Shown: positions 1 through 64,000, counted from the first letter of the stretch. The stretch: 64,000 bases of DNA from Chlorokybus atmophyticus (GCA_009103225.1 RHPI01003389.1:787162-851161); one strand, 5' to 3'. The notes: generated by a model not told the origin, from the letters alone. Program-made: numbers and translations.

Positions 1-1766
1 TGTGAATTAATGGCCATGTTGGTATACTATATGCACAAAAGCGCTCTCAAAGATGATGAGCGCACTACCTTTAAGCATGGGTTGAACATGAGGTTGCTGG
101 AATGCGCACATACAATGTCATAACAAGCTTAGCGGACGTGTCATGCAAATGCTAAGGAGGAAGGCTAGCTAGACCCTATAGAATAATGAGATTGTATGCC
201 AGTTTACCACCCCCACCCCCCCTCCCCCCCTCCCATTCTAAATGTACCATGGTCCATGATGAAGTGCCGTGCTTTATGAAATAAGCCAAACCACAGAGCC
301 CCTCAAGCTCATGCATGAGATTGAGGCGCTCTTTGGATTACGGCGCTTCAACTCAGCAGAGCATGCTCACTCTCATCGTTGATGATGTGTATGGTATGCA
401 AGACAAAATTATGTACCTACGAAAAGGCAAGCGCAGGGGGGCAATACTGGTAGACTTAGAGGTAGCAGGCAGCATGCAGGCGCCTTGCCCTAGTGGTGGA
501 TGTGGAGAGTGTTGGTGGTGTTGGCTAAATTGCATGCACACGTAGGTTTGCATGTTATGCATTCCCTCTTGCATCTTTGGCACATATGGAAACAAACAAG
601 GTAGATCTCTTTATAGCGTAGATCTCAAACAGGGAGTCGACACCATTACATGTTTAGCCGTGGGGTATACCTCAACGCCTCACGAATCCAACCACAACCC
701 ATTATCGTATCTGTGCGCAGCAATGCAAGGACTTGGCATTGACATGAATAAGTGGCAGAGAGTGCACATGCTCTATCGTCAGTTAGGGGCAATCAAAGGC
801 ACATGCCCATGCTCGTGTGTTAATATGTGCGAAATCATTCAACGTGATCAGTAATGTCAATTAACGTGGGCAAGTCGTGCTTAACAAAACCCTAAACAAA
901 CCATGGAAAGCACATGTAGAAGTCTTGAACAATAAAAGGTATATAATCTTTATAAGTGCGCGTGTTAAAAGGAATATGATTGGTTGGTATATTGGTATAT
1001 ATATGCAAGTTGTTTGCAAATGAACGATACAAACAACGCTATTTGTGAAAATACATTCATTGCTTTTCATAGCATGCGCACGCACTTGTTCATATCTCTC
1101 TTGATCTTTCCTTTTTATGGGATATCCCTTACAAGAGGAAGCAATAACGCTTTTGATGCTATCATGTATTTATACATCCGAGCAAGTTACATGGACATGT
1201 GTGATCGTGCAGGCATGCGCTGGACTGCATTCGACATTGAAACTTCTTGTGTATACTATAGAACTCTTTTCATCCGCTTAGTTCATGCAGCAGATTGCTC
1301 CCAACATAGCGCGCGACCCCTGGGGTGACACCACTTGATGCAATGACAGCTGGAATGGCATGAAATCACATGAATCTGGAAGTGCATCTAAGATGCCCCC
1401 GATGCAAATCGTCTGCACACCCTTGTTTCAAATGCATGCATCTCTTCAGACTTATGTAAACATACGCATCTTGCATTATATGTACAACTCACACCGCAAG
1501 CTCACTTGACCACTTATCCTGCAACCAGGCTGGCAGAAAACTTTACAGCACCAAGTGGCAGCAGTCCTTGCTTTAAGCCAGTGCACTGGCTTGCATCCTA
1601 GTCTAGCATATCGATACAGACAACCAACTAACTAAGGTGTGGGGGACATGCCTGCTGACAACAGTTGCTACAGAGGGGCCCAACGCAGTCAATGACTAGC
1701 AAATAAGAGGGGTAAATACGTACAAAATGACTAACACGCAGCGGCGCATGCATCATACACAACAGA

Positions 1767-8940
<7,174 letters not shown>

Positions 8941-9619
8941 GGCGGAGGGCCCCGCCGCCGCTCCCGGCCCCTACAAACCCTACCACCGCCCCCTTCCCTC
9001 AACGCAGAAGCAGCCTGCGCCGTACCACAGCCCTCTAACTCACCGCTTCCCCCAACCACCAGCACAGCAAAAGCCCAATTCCACCAAGCGGACACGAGTC
9101 GACCAAAGTTATATCACATCAACCAGTCACCTCGGCAACGATGACGACGACAACGACAACGACAACCTCGTCCACCTCGCCTCCGCGCCGCGTCGCCGTC
9201 GCCGTCGCCGTCGCCGCCCAGGCCAGCTGGCACGCAATTTCAGGCATCCAACCAAAGGCCCACCCAAAGGCTTGGTTAGCAAGCGGAGTTAGAGGCTGAC
9301 CCAGGTGAGCCGTTTCGCCCGGCAGGTTGTTGGTTAGCTGACGTCTATTCATGCAGGCCGCGCCTGTGCGGTGCCAATAATAAACAGGACCTTCCGTCAT
9401 GCATCACAAGTCACCGTTACAGGACGCTAAGCCGCGTAGCGTCATGCAATGTCAACTTATGAGTCACAGACAGTGTGTGACGCTTCACGCTTGAGTTAGT
9501 GCCGCGGCGTGACGGCCTGAATTAGGGTTTGCAAGCTGAGTCTTGGCGTTGATTTAAAAGTAGGTGGCAGTGGCGGTGGCGGTGGTGGAGGCGGTGGCGT
9601 GCTCGGTGGGGGCGGCAAG
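8941..9619. promoter_or_regulatory. Divergent (head-to-head) promoter/5'UTR region with telo-box
   Basis: ATGs at 8940 (-) and 9620 (+) face away from each other. TAGGGTTT (reverse complement of telo-box AAACCCTA) at 9523-9530; GGCCCA site-II-like motif near 9256. Confidence 0.55.
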
Positions 9620-11436
9620 ATGCTTCGGGCGTTGCCACGGCTGTCTGCACGCGGGGCTGCGGCAGCCGCTGCAGCTGCCGCTGCTGCGCCATCACAAGAG
9701 TCGCAGCTTTTCGCCGACTGGTGTGCTGTACAGAGAGGTAAGGCAGGGCTGTGCTTTAAGTGCTTGTAGCTGCTCTGCTTGCGTGTCCTGCATGCAATGC
9801 TGGTGCATGCTGTCAGTGCTCAGCATTAACTGCCTGAGGCTGGCTTGAGCGAAAGGTCGCTGACCGCCTGCTGAGTGCAAAGTCGCTTGCCCTCAGTCAA
9901 GTGTGCTGCGGGGTCATGGCATGATGCATGCACTTACCTACTACTTAGTTGTCATCACCTCCCTCTCTGCAGGCATTCCAGAAAATACCTTACAGACGCA
10001 CGTGCATGCTGTTTTGTGTGGCTTCCGTTCTTGCTGACATTGGGGTTGCTACAGCTCCTGATGGCGAGCTTCATCTGACGGAGTGTGCAGAAGATGTCGA
10101 TGAAGCAATCCGCATAGCTTGTGACTTGATCCCTCAGCCGGAGCCCTTCAGACAGAGGTGTGTTTTTGCTCTGATCCCCATGGCTTGCTGCAGCTGCTTT
10201 CACCCATAGCTCCGGCGATAGGCAGTACTCCCAAAGGCATCTTGTCACCAATTCACAGCCTAAGTTGTTATGTGTAGAAACAACACAAGTCTGAATCACT
10301 CTAAGGTGCACCCCATGCCGTGGTGCTTGTTGATGGTTTGATACCTTTTGTGAGCGATCAAGATGACATGCTCGTTTAGCAATGCATGCCGCCTTGAGCG
10401 ACTGGCGTGAAAGTGTCCTGTTGTTGTGGTGTTGCAGTGACAAGCCACCGTACACTGTTGAACATCCCGAGGACGAGGATGATGCTCCCGATCCGGCATC
10501 CATCATGGTACGGTAAAATCGGCATTCACGTTGTTGTGTGCTGCAGCGCAAGCGATGAGCTGATGTTAATGATAGTGGGGTGGCCGTTGACAACTTGCAT
10601 GTGTTCATTGCATGCAGGTTCAGGCGGAGACGAGCATGCGCCACCGCAACTTGGTTCAGGATGAAAACTTTGTGAGGCTGGTGCGCTCCTGTGTGATGGA
10701 CCCACAGGTAATGTTTGGGTGCTGAGCTTTTCCGCACCTATTACAGGGGCTTGATTGCCGTGTAGTTATTGTCACCACTTGACAAGCCAGTTGTAGACGT
10801 CGTGTGGATGTCATGCGTGACTGTTTGCGGGTTTTCTGCATCTAATATAAACACTCTCACGCAGCTGACAAGTCAAGTTAAAACAGTGGCATAGGGTCTA
10901 AGTATCATTGTCATTGGAAGCAAAGATTGCCAGCTTTGTGTCATAGGCGGTATCGAGCTGCACACACCTGTGTCTGCTTCTGTGTGTGCCAGCTGCACAC
11001 ACCTGTATCGCATGCACTATGCGCTTAGTTCTTGTGATGGGGACACACACTTGACCCCGTGCAGATGCAACGCGCGTTCTTCGAGAACCAAATGGTTGTG
11101 GAAACTCTTCGCCGCATGCATGCGAGCCGCGCAGAACAGCCTGCACCCGTCCCCGCCATCACAGATGGCTCAGAGAGCCGTGTACATATTGAAGATATCC
11201 CAACCGCAAAGCCTGTTCGCGAATCGCTCCTCCTTCGTCTTCTGAACTCGTTCAAGAGTATTCTGTCCGCCTTATTTGCGCAGCCTAAGCCTAGAACCGA
11301 CAAGAAGCAAGACCCGAAGCAGACGGAGGCTGACGCAGAGTCGATGTATCAGGAGATGCTCGCATCAGCAATGCTCTTCGCCTTCACTGCTTTGGTGGTT
11401 TTGATGTGCAGGCGCTTCGGCATTGTTGCCAAGTAG
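9620..11436 (+). CDS. Uncharacterised protein with transit-peptide-like N-terminus and C-terminal transmembrane anchor (possibly the plant At4g25170/At5g54540-like family)
   Basis: Phase-consistent exons 9620-9737, 10055-10157, 10438-10507, 10618-10707 and 11065-11436. Protein reads MLRALPRLSARGAAAA...DWCAVQR-APDGELHLTECAEDVDEAIRIACDL...VQDENFVRLVRSCVMDPQ-MQRAFFENQMVVETLRRM...LASAMLFAFTALVVLMCRRFGIVAK*. The family resemblance is from memory only. Confidence 0.8.
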
Positions 11437-12481
11437 CTCTGCCCTGCTCAGCTGCCGCGTCTAAAGGAGGCAGTCAAGCTACTGCAGCCATCTTTAGTCA
11501 CGGTATGTGTGTTCTGTGCCAGCAATGCGGCATGTAAATGTAGCAGTAGTGTAATATGCCATCGCTGTCAAGCAGCAGTGTGGATAGGTGTGTAGCTGGT
11601 TGTGCCCTTCACCTCCCGGCATTTGTCAACCTTTGTTCATATTTGCGGTCGTTCGGACATTAGCATGTATATGCTCCCTGGTGTACTAGTTAGAATGTGA
11701 GTCTGAAGTGGAGCTTCTCTTGCACACTGTAAAGAAGTGGTGGTGGCTTTTCAATGCGTCTTGCAGTGTTCATTGTCCTCGCTTCATGGCAGTATAAAAG
11801 AAGGTGTATGTGGTGTCGTGATTATGGACTCTGTTGTGCCCAAAAAGTTCAATCACCCCGTCGACACATGTTATAAGTAAGGAAACTATTTCTGCCCAGG
11901 AAGATTTCACATGCTGCTGCCTACCCACGTGCTTGCCCTACTGCATGAACCCCCGCCCCGCTGCATGCACATAGCTAGTGCACGTAGGCAATGCCCCTGT
12001 CCCAGCCTTGATTGAGCAGTGCGCCAGCTGTTTCTGCGTGCCTGAGTGTGCTTGTGTATGCTATTTAAGGCGTTTGCATCAGTATGATTGGAAAGCCTAT
12101 ATGCATCTCAATAATATGGGCAGCAAGTCTTGACCACAACCCACATCAACATCACTACTAAGCTGCGCTCATTGGATCTATAGCTTATGTAGATCCATAG
12201 CCTCCATATATAAAGCTACTGTACCATTTGTTATGGCGTTGTTGCATTGCGGTATGGATCTTGTGCAATCCCCTTGAGTGGCAACAACTGTGAGTTTCAC
12301 AAGTGAAGCAAACTTGATGGCATCAGCCTGGAAGAGAACAAGCAAACAGACAAGGTTGGTAAGCAGTAGGGATGATTGGAAATAGGCTGACCTCAACCAC
12401 CTTGCGATGCACATACCTATTAGTGCAACTTGCCGTGCATACGACTATGACAAAGAAACCCAAGTGCGCAGGGTTCCTCCC

Positions 12482-15400
12482 TCATGTCGCCTGCCGTAGT
12501 TCTTCAAACATGACACTCAGCTGCTGAATCTGAGCAGTAACCACAAATGACTCAACTTTTGCATGTGCATGCAGAGTACATGTCTTGACACAACACATGT
12601 CCACTACACGCGCACATGCAGATGCACATGCATTGCACACTGGTTTTTCAACCAGAAGACATGTGTGATACCTTTGCAGCAGAAGACTGCTTCTGCTTTT
12701 CCATAGCAGCGAGCAATTCGCGCATCTCGTCTTCAACAGCACGCACTTGGGCTTTGCACTCTTCGCTGACTGATGCCAGCTGTGTGCGAGACACCTGTGC
12801 GAGCACATAAAGCGAGCTCAGTAACAACGCTGCAGTACATATGGGTTGTGTTATTGATAAGCCCAATGGTAGTACCTCAAGCTGCTGTTGAAGCGCAGCA
12901 ATGGCTTCGTCTTTGGATGCGATCAAGCGTGTGTTGGCGCTTAACTCCTGCAATGACTCACATTAGCCAAGCCAAGCATTCATGGACACAAGGTGAACGC
13001 ACGACTCCTCGTGACAAGGACGAAAGGTGTGACTGTAAGGTCAATCTCAGAGGCCGAGCACACGCTTATACGAGTCGAGACAGACTGCAACAGGAGTCAT
13101 GTGCACTACATGCATGCATACAAGTGCATGCGCATCAACCAAACCCACCCCGTACCTCTTCGATAGCCTTCTTAGACTTGAGGGCCTCATCGCGATCATT
13201 CGTGAGCGCCTTCTCTCGCTGTTCAAACATGCCTTTGACACGGTCCACCTCCTCGCTAACATAACTGCTCAAACCACCACGGCCATTAGCAAAGCAATCA
13301 TCCACTCACTCTGTGTTGCCGAACCAACCAACAAACCAACCTGAGCATGTCATCTTTCTCCTTGAGCTTGGCTTTGAGCTCCGCCACAGTCTTGACAGCA
13401 TCAGAGCGTGCGGCTCTTTCTTCACCCAACTCCTCTTCCAGCCTCGCAACCGCTGCGTCCTGCGCCTCCAATTCGCTTCGCATTGCACGGCCCTGAGCAC
13501 GAAATGATCTAACGTTGCAATGTGTGACTTACCGCCAATCTGATACATGCAAACACCCAACACAACAATGTTGGCGTGGAGTGCTTACTTGCTCAACTTC
13601 ATCGTGCAAGCGTGCGCGCCACTCTGCTTCGGCCTCAGATGCCGCTCTGTTCGTGGCATGTGCAGCTTCACGCGCCTGCATGATGGTGCAGGTAAATGGA
13701 TGCATGGATGCCTTCTCTGTCATCATGCAAGTGAGCGCACACGCACGCATGCACGCACTCGCGCGTGCACACACTCAAATGCGTTCAGCCACCCACCCAC
13801 GCATGCACGCAGACACGCGCAATGCGTACGCAAACAACTGCACTCCCACCCACGCACCCACCCACGCGCACACACATGCGCACCCACGCACGCACACCCA
13901 TGTACGCACACCCACCGAGGCACGCACCCAATTGTGCACACACACACCCACGCCCCTACACACATGCACACACGCACAGCCACTGACACAAGTTCACGAG
14001 CATGCATACACAAACGCACTCACACTCTACCTGGCCCAATGCCGCTTTGAGCTCCGCAATGGAGTCGTTCTGGCTGTCGAGCATCTTGTTCTTCACTTGC
14101 AACGCATCATTGAACTCGCGCAGCTGGTGCCTGAGGCTCTCGCAGTCGGCTTCCATCCTCTTCAAAGCCTCCTCAGCCGCCTTCACCTGTGTTGGCACGT
14201 CACACACGCTCACACACATGCAGTTGTTTGAGTACAACATGTCATTGATGAGCCTTTGGCGCGCACGCGTGCACACACACACGCACACGCACACGCGCAC
14301 GCGGACGCCCACGAGCACGCCCACGCCCACGAGCACGCCCACGCCCACACCCACGCCCACGCCCACGCCCCCACCCACACGCACACCCACACCCACACGC
14401 GCACGCGCACACGCACACACGCATACATACATAGAAGGCACCAACAACTTGCTGTAATTAACTCAACCTTTGCGCTGCACGTGGCTTCGCTGTTCACAAG
14501 TTCCATCTTAACAGTCGCCAGTGCGTTCTCGGCCGCGGCCGCGAGTTGAGTCTGCTGCTGCAGTTGCGTCGTCAGCTTCGCTGTCTCCGCTTCGGTGGCT
14601 GACAGCTTGGCGCGGGCGATGGCGAGGTCCTCTTTCAGCTGGCGAAGTTCCTGCAGGGTGTGTGGGTATATGTGTTTTGTCCACGTGCACGCACGCGTAG
14701 TGAACAACACATACACATGAAATCAACTTTGAACTCACTCACCCCAATAGCGGGCTCTGCTTCTCGCCGCTCACGTTGCAGCGCCAATATGCGCTCTTTC
14801 TATGATACACACATAAACGATGTATGTGTGTGCATGTATAGACAAGAGTGTTGAGCTCAACACCCACACCCACTTGTACAAGTCCACATGTTCCATTACC
14901 TGTGACCTGACGAGTTCGTTGAGCTCGGTCAACAACCCCTTTGCTTGTTCCTCCTGCGAATGTGAACACGTGCATGGTTGAGTCATTACAACAGCATGTG
15001 GTACCAACGTTGTCACAAGGGACGCACCTTGTGCGACGAGGACGCCAGCTGGCGCCGAAGCTCCGACACCTCGCTCTGCGCCTTGTCCAAACCCTCTTGC
15101 AATGCGCGAACCGCGTGCTTGTGCTCTGAGCCAACCAACAAGAGTACGATTGTGTGCGTGCCCACGCAATTGTGTGTGCATGTGGGCGTGCGAGCAAGTG
15201 TGCGTGTGCGTGCATCCTGTTGTTGTTTGCGTGCGTGTGTGTTTGTGTGTCTAAGCGGGTGCTTGCATGTGTTCATGCGATTGCACGTGTCAATGAACTT
15301 GTGTGTGACGACAGTTGCCAAAATCAGCAGCCCAATGTCTCACTTACCAAACAATGCTTGTCGCAACTCGGCTTCCGTGTTGGCAACGTCCTTCTCGAGT

Positions 15401-18400
15401 TTCTGCACGGTCACGCGCAATTCCTTCTCCACGGCACTGCGGGCCCGCGCTTCCATCGTGAAGCTTTCGCGATCCGCCTGCACACGCGCACTGCCACAAG
15501 CACAGGAGGGCGTGTTACACTCACAATCATCATCACATGCGCAAGAGTAGGAGAGTATGACACAAGCACACATGCACGCATGCACAGAGACCCACACACG
15601 TAATCACACACGCACGCACACGCATACACACAAGCTCATGCGCGCGCACGCACGCACGCACGCACGCACACGCATGCACACGTACTCGTGCAGGTGTTGC
15701 TCGATGCGTCGTCGGTCCTCATGCGCGAGCGCCAGCGCAGAAGCCAGCTTCTGCGTCTCTTCTTGCGTGCGTCCTTCCCGCGCTCGCAACGCCTCCTAAA
15801 TATGTCCAACCTCGTGTCAACACGCAAACAACACGTCCTCATCGTGTACGAAGCCACACAACAGCAAAGACAGAGCCCACCAGCTCGCGCAGCACGCTTC
15901 GCAGCTTCGAGCGCAACGCATCCACTAGTCTCGCAGTGTCTGCGGCCTTTGCTTTCGCGGCTGCGAGCTCCAACTCACCCCTTCTCACCTCCTCCTCGAG
16001 GTCCTGCGATTGAGTGCATGGTTGCCAATGTTGATCACAGTGAGGACAAGGCACGTGCGTATGAGCGCCCGCGTGGGGACTCGTCCGCGTACACGTGTGC
16101 GTGTGTGTGCGTGTGTGTGGATGTGTGTGCCTGTGTGTGCGTACACAACCGCGTAGCACCCCAAAAGCAACCATACAAACGAATGCACGCACCTTTCTTT
16201 GTGCCCGTGCGGATCTCACGCTCTCCCTCAACCCCTGGCACTCCTCTCTGAGCGCGTTCACCTCCGGTTCGCTTGCGCGCGCGATCTGTGCTTGGGAGTG
16301 CGCATGGCTGTTGCTAGTCATCGTCGCGATGGTGGATGTGGCTGTCGATAGCTGGGTCTCGAGGCGGCGGGTGGAGAGGCGAGCCTCCTCAAGGAGTTGG
16401 GACTGAACCTGTTGCCGTTGTCTGTTGGTCGCTCCAATTGGTCGCGATTACACCAAGTAGCAATATGTGCGCGTGTGCGTGTGTGCGTGCCTGTGTGTGT
16501 GTGAGGGCGCACGCACACACCCGTGCATATGTGTCCGTGCGTGTGCGCGTTGTGCGTGTGACTGCACAACAATGTGTGTGTCTGTGCACGCGCGTCGCGA
16601 CTGTTAGTGCACAAGCCTATGTGTCTACGTATGCGTGAGTAGTTGCATATGTCCGCGGGCATGTATGTGTAGAAACGTGGATGCTAGGTGGTGTTCGCAC
16701 CACAAGGCGGCTTTCGAGGTCAGCAATCTGCGCCACAAGCCTCTCGCGCTCCTTTCTCCTCTCATCGTCAGTTGCCTCATTACGCTTCGCAGCCACTTCC
16801 ATAACCTGCCACACACACTCCTCCTTCACACATGTTGTTCCAACCCACACAACAGCCACCCAACACGCCACCTGCGCCAGCTGTTCCCGCAGCGTCTTGG
16901 CGTCCTCCTCCCCCTTGGCCAACCGTGCATTCGCGGCAGAGAGGTCGCGCTCGAGGTCGCGACGACGCGCGGCTTCTTTCCATAAAGACGCCAGCTGGCT
17001 GCGCAACTTGTCCACCTGTGCATGTTGGTTTGCGTGCATGTTGGTTTGTGTGCATTATGGTTGCATGTTGGTTTGTGTGCGTGGGTCAGGTTGATGATTG
17101 CACAGTGATGCAACGAACCTCAGTTGCGAGCTGATCGATTCGCTCATCGCTTTCGTGTGTTGGGGCTTCTGCCACAATAACAGCGTCCTGCTGATGGCAG
17201 TACAGACATTGAGCGAAGGTGAGTCATGAGCTGACTGTGTGTGTGTGCAGGTGCAGGTGTGCAGGTGCGTGCGCGTGCACATTCATGCTTAGGTGTGCAC
17301 GAGTGTGCATGCGTGCATATTTTGTGTGTGTGTGTGTGCCCGCACACATGCGTGGATGAGCGAGCGTGTGTGTGTGTGCGCACACGCGCTTGTGCACGAT
17401 GGTAAGTACGTGTGTGTGCAGCCTCAATGCATATATACAAAGCGTACCTGAGCTGTTTGCGCTGCAGCATCCGCCACGCCAGTGCGCTTATTTCTGTCAG
17501 TCATCTCTTGCACCCCACTCCCAGCTGTCGCGTTCGCAGGCGCTACTGCGGTGCCCGTTTGCGTCTCATCCGCAATAGACTTTGCCGTCGCAAGCAGCCG
17601 AAGCACGCTCTGCTCCAACGTGTTGATGCGCTTCTCGTAATCTGGCGTGGCGGGTTGTGGTGTGGCTGGTTGTGGGTGTTGAACAGCCTCGGACGTGGTG
17701 TCAGCATGTTGTTGTTGTGTTGGGCGTGTGAACAGGCTGGAGAATGCACCCGTGCGCACATTTGCACCCGTGCGGGTGATGCTGTTGATTCCTGCTTCGG
17801 CATGAACGCCTTTGTCTTCGGTTACAGCGCCTTCAAGCTGTTACAGTGGTCACCATGTTTGTAAGCACATTAGACCCACATACACGCATGCGCGCGTGCG
17901 AACAAGCACGCACTTGTGTTGGCACGCCATCGAGATAAGCGAGTTGCGGCAATGCGGAGCACACGGCATCGCGATAGGATTGAAGTCTGCACACGGGGTT
18001 CTCGCTCTCGTTGTTGTTGTTGGAGGAGTACGTAGAGGGCGAAGACAATAGTAATTCACGCAATTGTGGCAGTCCCGCAAGAGTAGCCAACTCCTGCGCA
18101 ATCACACACACACACACGCAACCATCAGTGCAAGCCAAAGTCTACACACGGCCTGCTCATGACTTCTCGTCGTCGTTGTTGTCGTCTTTGTTGTTGTTGT
18201 TGTTGTTCTTGTTGCTGTTCTTCTTCTTCTTCTTAGTCTTGTGCTTGTTGTTGTTGTGCATATCACTCACACTCCAGCATGCTCTCACCCCCAGTTCCCT
18301 TATGCAGTTGTCTCTCAGGTCCACCCGTTCCAGCGCTCCCCCCCGCAGCTCCGTCAGTTCCGTCACGGCGGTCAGTCGGTTGTGTGCGAGGAGGAGGCGG

Positions 18401-19242
18401 CGGAGGGAGGGGAGGGGGGGGAGGAACGATAGGGAAGAGAGGCGGTTGCTGCGTGCACGTAACTAGCAGTGTTAGGGGTAAACAAGCTTGGGGTTGCTTA
18501 CGGTCTGCTGGTCATGTTGCACTGGCTGTGTCTCTGTAAGTGCGAGCGTAGAAACTGGTGTAATGTGCTACTGGCAACTGCGCGAGCAAGCGTGCGTGCG
18601 TGCAAGCATGCATGTGTACAGCACACGCCCAGCGCGTTCACGTGTGCGCGCATGTGCATGTTCAGTGCGCAACAACCAGTTTTGTGTGTGTGTGCGCGCG
18701 TGTGTGTGCGCGTTCGCATGCGCCATAACACGCACACGCACATGCACACGCACACACACACTGGTTCACAGAGTACGGCAGTTGGTTGTTGACAGTTGCA
18801 GCGCTGGTGTTCAAACGCTTGTTACGTGAGCTTGTTCATGACCAATCAACTGAACCAGCCAACAAAGTGACTTAATGAGATTGTCTCACCTTGAAAGGTT
18901 GAGAACTGTCAAGCCTTTGAGAGAGCTCAATCCTTGCAAGCTTTCAATTCGGTTGGCTGATAGGTTCAGCTCGTTCAAGTTGACCAGGCTTTCCAGCCCC
19001 TCTATTCTGGTCAGAGCGTTCCCGTGAAGGTTGAGCGTCCTCAAGTTGACCAGCCTGGGCAGGCCTGCAAGCAGGCGGCGGCGGCATGTAAGGGCCTGGC
19101 CAGTCAGCTGCTTGTAGCCCAATGCTTCACAGACAGGCTTCAAGCACGCACCTGCCACGTGGCGAAGAGAGACGAGTCCAGCTGCTAGCGCTCTGACTTC
19201 AGTGACGTCCTCAGCTCTGCGGCCTTGCAGAACATCAAGCAT
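12482..19242 (-). CDS. VFL1: Leucine-rich-repeat and coiled-coil centriole/basal-body protein (VFL1 / LRRCC1 ortholog), multi-exon
   Basis: ATG at 19242 (MLDVLQG). SDS22-like LRRs LVNLRTLNLHGNALTRIEGLESLVNLNELNLSANRIESLQGLSSLKGLTVLNLS (~18890-19065), followed by many coiled-coil exons. DALQVKNKMLDSQNDSIAELKAAL (~14040-14110) and QVRAVEDEMRELLAAMEKQKQSSAAK-IQQLSVMFEELRQAT* (12482-12760) match the recalled LRRCC1 C-terminal motifs (QVKTKMLDDQ; KVHQIEKEMRELL). Confidence 0.82.
14270..14420. repeat. Intronic CAC(G/A)C(C/G)-type hexamer microsatellite
   Basis: Tandem cacgcc/cacacc units inside a VFL1 intron; these produce spurious TPTP/VGVG ORFs. Confidence 0.9.
18168..18256. repeat. Intronic (GTT)n/(CTT)n trinucleotide microsatellite
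   Basis: gtcgtcgttgttgtc...gttgttgtt...ttcttcttc run within a VFL1 intron. Confidence 0.9.
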
Positions 19243-20703
19243 GCCTTCCCTCACACCGAAGCTGCCGTCGCCGCCGCTCGTTGGCCTGGTGGCCTGGACT
19301 GCCTGCGTTTGCGCGGGAGAGTCAACGGGTCACCGCATACACAAATTGCTCCGCTGCTTGGGGCCCTCATGATTGAAGGCTCATGTAAGGGGGTATGTGA
19401 ATTAACTTATTGGCAAGTTACCTTAATTACTAGGCCATGGTGGCAAAAGTCGATACCAGGCAGGACAACATAGCATCTATGCAGCCTTGCCATGTACAAG
19501 TTACAGCGCTGCATAGAACAAGGTGACTTCATATGCACAACCATGTAAGTAAACACCATTTAAGTAACACTCAACAACGCAACAAAACGCGTACGCAGCC
19601 GCTGTAATGCATCTCGTGGTGAAGAGCTACTGGCAGAAGAATTGGCACTCCGCACGTCATGCTCCTTCATACCCCTCAACAAGCAATCATCGGTCCGGCA
19701 AAAAGCTGCGCTGTGCAGGATTGCACGCAAAAGGACTCTGAAATTTTAATTATACATGAACGCATACAAACATGTAGTTTTTACATGTTTTTATGCGTTA
19801 CAACTTGAATTTCATGAACTGTTTGTGAATCGTTTAGAGTCATCCGGATGTGATCGAATGCGCTATCACTCTCAAATAAACAGTTTCTGCAAGTAATTAT
19901 ATTGATGTACCGACGGAGGTATGTACAACACTACAACTTGCCATTGAAGCACACATTAGGCTGTTTTATCATCCTACTTGATAAGCTTAATTATGTGTAC
20001 AAACACAAACCTTTATCGATATCGATACCGCTGACAACATTCAAGAACCTGAAAACCAATAAAACGCAGCAATCTCGGGAACGTCATGAAGAGCTGGCCG
20101 GGTAGAAGAGAAGTTTCACTCACCACATTGGTATCAGAATTGCAAATGAGCAAATCATAATTGATTACTGAACATGTCAGCAGCTGCGCCATGCCAAACT
20201 GCGCACACGAAAACACCTTGCTTAAGCGAAAGCTTTTGCCCAAACGTATACGAACATGAACAAAGCGCTCAACGATGTTCGGAGCTACTGGATTGCTATT
20301 ATATTTTGTGCGCTACCACCCCTGAGTAGCGCCACAACGGTATTCAACTATTGCAATTGCGACACAATTGCTCTGATCAAACGAAGTTAAAATTCAAGCA
20401 AACTATCGTGCAAGCAAGTTACTATCCATACGTTTGCATCTATATGAAGAACAAAGTTACAAATAAATAACATCGGTTTAAATTGGTTTGCACACAATGA
20501 TTTGCCATGTAGCACACAACTATGAATATACATATCAATCATTTTAATTATAAACCACGTTTATAATATATATTAAAGCGCGAACAACTTTAATACACCA
20601 TATGTGATATAAATCTTGCAATACAATCTTGCATTTGTTCCAACACTGATTAATGCATACATTCAGGTAGGAGTACATCAAGTCCCCCCCGGAGGATGTG
20701 ATC

Positions 20704-20790
20704 CCACACCCACACCCACACCCACACCCACACCCACACCCACACCCACACCCACACCCACACCCACGCACGCACGCACGCACGCATGCA
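20704..20790. repeat. (CACACC)n followed by (CACG)n microsatellite
   Basis: About ten perfect cacacc units followed by cacg units in intergenic DNA. Confidence 0.95.
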
Positions 20791-20859
20791 CGCTGTTATA
20801 AGGCACAAACATGCATGCGTGTGCACGTTTCAACCATGCACATACATGATCACGCATGT

Positions 20860-22260
20860 TCGTATGCTCATCNGTCACTACCGTGTCGAGATATCATCCG
20901 TATCGACACGCACAGGAATCTTTTGGATACCCACGCCGCGAGTGTCAGTTCCGGCAGCAGGTGCCGTGTCACGCGTGAACGGCTCGTGTGCGTCATGCAC
21001 GGTGCATGTCTTTCTTCAGGTCCGACCAGCAACCGGGTTTCGAAGAACGCAACCAGGACTCGGACAGCATGGCCTCCTCACTGAGGAGTCCTGATGTAAC
21101 TGTAGCTACTCTTATGAACAAGATGAAGTCCCGTTGACTCAGGAACCTTTTAGGTTGCAAGTAGTAGACCGTAGCAGACAATCCCAGGACAACAAGCGAG
21201 GCGACGGGCCTATCGTTACAACCGTATTTAGCGCAAAAGCGCTCGCGTTACGTGTTAACCGGCGTGCGTGCGCACGTCAGATCGTCATGACTCACGCACG
21301 CATCATCATCAACGACCCTTCCGCTGGGTCAGCTTGCAGCCGAGGCAGCTCCGATTGTTATATATAACTATTATAGTTCCGTTGGCTCATGTCCTATAAC
21401 AAGGGATAGAATCTTTGTGCTCTACCGATACCGGTATAAGTCACAACTTTGTCTTATCAAGCTGGCATTGAAGGTGCGCAAGCACTGGCGTGGAGTGAGG
21501 AGCAGGCGGTGCAGGTTGCAGAGCTGCAGGCGGGGCAGGCGGGGCAGGCGGCGGTGCTGGTTGACAGGCGGGCAGAGGCTGTGGTTTGCTGGAGCAAAGC
21601 CAGGCCTAGCAGGAGAAGGACAAGGAACAGGAGTAGCAGGAGAGTTCAGCGCTGGGTGTGGGTTGCTGGGAAGGGTCAGAGGGGATTAAGGCTCACAGAC
21701 GGGGCAGGCGCGAGAGGTTGCTGCCTCAGTTGATAGGTAGGGTTTGGCTATGCGCAGCTGTGTCTGTTTTGTCAAGGCCTTCAACGTCTACGGGGTGGTT
21801 GCGTTCCGCTTTCTTGTCGTGCACTAAGCTTTGCCAGTGCCCCAGGGCGTAAGTATACAGGGGTATGTTCCTAAGTTGTGAGCGTCTACGAGACGATTGC
21901 CCTCCGCTTGCTTATTTTCTTGCTTGGAGCTTTCCAAGGCTACCCAGGGTAGTCTGTGTACAGGGAGTCCGTTGGGGATGTTCGGGTAGCGGGTTAGGCC
22001 GTCAGGCAATCCGCTGCACAGTCACTAGAGTCCTCTTGATGGGTGCGCCGTGTTCAAGAAACGATTGCTAGTTGCGCTTTGTCAGCTGAGGTTGTTACAT
22101 CATTCTCGCGCTGTCCATTCAGCGCAAGCTTTGTTTACGTAAGTCAGTCATTTTGGAGCTCTGCGCGTCGCCGAGCGTTTCGTTCACCTGTTTGTTGACC
22201 GTTCTTCACTTGATGCGTTCTCTGCCCGTGTTTGGTTGCTGTCAACTTGTCCGCTTTTGG
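20860..22260 (-). mobile_element. Possible decayed transposable-element fragment
   Basis: GC-rich block in an intergenic region. The minus strand gives a Pro/Ala-rich remnant (APPPAPPAPPAALQPAPP, ~21480-21560) followed by non-coding DNA with TG...CA-bounded segments (21096-21220, 21356-21400). No diagnostic domain was recognised. Confidence 0.25.
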
Positions 22261-24699
22261 TAACAGCTATGCGCAGTTGTTTTGCTGCTGTGAGTGCTGG
22301 CCAGCTGCCGTCTTGTGCTTGAGTACTGGAATGATGCCTATTCCTGTGCACAGAGACACCAGTGCTGAACTTCGGTGAGGGCTCTCCCCGCTGTACATAT
22401 TACCAGCCTTCATACGCACCCGCAGTAAGTAGCAGTGCAGTGTCTTCACTCAAACCAGCATCTTCGCATGCAGCTTTCTTGAACACAAACATGTCGATTG
22501 CGTAACATTGTGTATCACTCCTGCAATAACACGTCTGGCTTGCTCTTGCAGATGGCTTGTTTATCGCCAATGAAGCTCAGGGACTTGCAGCCAATGGCGC
22601 CATTCAACATGGTGGTTCGTAGGCCATCTTTCACATCACCTCGCAGCAAGCTGGAGCAGATGGAGGAGACTGGTTGCTTCTCCCCACCAGCGCTGCAGCT
22701 GCCCAAATCTTTTCAGGATTGGCAGCAGGGAGCCAATGAGTCTCATATGGAGCCCCCAAGTGACAGCGCCTTAAACATGGATGATGCCAACAGCTTATCT
22801 CGCAGCGTGTAGTAGAGCGCTCTGCTCTGCTGTACCCAAAGCAAACACCCTCTGTAGATATGCATTGCTCGTGTATTGTATAATCTCACCACTACTGACC
22901 GGTGTATTAGTAGGAGTTACGCTAGTAGAAGTATGCTAGTAGGAGACGCCATCATTTGTACTTGCCGTTGCTTGCTTCGGTGCGGGGATGTGGCAGTTGG
23001 TCGTGAGTGATGACACGCATCTACACTTGTGGTAAGGTAGCTGGATCCCACATTGTCAGACCATGGACAGTCCTTCATAGTAGAGATGACCAGGTTGTTG
23101 TCATCGCGCCCCTAGTGCTTGCGAACCGCGCACTGCAATAAAATCTTGCTTAGCTTGGCACATTGCCCTGTAATGACATTGGATTGTGGCTAATAGGCTT
23201 GTGGTCAAGTGCGTTGACCACGTCAGTGCATCATTTACTTGAGGAATCACTGATGGAACACATGGTTGCAAACATTTGTTAACCACTTTGTATATCACAT
23301 GCGCGCCAACCCGAATGACCGGTATATTTGAGGTGAACTTGAATGACTTGATGTGAAGCGCTATATGCTTACCCACATGCGATATGGGCTCGAAGAGGGG
23401 ATATGTTGCATTGACAGCAAGATAGTGAAACTATGTGAATCGAAGGTTAAGTTCGTTTTGCGATGTATGGTTTATTATGGTTCAATGTATGAATGCGCCT
23501 TTGATGCAAAAGTGGTAATAAGGCATTGGTAAATGCAACCAATACGTAGCAAAATGAGTAATATGAACAATTCTTTCCTTTTCAATGCCATATGTGGATG
23601 GTATACTCAAAAAATTGTAAATATTGCATTGTACGATACATGCAAGGGGCATGTATAAAGAGAGCAATGTAAACATATTGACGTTGATATGTTATATAGC
23701 CTTAATGCGAAATCATCTAACAATGTGGTCGTCAATTTGATCACACTTCGAACATAGCAAGTGGCTTTACCATTTATGCACGTACGTTCTTTCAATTTGC
23801 ATCAAATGGTGTATGATAAAATCTGTATCAAGTGCATTAACGATATGTAAATGTGATTAATATTGAATACAGTTTATATGCAATGCAGTTAAATCATTTT
23901 CTATATGTAATTTTTTATCAATGTGCATAACATGATTTTGTAGCTGTGTTGTCTAAGCTTTATTCTTTCCCTATACCCTATGATACTAATCATGTGTTGG
24001 AATGCATCAACATTACCACGATATGTCTTACGCGTGAGCCATGCATCACCTTGTTGAGATGACCTACGGTACCAAGTTGCATAATCCTGTGCGTCATCAC
24101 CATTACCACACTGCTGCAAGGGCAGAGCAACTTTCTCTCAAATAAGGGGGTAGTTTGCATTGCCGACTAGCACACCTCACGACACACTGTGCACGAACAT
24201 GACGCTTTCCCTGCTTGGCCCATGCATCCCCAGGCTGGGATCCCAGCTGACCCATCAATCCCCACTTATCACTGGCATGGAAGGCCAAGTGTCAACCGCC
24301 TGCATAAGCACGCCAGGCTGACTTGCACGCATGCCGAGTCATCAAACACCCCACACAAGCCTGCCTGCCTGCCTGCCTGCCTGACATACCCACACACACA
24401 CATATCTGACCTCCCCTCACACACCTCACCCTCCCTCTGCCTGACAGGGACATGACTCACCTGAGGTGTGAGTTTGCGAACAACACCACATCCCCTTTTT
24501 GACAACACCATCAAGATGTGCGTGTGCTGTCTGCCTCCAACCTCTCCACACTACTGCTTAACAACGACACCTGCATGCAACCACCTTCCTTCAGCTTGCA
24601 AGCAGACACGAGCAACCCCCCCTCCCTTGCTGCTAAGTTGCTACCAGTGTGAAGAAGCAGAAGACCAACAACCCCATCACCACCAACAACACCAACAAG

Positions 24700-26566
24700 A
24701 TGGTGATGAAGGACTTCAACGGCATGAAGGTCCTCGTGACCGGCGGCACCGGCGGCATAGGTCTGGCGACGGCCAAGAAGTTCATGGAGAAGGGGGCCAC
24801 CGTCGCCGTCACGGGAAAGGACAAGCAGGACGTGGACCACGCCGTCAAGAACCTCGAGAACAAGGCACACGGGACAGGCGCGGGCACTGCTGCTGTTGTT
24901 GCTGTTGTTGTTGTTGTCGTTGTTGTTGTTCTTGAAAGAGGTTTAGTGACGTGCATGCGAACTTACAGCACATCAATGCAGTCTGGATGCATGCATGCAT
25001 TGTTGTTGTACAGAGGCACTTGCGTGAGCACTTGCACGCTTGCGCTCGTGCATGTTCTGCTTTGTGGCAACAACACATGCACTGGTCGCATGCATGTGCA
25101 TGCCTGCATGGTTGCATGCACGTGTGCATTTCGTTGCCTGCAAGCTTCAGTATCATGTTGCTTTGCGTACTCTTGTGCTAGTGGCACTTTTGTTGCTGTG
25201 ACGAGACTGCCCCGTTCTGCGAGTGGGCTGACGTGGGCTTTGTGTCATGCGTAATATTCATGGAAGCAGTGGTGGACTTCTTGCACCAAGACCATGACAC
25301 CGTCGAGAACGCCCTCAAAGGCATCCCAAAACATCTGGGCGGACTCGACATCCTGGTGCGCTGCGTGCGTGTGTGCGTTGCATGCAACCACAATCACACC
25401 CACACACGCATGCACTGAGTAGCACGCATCTTCCTGTAGTCAACTTAACTGCAGAGAGGTGACCAGCCGGCACATGCATGCACTCGCGTGGGAGCGAGTG
25501 CGTGTGCGTGTGTGCGCATGCACACACACGCACACTCCCGCTCTCTCCCACTCTCACCTGTGTGAGTGACACCCCCACCCCCACGTACTCTCTCCCACCC
25601 TTTCACTCACTCAGCCTCACACTCTCCTCCCCAGGTGAACGCAGCCGGCGGTTATGTCCCCGGCGCCGGCGGCCCCAAGGGTCTCCTCCCCACGATGAAG
25701 CTGAACCTGATGTCGGCCTACATCGCGTGCGAGGGTCTTGTGGAAGAACTGAAGAAGAGCGGTCGCCACCCGTGCATCGTCAACGTCGCGGACGCCGTCG
25801 GGGGGAAGATCGTCATGCCGAGCACGCACACGAACTACTGCGTGAGCAACGGAGGAGTGTGCAAGCTCACGGGTGAGTGGTAGAGACAGAGTGTTACGAG
25901 TACGAGAGCAGAGGTCAAAGAGAACGCCATACAATCCCTATGAGTCCAGTAAGCTTCTGCTCTATACATGTACCAAGCATTGTCTGTTGTCTATGACTAT
26001 GACTACGGCTACGTTGTCTATGACTGTCCTATGACATCAGCTGCTGTTCTACCCGACTTCTACGGTTTGCCTGTTGCTATATGACAAATGCCTGTGACTA
26101 TGACTGTTCTATAAAGTGAGTGATTCAATACTCCTGATCAAAGTCAGAGTCTGCTTTCAGCTATGATAACCATGCATCTGTGACTGGTTCTGACATACTA
26201 CTATAGCTTTGTTTCCCATTCCCCAGAGTGTCTGGCTCTCACCTACGCCCCTTCCATCCGCGTCAACTGCATCTCCCCCGGCTTCACCGAGCACACCGGC
26301 CAGCTGCTCACTATGGCGGGCGGCGACGAGGGCAAGGCCAAGGCGCTGGCGGCCAAGAAGGCGAAGGCGACGCCGCTCGGGAGACTCGCGAAACCGGAAG
26401 AGGTGGCGGAGGGGATACTGTACCTGGCTATGCAGACGTACGGGACGGGGCAGAATATCGTGCTGGATGGAGGAGCGGGACTCACGGTGAGTGATGAGAG
26501 CTCTCTCTGTCTTTCATTCTGGCATGCACGCGACAACACACAGTACTGCATTGCAGCATGCGCATG

Positions 26567-26600
<34 letters not shown>

Positions 26601-26805
26601 TACACGCACACCGTGTCACACAACCACCCCCACTCCCGTGCGCTCGCTCGCGCGCGCGCGTGCGTGTTTAAGAGAAGTACATATGCACACACTCTTCATG
26701 CCGCTGCCTCTTACGCGCGTGTGTGCACACAGAGTGATAATGCTGACATGTTGTGTGTTCTTGCAGAACTGGTACAACCTCCCGGCTCAGATCACCCCCG
26801 ACTAA
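24700..26805 (+). CDS. Short-chain dehydrogenase/reductase (SDR) with atypical YxxxN active site
   Basis: Exons 24700-24877, 25270-25355, 25635-25872, 26227-26486 and 26767-26805. Motifs: KVLVTGGTGGIGLATA (NAD(P) binding), GGLDILVNAAG, NYCVSNGG, IRVNCISPG, TPLGRLAKPEEVA and TGQNIVLDGG. Confidence 0.93.
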
Positions 26806-27968
26806 ATAAAGGAAGGAAGCGCTACACAGTCACACCTGCCTGCAGCCATCTCAGCAGGTACACCACTACTCCTCTGTTTTTGTAATTGGACACACATGCA
26901 AGCTGCGTGTGGGCGTGTGATTTGACCAGGCTGATACTGTCTTGCAGGGGTTGAAGTGCGTGCTTTTGTTTCAAGGTAGGAGCCATGTACATATGCTAAC
27001 AACGTGACGTAGAATGCGACTCTGGTACATGCAGATGGGTGGTGAGGTGGTATGGGACCCGTGCGTGCATAATGCTTGTACGGATGTTGTAGTGCATGCA
27101 GTGTGTTCGTACCTGTGTATAGCGAAATGTGTACCTGTTCGTTGACACTTCTATGTAATACATAATGTTGTGCATGTTTTATGCGAGTGTCATCTCCTTC
27201 CTATTTGATCTGTGGCTTGAGCGAGTGCAACAGTTTACGAATGTTATGCTGTAACCCCAGGCAAGTCTACCTCATAGACTAAGTGTTGAATGCCGTGTAA
27301 ACAGCGCACAGCGAGATTTGCCTGCAACTTATATACTAGCTGGTGGGATGTTTGATGTTTGGAAGGGGTTATGAGAGTGGTGTGCATGGTGGTGTGAACA
27401 TAGGCTCGCGCAATGTTCAGATGCGGTATGAATAGATAAGACTGGTGGTGGTAATATGAGATGTGGTAATGCTCTGATCTGGATGACGATAACCATACTG
27501 TAACTGCATCTTGAAGAGATGAATATAGCAATAAATAATAAATGAAATGCACAGGACTTTTGGGAAGTTGAGAGCATGCATTCTTAACAGGCCGTCATAT
27601 ACATGCCACACATACTGACCCTCATCTGCTAGTTCAAGCGATAGAATCTAACCCCAGCCACTGACACAATGTATGCAACTACGCTCACGACATAATGTGT
27701 CCATCATATGCAAGGGGATTCAACCCTATAGCTCTATGCTACCCATCCACCTACACATGTGCATTCAGAGCGACGACAATCATTACTCTCAACTACCCTG
27801 CGCAAGACAGCGCAATACTCTACCAAACCAGTAGGGCACACAATCAACCAATCCCTTTCCAAGTGCAGCGACTGTCGTAGCCACCTTGCCTTGACAGCAA
27901 TGCAACGCACCCAGACATCCTCACGCACAGCTCTTCACGCGCGTGTACACATGCATACAACACAACAA

Positions 27969-30900
27969 TCACCAGCCTTCAGCAGTCGTGTCATCGTCGC
28001 CAGCGCTCCAAAACTCCGCCACTTCGGAGTGGTCACCCGCCGCCTCTTCGTCATCATCCGCGAGCACGTGTGCCTGCGAGGAGTGCATGCCGTGAAGTGG
28101 TCTGCCAATGACAACAACACATATACGGACACAAACACACGCACGCGCGTGGCACAACAACGGTACCTGCTTGTAAAGGGCGGCGGTGCGCGAAGCCTGC
28201 TGCACAGCCACCGCTTTCGGCCTCTCGAGTTCCAACCGCATTTGCGCACAAACCGCATAGAAACCTGTGTGGAGGAGGAGTTGTACAAGATATATTTTCT
28301 GCAACTGAGATATACAAACAGTAACGACTGTCACATGCTTGTGCGTGCGTAAACAGACATGTGCACGCGCATGGGCATCATTGTGCATGCATGCGTATGT
28401 GTGCGTGCGCGCCCCAATGCACGTGCACACATGTGTAACAACAAGGCAACGTACCTGCGTCCATCTCGCCGTCGGCAGCACAAGTTGTTGCAAGGAAGGC
28501 CAGTGTGGCTTTGTTGGCCGGTACGCCCGCCTGCTGCATGTCTGCAAAGACCGCGAGCGCTCTTTTGACTCGTCCCGCGCGGCAACACACCTCGATCAGT
28601 GCCTGATACACGTCCGCATCGGCGGCGAGAGCACATTCGTTCCCGCCCTCGCACGCCAACACGGCCTCCTTCAAGTCTGCGTACACGCGCATGGCCGCGT
28701 CCACGCGCTCCGCACGCGCCAACGCGATGGCGAGTGCGCTCAACGCAAAGGCGTGGACACGCGGTCGCCCGCGCCAACGCAGGGATGGCGAGCTGACACA
28801 ACTAGTTGAAAGCGTGTCCACGTTGTCGTCGAGAGAGCGGTACAGCCGCAGAGCCGCCTCGGGTTGGCCAGCCCGCGTGTAAGCCGCTATCAACTCAGAA
28901 GCGCTCTCCCTGTTGGGATACGAACCACGCCTTTGCAACTCCTGAGAAAAAAAGATGAGTAAGTGCATGTGAGGTTGACTTCAAACTGACAATAAGACAA
29001 CTTGAGCAAGGTGCACAAGTGGCTGTAACACAACTCAGCTAAGATGACTGTGTGCATGCTTATACGGAGTGCAGAGACCAACACAGTATAGCACGATATG
29101 ACCCACATGATGGGCTACATCATGACTGGGGCTTGGTACATCTGTACTGTATATGTGGCAGACATGCAACATACACAGGTATGCTACAGACACACATGTA
29201 TGGAAGCATGCCCCACCTGCTACATGTTCGCAAAGCACGCCACGCTTTGATACAAGAGCTAAACTCTTCTCATGTCGACTGACACACTGCCGTGCCACGG
29301 ACGACACAAGCATACATACACACGCAAGCATGGTCGCGCCTTACCTCCCAAAGTACTTGCGCCTGGGTTAGCATCCCCGCCCGCGCGGCCGCGGCCACGA
29401 CCCGCGCGACGGTGGCTGGCGTGGGCACGACGCGCAGCGAGCGTTGGAGCGCGAGCAGACGCAAGGCGCGCTCGACGTACGCCGCGCCGCCCTCGCGGAG
29501 GAGGGACTGAGTCACCTGCCAGAGCGTCGCAGGAGCGAGACCCGCATGACGGGACGCGAGCTGCACAACAACCGACATCGATGGTGTGAGAGTATTGCAT
29601 GTGCATGTGTGTATAAGACGGACTAGTGTCGGTTGTGGTTGCAAGAAACCATTAGCCTAAGCCTAACGTAGTAGGAGCATGAGGCAGAGATCCCAAGAAT
29701 GATAGTCACTACGTGCACACGTGCACACACGTGAGCGCATGTGTCTATGTATAGTGTGCATTTGCCAGAGTGCGTATTTGTGTGCATACACACAAAACCA
29801 GCCCAACTACGCGTGGGCACGCACGCGCCTCTCTCACCCAGTTTGACCCTTGCGCCTGTACATACCTGTTTGACCAGTGCGAGCGCATTATCCGTATCCC
29901 CGACCCTCGCGCACGCATGCACGACCCTTTCGACGCACGCGACCGTCGTCCTCATCTCTCCCCCATTCTCCTCAGCCTCTCTTAGCACCACCGTAGCGGA
30001 GTCCGCGGCCGCCTCGCGCGTGGGGTTCGCGCTCAGCAACGCCGCGTACGTGCGCTCCGCGGGACGGACGCCGGAAGCGCGCATGGCGTGGAAGACGGAG
30101 AGAGCGCGGGCGCGCATGTCCGCGCTGTCCGACTGCATGCACATGCGATTTCGTGTAAATCAGCGTGTGTCTGTAACTATATGCGTGCACGTGTGTATGA
30201 TAAAGTGCGTATATGTGTGCGTGCGCACGCGCACGCGCGCATGTCTGCGGACGTGTGCGTGCACGTGTGTGCATGCGTGCGCGTGTGTGCCCGTGCGTGC
30301 ATGCGCGTGTCTGTGTATGTGTGCGTGCGCACGCCTGTGTGTGTATGGGCATTGGACAAACCCAATATGAACGACAAACACCTGTGCGTTCACCACACCT
30401 GTGCGCAAGCGCTGATGAGGGTTGTGTATGTCACAACGTCAGGTTTGATGTTGGCGTTCTGCATTTCGTCAAACACCGTGCACGCTATCTCGCCTGCGCG
30501 ATCCTTTGCACAAGCGTCCAGCAACGCCCTGCAATCGCAGCAACACAGGTATCATATCGCGACCACTCACAACCACTTTCTGGAGGTGTTGCGCGACTGC
30601 ATACCCGTAAGTAAATGGTGTTGGGGTAAAGCCCGAAGCCAACATGTCTTTGTACACGCCAAAAGCCCGCTCGCGCTGCCAAACGACAACGTCAGTGTAT
30701 CACAAGCCACAACTATCCAACAATGACAACAGCGACGATCACGACGACAACAACAACAACAACAACAACAACGCAAGAAACATCACGCGTACCTGGCGAG
30801 CCGAAGCGCATGCATGGATGAGTGTGTTGTACGTGAGCACGTCACGGACTCTCATCCCTCGGTAGACCCGAAAGGCGCGCTCGAGCAGGCCGTGCCTCCC

Positions 30901-33900
30901 GCACACGTCCAGCAGAGCGTTGCACACAACAACACCCCACCTCCCCCTACCCTGGTAAGAGATGTGTCAACCACAGCACAACAACCACGACAACAACCAC
31001 ACACAGCAAACAGCACTACACACCTCATCAAACGCGGCCAACGCAAAGTCCACGCCACCAGTAGCCTTGCACGCCGTCAACAATGCTGTCATCGCATAAT
31101 CGTCCGCAGCAAAACCCTCTGCTCGCATCTGCCTGTGTGAAGCGACCTGAGCGCGTGCATGTGCATGTGTGTACACATGTGTGTGCATACGCATGTACGT
31201 GCGCTTGTGCATGTGTACGTGTGTATGCAATCGCAAGCGCATGCGCATGTGCAGCATGTGAGTAAGCACATGTGTGCATATGCGCCTGTGTGCGCGTGTG
31301 TATGCCCATGGGCATGTGTATGCACATACGTGTGCGCGTGGCGTGGGTCTCTGGTAGTTCACACACGCACACAACGTACTTGTACGTGTCCACAACACGT
31401 TGAGGCACAGGCAGTCTCTGGTACGCTGTGAGCAGAGCGCTCCACTCGCCCGCGCTGCGAAGGCCGCCCGCATCACGCAGGTCTTGCACCACGCCATCAA
31501 CAAGCTCACCCTGTCGACGGCGTCATAGTGTCATTGCGTGAACATGTTGTGTCGTATGATTAGAACGCAGGTGCCTTACTGTAGAGTCTGCGTTGGCGCA
31601 GAGGACCAACAATGATGTGAGGGCGTGGTGCGAGATGGTTTGCACGCCCGACCGCTTGTGATGTTGCCATGTGTCGAGCGCCCACTTCACGTCAACAGCT
31701 GCACAGACGCGCGGATATTTACATATGTGCATGTGCGCACGTGTGTGTACATGTGTGCATGCGTGTGTGTGCACCGACAGACTCACACACACGCATGCGC
31801 ATGTGTGTAATTGTGTTCGCATTGGCAGTAAAACACACGGGCATATATGCATGCGGACACGCACACACGTGCACGAACAACTGTTGACGTCACAACCTTG
31901 ACAATACGTCGCCTGTCGCATTCCAACGACAGCATTACCTTGTGCTGCTGCAGTGTAGAGCGCCACGTACGTGCGTGCAGTGGGCACCATACCGCATTCC
32001 AACATCTCCGCAAAGAGGGCTTTGGCCTGGGTACTGACTCCATGAATTTGTGTTCTCCCTGCCAACGAGCAACAAACAAACGTGCGCTGCACCCGCTAAC
32101 CTGCTCGGATGCACCCGCCCGGCCCAGCGCCCCGAGCACAGTGTTGTACGTCACCACATCCGCAACCATCTGCATGGTTAATTGCATATGTGTGCATGTG
32201 CATGCGCGAGTGCGCACACGTGCGCGGGTATGTGTGTGGGTGTATGCATGCCTGTTCATTCGTGTGGCCATGCGTGTGCATTGCGTGCGCCTCTGTGTGT
32301 ATGTGTGTGTGCGCATTTGTTCAACGAGACAGTGCACACACTAACACTCATAAGCATAGCAAATCGTCTTTGTTGTACTTGGTACTCGCACGACAACAAG
32401 TACAACCATCGCACAACATCGCAAGCCTACCTCGGGCGCTTGCATCCGTCGAAATGTGTCCATGACATCCTCCGTCCTTCCCACCCTCGCATACGCCGTA
32501 ACGAGCGCGTTCCAGCACCCGATATCGCAACATCCCGCCTGTTGGGCTCGTGCAAACACGCTTTCGGCGGTGCTGACATCGCGCGCGCGGGCGGCCGCAG
32601 CCACGAGGGACGAATAAGCGGATCGGTCGGGTTTGAGATTGGGTTGTTGTTCGATCCAATTGAAGGCGCTTTGAGCTCCGGCCAAGTCACCCGCCTGATC
32701 ACGCGTATTTATGGCGCGTGAACACACACATACATAGGCTTGCGTGCATTGTTTGGACCATATTTGCCTAAATGTAGGGTTAAGCAGGGCTGTTGCTGTC
32801 TTATGCTTATTCTAAGCCTAGATACATGTATGCTTAAGCAGAATTTGAATGAATGAGCTTATATAGCCTGTTATGCTTATATGTATAGCCCTTGCTTGCC
32901 TGAGCTGCGGCAGATATCAACGCCGTCACCCGCTTCAACGCCACGCGCGCCGGCCACGTCGGCAACAAGGAGAGCAACCGCACACCCAAAGACACGTCAC
33001 CGTGTTGACCGCACAGCTTCAACACGTCCTGTGCGAGCACATACACATAAGCAACATTGACATACCATGCGACGCAAGCAACTGTCACTACTGCGCATGT
33101 GCAAGAAGAAAGAAGCTTCAGCACGTTCTGCGAGCACAAGAAAGCAGCATTGCCACAAGGTGCACACATGCGATGCAGCAAAACAGACACATAGCAAATG
33201 CCACTCTGCATGTCCCACCACAACAACAACATGCAGTGCACACGCAAGAAACGAACGAAAGAAAACAATCATCCGTTCAGCACACATGCAGACTTGTACG
33301 GTAACATAGATGGCAACGTCCCAACATAAGACAAAAGTTCAGAAGCTGGTATGGTCGTTGCACATAAATTGCCATTTGCAATGAGATAAGCAAACTGTAT
33401 GTAAGCGGGACGCAGCATACACGACACACACGCTTCATGACATGCAGAATGGTTTATGTGCTGGTTGGGAAGCTTGACTTGCATCCGGCTTGCCACTCAC
33501 TCTGTAGGGCAGAGAGAGTGGCAGTGAGCTGGCTCCGTGTGCAGCCACGTGGCGCTCCACCGCAGCTACGCAGTCCGCCGCCGCTCTCCTCCTCAACCCG
33601 GCCGACAGGGCGTCCGCAAGCTGATCGCTGGGAGAGACCTGCTGCTCCTGCTCCTGCTTCTGCTCCACCTCCTTCTCCACCGTCTTGGGCCTGACGGTGA
33701 TGGTGGCGGTGCGGCCTGGCCAGACCGGCCTGGCCACAGGCACAGCGGCAGCGGCGGCGGCAGGGGTGGGGCGGTGGACTTTGCCTCTCCTGAGCTGGTT
33801 CTCCTTCGCTTCACCCTGACGGCGACGCACAGGATGCAGCTGCGGCCGCCCTAGGGCCTCCCCGACCTGCACGCCGACGCCGACGCTGACCCCGACGCGG

Positions 33901-33926
33901 GCAGGCGCCACGTGGCGCAGCGCCAT
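27969..33926 (-). CDS. P-class pentatricopeptide repeat (PPR) protein, probably organelle-targeted, multi-exon
   Basis: ATG at 33926 with an Arg/Ala/Val-rich transit-like N-terminus (MALRHVAPARVG...). Tandem ~35-aa repeats include KPDRSAYSSLVAAAARARDVSTAESVFARAQ, DIGCWNALVTAYARVGRTEDVMDTFRRM, VADVVTYNTVLGALGRAG, DVLTYNTLIHACASA and DADVYQALIEVCCRAGRVKRALAVFADMQQAGVPAN. Last exon ends ...DDDTTAEGW* at 27969. Confidence 0.93.
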
Positions 33927-34611
33927 GCAGGCTGCCGACGAAGGCAATGCTGGCAGTCATGTACCAATGGTACATGCACTTGGGCCCTATGCTGCGCACG
34001 ATGACGAGTTTGCAAGGTCATGACCCTTTTCTGGCCATGTTGTTGCCCGTGTCATGAATCTTGTGCATTACCGTGATCCCCCCCCCCCCCCCCCTCCCCC
34101 CCGAGATTGGGGACGGGGGGCTTGGTTTGTGGGCCCCCCCCCGTTTTACGGGCAATTCACATCTCTAGCACAACACCCCCATTGAAATTACGGGGGGGGG
34201 GCGCGTTGTTTGTAGGGGGGTATTAGATGGAATACGGTACACTAAGGCGTAGTAAGAGTCGAATCCAAAATGCAAAAAACCCAGCTCCACCTATACGGAG
34301 TAGCTCAGATTAAATCCAACTTGCTGATCTACAAATGTGAAGCCTTTAAGTAGCCAAGTTGATGATTTTCACCTTGGGAGGGGGGGAGGAGTCAACTTTC
34401 ATGACATCAATGGTATGAAATTTATAACGTGTATAATCTAAGCTTTTGCTCACATTTTGAATTGTATTGCGTATCGGCATTTGCCGCTGTAAGACGGTAT
34501 ACGAATTGATGTATATGATATGATGTGCTTCAAATTGAAGAGCAGGTACAAGAGCAGAGCGGCAGCTGTTGATGGGCATTATATGTTTCACGTGTGCTAA
34601 TAGTCCTACTA

Positions 34612-34889
34612 CTTGTGCGTAGGGCGCCTGGCCAGTACTCGTTGAAGGGGCTCTCCCCCTCATTGTATGGAAAAGGNNNNNNNNNNNNNNNNNNNNNNNN
34701 NNGGGGGAGGGGGCCGTGTGTGTGCATGGTGCTAAGATGTGTAGCGAGGCCTGTGGTCACCCTCTTCATCCTTGATGCTGAGCTGCAACTTCCTCCGCAT
34801 GGTACTGCACCTTGGTGCTTCCACTGTAAGTCATTTGGGTAATAAATGAGTGTGCCAAGCCGACTAGCAAGTGAGCGAGCAATTCTACA
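34612..34889 (+). mobile_element. Diverged solo-LTR fragment related to the LTR of the nested Gypsy element at 54516-54807
   Basis: Collinear shared blocks: cttgtgcgt(a/g)ggg(c/t)gcct, gtt(g/c)aaggggctctccc, gtag(c/a)gagg...ctgcacc, gccaagccg..agcaagt.ag. Ends in ...ACA. Contains a short N gap. Confidence 0.7.
34677..34702. other. Assembly gap (N run)
   Basis: Run of N flanked by purine/G-rich sequence. Confidence 0.99.
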
Positions 34890-35911
34890 ATGAACGCATC
34901 ACACTATGTTATTGATTAAACGCACATACTTTGCTAGACGTGTATGAGTACGCGTATGAGTTATGCCGGTACTTTTACATACGCTACAGTCAAACACGTA
35001 TACACATATAATTTTACTTACCTTCAAAGATCCATTAATGCATGGCAAGCTTCAGTGTAGTACATAAATAAAGTTAAGAATGTGACGATGATGTGCAGAC
35101 ATGATTATGTTGACACCCCAAAACATGTTATAAAGATGAGAGTGTTGTTTTTATGTTCAACACGAGACCAGCGTTCCATTTCACTTGAAGGTATCAAATT
35201 ACATTATGAACTTTGTTGTAACCTCGCTTTGGCAATTGGCCATGGTCGCACGCTCTTAATGTCTAGACATTGGGGATTGCCTAGTGGGCTTGGATGCGTC
35301 ATATGCAATAAACTTGCAATAAACTTGCTTGCACGTGTTCAAGAGTCAGTATGCTAGATTGTGTGTTATATCAACAGGTTCGTGTTGTATCGCTTGTACC
35401 AAAGTTCACCATGCGAGAGCCCATACAAGCCCATCTGACCGCTGTTGGTTGTAACCAACTTGGTACACTTAATATAAATGCCTTGCTTCTTGTGCGTAGG
35501 TATGCCTACCTGCGCTCTGCATAACAAGTTCAAAAATTGCAATGCCACTATCTCACTCGCTCCTTCAACAACGTAAGTTGTCTTGCATGAACGCAGCCTG
35601 CTAACTCTTCATGGCAAGCAATAACAAAGACAGCCAAGTGAACTCAGATGATTTGCAACGAAACACTGCGACTGCTAGACGCAGGCTCTCTGCAGCAGTA
35701 CAGCAAAAGTAGTGACCAACATCTAGAGCTAAAAAACTATCAACTACAGCACGCATCCATTCTTACATGCTCTACACTAACAAACAAGTAGCTTCTACAC
35801 AGCATACCCCCTCAAAAGCAAACAGCTGCAACTGCCAATCTGGCATGAAACAATGAATGAGTACAGTAGTGTCTTAGATTGGTATACAAAACACGCACAT
35901 GGTCACCTCAA

Positions 35912-38188
35912 CTACGGTTGCAAAGCACCCACAAACTCGTTGGGTTTGCGAGCCTCAATGCCCGCCTGCAGAAGATACTCCTTGAGCGCCTTGCGATGTG
36001 GCGCTTTGAAACTCCTGCCCAAGCCAACACAAGAATCTCAACAACAATTCAGAATGTTTTCAATCAGCTGAGCACAAACAAGAGAATGGAGAACATCATA
36101 CTTTTCGTCAACATGCGCCACCACTTGTCCACTAGGAAAAGCGAACTTCGTGGCTTCATACACCTCCAACACTGTTCTGTGCCAGTCGGGATCGTTGCCT
36201 TCACTGTCCTTGTCAAATGCAATGGCATATGCAGGCAGCAGGTGTCCTACCCACACGCCCTCTTTCCTGCACATGTTATGACAGTGTAAGACTTCACGCA
36301 TCAGTGCAGATACTGTGAACCGTGTGTCATCTTACTTGGCTACATCTTGGTGGCGAGGCGCATAGTGGCCTCCGCCTAAACCCAGCAAGACTTGCGTGTT
36401 CCCTGCTGCTGGGCCTCCTGACCTGCAAGAGAAGTGCTTGGAACTGTTTAGTCAAGACTGAGTGGCCACTGTGACCACATGGAGATTTGTGCCCTTACCT
36501 GAACCAGTCTCCGTGTGCGGGTTGGCCGTCTAGACCAAGACCTCTCCAAACCAACTGCCACATGCAAACCTCGGTAGGCGCTTTGCTGCAATGCCATAAA
36601 GCAAGGCTGGCAAAGAGTTGACTGAAGCTTACGTCAGCAATGGCTTCCGCTGCATCCTCCCTTCCCCAGTAATCTTCTGTGCTCCCTGCCAATGCAGTAG
36701 AGTTGGGAACAATACCAAATGCGCCTATTAAGTTGTTGCTGCATTGCGCAGCTAGACATATACTTACCAATCTCCACAAACATTGATGGTGACTCTAGGT
36801 GAGGCCCATGATGCGTGGCTTCGAAGGTGACCTGCAAGCAGTGTGTTTGGCAATGCAGTAAAGCAGTACAATCACAGTGGCTGCACGAAAGCAACCCTTA
36901 CCTCAAACTCAGGTGTAAGCTTGCGTTCCTCTGCAATGCTCTTCAGCAACCGCAACCATGCACCTAACCTCGGTGAAGGCGGCACTGCTCGCCCCGCTTT
37001 GCCTCCTGCAAGCACCTCATCGCCGGGGCGCAAGTGCGGGACGCCTAATATGTTAGATTCAGCGGATACCCAGACTGTGCAGCAACAGTCATATGGCAAA
37101 CATAATGACATCACTTTGTATGTATATGTACCTATAGGGTGGAGTGTGAGGGCAGGTGTGCCTGATGAAGCCACATGCCTGCACGCAACAAGATGCTGAA
37201 GAGTTAGGCAACTGTCCAGCTGGTATAATGAAGATACACAGAGTCAAGCTGGCAACAGACCTACTTAGGAAAATGGCTTCTTGCACGCTTTCGCCTGTAG
37301 CGTCCTTCCACCTCTCGTCCAGATGGTCCTCGTCAAGTGTTCGCTTGGAAAGCTGCCATAGTCGAGTGGAGGCTAATCGCCAAGTTGGGTTGCCCTATGT
37401 TAACGATGAACCTTGATTACAAGCGGGTTGGCTAAGGAGGAACAAAGACAAACAATTCAAAACTCTGATGGACTTTACAAAGCAAATGGGTAGGTTGTAA
37501 CTGACCTCAACAGGCGCACCCTCATTCCACAAGCCTCTGGCCAGCAGCTTCCGGGCCGGATTGATGGATGCAACATCTGCTGTTGTTGCTATGATCAGCG
37601 TCACGCCTGGATCTGTTTGCTGACAGAAGCAGGGGAGGAAGGACGATATATTGAGCAACAGTGATCGTTACTTGTACCTACGCATGCGATCATAACAGCA
37701 TGAATGCATGATCAGACGTTGACTCAGGAGCAGCTGGGAGAAGGTTGCATCTAGCTAAGAGAATGCGTCATCTACCCTACATATGCACTTGGCATGCAGG
37801 ACACGCAGACATTGTCCATGCCACTGCGTGTTGCACTCACTATGTGTTGCAAGTGGTCCACAAGATGCAAGCCTGCATTGCAAATCGTGGAGTGAAAACG
37901 AAAGCCACAGTTGGTACACGCCACAGAAACAGCATGCATCTTTGGCGTTAGAAGGGTTGGCTGCATTGGTGTGGAGTTTTACAGCAAACCGCGACTGTTG
38001 AGTGTGAAGGCAATCACCGTGTGAACGTGATCTCCGCTCACCATAGCAGCAACAGTCGCCATGCCGCTGTGACGGTATCTGCGTATTGGAGTGAGAATCG
38101 CACCGACACCGTAGCAGCGTCGGCGGCAGCGGCAGCCAGCGCGTCCCAGCAGGATCGCTGCCGCCGCCGACGACACCGCCACCGCCAT
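35912..38188 (-). CDS. GEK1: D-aminoacyl-tRNA deacylase 2 (archaeal-type DTD2; plant GEK1), multi-exon
   Basis: Collinear with recalled Arabidopsis GEK1: VTLIIATTADVASINPA, DERWKDATGESVQEAIFLSRH, PALTLHPIG, PRLGAWLRLLK, VTFEATHHGP, MFVEIGSTEDYW, VWVGHLL, YEATKFAFPSGQVVAHVDEKSFK and KPNEF. Stop TAG at 35912-35914. Predicted exon 1 (38188-38042) encodes a transit-like extension spliced in phase 0 to 37619. Confidence 0.95.
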
Positions 38189-38410
38189 CCACGACAACCA
38201 CAACGCCACAGATAAACAAGTTGGTGACCAATCCTAACCCTAATTCACACAAGCAATGCGCACTGCTTGTGCAGCACAAGCAGTGCTTCGCACAAAAAAG
38301 CCCCGCCTTTTGTAAATTCAAACCCTTAACGGCACTGCCGGCAAGCAGCAGCGGCGGTGGTGGCGGCGGTGGCGGTGGAGGTGGGGTCGGTCCAGCTGGA
38401 TCCGTCCCGC
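38189..38410. promoter_or_regulatory. Very compact bidirectional promoter (GEK1 / kinesin-12) with telo-box
   Basis: Only 222 bp separate the divergent ATGs (38188 on -, 38411 on +). AACCCTAA lies at 38236-38243. Confidence 0.6.
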
Positions 38411-41400
38411 ATGGAGGAGTTGCCGTCGTCGCCTGATGATGGCAGCAACGTGCGGGTGCTGGTGCGGCTACGGCCGCAGCCACCCGCTGCTCTGACGGGC
38501 GCAGCTCACCACGCCAAGGCGGTGGCTGTGGACACAGCTGGCAACAGGGTGCTTGTCACCGGCAAGGATGGCGCCGTCAAGACTTTTACCTTCGACGCCG
38601 TCGCTGATGACAATGTCTCTCAGGTGAGTACAACAGACCAGGTACGCTTGCTATCATCATGTGTTGAGCTTACGTTGTGTTGACTTGATGGCGTCCAGGC
38701 CAAGATGTTTGAGCTTGCGGGGCAATCTGCAGCTGACTCCTGCTTGCAAGGATACAACTGCTGCTTGTTTGCTTACGGGCAGACTGGTGCAGGCAAGACT
38801 TTCACTATGGAGGGTAAGCGTTAATGCGATCAAAGCTTGCAGTTGACTTCAGCTTTCAATCGACGCTTCCTAGATGACTATCTTCGTGCATGTATGCATG
38901 CATATGTGTGCGTGTGCGCACCCACACACGCATTGATATACATGCGCTCACACGCCCCCCNNNNNNNNNNNNNNNNNNNNNNNNNNNNNNNNNNNNNNNN
39001 NNNNNNNNNNNNNNNNNNNNNNNNNNNNNNNNNNNNNNNNNNNNNNNNNNNNNNNNNNNNNNNNNNNNNNNNNNNNNNNNNNNNNNNNNNNNNNNNNNNN
39101 NNNNNNNNNNNNNNNNNNNNNNNNNNNNNNNNNNNNNNNNNNNNNNNNNNNNNNNNNNNNNNNNNNNNNNNNNNNNNNNNNNNNNNNNNNNNNNNNNNNN
39201 NNNNNNNNNNNNNNNNNNNNNNNNNNNNNNNNNNNNNNNNNNNNNNNNNNNNNNNNNNNNNNNNNNNNNNNNNNNNNNNNNNNNNNNNNNNNNNNNNNNN
39301 NNNNNNCCCCGCTCATTCTATGTGTGCGCGTGCGTAAGTGGGCGTGTAAGTATGTACATGCTAGCTTACGTGTGTACAAGCATGTGTGCGCGTGCGCTAA
39401 GAGTTACGCCGCATCGCAGGTCCAGAGTCCACTTGGGACAATGAGGCGGTGGCAAAAGAGGGTGAAAGGGCGCTCGCAACCACCAGTCACGGGTTGATAC
39501 CGCGGGCGCTGGCGTACCTATTCACCCGCATACAACACGAGATATCACAGGTGAGAGATCTTACTTGTATGCTGGCCGCCATGTTGTTGTGTCAACACCT
39601 GCTACCAGCTGTTAATCTCGACCTTGTTGAACGTGTGCATGCAGACCAAAAGCGAGCTGAAGTACACGTGCTATGTGTCGTCGCTGCAATTTTATATGGA
39701 GGACCTTCACGACCTTTTGCAACCAGAGAACACCAACATAAGTGCGTCTGGACCTTGCCTTGTTGGTTGTGATTGTATCATGTGAGTTGTTGAGTGTTTG
39801 CGTTGTTCAACAGAGCTTAGAGAGGACAGGCACCAGCGTGTGCACATCGATGGCGTGAGCGAACTTGTTGTGAGCACAGCCGAGGCGGCCTATGCAGCAT
39901 TTCGCACAAGTAAGGCTGCTTGTACACACACATGTACGCACACATACGCAGATCACGAATAAAAGTGAGAGTAGAACTGAAAATGTATGCGCAGGTACGG
40001 CGAATAGGAAAGTGGGTTCTACAGACATGAATGCCGAGAGCAGTCGCAGCCACTCAGTGTTCACTTTGAAGCTGGAGTCCGAGATGACCGGTGCGAACGG
40101 CGTCACCAAGAAGCGCGCATCGCGGTTCCATTTCGTGGACCTTGCGGGGTCCGAGCAGCAGAAGCACAGCCACGCGCAGGGACACCTGCTCAGGGAAGCG
40201 GGGAAGATTAACAAGTCGCTCTCGGCACTCGGCAACGTGATCAAAGTAAGTAGTCACAACGCAAGTTGGCTGTGATGCAACAACAACAACAACGACAACA
40301 ACGACATTCTCACAACGTGCGTGGCACAGGCTCTAGTGGACAATGCACAAGGGAAGGACCGTCACGTGCCTTACAGAGACTCAAAGTTGACCCACATGTT
40401 GAAGGTGAGCTTTGCCACGTGTTGGGTCACATCGCACGTGCATGGAAGATCTCTCTCTTGCACATATGCTGATCTTGTCGTGTCGGTTGAAGGACTCTCT
40501 GGGCGGGAACTCCAAGTGCGTAATCGTGGCCAACATCGCCCCGGCTGCGCTGTACCTGGAGGAGACAATCAGCACACTGAAGTTCGCGCAGCGTGCCAAG
40601 GAGATGAAGAACGAAGCGGTTGTCAATGAGGACACGTTCGGCTCCGTACAAGCAATGGCGCTACAGATACGCCATCTCAACCTTGAACTCGCTGCCCTGA
40701 AACAAGGTTAGGAGTGTATTTGAAGCATATGTTGAGTCGATTACATTGCGTTCATGTTGTTTGTTGACAAAGTTGTTTTGTGTACACAGCATCCTCAGGA
40801 CCAGTTTCAACTACAGGCACCGGCCAAGCAGCGGGTATGTTGGGTTGTTGTGTCGGTGTTGTTTGGGATGTGACTATGTGTTCATGATTGACCCATACAT
40901 TCTGTTCAACAGAGGTTGTGGAGTTGAGAAGGAGAGTGGCAGCACTGCAGACGGCCCTCGTGAAGGTGACGAGCGAGAGTGACAGCGCAGAGAGGCGTGC
41001 TGTCAACGAGGCAAGACGCCTCACCGACCACGTGCAGGCTCTCGAGGAGAAGTGCTATCGCCTCGATCAAGCTCAGCAAGTACGCGAACTCATCACAAGC
41101 TTAATAACGATGTCATGCCTGATTGACTTACGTGTGGCGTGTGCAGGCGCAGAAGATGATACTCAAGTTCCGCGACAACATGATACGCAAGTTGGAGAGA
41201 GACAAGGAGAATGTCAATGGCAACGTGGATGCTGGTAGCAGAGATGCGCAGATAGCTGCCCTCCAGGCAGAGATATTGCAGCTGAGGAAGCAAGTTGAGT
41301 TTCATCCCGACATTGTGCAGTACAAAATGGACAACGACAGCCTCAAAGGTGAGCAGTGTTTGATGCAACACACCCAGCGATATGCAACGCACGGGCACGC

Positions 41401-44400
41401 ACACATATGAGATGCGTGTGTGTGTGTTGGGCAGAAAAAGCGCAGCAGCGTGAAGAGCAGCTCAGGTCCTACACTGAGGTGGCTTCCGAGCGCAAGCAAA
41501 TGCAGGATGCGCTCAGAGCACTCCAGATGGAAGTGAGCATTGCTCTGGAGGAGAAACTGGCTGCCACTGAGAAGGCTGTCACCTTGACTCAAACGGTAAG
41601 CATTGCGTGTGTGTATCACATTGCGCGTGTGCGTGTGCTGCGGGTTAAGAACTGGACCCTGTTAGATACAAGAGATGGACGAGAGGTGTCACAAGGCTGA
41701 GCATGAGAGAGAACAGGTGCATGTCTTGCCTTTGGGTAGTCTCGTATGCTAATGCTGTTGTTATCCTGAACTTATCCATGCACACCAGCTGGCTTTGAAG
41801 CTTGAAAGCGTGCGAGGCCAATTGCGCGAGACAACGGCAAAGAAAGCGAGCTTGCAGGTTGCGTTTGACAACCAGGTTGCACTTCAGGTATAAAAGTCGC
41901 TTTGACATTGTGTTGTTGATGACTATCAATATTATGATAGCGTGTGCATGCGTCGTATTGCAACAATGGCTGGCACGTTCACAGGAGGAAATGCTGGTCA
42001 ACCTGGAGCAGGAGATATCTGAAAAGCTGCAGGTGCTAGTTAATGCTTAACTCTGACTCTGCATGAGTTTTAAAAGCACCCATTATAAAGCTCCTTTGTC
42101 TCTGCCTTCACACAGGTGACTGCTGAGTTTAAGTCTGTCGCTGCAATTGCCAACATGGTCCCGACCCTTGAATCCAACTTGCAGGTCAGCTTATTGTGCT
42201 GAACAACACCACAACAAGTTCAGCACAACAACAGCAGACCAACTCATGCTCTTCAGGTTGCCTTGAAGGAGAAAGCGACGCTCGAAGAAGACAGCCACAC
42301 TCTGCGAGACCACATCGACAGTTTAAGCCACGAATGCGAGACATTGCAAAGTGATCTTGTTCACGTCACGGTTGATGGCATCATCCGTCGTGTGGTGGAT
42401 GCTGAAGAACACACCAACTATGCTCACGAGTCACGTGTGATGCTTGTTTACGAAAGATGGAGCAACGACGAATTGCAGCTGTACTGCTTAAAGCTGTCTA
42501 GTGAGTAACCAGCTGTTCAGTTGCTGTGTCTCTGTGCATGCATGAGTATATGGTGTGTGTGGTATGTTGATGACGTGCACGTGCAGGTGAGATGGAAAGC
42601 GTGCGCAACAATGCAGCGGCCTCTGCCAACATTGTTGATAGAGTCATGGTGCAATGTTCGTGTCTTGAAGCCGACAACATGGAGATGATGGACGAGCTTG
42701 CGCGTGTCAAGCTCACTGCCAACACCCTTGGAGATGATATTGAGGTCTCTGAACTGCAGCAGTACCAGCAGTGACTGTGCAAGAAATGGTTATGTTGGCA
42801 TGTTGGGAGGTGGGGATGCTCATGCACGAGTATGTTCTCAGATGCTGGAGGATGCTTTGGCCAAAGCAACGGAGGACAGGCGCAGCGTGGAGGAAGACAA
42901 GCGTGCGATCAACGCCTACATCCTGGAACTGGAGAGCGACAAGGTGCTGCGTGAAGCCAAGCTGGCGTCTGTGGTGGCGGACCTCGCCACAGCAAGGACC
43001 CAACTAGATGCTGTGGTAAGTGTCTTTGCCTGGTCAATGCACGACAATGATAATGACGATAATGAGGATGAGGCTGAGGATGGTAATAACTTTACAGTTG
43101 CAGCTGGACACACGCATGCATGCACGCACGCACGCACGCACGTGCACACCTACACCCACCCACCCACCCAACCACACACGCACACGCAGGAGGAGGAGCT
43201 CGAGGGCGAGCGTGAGTGCCGTGAGGAGTCTGAGGCCCGCGCCTCCAATCTCCTCGAGGAGCTTCAGGAGCGCGACGCCGAGGCCAGCGAGCTCGAGTCC
43301 GCACTCGACCACGAGAAGCATGGTCATCAAAGCACCGTGCAGGCCCTCGAGCATGCTGTTGATCAAGTTGTTGCTTTGGAAGCGGGTGTGGAGGAGTTGA
43401 GGGAGAGGTTGGGAGAGAAGGAGAGGAGAGTTGGGGAAGGGGAGAGGAGAGTTGTGGACATGGGACGTGAAGTGGAAAAGTTGAGAGGGGAGGGAGAAGT
43501 GTGTAAGGATGCGCTCGAGAAGGCGAGAGTGCAGCTGGCAGGCGCTTTTGCAGGCATTGCTGGCACGAGTTTGAGGGTACGTGTGCGTGTGTGTAGTTAA
43601 CCAAGTGCTCCGTCTAGTTGAGCTTGCTAAGCTCGCTGTTTTTTTTCCTTAGGTTAAGTTGTTGCAACAAGAGGTTGTGTTGAAGGACAAGCAGTTGAGA
43701 CACGCCGCTGAGAATGTGCACACTGCGTATGACCAGCTGCTGGAGCTGTCCACGCACATTGACGCCTTGATAGATGGCAAGGAGAGGGAGCTCGCGCATC
43801 TGCGGCAAAATTGCATGGTGCGTTGTCAACATTGACCGATTATCACGTCATGTGTGTTGCTCATGCATCACATGTTGTGCAGGCGAAGGACCGTGAACAT
43901 AGCACGATTGTAGAGGTCATGCGCGAACAAGCGCATAATGAGGTTGGTAAGATATCCAGAACAATGAAAGAAACTGTTGAGCAATTGATGGCGAGGCTGG
44001 ATGAAGTTGGCGCAGAGAAGGATGTCTTAACGATGACTTTGCAGGTATGTGGTACTATGCTGCATAGTCCATGCAGCATGCATCTGATGAGCTTGACACT
44101 GTTGCGTGCACGCAGGAAGCACAGAGTCAGCAGGACAATATTGCATCAGATGCATCCGCTCGCGTTGAAAGCTTACAGATGCAGTTGAACATTGCGCACG
44201 CCGACAATGAAGTTATGCAAGTCTCACATCATGCTGCCTTGGAGGAGCAAAAGGCGAAGTTTAAGCAGCTGGAAGAGGATTGCAAGGAGCTTGAGGTAGT
44301 GTCAAAGGACTTGTTGACGCAGCGAGATGCACTAACAAAGCACTTGGAGCGCGCGCATGCGATGAGGGTACCGGTTGAGAGGGAACTGGAAGAATCACAT

Positions 44401-47148
44401 GCAGCACTGCAGGTAGGGTGCTCTGCCCTTCTCATGCTCTTTCTCTCGCACATGCCCGCACGTATACACGTACACACACATGCACACACATGCACAGGCG
44501 CTTTGGTACATGTGTGAGTGTGGTTGTAGGCGAGCGCACACATGCACACACTCTTGCACACCTCAGCATGTACGAGGATGTGAGCGCACACACGCGCAAG
44601 CACGAGCACACAATTTTTACACGCTACTGCACACAGGCACTGGAATCGCAGCACAGCGACGTAACAGCACAACTTACAGACGCGCATGAGCAGCTGGTCA
44701 GCAGGATCGCGCAGATAAATGAGGCATGGGAGGCCGTCGTTCGGTTGCAAACAAAGGAAGAGGACTGGCGTGCAGAGAAACAGGCGTTGGAGCGCACTCT
44801 GCGGGAGGAGAGGGCGCGATGTGCTGAAATTGAAAATGATGCAGCAAGTCTTTGCAAACAGTTGGCTGAGGCTGAGATATCGCAAACCAGATTGAAGGCT
44901 AAGCTTGTGGAGACTGCGGCTGGGCACAAGGTAGGTCTTCACATCTGTTGGAGTTGAGACAACTGCAACGTTGTTGGATGTTTCCCAACACTGCAATGCT
45001 GGAATGCAGGCTGCATGTGAAGCAGCGGATTTAACAACAGCCAAGTGTGAACAGCAGGCACGCACGATCTGCAACCTTCAGAGAGAGGTGGGGTTGTAGA
45101 TGGGATGCGGATGGCAACTCCTTCATGCTGCAAGTGTAAACAGCTCTTGTCCGTCCACTACAGGTGGAGGATGCTAACAGACAATCCAACCAGCTAAACA
45201 GTGACCTCACACAGGCGCAAGTTGCAAGAGAGGTACGACGCACTGCTCGATGAAGCATTGCTGGAGTTTTGCCCAGCAAGCTTGAGAGTGCTCAACTGTC
45301 TGGCTGCGCAGGTTGCATTGAGTGCAGAAGAGGCTGCCCTCGCCTCGCTTGCAGAGAAGGGGGCAGAGCACGTGAGCATGTGCAGCAAACTGCAGGGTGA
45401 CATCTGCCACAAAGCCGAGCAGCTGGCAGACCTGCAGCGCGAGGTAGGTTGTGCAACGCAACCACGCATCCCAATCCCTTTTCCCTGGGTATACAAACAT
45501 TGCGAACATGCTTGTTTGTTGCAGTTGTGCGAAGTTGGTGCAGCCAAAGAGAGCGTGGAAGCCCAGCTGGCGCTGGCGCGCGCAGACTATGGACGCTTGG
45601 CTGCGCAAGTGGACTTTCTCTCTGGACAGCTTCAGCAGGCAAGCAAGCTGGCAACAACCTGTTGTGGACACATGAAACACTTCCTTCATGTCCTGATGTT
45701 GCGTACATTGCAGGAGAAGCGTGCTGGTGAGGCCGCTTCAGCGAAGATTAGAAGTCTTGCTAAGGAACTCGACGTGGCACACGCAAGGTAGTATGGTAGT
45801 ATGCATGATCAACATGAGGTTGCTTGTGTCGGCAGTTGTTGTGCCATGTGTTGACTGTCTCACTCTTCCCCCACAGTACCAGGTGCGCGGAGGACACGCT
45901 GCTGGAGGCGTCGGCACGCGTGCAAGCGAGTGCACGTGAAGCAGCGATGATGAGGGAGGAGTGCGCACAACTGCGAAGCAGAGTTGAGAAAGACAAGGTG
46001 AGGCTTGCTTTGCGTGTGGTCCCAGTAGGCGTGTTGGCAGGCACGCATTGTTGACATTGCATGGCTGGCTACATACCTCCATCACGCCTACCGTCCTGCA
46101 TCCCAAGTCTTGTCTTGTGTTGCAGGTGCAAGTCATTGAGATGGAGCAGCTGTTGCAGGCTTCCAACACTGCAAAGGTCTGCTGCAAAGTGACTTGCCTC
46201 ACTCTCGGTCACCCGTTTAAGACGAGCATTGATGATGGGATGGGGTCTGACTCCAAGCAATGGCATACACAGGTTGAGTTGCAGAACAGACTCGATGAGG
46301 GCCTGAGGTCGCTCTCGGAGGAGCATGAGCGCTGCGCTCATCTTGCTGCGAGCAATAAGGACCTGGAAAAGAAGCTGATGCGCGCGAGAGGCGAAGCAGA
46401 CAACCTGCGCAGCGAGTTTGGCCAGGTATGGAAGCCATATGTGTGCGTGCGTGCGTGCGTGCACGCATGCGCGCGCGTATGTTTGTGCACACTTGTGTGT
46501 GATGGTGCGTGCATGCGTTTACTTGCTTTCATGCAGCCAGGACTGACAAACAACATTGGGTTCAGGTTCAGGAGCGACCCGTAGCATTGAGTCAACACAG
46601 CGGCAGGGATAATGCGCCCAAGAAGGAGAGGAAGGGTTCAGGCAAGATGACGCCGGTAAGCTTGCACTGTTACGATGCCCTACACATCCATGCGGTTGTT
46701 GCGTGTGGAGCCAAAGCGATGCGCGTACACAAAACTTGCAGTGGGCCTGTTTTGCAGACAAATCCAGTTGAGTACGTCGACCTCACGGCCAGCGACTCGG
46801 ACAGCAAAAAGAATAACGGCCGTGGGAAGGAGAATAAAACCAACCAGCGTAACAAGTTCAAGCAGTATTTTCCTGCCCTGGTCAAAGATGAAGGAGCTGA
46901 AGACAAGTGCCATGTTCGCGATGATTCGTCGGACAGCTCGTCACTGGGAGCAAAGCTGAACAGTTCCACAGGTATGCATTGCTACAACTGAGCTATATGC
47001 AATTTAGTGGCATGTGTAGTGGAATGACATAAGTGAGGCAACTGTGTTGTGTCGTTTTGCAGATGGCAAGTGCATGGGTGAGGCACGGCGACAACCCTTC
47101 TCCAACCTGCAAAATACAGCAACAACCGAGCGAGGGTATGGTGTATGA
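38411..47148 (+). CDS. KIF15: Kinesin-12 (KIF15/PAKRP-like) N-terminal motor with long coiled-coil tail, multi-exon
   Basis: Motor motifs: [11 protein letters not shown]-loop [13 protein letters not shown] (~38771-38810), switch I NAESSRSH (~40030-40055), switch II VDLAGSE (~40135-40155). [21 protein letters not shown] and [21 protein letters not shown] are kinesin-12-like. Coiled-coil exons continue to ~46.9 kb. The 3' end is uncertain (in-frame TGA at 47146-47148, but a further splice is possible). Confidence 0.9.
38961..39306. other. Assembly gap (N run) within a kinesin intron
   Basis: 346 N. The flanking exons join in phase 1 (TME-G-PES), so no exon appears to be missing. Confidence 0.97.
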
Positions 47149-47644
47149 TGCTCTCAGTGCATGCTCTTGACAAGCTCTTGCAGCAACACAGTTCACTGTT
47201 ATGTGTATGCTTGTGGCGCAGCTTCTTGTCCTTTAGTGATCACCTGTGGTGGGAATGCAGGCCAACAAAGGTGTATAACCTTCGTAGCCGTGGACTCCCT
47301 CATGCAGACGAGTTGTAGTGTTTGAGTGGTGATAGCCTTTGTTGCGAGTAGCAAGCACAGACTGTACATTATGGCGTAGATAGGTTGGTTGTGTCAGAAC
47401 AGAGCAAGTTGTATGCACGTATATGAGTGTTGAATACGTTGTCATGTTTCTATGCTCGTGCGTGCTGCAAAGGTATGACAGTTGTGGTTGCGTTGCCTGC
47501 AAGCACGTCCTGTGCATTTCGTGTGCATCTTTTGCAGGCATTCTGGTCTGCTGCATGTCGTTGGTGCTCATGCAACTGGCATGTTCATTTATTTACTACA
47601 TTTACTTACTCACATGTGACCGACTACTGGTAGGCTACTACTGG

Positions 47645-48031
47645 AAGCACACCGTCCCGGTTGCCAAGAACTGCCTTGGTGCGTGAGGCACAATGTATGC
47701 TCTGGTGCGCTGCGCATGTCATTGCTGTGAGCTTGGCGATGGTGTGTTTGCTGCATCAGGTAGGACATAGCATCTCTGAGTTGCTTGTTCATTCACCTCA
47801 CTTAACAGTGTAACACATCATCCACTCATGCAAAGAACTGTGTATACAGCACCACCTATCGTAGTGGCTTGTTGACGCACAGTGTCACCCTCTTTGCTCA
47901 AGTGAGTGTGTCGCTTTCTGCATCAGATAGTGCAGACTGTATCCGGGGATACATCTCTGTGCATTCGTTATCACTGTCATGACATAGTGCGCACACAAGC
48001 ACTATTATGGTGAGTGGTAGCAGCATCAACA
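47645..48031 (+). repeat. Left terminal-repeat remnant (segments A + D) of the DNMT-Gypsy element
   Basis: 47645-47876 is about 92% identical by hand alignment to 62446-62674. It continues to GTGAGTGGTA...TCAACA at 48031; TCAACA is the inverse of the TGTTGA that opens the right repeat. Confidence 0.8.
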
Positions 48032-48087
48032 GACAGTAGAGCACAAACACTCTACCCCGCATACACTTTCACTTATAGACTAGCTGT

Positions 48088-49820
48088 ATGAGCAGGCCCA
48101 CCCCGTTCTCTCCAATAGACGAGGGTGACCTCAGCAGCCGGAGCCCAACCTCCAATCTCACCTACGAGCGGACTAGCGACGGGGGCAACGATCGCAGCAA
48201 CAGAGGCTCGCGTTCTGTCTCCGGCTTCACTCCATTTCGGCCTATTCCTCGCCATCGAGCTTCCCTACTATCATACGACAGCGACGACTATAAGATGGAG
48301 TCCTTCAGCTCAACCACATCCCTACGCTTCTTCGGACGTGCTGGCACCACCTCGCTGAACGAATTTATCATCAAATTCCATTCCAAAATGCGACGGCAAG
48401 CTCTGAAGAAGAAAGACTAGTTGAATCAGAATTCTTTCCACATTGGTACTCAGTACCCTGAAGCACACGATGTCTAGAAGTCTGTTGCTGAACTGCATCG
48501 AGTTAATGGCTATGGCGAGCTCGCCAGCACCATAGCATCTGTCCGTCAATGCAAAGTCCAGCAGCCGTCGCTCCACCTGCCACTCCAGCTGCAGTCATCG
48601 GCTTGTACATAGCTGCTATCGAGAGGGCAGAGGAGGAGGAGGAGCCTGAGTTGGTAATCGTCAACCTGACCCCTGCAGAGATTGAGACCAAAATGTCGCA
48701 CGGCGAGCTCAGATCCTGGACCGTTCTGCTGCTATCTTTGCAAAACAACGAGCTGCAGCCGTTGAGGTGGGCACGCCTCTACCTCTGCCAACACCTGGCT
48801 CTCGTGCGGGAAGCAGTGCTTTCACCCTCGAGTCAATTGCATTGCGTGCACCAGCCATTACTGTAAGTGCTGCCATCTCTGACTCTCCACTCATGGACTT
48901 ATACGCTGCACTTCGTCGCACCTTCCCACCTGAGACCTCCAGCAAAGTGGATGAGCTGAGACGGTCTCGACGCAAGCCCAACGAGGACCCTCTACGCCTG
49001 TACTCCAGACTGGAAGGGCTGTTGAAGGACACTGACTACAAGATCGTCAGATGAGGCTGCTGCAGTGGTGTATGTTAATGAGTTAAATGTGTTGAAGGTA
49101 TCACATGGGTGATGCTTGTATCCGGTCAGCTTGCCCTCCACACAGGAGTCCAGAATCGAAGGTATGGGCTGAGCACGTGAACTCCGGACTTAGCAAGACG
49201 GTCGAGCCAGGACGGAATCTGGACCAGATGCTGAGTGGAGCGTTGGAAGAAACCGCGTAGCTTTGTGGATACGTAAGCTTAGCAAGCGTGGCGTAGCTTG
49301 TTGGAAAGCTCTGGTTGTAAGCTAAACAGCGCAATTAAAAGCGCATAAAAAGGCTGAGTATTGTGCACGCGGTGCTTGCAAATGTAGACGTGTGTAGAAA
49401 CTGGCGGGGTATAAAACCCCTTGACTTGTATGGCATTAATAGCAGTAGCAGTCATGCTCTTGTGTTGATGTTGGCGTGTCACTTGCACGTGTGTATGTCA
49501 ACAAAATGCCACCCTAAGCGAGTCGACGCGCTTGACCCTGAGCTACAGCAGGCCCCTTGGCTACACGCTCAAGGAAGCCTTCGAGTCTGCACAAGCCATT
49601 GACAAGCGCTTGGTGTATGAGAAGGCAGTGCTGGACACCAACCGCAGTGCCACAATCACAATTTATAGCTAGCACAAGTATTGAGCCTCCTCGCCGCGAA
49701 TGTGGCCGGAACGCTCCACCAGCACGCGACAAAGGGCAACGGTCAGCTTATGCTGCTTTGCCTGCCCCTGTGCTGTGTCATCGCTTTGGACGGCATGGGC
49801 ACTACTAACAAGAGTGCACC
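48088..49820 (+). pseudogene. Retrotransposon gag pseudogene with CCHC zinc-knuckle remnant
   Basis: Motifs: SLRFFGRAGTTSLNEFIIKF; LRRSRRKPNEDPLRLYSRLEGLL; VVYVNKMPP; GYTLKEAFESAQAIDKRL; C-HR-F-GRHGHY*QEC knuckle at 49776-49818. Contains frameshifts and stops. Confidence 0.75.
49079..49490. mobile_element. 412-bp insertion into gag flanked by 11-bp direct repeats
   Basis: GTGTATGTTAA (49068-49078) and GTGTATGTCAA (49491-49501) flank the block. Removing it restores ...AAAVVYVNKMPP. Confidence 0.7.
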
Positions 49821-52357
49821 GAAGAGTACTCAACCCTGATCTGCGACTGCTGTCACAAGACGGGTCACTTGGAGTCAGTTTGCTGGCTTAAGTTCCCTGA
49901 GTTGATACCTGCCAACAGCTACAGCAAGAACTACTCTGGTGGCTACAACAGCAACAACGCTGGAGGCCACAACTCTGGTGACTACAACAGCAACAACACT
50001 GGAGGCCACAATGGCAACACCTCTGGTGGCTACCACACCGAAGGCCATAGCAATAACTACTACGCCAACGCTCGCACGGAAGAGCAAGGCTACAGGGGGG
50101 AAAATCGTCCTCCTCAGCGCAAGGGACTTGAAGAACATCCGCGCACTGCTGCTGTTGCCGCCAAGGCTCCAGCCAACCCGCCAATTGATGACCATATTGC
50201 TGCCTTTGTGGCGCGTATGGCACACTAGGAGGAAGACAAGGAGTAGGACTACCGCGCCTGCTACTCTGCCGGATGGGCACTGATGGCTCCGAAGCGCACA
50301 ACAGACACGAGCACTCCGTCACACATTTGACCATCCCGATGAGCACGAGGGGAAGCCGCAACATTGTCATCAGCTACCTCGTTTGAAGCCACTAGTGGTG
50401 CTGCATCAGCAGCAACATCCACACCGGCTACGACGTCGACTCCGTCACCGTCAGCAGCAACTACTCTAGTTGCACTAGGAGTGGGTACATCAGTGGGCAT
50501 CGTAACGCCAACACTGGTGAGCACAATGGCGACAGCCACTGCTGTTACCGACTCTGCACTAGTGGATCGCACCGGTCCCGCTTCAGCTGTAGGAGCATCT
50601 ATGTCAGCGAATGTCAAGACCACTCTTGCGCCCCTGACCGGCACTATCGCAACCACTGCCAGTGCCATCGTCGAGTCCGCTGCCACTGCAGCAACGCGTG
50701 CAGCTATGTGCCCGCCCTCGATGCCACTCAAGCTGTCGCGCGAGATAAGCAAGCTGAGCGCGTGTGGGAGACCAACATGCATGGAGCAGATCCCACTACC
50801 ACTGCTTTTGGGCGAAGAGGAGAGCGCACCACGCGCATTGCACGCAGTGATCGCTATTTCCCCCTACTTAAATATCACACCCTACCAGAGCAGACCTTGC
50901 AGCAACTGGAGGATGAAATCCTCTCTGGCTCGGCGCCTCCCATGCGAGACCGCGTCCTTGTGATCAGAACACCTGTTGTGCTAGAGATGGCCCTGCAGCT
51001 ATTTTAAACTCTGCATGACAACATGCAGACAGCGCCACGCCAGCCCGCACAAGTCCGTCACGAGCCTTTCGAGCCAAGTCCGCTGAATACGTATCAAGAC
51101 CTGCAACCCAACATGCAGCTGACATGCCTTTGGGTACCGACGAAGCACCGTGGAACTTCACTACTCCTCGGCTTCACGAGCGCTACGCCGCTACAGAACA
51201 AGCGTTCACCTGGCGACAGGACCAAACTGCAGCCATCAACGCACGAGCGCAAGCCCTTGCCGCTCGTGCTTCCGTTCTTCAACCAACAAGCGCTGGCCCA
51301 TTGTCCAGCACGATACCTCTCCGTCGACACCGACATTGACCAAGTGAGGGCGCTGGCCCAACAAATTCGAGGGGTGACCGCCCTGTTGCGACCCGCCTTG
51401 GTGGAAGAGATTGCCTAACGATCAACGAGATCCAAGGAGAGGCTACCTTACACCATAAAAGTGTACGCAACGGGATGAAACAAGCCTAGTTGAAGAACAG
51501 CAAGTTCGCACTGCCCTGTTGCGACAAGCAAGCATGCTACATTAACAAGAAGGCATCGGCCTGACACAGATGATGGGGATGCAAGAGGGTGGCACTGCAG
51601 CGCGAGCGAAACTAGTAACTTGGCTAGTCACCAATCACCCCGCAGTTCTTTGTTCGCGTTTGGCACCAGATTGTCATGGCTGGACGCCTTCCTTCGCTCG
51701 CTACGGCAAGCCTATGACGAGGTGGCCTCGGCAGTCACTGACACCTTAGAAAGAGCTCAAGAGGCCACACTGAGGTTGCCAGGAGTGGAAGCAGCGCGAC
51801 AACACAGACGCATCTGCTTTTTTATGAGCAGCATGTCCAACAGAGATCTACCTCATTGTGCGTGCATGAGCAACTGTGCAGGAAGTGGGGGTGATCGATG
51901 GCACATGGGCTGCTTACATGGCCGCGATCTGAAGGGTTCCCACCATTACCCACGACACAAAAGCGCCGCTCCAGCGGGCAGTGTATCTTTAGCCCATGCC
52001 TCGGAACCATTGCTGGGATGATGTGGTCAACAATCCAATAGCTATATGGAAGGTACACTGTTCAGGGAAGCGGCTCATACTGTACGCTGGACTTATGTGG
52101 AAGAACAGCCTGCACGGGAAGCAAGCTTAAAAACAGGTCCCCCAGGGTTTCCCCCACAGCCACTTGCCACGCCGCCAGGTGTGACCCCGGTCACACAGAG
52201 GCGCAATCCCCCTGCGCCACAACCAGGGCAGCCATAGGCAGCACCGCCAGCACCCAGGCCGCAGCGAGTATACCAACAGCCAAAACCAGGACGGTTCGGG
52301 CCACGCCGCGGACAAGGAGATTCTCAAGACCCAGCCGGTCGAGGGGCGCTTGCCGCA

Positions 52358-52900
52358 GTGCGCTCGACACCATCAGAGGAGTCTGCAGCAGCAGTCACCC
52401 CACACAGACGCTACCGACGGTTCAAGCGTCTGCGCATCAACGCCAATGCAGCCATGATCGCCAACAAAGGCAAGCATATCACCATCGACAGTCGAACACC
52501 CAAGTGCGTACTGCTGGACTCTGGAGTCCAGCCTGTCATTGAACGTTACCTCGTACGCGACCTCGGCACCACCAGCGCTGAGCTGATGCCCTGCCTATAC
52601 GTGCTCGACACAGCAATCGGCAGCCGCGACAAGGTGATTGGCATCACCAAGCAGGCCCTCTGCATTCGCTTGACAGGGTTGGACCCTTTCCACAGCACCG
52701 AGATCATACAGGAGTGTGTGGTCACCGACGCGGGATCTTTTCACGTGCTGCTGAGACAGGATATCAACTTTCCTGCTGGCATGGGGCTTAACTGGTGGAC
52801 AGAGAAGGCATGGTTTCATCCCCATTGAGATGAGGAGGATGGAGAGGTTCAGGGATACATGCCTATCGAGCTGGTGGCTTGTACTCGCTCTCACCAAAGG
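52358..52900 (+). pseudogene. Retroviral-type aspartic protease domain
   Basis: CVLLDSGVQPVI (D-S-G) and downstream SFHVLLRQD (DxLLG-like). Same reading frame as the DNMT. Confidence 0.7.
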
Positions 52901-53188
52901 TCAGCTGCAACAGCCACCTACAGGTTGGCTTTGGCAACCATTGACAGGTCAGCGGCGGTAGTTACCCACAACCTAGACCACGACGCTCCTATCCCATGCA
53001 ATGAGTCCCAGGAGGATGCCACCAAAGAAGTGGCCCAACAGCAACCATCTGAACGCCGTTGGCACGTACAAGTGGTCGCACATCTACTACTGACTAGACC
53101 ACAACTCACTGCACGATTCCCTCGCTACAAGGACCAAGCTGCGGTCCAGGAGCAATATCAAGTGGCCATTGAAGTAGTGTAGTTCTAC

Positions 53189-53851
53189 GTGTCTCGCCGA
53201 CAACAAGGCATCACTGTGTTGGAACTGTTTAAAGGTATAGGTAGTGGCCTCGCCGCTGTCCTCAACATCGGCGCGACGGTCACCAAGTACCTATACTGCA
53301 ACCATGATCCACACGCACGGATTGCCCTCAACCACCACTTGCGTCGCCTACACGAGCGCTACCCGCAGCAGCTGCCACTATCAGCACTGCACGGCAGTCT
53401 GAAGGCACTGCCACAGGACATCCGTTGGATCACTGAGGATCACCTCCTAGCGGTGGGCAACATCGACCTGCTAATAGCAGGATGGGAATGTTTAAGACAC
53501 TACAGAGCAGGCAGAGGCCAAGGACTCTTTGATCCTTGATTGCAACTGTTGTAAGAGCTGATGCGCGTCATCAAATTCCTGTAGAGCCACCCGACTTCCA
53601 GGCCTCTGGGGTATATCATCAAATACGTGCACTCCGAGAACGATAAGCGTCATCACGTGACCGACAGCTGTCAACATGTTTGCTTCTTGCTGAGTCATCC
53701 TCTTAAAATCAACATAGTGCATTATGAATCCCGTGCTCAACGTGTCCGCGCCAAATGGACCACCCTAACTACAGTGAAGGATTTCTTCGCTACTGTCACG
53801 TCCACGGGGCAGGCAAAGTCATTCTCTGTCCCTTACCTATGTGGTAAGTAA
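53189..53851 (+). pseudogene. Retrotransposon-encoded C5 DNA cytosine methyltransferase domain (degenerate, 3'-truncated)
   Basis: Motif I TVLELFKGIGSG (FxGxG, 53228-53242); motif IV IDLLIAGWEC with Cys at 53489-53491; motif V RAGRGQGLFDP*; motif VI remnant GYIIKYV (canonical ENV); motif VIII ESRAQRVRAKWT. All lie in one frame, with in-frame stops at 53537, 53552 and 53582. Confidence 0.88.
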
Positions 53852-54024
53852 GATGAGACCAAGTGGGGACCCACACTACGCAAGCGTGTGTAGTGCTTGT
53901 GGGTGTGCTCTCATGTAGGTCTGCTCTAGAGCATGTGCGGCCTTGAGCATGATGAACTACACAAGGCATGATGGCAAGCACAGGGCTGATCATAACCGAT
54001 GAGACATCATGTGATGTACGGAGA

Positions 54025-54205
54025 CATATGTGTGCATATGTCCGCATGTGTATGCATGTGTTTGCATATGTGTGCACATGTATGCATATGAGTGCATATG
54101 CGTGCATGAGAGGTATGTATTAGATGTATGCATGTATATGCATGCATGCGCATATGTATGCATATGCGCGCATATGTATGCATAAGGATGCATATGTATG
54201 CATGA
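54025..54205. repeat. (CATATG/TGCA/TG)-type alternating purine-pyrimidine microsatellite
   Basis: Continuous catatgtgtgcatatg...tatgcatg tract. Confidence 0.85.
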
Positions 54206-54216
54206 GTATGATGTTT

Positions 54217-54375
54217 TAGGCTGATGTGACCAGCCAAGGACGTTCACAACGTCCAAGGATGATGTGTGTGATGTCCTAGGCTGAGGTGACCAGCCTAGGG
54301 ACGTTTACAATGTCCGAGGCTGATGTGTGATCAGTCTTGGGCGTTGAAAGAGGTCCAAGGGCTGATGTGGCAGCC
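54217..54375 (+). repeat. 60-bp tandem repeat (~2.5 copies)
   Basis: taggctga(t/g)gtgaccagcc..ggacgtt.acaa.gtcc.agg.tgatgtgtg units start at 54217 and 54277, with a degenerate third copy. Confidence 0.85.
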
Positions 54376-54515
54376 CTAGACATGAGTTGTGGTCAACGCA
54401 GCCATGACAAGGCATGTAGCCTTGGATTTGGATGTTCTAGGTCGGAGCAGCAAAGAGAGGGTATATGAACGGCCTCAACATGTGTTGAGGCAGCTCAGCC
54501 TGTGCATACTCGACT

Positions 54516-57500
54516 CTTGTGCGTGGGGTGCCTAGTTTAGTTGTTCAAGGGGCTCTCCCTCTCATCCCATGTGGGGTGTGATGTCCGTGGCAGCTTTGCA
54601 CATGTGTGTGAGGTGTGCTTGAGTGTGTGAGTGTGTGGGAGTTGAGTAGAGAGGTTGGTGTCATCCTCTCCTTCCTTGGTGCGGTGCTGTGACTTTCTCT
54701 GCGAGGTGCTGCACCAGTGACGCTGGTAGGGCTTCCAGTAGTAAGTCCTTGTGCTTGTGCTTAAGTTTGCCAAGCCGCCCAGCAAGTAAGTGAGTGGTAT
54801 CGTTACATTGGACTCGGAGCTTGGATTCCAAGCCTTGCATGCTTGCCCATCAGCTCATGCACTTGCTGCACCGTACGTGCGTTGCATTCTTTGCTTGCAC
54901 GCACTACATGGCAGGGTTTTGAGCTGATTGTGCATGCTAGTTGGTGCGTCCAGCTGCATGCACACTTGCATGCATGGTGTGGGTCGTTCTACACGCTAAT
55001 TTGAGCATTTGTTGTGTGTTCTTGCTGCACATACACAGCATTACACACGCATTGGCTTGTTGCTGCACCAGCTGCGCGTGTGCGCGCATGTGCGCGCATG
55101 TGCGCTTGAGTGCATCTGATACAGGGACCTCACCTTGTGGTGTTGGCCCTAACCTTTGTGGCAATGGCTGAGCAAGAGCATACAGCAAGAGAGGAGGTAT
55201 CTTGGGGCAATGATGTTGCTAAGACCACCCGACAGCTTACCATTTTGGTTGCCACGTTGTGTGAGCAGGTAACAGAATTACAGCAACAACACGAGGCCAA
55301 CATAGCTCAATGGCAACGGTCAAGTGACATCGTTGACTGTGCAATCCCAAGTAAGGGACATGTTGGTGCATCTGTTGATGCAAGTGTACAAAACCACCGA
55401 GAGCGTAAGCGTAGCCGTGAAGCACAGCTCTGTGAAGCTGAAGCTGATGCTGCTCGGGGCCATGCTCTCATGTATGAGGGACATGAAGAGAGCAAGAAGC
55501 CATGTATACAACAGGGATTGCCAATGGCTAGCTGCTCTGTGGACGTTGATACGCAATGTGCTTTCAGTGACTTGATGTCATGCCTTCCCTAACCATGCAA
55601 TGTCGCTGTGTGGGAGAACGAGTTGGGTGTACAGGTAGATACTCAATTCATGCAGCACGACTGTGCGGGCAAGTGTGTCTTGCTCAATGCACATGTTGAC
55701 GAGTTGTCAAACATGCTCAAGCACTATGTGGATTGCAAGAGCAAGAGTGCGCACAACACAAGTGCATGCGTGGTTGTACCCAAGCGTCCTGGGTTGTGGA
55801 CCCGCTTTGTTAAAGGCATGCAGGTCCTGGGAGAGGTCAAGCTAGGTAAGGGGCAGATGCGTGTGTTGTATGACCCCCCTGCCATCCATGAGGTAAATAC
55901 TCTGGACTTGACTTGGTTGTTCAAGGCTTCTGTTGCGCATGTGCCGTGCATCCTGATGATGAACACGGCGACACCTGTCAACTTTGTGAGTGAATTTCTT
56001 GTGCGACGCATTCGTGTCAGCAAGTGTGATGAAACGGTTGTTGCCTTGACTAAGCTTGAGATCCCCGTGCGGGGAGTTGTATGCTTGTCTGTGCGTGTGC
56101 AAGGCTATCATGCTCACCTCAAGTTCTTGGTCATCCCAGTAGCGGTGCTCGGCGTGGATGTGATTGTTGGCAGCCACTGGGAGCAAGCATGTGGCTTGCG
56201 CACAGACGCGGACACAAAACTTTGCAGTGTATGCAAAGGTTGAGGTCGTGTGACCTTGCATGCAAATGGGCACAATGTTGCGCCCACTGTTAGCTCTGTT
56301 GATGATGCATCAAGTACAGATGTCTTATGTTCTTTGTTGAGTGCCATGCAGGTGAAGAGGGCTGTTCGCCATGGAGCTCAACCTCTTCTAGTGCTCGTCC
56401 GGCCAGTCGGCAACGACGACACTTTCACCTCAGTTGGTGAGACCGGTGGCAAGCCATCAAATACGGCCCTTGAAGGTCTGTTGTCTGAAGTTTCTGATGT
56501 GTTTCAAGCTGAACTGCCTGCATTGCCACTTGAGAGGGACGTCTGGCATACGATCCCTCTAGAGTCTGGTGCGCAGCCTCCGTTCAGACTGTGTGTATAG
56601 GCTGAGTCCAGCTGAGTATGCGGACAAGGAGGGGCTGATCAAGGCCTTGCTTGAGAAGGGATTGATTGAGCCAAGTAGCTCTCCTTTCAGAGCACCCATT
56701 CTTTTCGTACTTAAGAAGGACGGCAGGCTACGCATGTGCGTAGACTATAGGGCCTTGAACAAGCTGACCATCAAGAACAGGTATCCGCTGCCAAGGATAG
56801 ATGATTTGATTGATCAACTGAGCGGTGCCTCAGTGTTCAGCTCCTTGGATCTCATCAGTGGGTACCATCAATTCGGATCACACCGGAAGATGTGCCCAAG
56901 ACAGCGATCAGAACGCCTGTGGGACACTTTCAATACAAAGTGCTGCCTTTTGGTCTGACGAATGCGCCAGCCACCTTTCAAGCTATGATGAACCGTGTGT
57001 TTCACAAGCTGATCGGGAAGACAGTGCTTGTATTTTGATGATATACTTGTATTCAACAAGAATGCTAACATGCACGTCGCGCAAGTGCGCGAGGTGCTGG
57101 AAACGCTGCGTGCGCACCGGTTTTCTATGCTTACATGCCCAAGTGCGAGTTTGGCAAGAAGGAACTAGAGTTCCTCGGGCACACTGTGAGCAAGGAGGGC
57201 GTGCGCCCTGACCCAAGGAAGGTTGCCAAGGTCAAGGATTGGCCTAGTCCTAAGAATGTGCACGAGCTGCGCGCATGCTTAGACTTGAGCAACTACTTCC
57301 GCAAGTACATTCTTGGTTACTCATCGCGTGTTGCCCCTCTCACTACTCTGTTGCGTGACAAGGTCGTGTGGAGGTGGTCACATAGGCAGCAAGAAGCCTT
57401 TTGCGTCCATCAAAGAGACTTTGGTGATAGCGAGTGTGTTGCAGCTGCCGAACTTCACCAAGCCCTTTGAGGTAAACTGTGATGCGTCTGTTGAAGGCAC

Positions 57501-59100
57501 TGGTGTTGTGTTGCTCCAGAGTGGGCACCCCCTTGCTTATGGTAGGAAGAAGTTCTCTCCTGCTGAGAGAAACTATACAACAACTGAGCAAGAGTTGTTG
57601 GGGGTAGTCCATGCGCTACCAGAGTGGCGTTGCTATCTAGAGGGGGTGGAAGGCCGGTTTAGTGTGATCACGGACCACAACCCCCTTGTTTTCTTTCAGA
57701 CCCAACCAACCTTGTCGAGAAGACAAGCGAGGTGGGCTGAGTTCTTGTCCAGATTCAACTTTACTTGGGTTTACTGACCAGGGAGAGTGAATGTGGCAGA
57801 CCCTTTGAGCCGTTCGCCATTGCTGTTGGCAGTGACAACACGTGCACGTGCACGAAGCCAAGGGTGGGCACAAGCAAGTGATGCTAGTGCCAGTACTTTC
57901 GAGTTGCCATCTGTGCATGAGCAAGCTGTCAATGAGACACCACCGTGGCAACAGAGACCAGCGAGATGCCAACTGAGCTCGAGAGAGCAGACAGTGAAGC
58001 ACCGTTGGTAGTGCACGAGCCAAGTGGGGAGGACCTAATGGCCGTTGATGTGAAAGACATCAAACAGCGTTTACTTTGCTAGTGCTTATGCACATGGGTT
58101 GACACATGGGTTGTTGAGTTGCTGAAGCAGGCAGACGACAAGATCACTTGTCGCAAGGGCCTCTGGTACTGTGAGGGCAAGTTGATATTGCCAAATGCAC
58201 TCGGCTTGAGGCAAGAGTGTCTGTTTGAGGCACACAATGCCGTGTACAGTGGGCACATGGGAATGGCAAAGACCATCAAGCAGCTGCAGAGACAGTATTA
58301 GTGGCCGAGCTTGAGTGCTGATGCATCTAATTATGTCCGTGTTGTGACACTTGTCAAAGAGACAAGGCCTCGCACAGGAAGCCAGCAGGGTTGCTGAAGC
58401 CCTTGGCTATTCCCAACTCTCAATGGGAGAGTGTGAGCATGGATCTGATCACAGATCTACTCGTGACAAAGAAGGGACACAGTGCTGTCATTGTCTTTGT
58501 TGATCGCTTGATTAAGATGGTCAGATTTGACCCCTGTGCACAGACATGATGCGCAAGAGTTTGCGTTTGTCTTTGTGAACTCGGTGTTCAGATCACACGG
58601 TGTACCCAAAGAGTTGGTGTCTGACCGTGACCCCAAGTTTGTGAGCCATGTTTGGCAGGCTGTATGCCGGTACTTGGGGATTAAGCAGAGCTTGAGCACT
58701 ACTTACCATCCACAGAATGACGGACAGACGGAGCGCGTCAATCAGGTGTTGGAAGATGTGCTACGCCACTACACGTCACCCAGGTTCGATCATTGAGATG
58801 TGTACCTGCCACTTGCTGAGTTCGCTGTGAACAATGCATAGCATGAGTCGCTAAGAAGCACTCTTTTCTATCTAAACTACGGTCGCCATGTGTTGACACC
58901 CATGTCTCTGAATGTCGAGCCATTCAGCAAAGTGCCGATGGCTAGAGGCTTCACAGAGAGCATGCATGCCTCATTGGCACATGCAAAAGACTGCTTGAGA
59001 GCAGCACAAGACAGGCAAAAGATGTATGCCAACAGGCAACGTAGGCCTGGAGATGAGCTCCAAGTTGGAGATCAAGTGTTGTTGAGATCAAAAGATCATT
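54516..59100 (+). mobile_element. Nested decayed Ty3/Gypsy retrotransposon, 3'-truncated
   Basis: LTR-like segment ends GTGAGTGGTATCGTTACA at 54807, followed by the PBS-like TTGGACTCGGAGC. Gag/protease remnants at 55110-56243. [29 protein letters not shown]...LDLISGYHQ plus a frameshifted YFDD (~57030). RNase H FEVNCDAS...TTTEQELL...TDH (57460-57780). Integrase H-x6-H zinc motif, SMDLI and VSDRDPKF...HPQNDGQTERVN (58230-58750). The true 5' LTR start may lie further upstream (to ~53860). Confidence 0.9.
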
Positions 59101-59154
59101 CAACTCAGCTCTATGTGTGCATTGCATGAGTTCATGCAGTGCCAGCATAGATTG

Positions 59155-59495
59155 TGCTGTAGATATTAGCCTTGGGGTAGATACAATTGGCTAGGAGTAT
59201 TCTCCTGTATGGGGCTGCCTGGGGTATATAGGCCGCGGGACAGCCGCCAGAGGTCAGACTCGACTAGACGCTTAGACTAAATAGTCAGTAAATGCACTTA
59301 TGAGAGTTGAGGTCTCCCTGTTGCTGTGTGCGACTTGTACCTTTGTGCAAACTTTGTGTGTGCATGCCTACATGCAGTAGAGAGGGTCTGCATATGTGTG
59401 AGCAGCTATGTGATTGTTAGCTGCTGCATAGCTACACTGTGTGTGTAGAGTCTCAGCTCAGCACTTTGCTCTATACACAGCACTGATTGACAGCA
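59155..59495. mobile_element. Non-coding LTR-like segment at the junction between the nested and host elements
   Basis: Non-coding block starting TG with a TATA-like gtatata; it matches neither recognised LTR. Boundaries and TSD are unresolved. Confidence 0.35.
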
Positions 59496-59509
59496 GTCTT
59501 TGCCAACAA

Positions 59510-60030
59510 TTGCGCGGCCACTCAGCGAGTTACTGAGGAGGGACACAGAATTCCCAGTGGACGGAGGCACAGCAAGAGGCCTTCATGAAGCTAAAGCTCC
59601 AACTCACCACAGCTCTTAACCTTCAGCAACCTGACTACGACATGTCATTCATCCTGCACACAGATTGGAGCAAGCTCGGCGTGAGAGCAGTGCTCGTACA
59701 GCACGATGACAACAAGAAGGAGCGTAGTGTCGAATGCAAGCCGCAGCAACAACAGCGCTGAGGCCAACTACAGCAGCTACGAGGGGAGTGTCTCGCCGCA
59801 GTTTGGGCCATCTCCTCCTTCCGGCACTTCCGGTTTGGACGGCAATTCCAACCGATCACCGACCACCAACCACCGAATTGGCTGATGACCAACCAGCACC
59901 TGACAGGCAAGCTGGCACGGCGGGCACTACTGCTGCAGGAGTACAACTTCGAGGTGGAGCATCGGGTTGGCCTGTCCAACCAGGACGCAGACGGCCTTCG
60001 TCGCAACCCCCACCTTAGCACCAACGATAC
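59510..60030 (+). pseudogene. RT connection domain and RNase H of the DNMT-Gypsy element
   Basis: IARPLSELLRRDTEF/QWTEAQQEAFMKLK; FILHTDWSKLGVRAVLVQ; GECLAAVWAISSFRHF; ITDHQP; KLARRALLLQEYNFEVEHRVGLSNQDADGL. Confidence 0.9.
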
Positions 60031-60429
60031 GACAGGAGCCCGACACAAGTTGGGTCCTGCAGCCGCATCTCCAGGTATAGTGACCAGGATCGCTGTCGCT
60101 GCGCTACGTTCAGGACGCAAGACCCAGGCCATTGAGGCAGCAGCAGACAAGGACGTGCCATCTCTCGGGTCCATCGTTACCATCACAGACCCCTTATCAA
60201 GCGCTCGCCGCCGACCTTGAGGTGGACGATGAGGAGCTGGCACCCACCGACACACACACGACAGGACATCTAGCTGGACAAGCCATCCCTCGCACTTCCG
60301 CCCAGACAATTTCCAGCAGGCATGAGCGCGCGCAAGAAGGACCGCACCGGTCAAGGCACTCAGCGCTATCGCTGGGCCAATGACACGCTGTATCGACAGA
60401 TACAGAATGAGGACAAGGAGGTCCAAACA

Positions 60430-61540
60430 CCAGCTGCGCGAGAAGGCATCATCGCTGCCCTTCACACCGAGCTCGGACACTTCGGTGTTAAGCGCACGGC
60501 CAGTCTGGTCAAGGCTCAGTACTGGTGGTATAGGGTGCACAAACAGGTGCGCGAGTACGTCAGCGACTGCCAGCAGTGTGATATGGTCCGCGCGAGCCTA
60601 AACACGCGCAACGCCACCTTGCATCCCCTCCCCATCTCGGGACTGTTTTACCGCTGGGGACTGGACATCTTCGGGGACTTCGCCCTCAGCACGAGGCAAC
60701 CGCTACATCCTCGTCATGATCGAGCACTTCTCCAAGTGGGTGGAGCTTGTGCCCTTGCCCGACAAGGGCAGCGAGGGAGTAGCCCAAGCTTTCCTCTCCC
60801 ATGTACTCGGACGCTTCGGCAGTTGTGCTGAAGTCATCACCGACCAAGGTATGGAGTTCAGAGGAGCCTTTGACAAGCTCATGGACAGATGCTTCATTGA
60901 CCATTACCGTACTTCACACGACCATCCACAAGCCAATGGTCTTGCTGAGCATACCATGTAGACCATCAAGAAGGCTTTGCGCAAGTACGTCCTCGACTAC
61001 GAGAAGAGCACATGGGATGACCACCTCCCATGGGTAGCACTTGGGTTCCGGCCGTCCAAGCAGGCAGCACTACGGGAGTACAGCCCATATGCTGTTTGGA
61101 AGGCAGCCATTGCTCCCTTTCCGCGCACAGCAGAAGGTCGAAAGAGTGGTGGACAATCTCGACAACCCCGACGAGATGCTATATGATCTAACAGTGCGCG
61201 GCGCGCTGTTCGAGCACACTGTCCCCATGGTCTTCCACAACTTGCGCATCGCTCAGCACCGCGACACGCTTCGCTGCAAGCGTGTGCGCAACGGTTTCTA
61301 CAAGGAGCGGGAACGCCGCTTCCAGCCAGGAGACTTTGTCTACCGTATGGCGACCACACACGACACCCTCGACACCTCCGTTGGGCGCGCTGTTTGTAAG
61401 GTATTGAAGGTGTATCCCACAGGGGTACTGGACCTGCTGGGACAACAAGGAGAGCGCATGATGGACAACATGGTAAATTGCGCGCCCTATCATCTTCCCC
61501 ACGTTGCTGGCCTCGACAAGATCCAACACCCGCGACCGCT
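60430..61540 (+). pseudogene. DDE integrase of the DNMT-Gypsy element
   Basis: HHCC domain LHTELGHFGVKRT...YWW...CQQC; catalytic WGLDIFG, ITDQGMEF and HPQANGLAE; downstream LFGRQPLLP. Contains frameshifts. Confidence 0.9.
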
Positions 61541-61553
61541 GCGAAGCACCCAC

Positions 61554-61688
61554 TGCGAGAAATGTGGCTATGCCGACAACGACCTGGTGATGCTGTTATG
61601 TGAAGGCTGCAACCAAGGCATGCACTGTTACTGCCTTGACCCTCCATTTGACAAGGTGCCACTGTGGGAGTATTGGTGCGATGACTGC
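61554..61688 (+). CDS. PHD finger (C4-H-C3) at the C-terminus of the retrotransposon pol remnant
   Basis: CEKCGYADNDLVMLLCEGCNQGMHCYCLDPPFDKVPLWEYWCDDC retains all eight Zn ligands and the L.PP...VP...W.C signature, within ORF 61041-61718. Confidence 0.92.
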
Positions 61689-61760
61689 CGCATCAACGGT
61701 CCCCCACACAGTCGGTAGGAGCCGAGTCCTGGAGCAGGAGGCTACCCCAGAACCTCAAGC

Positions 61761-61797
61761 AGGGGGGGGGGGGGGGGGGGNGGGGGGGGGGGGGGGG
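61761..61797 (+). promoter_or_regulatory. Polypurine tract (poly-G) preceding the 3' LTR
   Basis: A followed by ~36 G (one N), two bases before TGTTGA at 61800. Confidence 0.7.
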
Positions 61798-61799
61798 CT

Positions 61800-62898
61800 T
61801 GTTGATTGTATGTACTACAGCACAGTAGGTACCGTAAGGAGGAGAGCGTCACAAGCTCTACTACTGATCAGATCCTCACATAGGTTCATCCATGAGCCTA
61901 TGCCTATGTCTGGGGGGTTAACTTTGTTTGTGTTGCTCTAATGCTGCGCGTAGCACCAGCATGCCCACGGCATGGGCACTCGTCTGCAGTGTGCTCAAGA
62001 CGGCGTGACCCTCGAGTATGGCAGGCACGAAAGCTGTCATGCCAAATACCCTCGCATGCCAGTCCTCCTCGAGCATGCCTACATCCAGCCCCAAGCTTGG
62101 GCTACCAACATGAAGACCGCGCGCGACTCAGCCTACTGCTAGCTATTTTGTACTTCATATAACATGTAGCTAGGGCTACTCTATAGACCTCTCTGTAGGA
62201 ACCGCGCGTAGCTGATCAGTTGGGAATCCGTTATCAGCTCATGTGCTATATCAAGTCTTAGGGGACTTCCGTAGTAGCATACGGCCTCAATGTGACTGTT
62301 GGCTTAGTGCCCGCGTGGCATTGCACAATCATAATTTTACATGTATAAGTAGGAAGTCATGTCACTAGACTTGCTGGTGACACTGTGAGTGAGTACTAAG
62401 GGTAAAGACACTGACTTTAGGAGCTTGTGAAGCGACTTGAACTAAAAGCACACCGTCCCGGTTGCCAAAAATTACCTTACTGCGTGAGACACAGTGTATG
62501 CTCTGGTGCGCTGCGCTTGTCATTGCTGTGAGCTTGGCGAGGGTGTGTTTGCTGCATCAGTCACAACATAGCATCTCTGAGTTGCTTGTTTATTCACCTC
62601 ACTTGACAGTGTAACACATCCACTCATGCAAAGAACTGTGTATACAGCACTACCTATCGTAGTGGCTTGTTGACTGTGTATACTACAGCACAGTAGGTAC
62701 AGTAAGGAGGAGAGCGTCACCAGCTCTATTACTGATCAGATCCTCACATAGGTTTATCCCTGAGCCTATGCCTATGTCTGGTTGGTTGTCTTTGTTTGTG
62801 TTGCTCTAATGCTGCACGTAGCACCAGCATGCCCACGGCATGGGCACTCGTCTGCAGTGTGTCCGAGACGGCGTGACCCTCGACCATGGCAGGCACGA
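61800..62898 (+). repeat. Right terminal-repeat complex B1-C-A2-B2
   Basis: 61800-62030 (B1) is repeated at 62668-62898 (B2). 62446-62674 (A2) repeats 47645-47876 (A1). Confidence 0.9.
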
Positions 62899-64000
62899 CA
62901 GGAAAGAGGCGCAAGTATGATGATCATTATAGACCATGATCAAGTGCCCTTGGCCATGGAGACATGTAGCTGATTGGAAGAGCCCTTTACGGAGCTGATT
63001 TAGATAATGCGAAACACACTAGTGACGTGGGTTGGAGGGCAGGTTGTGCGCTTAACGACGCACTTGCGCTTCCGCACACACATGCCACCTCAACACTAAC
63101 ATGCAGTGGCCATGGCCATTGGCCAATGCGACATTGGCAACTCAGTACGATGCATTCGCTACTTAACTTCATGTAGCGCCGCGCCAACCTTGTTGGAAGT
63201 TGTGGCCTCGCGGTCCCGTGGCCTGTCGTATAATACCGTGGACTCCGTTGTTGTGCCTGATGTAGTACATAAACTCTGCGCGTGTGGCCCGCCCGTCGAG
63301 TAACGACCCGCCCCGTGTATGTGCTCGCATGCACCGCATGCATGCACGCTCCCACGAGAAAGCTCGTGGGAGCGTGCATGCATGTGCATGCGTGCGCGCG
63401 TGTGTGTGAGTGTGCATGCGCTCGCATCACCAACTATCAATATGCAGGTGCGCGTGTGTGCACCTTCAAGTTTGTCCCCTGAGCGGAGACGGTTGCCCCC
63501 GCTTGCGGTATGCTGTTCAGTTCAGCTGGCTCATTCTCCACGCAAGCCACGTATACCCACAACTGCGTGCATCTTGTACTCCCAACATGTCATATGAAGC
63601 AGCAGACATCACACACAGGATGAACAATAGGTTCTTGTTATCTACAGATTACACAACAGACCTGTAAGCTACGCAGGGAGCGCAAGCGCTTACCTAACTC
63701 TAATCAGTGAGGCCCCTGCTTAGAAGCTATACTCTCTCATGCTAATGCTGCTTTATATCTACCAACATCGCTTGCTGCTGGGCGAGAGAGAAGAGGACAG
63801 ACAAGAGAGAGAGAGAGAGTCTGTCACACACACACGTGGGTGTGTGCTTTTGTGCGCGCGCGCACGTGCAGCACGCCGCTGCATGTCCACCTAACCTGCG
63901 CAGTGGTGATCACTACAGGTGATCTGCTTCGACCTTTAATCGGATGCGCGCGTCGGAGGCCACTCGTGGCCACAAAGGCAACGCGTACCCGTGTACGCGT

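Follow-up and report, generated by a model that had tools for sequence, protein, structure and literature searches.

A decayed Gypsy-type retroelement copy with a DNMT3-type methyltransferase remnant behind its protease in Chlorokybus atmophyticus

Protease and methyltransferase in one reading frame

The window, a 64,000-nucleotide stretch of the Chlorokybus atmophyticus assembly (GCA_009103225.1, RHPI01003389.1:787162-851161), contains a single reading frame at positions 52358 to 53851 of the plus strand, the strand of all domains, motifs, and direct repeats given below. This frame is interrupted at 52826, 53180, 53537, 53552, and 53582 and has its terminal stop at 53849. A first-pass annotation of the sequence had described one frame with exactly these five internal stops, and translation reproduced them; the motif strings that it had read were likewise all recovered, at the coordinates given below. 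The other five frames of positions 50300 to 53851 contain 37 to 56 stops per ~1,183 codons. At that density, ~18 stops would be expected in the 497 codons of the protease-methyltransferase frame, compared to the 5 observed (Poisson P of ~2e-4), indicating that the frame is more than a chance opening. The same frame is nearly open upstream to ~50300, with 14 stops in the 1,184 codons from 50300 to 53851 when the terminal stop is counted. For searches, stops in the window translation were written as X and the pieces were searched separately.

The first recognizable domain in the frame is a retropepsin-like aspartic protease at 52439 to 52816, identified by its homology to the stretch upstream of the methyltransferase in seven related proteins (P0012, P0039, P0028, P0019, P0077, P0110, and P0024). 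In P0024 and P0110, this homologous stretch is recognized by Pfam as gag-asp_proteas or Asp_protease_2. The active site of the window copy, LLDSG (52511 to 52525), conforms to the D(T/S)G pattern, whose D and G are invariant in the protease alignment. The YD(V/L)LLG motif is also conserved in that alignment, and the corresponding C-terminal "LLG.D" motif of the window has decayed to VLLRQD (52745 to 52762), followed by the stop at 52826. A profile made from the alignment matched retroviral-like aspartic protease 1, ApRick, and DDI1 best among PDB entries (E = 0.003). A linker in the same frame (52817 to 53197), containing the stop at 53180, connects the protease to the methyltransferase and lies inside a local alignment of P0012 residues 1019 to 1473 to window positions 52493 to 53767.

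Upstream of the protease, the nearly open continuation of the frame (50300 to 52438; 8 stops by per-frame counts) contains no recognizable domain and presumably represents gag or a spacer within the polyprotein. The ~1,000 amino acids ahead of the protease in P0012 are likewise without a Pfam match. Farther upstream, two gag-type CCHC zinc-knuckle motifs were read by eye from the translation at 49776 to 49883, in a frame that differs from that of the protease and methyltransferase. The motif at 49842 to 49883 is an intact CX2CX4HX4C, and the one at 49776 to 49805 is degenerate, with a C-to-F change and a stop. Pfam found no family in the region from 47.9 to 52.4 kb, zinc knuckles included, and nothing on the minus strand of 52 to 54 kb. 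P0110 and P0024 carry a zf-CCHC domain upstream of the protease.

Positions 53198 to 53806 encode a DNMT3-like C5 cytosine methyltransferase of which only the N-terminal two-thirds is present, as judged from a family profile match, phmmer, and conserved motifs. The Pfam DNA_methylase model (PF00145), which the first-pass annotation had proposed as a check, did not reach its cutoff of 22 bits with the window translation alone (11.1 bits and E = 0.27, in the motif IV region only), whereas the relatives P0110, P0012, and P0014 passed it with 46.1, 45.5, and 41.5 bits, respectively. When the window translation was compared with PDB sequences by phmmer, the 29 best matches were all to DNMT3A, DNMT3B, or DNMT3C (top E value of 9e-5), with motifs I, IV, VI, and VIII aligned. 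A word-indexed protein search with the 497-amino-acid translation (X at stops) gave no matches. The 118-amino-acid piece at 53183 to 53536, which has no stops, retrieved 563 representative proteins in an exhaustive HMMER search at an E value of ≤1e-3, 181 of them at ≤1e-10, and the best identity to this piece was 49%. A metagenome scan for close copies returned one match, at 42% identity. As no relative with more than 50% identity was found in the word-indexed, exhaustive representative, and metagenome searches, the family consensus was built from distant members.

The resulting profile, made from 15 full methyltransferase domains of relatives and spanning 331 positions, matched DNMT3A best in the PDB (3.9e-24), followed by DRM2 (~1e-9) and M.HhaI (~2e-8). 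Against the six-frame translation of the window, it gave a single match of 176 bits at 53198 to 53806, covering profile positions 2 to 210 of 331; no further methyltransferase fragment was detected with it in any frame of the window. By both the phmmer search and the profile search against the PDB, the closest characterized relatives of the domain are DNMT3 enzymes. The profile and database matches show that the domain is a genuine, if partial, DNMT3-type C5 methyltransferase, with the match of the profile to DNMT3A settling the fold.

The conserved motifs are preserved to different degrees. Motif I (ELFKGIG, 53222 to 53242) reads F-K-G-I-G against FxGxG, with the lysine at the position of the first glycine of FGG, which is near-invariant in the family. 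Motif IV (LLIAGWEC, 53468 to 53491) retains the cysteine that is invariant in the family, with glutamate in place of the preceding proline. Only a remnant of motif VI is present (IIKYV, within GYIIKYV at 53609 to 53629); the ENV glutamate, invariant in the family alignment, is gone, and the window reads K-Y-V. Motif VIII (SRAQRVR, within SRAQRVRAKWTTL at 53729 to 53767) has kept its RxR, and SRAQRVRAKW at 53729 to 53758 aligns with AHRLRxxW of the family and AHRARYFW of DNMT3A. Beyond profile position 210, where the match ends, the copy lacks the rest of its target-recognition region, along with motifs IX and X.

The methyltransferase domain has thus decayed by substitution as well as by truncation, and it contains three of the stops (53537, 53552, and 53582). 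Among 45 invariant or near-invariant columns of the family alignment, 32 are covered by the window copy and 13 are missing; 9 of the 32 are changed. These include the glycine of motif I, where FGG has become FKG, the serine that follows the catalytic cysteine, and the glutamate of ENV, now a lysine. With five stops in the protease-methyltransferase frame, motifs IX and X missing, and the motif VI glutamate and motif I glycine lost, the copy is inert and without function.

Compared with mammalian DNMT3A, DNMT3B, and DNMT3C (for example, PDB 6w89, 2qrv, and 8tci), motifs I, IV, VI, and VIII and a C-terminal LGR-type motif align. However, the DNMT3 enzymes carry P-C in motif IV, where the Gypsy-borne family mostly has E-C, and they lack both a retroelement context and the insert of ~40 residues between motifs I and IV. 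This long insert is common to the window domain and the retroelement family. The PWWP and ADD domains are absent in the window.

The first-pass annotation had singled out the position of the catalytic cysteine in W-E-C rather than in the canonical P-C. The substitution itself was borne out, as the glutamate of W-E-C stands opposite the proline of the P-C dipeptide in the alignment of the family with DNMT3A. However, it is not special to this copy. Within the family, W-E-C is seen more often than any other state, in 81 of 160 scorable relatives, compared to 40 of 160 with W-P-C; the remainder have other residues ahead of the cysteine. Among type 2 relatives (defined below), 21 of 28 carry W-E-C, and annotated Closterium proteins also read AGWECQG. 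In the 15-sequence family alignment, the cysteine, the ENV glutamate, and the RxR arginines are all invariant. The prevalence of W-E-C among relatives, those of Closterium included, points to a lineage trait rather than to decay.

Two domain orders among the relatives

The relatives fall into two layouts by Pfam. In type 1, the order is RVT_1, RT_RNaseH, DNA_methylase, Integrase_H2C2, rve, and PHD (P0003, P0025, P0038, and P0054). In type 2, the long relatives read zf-CCHC, aspartic protease, DNA_methylase, RVT_1, RT_RNaseH, and integrase. One type 2 example, P0110 from a metagenome contig, is a single uninterrupted open reading frame (ORF) of 2,188 amino acids with zf-CCHC, Asp_protease, DNA_methylase, RVT_1, RT_RNaseH, Integrase_H2C2, and rve. 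P0024 carries zf-CCHC, gag-asp_proteas, and DNA_methylase; P0013 carries DNA_methylase and then RVT_1; and on contig L001, an ORF1 with the methyltransferase is followed by an ORF2 with RT, RNase H, and integrase. When the 204 collected proteins were sorted, 65 were of type 1 and 31 were of type 2 (protease-methyltransferase or methyltransferase-RT adjacency), and the others were mostly methyltransferase-only fragments. The order with the methyltransferase between RNase H and integrase is therefore about twice as frequent among the collected relatives as the order with the methyltransferase behind the protease.

The protease (52439 to 52816) and methyltransferase (53198 to 53770) of the window are colinear with P0012 and P0110, in one frame. 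This homology and colinearity place the window methyltransferase, on the evidence of the sequences compared, in type 2. The window domain scored 181 bits with a profile of type 2 and 165 bits with a profile of type 1. The central claim of the first-pass annotation, that a cytosine methyltransferase follows the protease of a Gypsy polyprotein in the same frame, was upheld by the colinearity with intact relatives. It is further supported by the family, in which the Pfam model finds matches, the consensus retains motifs I, IV, VI, and VIII, and the domain is in frame with the protease in the uninterrupted ORF of P0110.

Identity to the window methyltransferase ranges from 33 to 49% across the collected relatives. 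The only named relatives are proteins of Closterium species (34 to 42% identity); the others come from metagenomes and unannotated assemblies. With 563 representative clusters found, the description of the class as rare in the first-pass annotation is doubtful. A search for split repeats in the contigs of the relatives was uninformative, as these contigs are probably short or collapsed.

Element boundaries and a replaced middle

Split direct repeats set the limits of the outer element. Repeat A1 (47645 to 47876) marks its 5' boundary and is ~92% identical to repeat A2 (62446 to 62674), which together with B2 (62664 to 62901) forms a composite terminal repeat at the 3' boundary. A2 and B2 are direct repeats that overlap by 11 nucleotides, GGCTTGTTGAC. 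Repeat B1 (61796 to 62033) is 92% identical to B2, so the layout from 47645 to 62901 is A1 ... B1-A2-B2, or A-coding-B-A-B. B1 and A2 are separated by 412 bp, a gap that a simple A-B-A-B scheme would not predict. Directly upstream of B1, a plus-strand run of 35 G with one N (61762 to 61797) occupies the position of a polypurine tract and may have served as one. No simple pair of long terminal repeats (LTRs), primer-binding site, or target-site duplication was recognized for the outer element, which has the split direct repeats instead.

As a test for decay of the deamination type, mismatches and CpG content were examined. One repeat pair has 11 transitions and 5 transversions, the other has 11 and 8, and the CpG observed/expected ratio is 0.72 to 0.74, compared to 0.78 for the window. 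Neither the mismatch pattern nor the CpG ratio is a special signature.

The genes flanking the element are eukaryotic and plant-like and include a pentatricopeptide repeat (PPR) gene and a short-chain dehydrogenase split by introns. A flanking AAA-ATPase-like exon has its best match in Hibiscus (56%). Searches for tRNAs and Rfam families gave no matches.

At its 3' end, the outer element carries RNase H at 59555 to 60046 (Pfam RT_RNaseH_2 and RT_RNaseH; 52% identity to ORF2 of L001 and 41% to P0110) and a frameshifted integrase at 60256 to 61100 (Integrase_H2C2 and rve; 39 to 60% to ORF2 of L001 and 39 to 54% to P0110). The H2C2 zinc motif of the integrase lies at ~60463 to 60585, and its DDE core lies at ~60695 to 60994. 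A PHD finger follows at the C terminus of the integrase ORF (61554 to 61691; Pfam PHD, E = 9.6e-7). This arrangement of integrase and PHD is found in many relatives, for example, P0003 and P0054, whereas P0110 has no PHD finger. The Gypsy pol order of RT, RNase H, and DDE integrase is present in intact relatives; the 3' part of the window element has RNase H and integrase, and its own RT is missing.

Between the two parts, the element is disrupted. The protease-methyltransferase frame ends at a left breakpoint at 53807 to 53851 (plus strand), beyond which the element has lost the rest of its methyltransferase, including motifs IX and X, as well as its own RT. In their place, a foreign segment (53852 to 59554, plus strand), delimited by Pfam matches and by identity to type 2 relatives, stands for ~1.5 kb of the element; the replaced methyltransferase C terminus and RT amount to ~480 amino acids in P0110. 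The tandem repeat finder located a 10-bp tandem array at 54025 to 54210 within this segment. The segment also contains a frameshifted Gypsy pol of its own, with RT at 56599 to 57401, RNase H at 57400 to 57850, and integrase at 58209 to 59015 (Pfam RVT_1, RT_RNaseH, Integrase_H2C2, and rve). No LTRs or flanking repeats were detected around it. This inner pol is only 22 to 36% identical to type 2 relatives.

The Gypsy pol nearest downstream of the methyltransferase (56.6 to 59.0 kb) belongs to a different, more distant lineage, and the RNase H, integrase, and PHD finger of the element itself are those at 59.56 to 61.7 kb. The region from 59.6 to 61.0 kb is 52 to 60% identical to L001, compared to 31 to 36% for the inner pol, and the comparison with P0110 gives the same picture, which argues for one type 2 element with a replaced middle. 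We consider it probable (roughly 0.85) that the protease-methyltransferase frame represents the 5' half of a single dead Ty3/Gypsy-type copy that is bounded at 47645 and 62901, carried a DNMT3-derived methyltransferase behind its protease, and had its middle replaced. The ancestral polyprotein would have had the order gag (CCHC)-aspartic protease-DNMT3-derived C5 methyltransferase-RT-RNase H-integrase (-PHD). Its methyltransferase C terminus and RT would later have given way to 5.7 kb with a pol from an unrelated Gypsy element, by an event that may have been either nested insertion or recombination.

The same features could also stem from two independently truncated copies of one family with another Gypsy fragment between them, i.e., a 3'-truncated copy at 47645 to 53851 (A1-gag-protease-methyltransferase) and a 5'-truncated copy at 59555 to 62901 (RNase H-integrase-PHD-B1-A2-B2). 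The inner segment lacks the LTRs or duplications of a clean nested insertion, ~1.5 kb of element sequence has been lost and not just interrupted, and A1 and A2, being 92% identical, suit sister copies as well as the ends of one copy. However, both parts match one element in orientation, order, and family affinity, and A1 ... B1-A2-B2 equals the published layout of a whole element. We therefore regard two copies as unlikely. Split direct repeats in the A-coding-B-A-B arrangement are also a hallmark of DIRS, PAT, and Ngaro elements and would fit an element of the SymbioDIRS-Dnmt3 kind, a DIRS-type retrotransposon with a tyrosine recombinase and a Dnmt3, in place of a Gypsy element. No Phage_integrase match was found in the scanned plus-strand frames of 47.9 to 63 kb or on the minus strand of 52 to 54 kb, however, and the 3' part, like all long relatives, has Integrase_H2C2, rve, and a Gypsy-type RT_RNaseH; moreover, the published charophyte family pairs such repeats with Gypsy domains. 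As the scans gave no sign of a tyrosine recombinase, the DIRS interpretation was rejected and is very improbable. Least probable of all is a host DNMT3 pseudogene lying by chance beside transposon debris, which would suit the DNMT3A, DNMT3B, and DNMT3C structures being nearest and the weak Pfam match of the window alone, but the domain is in frame and colinear with the protease-methyltransferase unit of retroelement polyproteins, scores 176 bits with the retroelement family profile compared to ~25 bits with DNMT3A, and shares with that family both W-E-C and the long insert.

Returning to a single Gypsy-type copy with a replaced middle, the methyltransferase is translated in intact relatives as a part of the polyprotein, and its place there implies, for the ancestral element, translation together with the protease, RT, and integrase. 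The protease could then release it in or near the particle in which cDNA is made. Any catalytic role that the domain had in the ancestral element would most likely have been to methylate the newly made cDNA of that element or its insertion site.

Relation to known retroelement-borne methyltransferases

The closest published system is KnitGypsy-Dnmt3 of Klebsormidium nitens, a family with Gypsy domains, a Dnmt3 in pol, A-coding-B-A-B repeats, and no introns (de Mendoza et al. 2018, PMC5890265). The window element resembles it, by description and not by sequence comparison, in its Gypsy domain set, in the Dnmt3-type methyltransferase inside the polyprotein, and in the repeat layout. Motif X is poorly conserved in KnitGypsy-Dnmt3 (PMC5890265), in agreement with the LGRxMD of the corresponding consensus region in our relatives. 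Whereas published KnitGypsy-Dnmt3 copies are under purifying selection (PMC5890265), the window copy is dead and truncated, and its repeats differ from the KnitGypsy-Dnmt3-type layout by the extra 412 bp between B1 and A2. Because the window element shares all three features by which the charophyte family was described, it is filed with the known class. Gypsy-borne DNMT3 enzymes have been known since 2018, and this locus is a further, dead example that introduces no new principle.

The uncharacterized Gypsy-methyltransferase polyproteins of metagenomes and Closterium (for example, P0110, P0012, P0024, P0003, and P0180) share W-E-C with the window, and those of the type 2 subgroup also share the adjacency of protease and methyltransferase. 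However, none is near enough to be of the same family at the DNA level. SymbioDIRS-Dnmt3 of Symbiodinium is similar in having a retroelement-borne Dnmt3 in pol and split direct repeats, but it is a tyrosine-recombinase element of the DIRS class that captured its methyltransferase independently; the window element has a DDE integrase and Gypsy RT and RNase H domains.

The first-pass annotation had stated that retrotransposon-borne methyltransferases of dinoflagellates and charophytes methylate CG de novo. Reports exist from both groups, but de novo CG methylation in yeast was obtained only with the dinoflagellate DIRS-type enzymes (PMC5890265), and SymbioDIRS-Dnmt3 is the sole retroelement-borne methyltransferase for which this activity is demonstrated. 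The charophyte Gypsy methyltransferase of Klebsormidium gave no methylation in yeast, a result that its authors call inconclusive (PMC5890265). The same authors proposed that new cDNA is methylated to mimic host DNA or to shape the chromatin of the insertion site (PMC5890265).

That retrotransposons carry their hosts' own silencing enzyme is an odd twist in the conflict between transposon and host. The relatives, rather than the window copy, are the source of what this analysis adds. They reveal a Gypsy-DNMT3 clade far larger than the single reported charophyte family, with 563 representative clusters, Closterium included, with two domain orders, and with E-C mostly in place of P-C. They may represent a large, essentially undescribed Gypsy radiation, from Closterium and from metagenome and public-read assemblies, in which about half of the members have replaced proline by glutamate (W-E-C) with the cysteine, ENV, and RxR kept and in which the domain has moved between a site flanked by protease and RT and a site flanked by RNase H and integrase. 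As a tentative and speculative extension, such enzymes might have an altered substrate or chemistry, acting, for example, on nascent cDNA, RNA:DNA hybrids, or RNA. If true, this would explain the absence of methylation in yeast by the sole tested Gypsy-borne methyltransferase. The size of the clade, its two domain orders, and the E-C motif make the question of which substrate these methyltransferases act on more concretely testable.

Host genes and short repeats in the window

The window contains four runs of N, at 20873 (1 base), 34677-34702 (26 bases), 38961-39306 (346 bases), and 61781 (1 base), and is therefore part of a scaffolded draft assembly. Host genes include an intron-split short-chain dehydrogenase gene on the plus strand (24649-26885), with adh_short in the 5' exon and adh_short_C2 in the 3' exon, and a PPR-repeat gene on the minus strand (28378-32092). 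A further host gene exon (5432-6418, minus strand) had no Pfam match; its best database match, a Hibiscus protein, was 56% identical to it across 43% of the query length. Across the window, intronic and intergenic DNA is filled by short-period CA/TG- and CATG-rich repeats, whose translation gives stretches of H, T, A, C, and V. An imperfect repeat of this CA/TG- and CATG-rich type, with a period of 10, lies at 54025-54210, and such imperfect repeats are abundant elsewhere, e.g., at 13.8-14.1, 30.1-30.4, and 31.0-32.4 kb.

Structure of the outer element

In the presumed gag of the outer Gypsy element, tandem repeats of 24 and 39 bp (49918-50037, plus strand) just 3' of the zinc knuckles encode a low-complexity stretch rich in Gly, Asn, Ser, and Tyr. 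The outer element also contains, at 56599-59015 on the plus strand, another Gypsy pol, which is frameshifted and comprises RVT_1, RT_RNaseH, Integrase_H2C2, and rve. The lineage of this second pol shares only 22-36% identity with the DNMT-bearing family, and no LTRs were detectable for this inner pol.

Toward the 3' end, a run of 35 G broken by one N (61762-61797) lies directly upstream of the direct repeat B1. The run is polypurine-tract-like and unusual, and it was probably a difficult spot for the assembler. Repeats B1 and A2 are separated by 412 bp of unique sequence (62034-62445), which is not expected under the simple A-coding-B-A-B scheme. These 412 bp are either an insertion or a sign that intact copies have a longer A or B repeat.

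DNMT domain and PHD finger among the relatives

The same DNMT3-derived domain occupies two alternative positions in the Gypsy pol of the relatives. About 65 proteins (e.g., P0003, P0025, P0038, and P0054) have the order RNase H, DNMT, integrase, and about 31 (e.g., P0110, P0024, P0013, and that of relative contig L001) have the order protease, DNMT, RT. A PHD finger accompanying the integrase, in INT-PHD or PHD-INT order, is common to many DNMT-bearing relatives. In the outer element it is fused to the integrase C terminus (61554-61691, plus strand). By analogy with the chromodomain of chromoviruses, the integrase-fused PHD finger may be a chromatin-targeting module.

Follow-up and report, generated by a model that had tools for sequence, protein, structure and literature searches.

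Members of a Ty3/gypsy-type retrotransposon family that is present across the green lineage, from chlorophyte algae to a liverwort, carry a PHD finger at the integrase C-terminus, and nearly all relatives that retain the reverse transcriptase (RT) also carry a DNMT3-like DNA methyltransferase (DNMT). The pairing of DNMT and PHD finger is family-wide, yet not obligatory. One old copy, interrupted, partly deleted and dead, occupies positions 47645–62901 of the window, i.e. of the whole 64,000-nucleotide stretch of Chlorokybus atmophyticus DNA that was analysed.

A PHD finger ends the integrase

The PHD finger of the window copy is encoded within the following open reading frame:

61041–61718, + strand: open 225-codon frame encoding the integrase C-terminal helices, an SH3-like barrel (aa 99–149) and the PHD finger
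61554–61688, + strand: PHD finger of the C4HC3 type (PF00628, family conservation, PDB and structure matches)

The codon of the first ligand, C1, lies at 61554–61556 and that of the last, C8, at 61686–61688 on the + strand of the window, such that 61554–61688 covers exactly the distance from C1 to C8. The ligands follow each other in the canonical C4HC3 order with the spacing C-x2-C-x11-C-x2-C-x4-H-x2-C-x14-C-x2-C. The Pfam search that had been proposed as a check in the initial annotation gave a full-length match of the 225 aa frame to PF00628 (E = 9.6e-7, 29.2 bits at a cut-off of 24, profile positions 1–47 of 47). It is joined to an integrase, whose H2C2 zinc finger, DDE core and SH3-like C-terminal domain lie upstream. 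The frame ends in HCEKCGYADNDLVMLLCEGCNQGMHCYCLDPPFDKVPLWEYWCDDCRINGPPHSR, and its stop codon, which is that of the pol, is found 30 nt past the PHD finger, followed by a poly-G tract and then by the terminal repeat. The PHD finger is thus genuine and closes a Ty3/gypsy-type pol, just as had been annotated. In an AlphaFold2 model based on an 18-sequence alignment, pLDDT values of 82–90 were obtained for the PHD finger (aa 171–220) and of 83–92 for the SH3-like barrel, and the predicted structure adopts the PHD fold.

Distribution and conservation of the family

To collect relatives we carried out an exhaustive HMMER search of the window frame against 1.84 billion protein cluster representatives. 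The number of matches was 1953 with a threshold of E ≤ 1e-3; it fell to 441 with E ≤ 1e-10 and to 46 with E ≤ 1e-30. In the best 150 matches, query residues of about 13–220, i.e. the integrase C-terminal region together with the PHD finger, were aligned in one stretch. Such one-stretch alignment to 441 clusters at E ≤ 1e-10 places the fusion of PHD finger and integrase far beyond chance. Relatives were detected only by the exhaustive HMMER search; a word-indexed protein search with the PHD-bearing frame returned no matches. When a profile of the integrase C-terminus plus PHD finger was run against JGI metagenome contigs, at least 374 related loci were confirmed. Haematococcus lacustris, Scenedesmus sp. 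PABB004 (annotated as 'pol') and Chlamydomonas eustigma are the sources of the named members; further named relatives stem from Closterium and the liverwort Calypogeia fissa, and the remaining members from metagenomes and Logan assemblies. No relative exceeded 42% identity in any of the collections searched (protein clusters, metagenome loci).

For the best 150 relatives the consensus of the finger reads CExC..PD....MLLCDxC..G(W/Y/F)H..CL.PPL..VP.G.W.CP.C. The eight ligands are 97–100% conserved among these relatives, counted on representatives no two of which are more than 50% identical. Conservation of this degree at such low identity is indicative of long-term purifying selection in the family.

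Pairing of the PHD finger with a DNMT3-like methyltransferase

Mapping about 80 loci with probes revealed two domain orders. Most loci follow the order DNMT-RT-RNase H-integrase-PHD (type 1) and a minority the order RT-RNase H-DNMT-integrase-PHD (type 2); at either DNMT position the PHD finger stays on the integrase. To count the pairing we considered the 24 metagenome loci with at least 5.2 kb of sequence upstream of the integrase C-terminus. A DNMT was present in 21 of them (17 of type 1, 2 of type 2 and 2 with the RT deleted), while the other three are 5'-truncated copies that lack the RT as well. In intact relatives one and the same protein holds the Pfam domains RVT_1, RT_RNaseH, DNA_methylase, Integrase_H2C2, rve and PHD. 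In P0134, for example, CCCH, DNMT, RT, RNase H, integrase and PHD are found within one protein of 2710 residues. Loci collected with the DNMT instead of the PHD finger as seed also end in integrase-PHD. The Calypogeia fissa locus L083 has the order protease-DNMT-RT-RNase H-integrase-PHD, and the same holds for L085, L086 and L088. The initial annotation had asked for a count of this kind and had named, as the result that would refute its reading, that DNMT and PHD finger never occur together in full-length copies. Both were found within single polyproteins as well as within single copies bounded by repeats.

Exceptions occur in both directions. L087 has kept the DNMT, and its integrase stops exactly where the PHD finger would start, such that the finger is dispensable at least in this lineage. 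The P0118 polyprotein has a PHD finger and no DNMT. Two further proteins that appear to lack the DNMT, P0002 and P0004, are cut at the N-terminus.

The DNMT domain of intact relatives scored above the cut-off of Pfam PF00145. In the PDB it matched DNMT3A, DNMT3B and DNMT3C only, at 5e-8, and the methyltransferase of the family is therefore DNMT3-like. Its motifs read ELFGGxxAGLE (motif I), GWECQDLSPAG (motif IV, mostly with EC in place of PC), ENxxxQ (motif VI), LDAAxFGSxAHRLRNxWTN (motif VIII) and ERERALGY...GRCMD (motifs IX and X).

Relation of the PHD finger to histone readers

To characterize the finger we searched PDB sequences both with the window copy and with a profile of 45 family sequences. 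The top PHD fingers were those of KDM5/Lid (PHD1), ATXR5, BAZ2A/B, WSTF, KMT2C/D and CHD4, with DPF2/3, KAT6A/B, BHC80, AIRE, ORC1b and UHRF1/2 also ranking high. The highest profile scores for single domains were obtained for KDM5/Lid PHD1, ATXR5 and BAZ2A/B. H3K4me3 readers of the ING, BPTF or TAF3 type were absent from the best 60 PDB matches. Upon structural comparison with Foldseek, the modelled finger fitted best onto BAZ2A in complex with an H3K4 peptide that carries no modification (TM scores of 0.81–0.85, rmsd of 1.4–1.9 Å), and the modelled barrel plus PHD finger matched Tudor-PHD cassettes, namely those of UHRF1, PHF1 and MTF2.

Judged by sequence, the nearest characterised relatives belong to the class that binds the unmodified H3 tail and not to the H3K4me3 readers. 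The best matches BAZ2A/B, KDM5A/B PHD1, UHRF1/2, ATXR5 and BHC80 share with the family the consensus MLLCDxC..G(W/Y/F)H..CL.PPL..VP.G.W.CP.C, whereas they are host chromatin regulators with 30–40% identity to the transposon finger. The label 'BAZ/UHRF1-like' of the initial annotation agrees with these PDB matches and with the BAZ2A superposition; the solved complexes hold unmodified H3 tails. Readers of the unmodified H3 tail lack the aromatic cage of ING2 and BPTF and have acidic residues ahead of the first strand; the family consensus has a G two residues before the ligand His and P, D or E ahead of MLLCD, columns that may correspond to these positions. Acylated H3K14 is the ligand of DPF3 and KAT6 among the nearest solved fingers, and H3R2 that of UHRF1. 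Since the nearest solved fingers differ in their ligand, the specificity of a PHD finger is not reliably readable from its sequence.

A parallel to the host DNMT3 system, in which an ADD domain of DNMT3A or DNMT3L reads H3K4me0 next to a DNMT3 catalytic domain, had also been drawn. It holds insofar as a finger resembling H3K4me0 readers accompanies a DNMT3-like domain, and it fails insofar as the finger is not of the ADD type: neither ADD nor DNMT3 or ATRX chains occurred among the 55 and 110 PDB matches. Host ADD and transposon PHD finger have no detectable homology, and in type 1 the transposon reader is carried by the integrase, apart from the DNMT. Since the finger is a canonical PHD and no ADD chain was matched, the likeness to the host coupling of H3K4me0 reading and DNMT3 is a functional analogy and not one of shared ancestry.

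Proposed role of the PHD finger

We think it on balance probable that the PHD finger of active members would tether the integrase to chromatin, a role that the chromodomain plays in chromoviruses. Located immediately C-terminal to the SH3-like DNA-binding domain of the integrase, and assumed to stay on the integrase after cleavage of the polyprotein, it would bind the N-terminal tail of H3 unmethylated at K4. In this way the intasome would be steered to H3K4me0 nucleosomes and would avoid active promoters, which are marked by H3K4me3. Methylation of the element's DNA by the DNMT3-like domain would either follow integration or occur independently of it. Tethering of the integrase to H3K4me0 chromatin is by itself plausible. 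Chromovirus integrases carry chromodomains that direct integration (cited in PMC6673714 and 10.64898/2026.05.21.726589). For the PHD-bearing element Gypsy-7a_cRei intergenic insertions are 2.6 times more frequent than expected (PMC9940879), a bias that could be due to selection instead of targeting. De novo CG methylation by retrotransposon DNMTs is described in PMC5890265. The copy in the window is capable of neither tethering nor methylation.

In host cells reading of H3K4me0 is coupled to DNMT3 activity, and the PHD finger may correspondingly serve the DNMT. ADD-like reading of H3K4me0 would then recruit or activate the DNMT3-like domain, such that methylation and not integration is targeted. 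The co-occurrence of both domains in almost all full-length relatives would fit such a role, and since integrase-PHD immediately follows the DNMT in type 2, a protein composed of DNMT, integrase and PHD finger can be imagined for this type. In type 1, however, which includes the window copy and the liverwort copy, RT, RNase H and integrase lie between DNMT and PHD finger. Moreover, the finger keeps its position on the integrase wherever the DNMT is located, it is a canonical PHD and not an ADD, and PHD elements devoid of a DNMT exist (P0118 and, from its published domain list, Gypsy-7a_cRei). Because type 1 separates DNMT and PHD finger widely within the pol, and because the finger is never found off the integrase, we regard a role in the service of the DNMT as unlikely.

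A different ligand would also change the picture. The finger may read H3R2, acylation of H3K14, H3.1-specific residues in the manner of ATXR5, a host chromatin protein or the proteins of the element itself, in which case it might function in nuclear import, assembly or evasion of silencing instead of site choice. The nearest solved PHD fingers do vary in their ligand (UHRF1, DPF3, KAT6A/B, ATXR5, KMT2C/D, CHD4). The top profile scores, however, go to KDM5/Lid PHD1, ATXR5 and BAZ2A/B, the best structural fit of the predicted model is to the complex of BAZ2A with unmodified H3, and the integrase C-terminus is the site where known targeting modules of LTR elements reside. A ligand other than the unmodified H3K4 tail hence appears quite improbable, and tethering to H3K4me0 chromatin is the role that we prefer.

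The copy in the window

The features of the element are, in addition to the open frame given above:

47645–47876, + strand: split direct repeat A1, 5' terminus (91.8% identical to 62446–62674)
49740–49901, + strand: gag remnant with two CCHC zinc knuckles at 49776–49805 and 49842–49883 (tblastx, type-1 relatives)
52358–52843, + strand: retropepsin-like protease remnant (tblastx matches of 52424–52540 and 52697–52843 to type-1 relatives)
53045–53920, + strand: N-terminal two-thirds, approximately, of a DNMT3-like cytosine methyltransferase, pseudogene (phmmer, tblastn, motif alignment)
53219–53248, + strand: DNMT motif I (alignment to relatives, as for the next three)
53477–53500, + strand: DNMT motif IV, with ECQ changed to ECL
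53615–53644, + strand: remnant of DNMT motif VI
53729–53767, + strand: DNMT motif VIII
53921–59491, + strand: foreign segment replacing the C-terminal part of the DNMT and the RT (Pfam, identity to family)
59492–60178, + strand: RT-connection and RNase H, with one in-frame stop (Pfam RT_RNaseH_2 2.5e-21, RT_RNaseH 1e-20)
60238–61096, + strand: integrase, with H2C2 finger at 60463–60597 and DDE core at 60655–60958 (Integrase_H2C2 3.7e-15, rve)
61762–61795, + strand: poly-G tract separating the stop codon of the pol from B1; position 61781 is N (read from sequence)
61796–62033, + strand: split direct repeat B1 (92% identical to 62664–62901)
62446–62674, + strand: split direct repeat A2 (repeat comparison with A1)
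62664–62901, + strand: split direct repeat B2, 3' terminus (repeat comparison with B1)

The copy is of type 1, and the preserved order is gag, protease, N-terminal part of the DNMT, RNase H, integrase and PHD finger. In tblastx comparisons with type-1 relatives the gag is collinear with L019, L023, L036, L052 and L076, and the DNMT (53183–53845) is collinear with type-1 loci. The protease, recognizable from the motifs VLLDSGV (52508–52531) and LLRQDINFPAGMGLNW (52748–52795), lies just upstream of the DNMT and in the same reading frame; the spacing between the two is 777 nt in the window and 746 nt in L019. Among the 150 relatives with integrase-PHD, phmmer matched the DNMT-like stretch 53045–53920 (METHYLTRANSFERASE) in 32, with P0127 (3e-42) in first place. 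The stretch in the window ends after motif VIII, lacks motifs IX and X and contains in-frame stops. Pfam run on the window detected neither the decayed DNMT nor the protease fragment, which were identified only via the relatives.

The foreign segment of about 5.6 kb comprises microsatellite-like sequence at about 53800–54300 and a fragment of an unrelated Ty3/gypsy element (protease 55608–56243, RT 56250–57200, RNase H 57313–57777, truncated integrase 58119–59129). Identity to the family is 23–31% for this fragment compared to 38–51% for the RNase H and integrase of the element itself, whose RNase H reaches 38–46% against relatives in tblastn. The repeat search of the window found no LTR pair for the foreign fragment. 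In the integrase of the element the catalytic residues lie within 60655–60681 (D), 60833–60865 (D) and 60929–60958 (E); frameshifts near 60690 and 61085 distribute the tblastn pieces over three reading frames.

The repeats are arranged as A1 ... B1-A2-B2 and bracket the whole element, the last 11 nt of A2 (GGCTTGTTGAC) overlapping the start of B2. A1 and A2 (91.8% identity) have diverged to the same degree as B1 and B2 (92.0%), as expected for one insertion event. Corresponding repeats were found in L019 (A1 1169–1475, B1 10709–10887, A2 10884–11190, B2 11192–11369), and in L029, L036, L039 and L045 B1..B2 follows right after the PHD finger. The poly-G tract 61762–61795 is possibly polypurine-tract-like. 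By eye, neither a primer-binding site after A1 nor a target-site duplication around 47645 and 62901 was seen. The window also contains an AAA-ATPase-like host exon with weak matches in plants and no close one; the host is green-lineage-like, and the window does not stem from an annotated proteome resembling that of K. nitens. Rfam and tRNA scans of the window found nothing.

The collinearity with type-1 relatives and the bracketing split repeats place the PHD finger and the DNMT remnant in one element, and reader and writer are in this respect combined as had been annotated. The further notion of a self-contained targeting and silencing module has to be abandoned for this copy. At least three frameshifts occur between RNase H and the PHD frame, stops interrupt DNMT and RNase H, the RT is absent and the DNMT is truncated; with a truncated, stop-containing DNMT pseudogene and no RT, it is not a working module.

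Our own first reading was that the DNMT piece stems from another copy. This suspicion arose because the first intact relatives were of type 2, while only about 150 codons separate RNase H and integrase finger in the window, and it was withdrawn once most of the about 80 loci turned out to carry the DNMT upstream of the RT, with which the block in the window is collinear. Still, DNMT and integrase are 5.6 kb apart with an unrelated gypsy fragment in between, RT and C-terminal DNMT part are missing, no intact frame joins the two, and the type-2 position of the DNMT between RNase H and integrase is empty. An accidental adjoining of two copies is nevertheless very unlikely, given that order and spacing of gag, protease and DNMT match type-1 relatives, that A1 pairs with A2 at the divergence at which B1 pairs with B2, and that every part lies on one strand in the expected order. 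Even if two copies had adjoined, the co-occurrence of DNMT and PHD finger at the level of the family stands.

State of the PHD finger in the window copy

The finger had been described as a perfect C4-H-C3 PHD. With regard to the eight ligands and their spacing this is correct, whereas three other residues of the finger that are invariant in the family are mutated: M stands in place of the aromatic residue ahead of the ligand His, and in P-x-G-x-W the G has become W and the W has become Y, none of which occurs at the respective position in any of 128 relatives. Across the frame, relatives show at least 90% conservation at 37 positions, of which 7 deviate in the window copy, including the Trp of P-x-G-x-W and a conserved Cys of the CAPCH motif.

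The initial annotation had also stressed that the ligands are intact despite decay elsewhere. They are, but at a divergence of about 4.1% per copy only 0.87 disruptive hits are expected in the eight ligand codons, and the probability of finding none is 0.42. Eight intact ligands are thus unremarkable and no sign of selection, and other invariant residues have been lost. That the finger is a chance Cys/His pattern or a captured host exon foreign to the transposon, for which nothing but the shortness of the domain speaks, is practically out of the question and was rejected in view of the significant Pfam match, the fact that finger and integrase align in one stretch across 441 clusters (E ≤ 1e-10) and the at least 374 confirmed loci.

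Comparison with known elements

In chromoviruses a histone-tail reader is likewise located at the extreme C-terminus of the integrase after an SH3-like domain, and the same tethering role is proposed. The present family differs by a PHD finger instead of the chromodomain, by the predicted ligand (the unmodified H3K4 tail versus H3K9me) and by its split-repeat ends. The Chromo family gave no match in any Pfam scan of the window and of intact relatives, and the PHD finger sits in that position. The pol follows the Ty3/gypsy order; the window copy has kept all of it (protease, RNase H, integrase) except the RT, and relatives have the full order. Instead of the two identical flanking LTRs of Ty3/gypsy elements, however, the window copy and L019 have split direct repeats. 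With rve and Integrase_H2C2 in place of the tyrosine recombinase of DIRS elements, the family is DIRS-like in repeat layout only.

KnitGypsy-Dnmt3 of Klebsormidium nitens is a Gypsy-type pol with a Dnmt3-like domain in the polyprotein (de Mendoza et al. 2018, PMC5890265). Its repeats are arranged as A-coding-B-A-B 'like a DIRS element', while its domains are Gypsy-type (PMC5890265, legend of Fig. 4c). Compared by description only, it shares the DNMT3-like domain within the pol and the repeat arrangement with the window element and its relatives. Text and supplements of PMC5890265, as far as accessible, make no mention of a PHD in KnitGypsy-Dnmt3. In contrast to KnitGypsy-Dnmt3, the family described here has two DNMT positions, and its members come from a liverwort as well as from chlorophytes (Haematococcus, Chlamydomonas eustigma, Scenedesmus). 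In later surveys of how DNMTs evolved, DNMT3s of retrotransposons are mentioned without PHDs.

REM1 of Chlamydomonas, said to have been described by Perez-Alegre in 2005, reportedly carries a PHD accessory domain. PHDs are common accessory domains in Chlamydomonas transposons and are suspected to limit harmful insertions (PMC9940879, PMC8557442, PMC6673714). REM1, Gypsy-7a_cRei and the Chlamys elements (PMC8557442) resemble the present family in that a PHD is part of a green-algal retrotransposon polyprotein. Gypsy-7a_cRei is active, and a figure legend places its PHD between RNase H and integrase, with no DNMT (PMC9940879); here the finger is C-terminal to the integrase and paired with a DNMT3-like domain. 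EpiLTRs/DAM-LTRs are LTR elements with chromodomains and adenine/cytosine methyltransferases (bioRxiv 10.64898/2026.05.21.726589). As in our family, a histone reader and a DNA methyltransferase are united in one unit, and in one clade the methyltransferase lies between RT and integrase. Theirs are DAM with or without a DNMT4-like enzyme plus chromodomains, while here a DNMT3-like enzyme is combined with a PHD finger.

Both components are thus of kinds already described, as Gypsy-DNMT3 elements and as PHD accessory domains of algal transposons. Our literature search found no paper describing the pairing of integrase-PHD and DNMT3, and based on this absence of mentions, the family-wide pairing with its two DNMT positions may be undescribed. 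It is possible, though on the doubtful side, that integrase-PHD and DNMT3-like domain constitute a conserved, coupled and so far undescribed reader-writer module from chlorophytes to liverworts, which would choose H3K4me0 sites and then methylate itself; it would be an independent equivalent of ADD-DNMT3, in which the DNMT moved and the PHD finger stayed.

The copy in the window is a dead relic and important only as a pointer to the family. As the family is abundant, with at least 374 metagenome loci in addition to genomic copies in Haematococcus, Chlamydomonas eustigma, Scenedesmus and the liverwort, intact copies for experiments exist. If the PHD finger tethers the integrase to H3K4me0 nucleosomes, it would represent a second, independent route of chromatin-guided integration beside the chromodomain. 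The tether would then share its polyprotein with a DNMT of the de novo type, forming a compact system for choosing a landing site and subsequently marking it.

Sequence surrounding the element

The window is rich in imperfect microsatellites and also contains stretches resembling exons, as well as several assembly gaps:

13700-15700, 20680-20800, 28000-32300, 53800-54300, 63100-63500: imperfect CA/CAC/CACG-type microsatellite arrays
5432-6418 (-): AAA-ATPase-like
24649-25254 (+): short-chain dehydrogenase-like, N-terminus
26313-26500 (+): short-chain dehydrogenase-like, C-terminus
28378-32092 (-): PPR-like repeats
42698-46584 (+): long coiled-coil protein
38961-39306, 34677-34702, 20873, 61781: N runs (assembly gaps)

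Owing to the abundant arrays, both strands show long but spurious ORFs rich in His/Thr/Cys/Ala. The five exon-like stretches look like host gene exons; for the AAA-ATPase-like one, a search of the protein collection returned only weak plant matches. The gap at 61781 is a lone N within a poly-G tract a short way 3' of the PHD.

Structure of the PHD-bearing element

The element is bounded by DIRS-like split direct repeats in an A-coding-B-A-B layout, and it encloses a fragment of an unrelated Ty3/gypsy lineage:

47645-47876: split direct repeat A1
61796-62033: split direct repeat B1
62446-62674: split direct repeat A2
62664-62901: split direct repeat B2
55608-59129 (+): second Ty3/gypsy lineage, with protease, RT, RNase H and truncated integrase
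61476-61499: NCAPCHLP motif, immediately upstream of the PHD linker

The 11 nt with which A ends are also those with which B begins (GGCTTGTTGAC). In the window, B1 and A2 are separated by a spacer of 412 nt (62034-62445), while at the related locus L019 B1 directly adjoins A2. The DIRS-like repeats are found here on an element with a DDE integrase.

The nested fragment carries numerous frameshifts, and no LTRs of its own were detectable in the window. The interval between gag and protease (49900-52400) is approximately 1.4 kb longer than in relatives and includes repetitive, coding-like, Thr/Ala/Leu-rich sequence (TTATTLEATTLV...), which may represent an expansion or an additional insertion.

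Variation of pol across the family

Among the related loci (L001-L089) and proteins (P0127, P0134), the DNMT3-like domain occupies two alternative sites in pol. In type 1 it lies upstream of RT; the window element is of this type, as are, among others, peat-moss-type metagenome contigs and the liverwort Calypogeia fissa. In type 2, examples of which come from Haematococcus, C. eustigma and Scenedesmus, the order is RNase H, DNMT3-like domain, integrase. The PHD is located at the integrase C-terminus in both types.

A variant of the family without PHD is found at locus L087 (947-12144), where two type-1 copies in tandem retain DNMT, RT, RNase H and integrase. Their pol ends in ...GDTCEEEP*, with the stop precisely at the expected PHD start.

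The NCAPCHLP motif is shared with the relatives, among which its Cys is 99% conserved; the window copy carries a C to Y change. The motif may give the C-terminal domain of the integrase a further site that binds metal or has a structural role.
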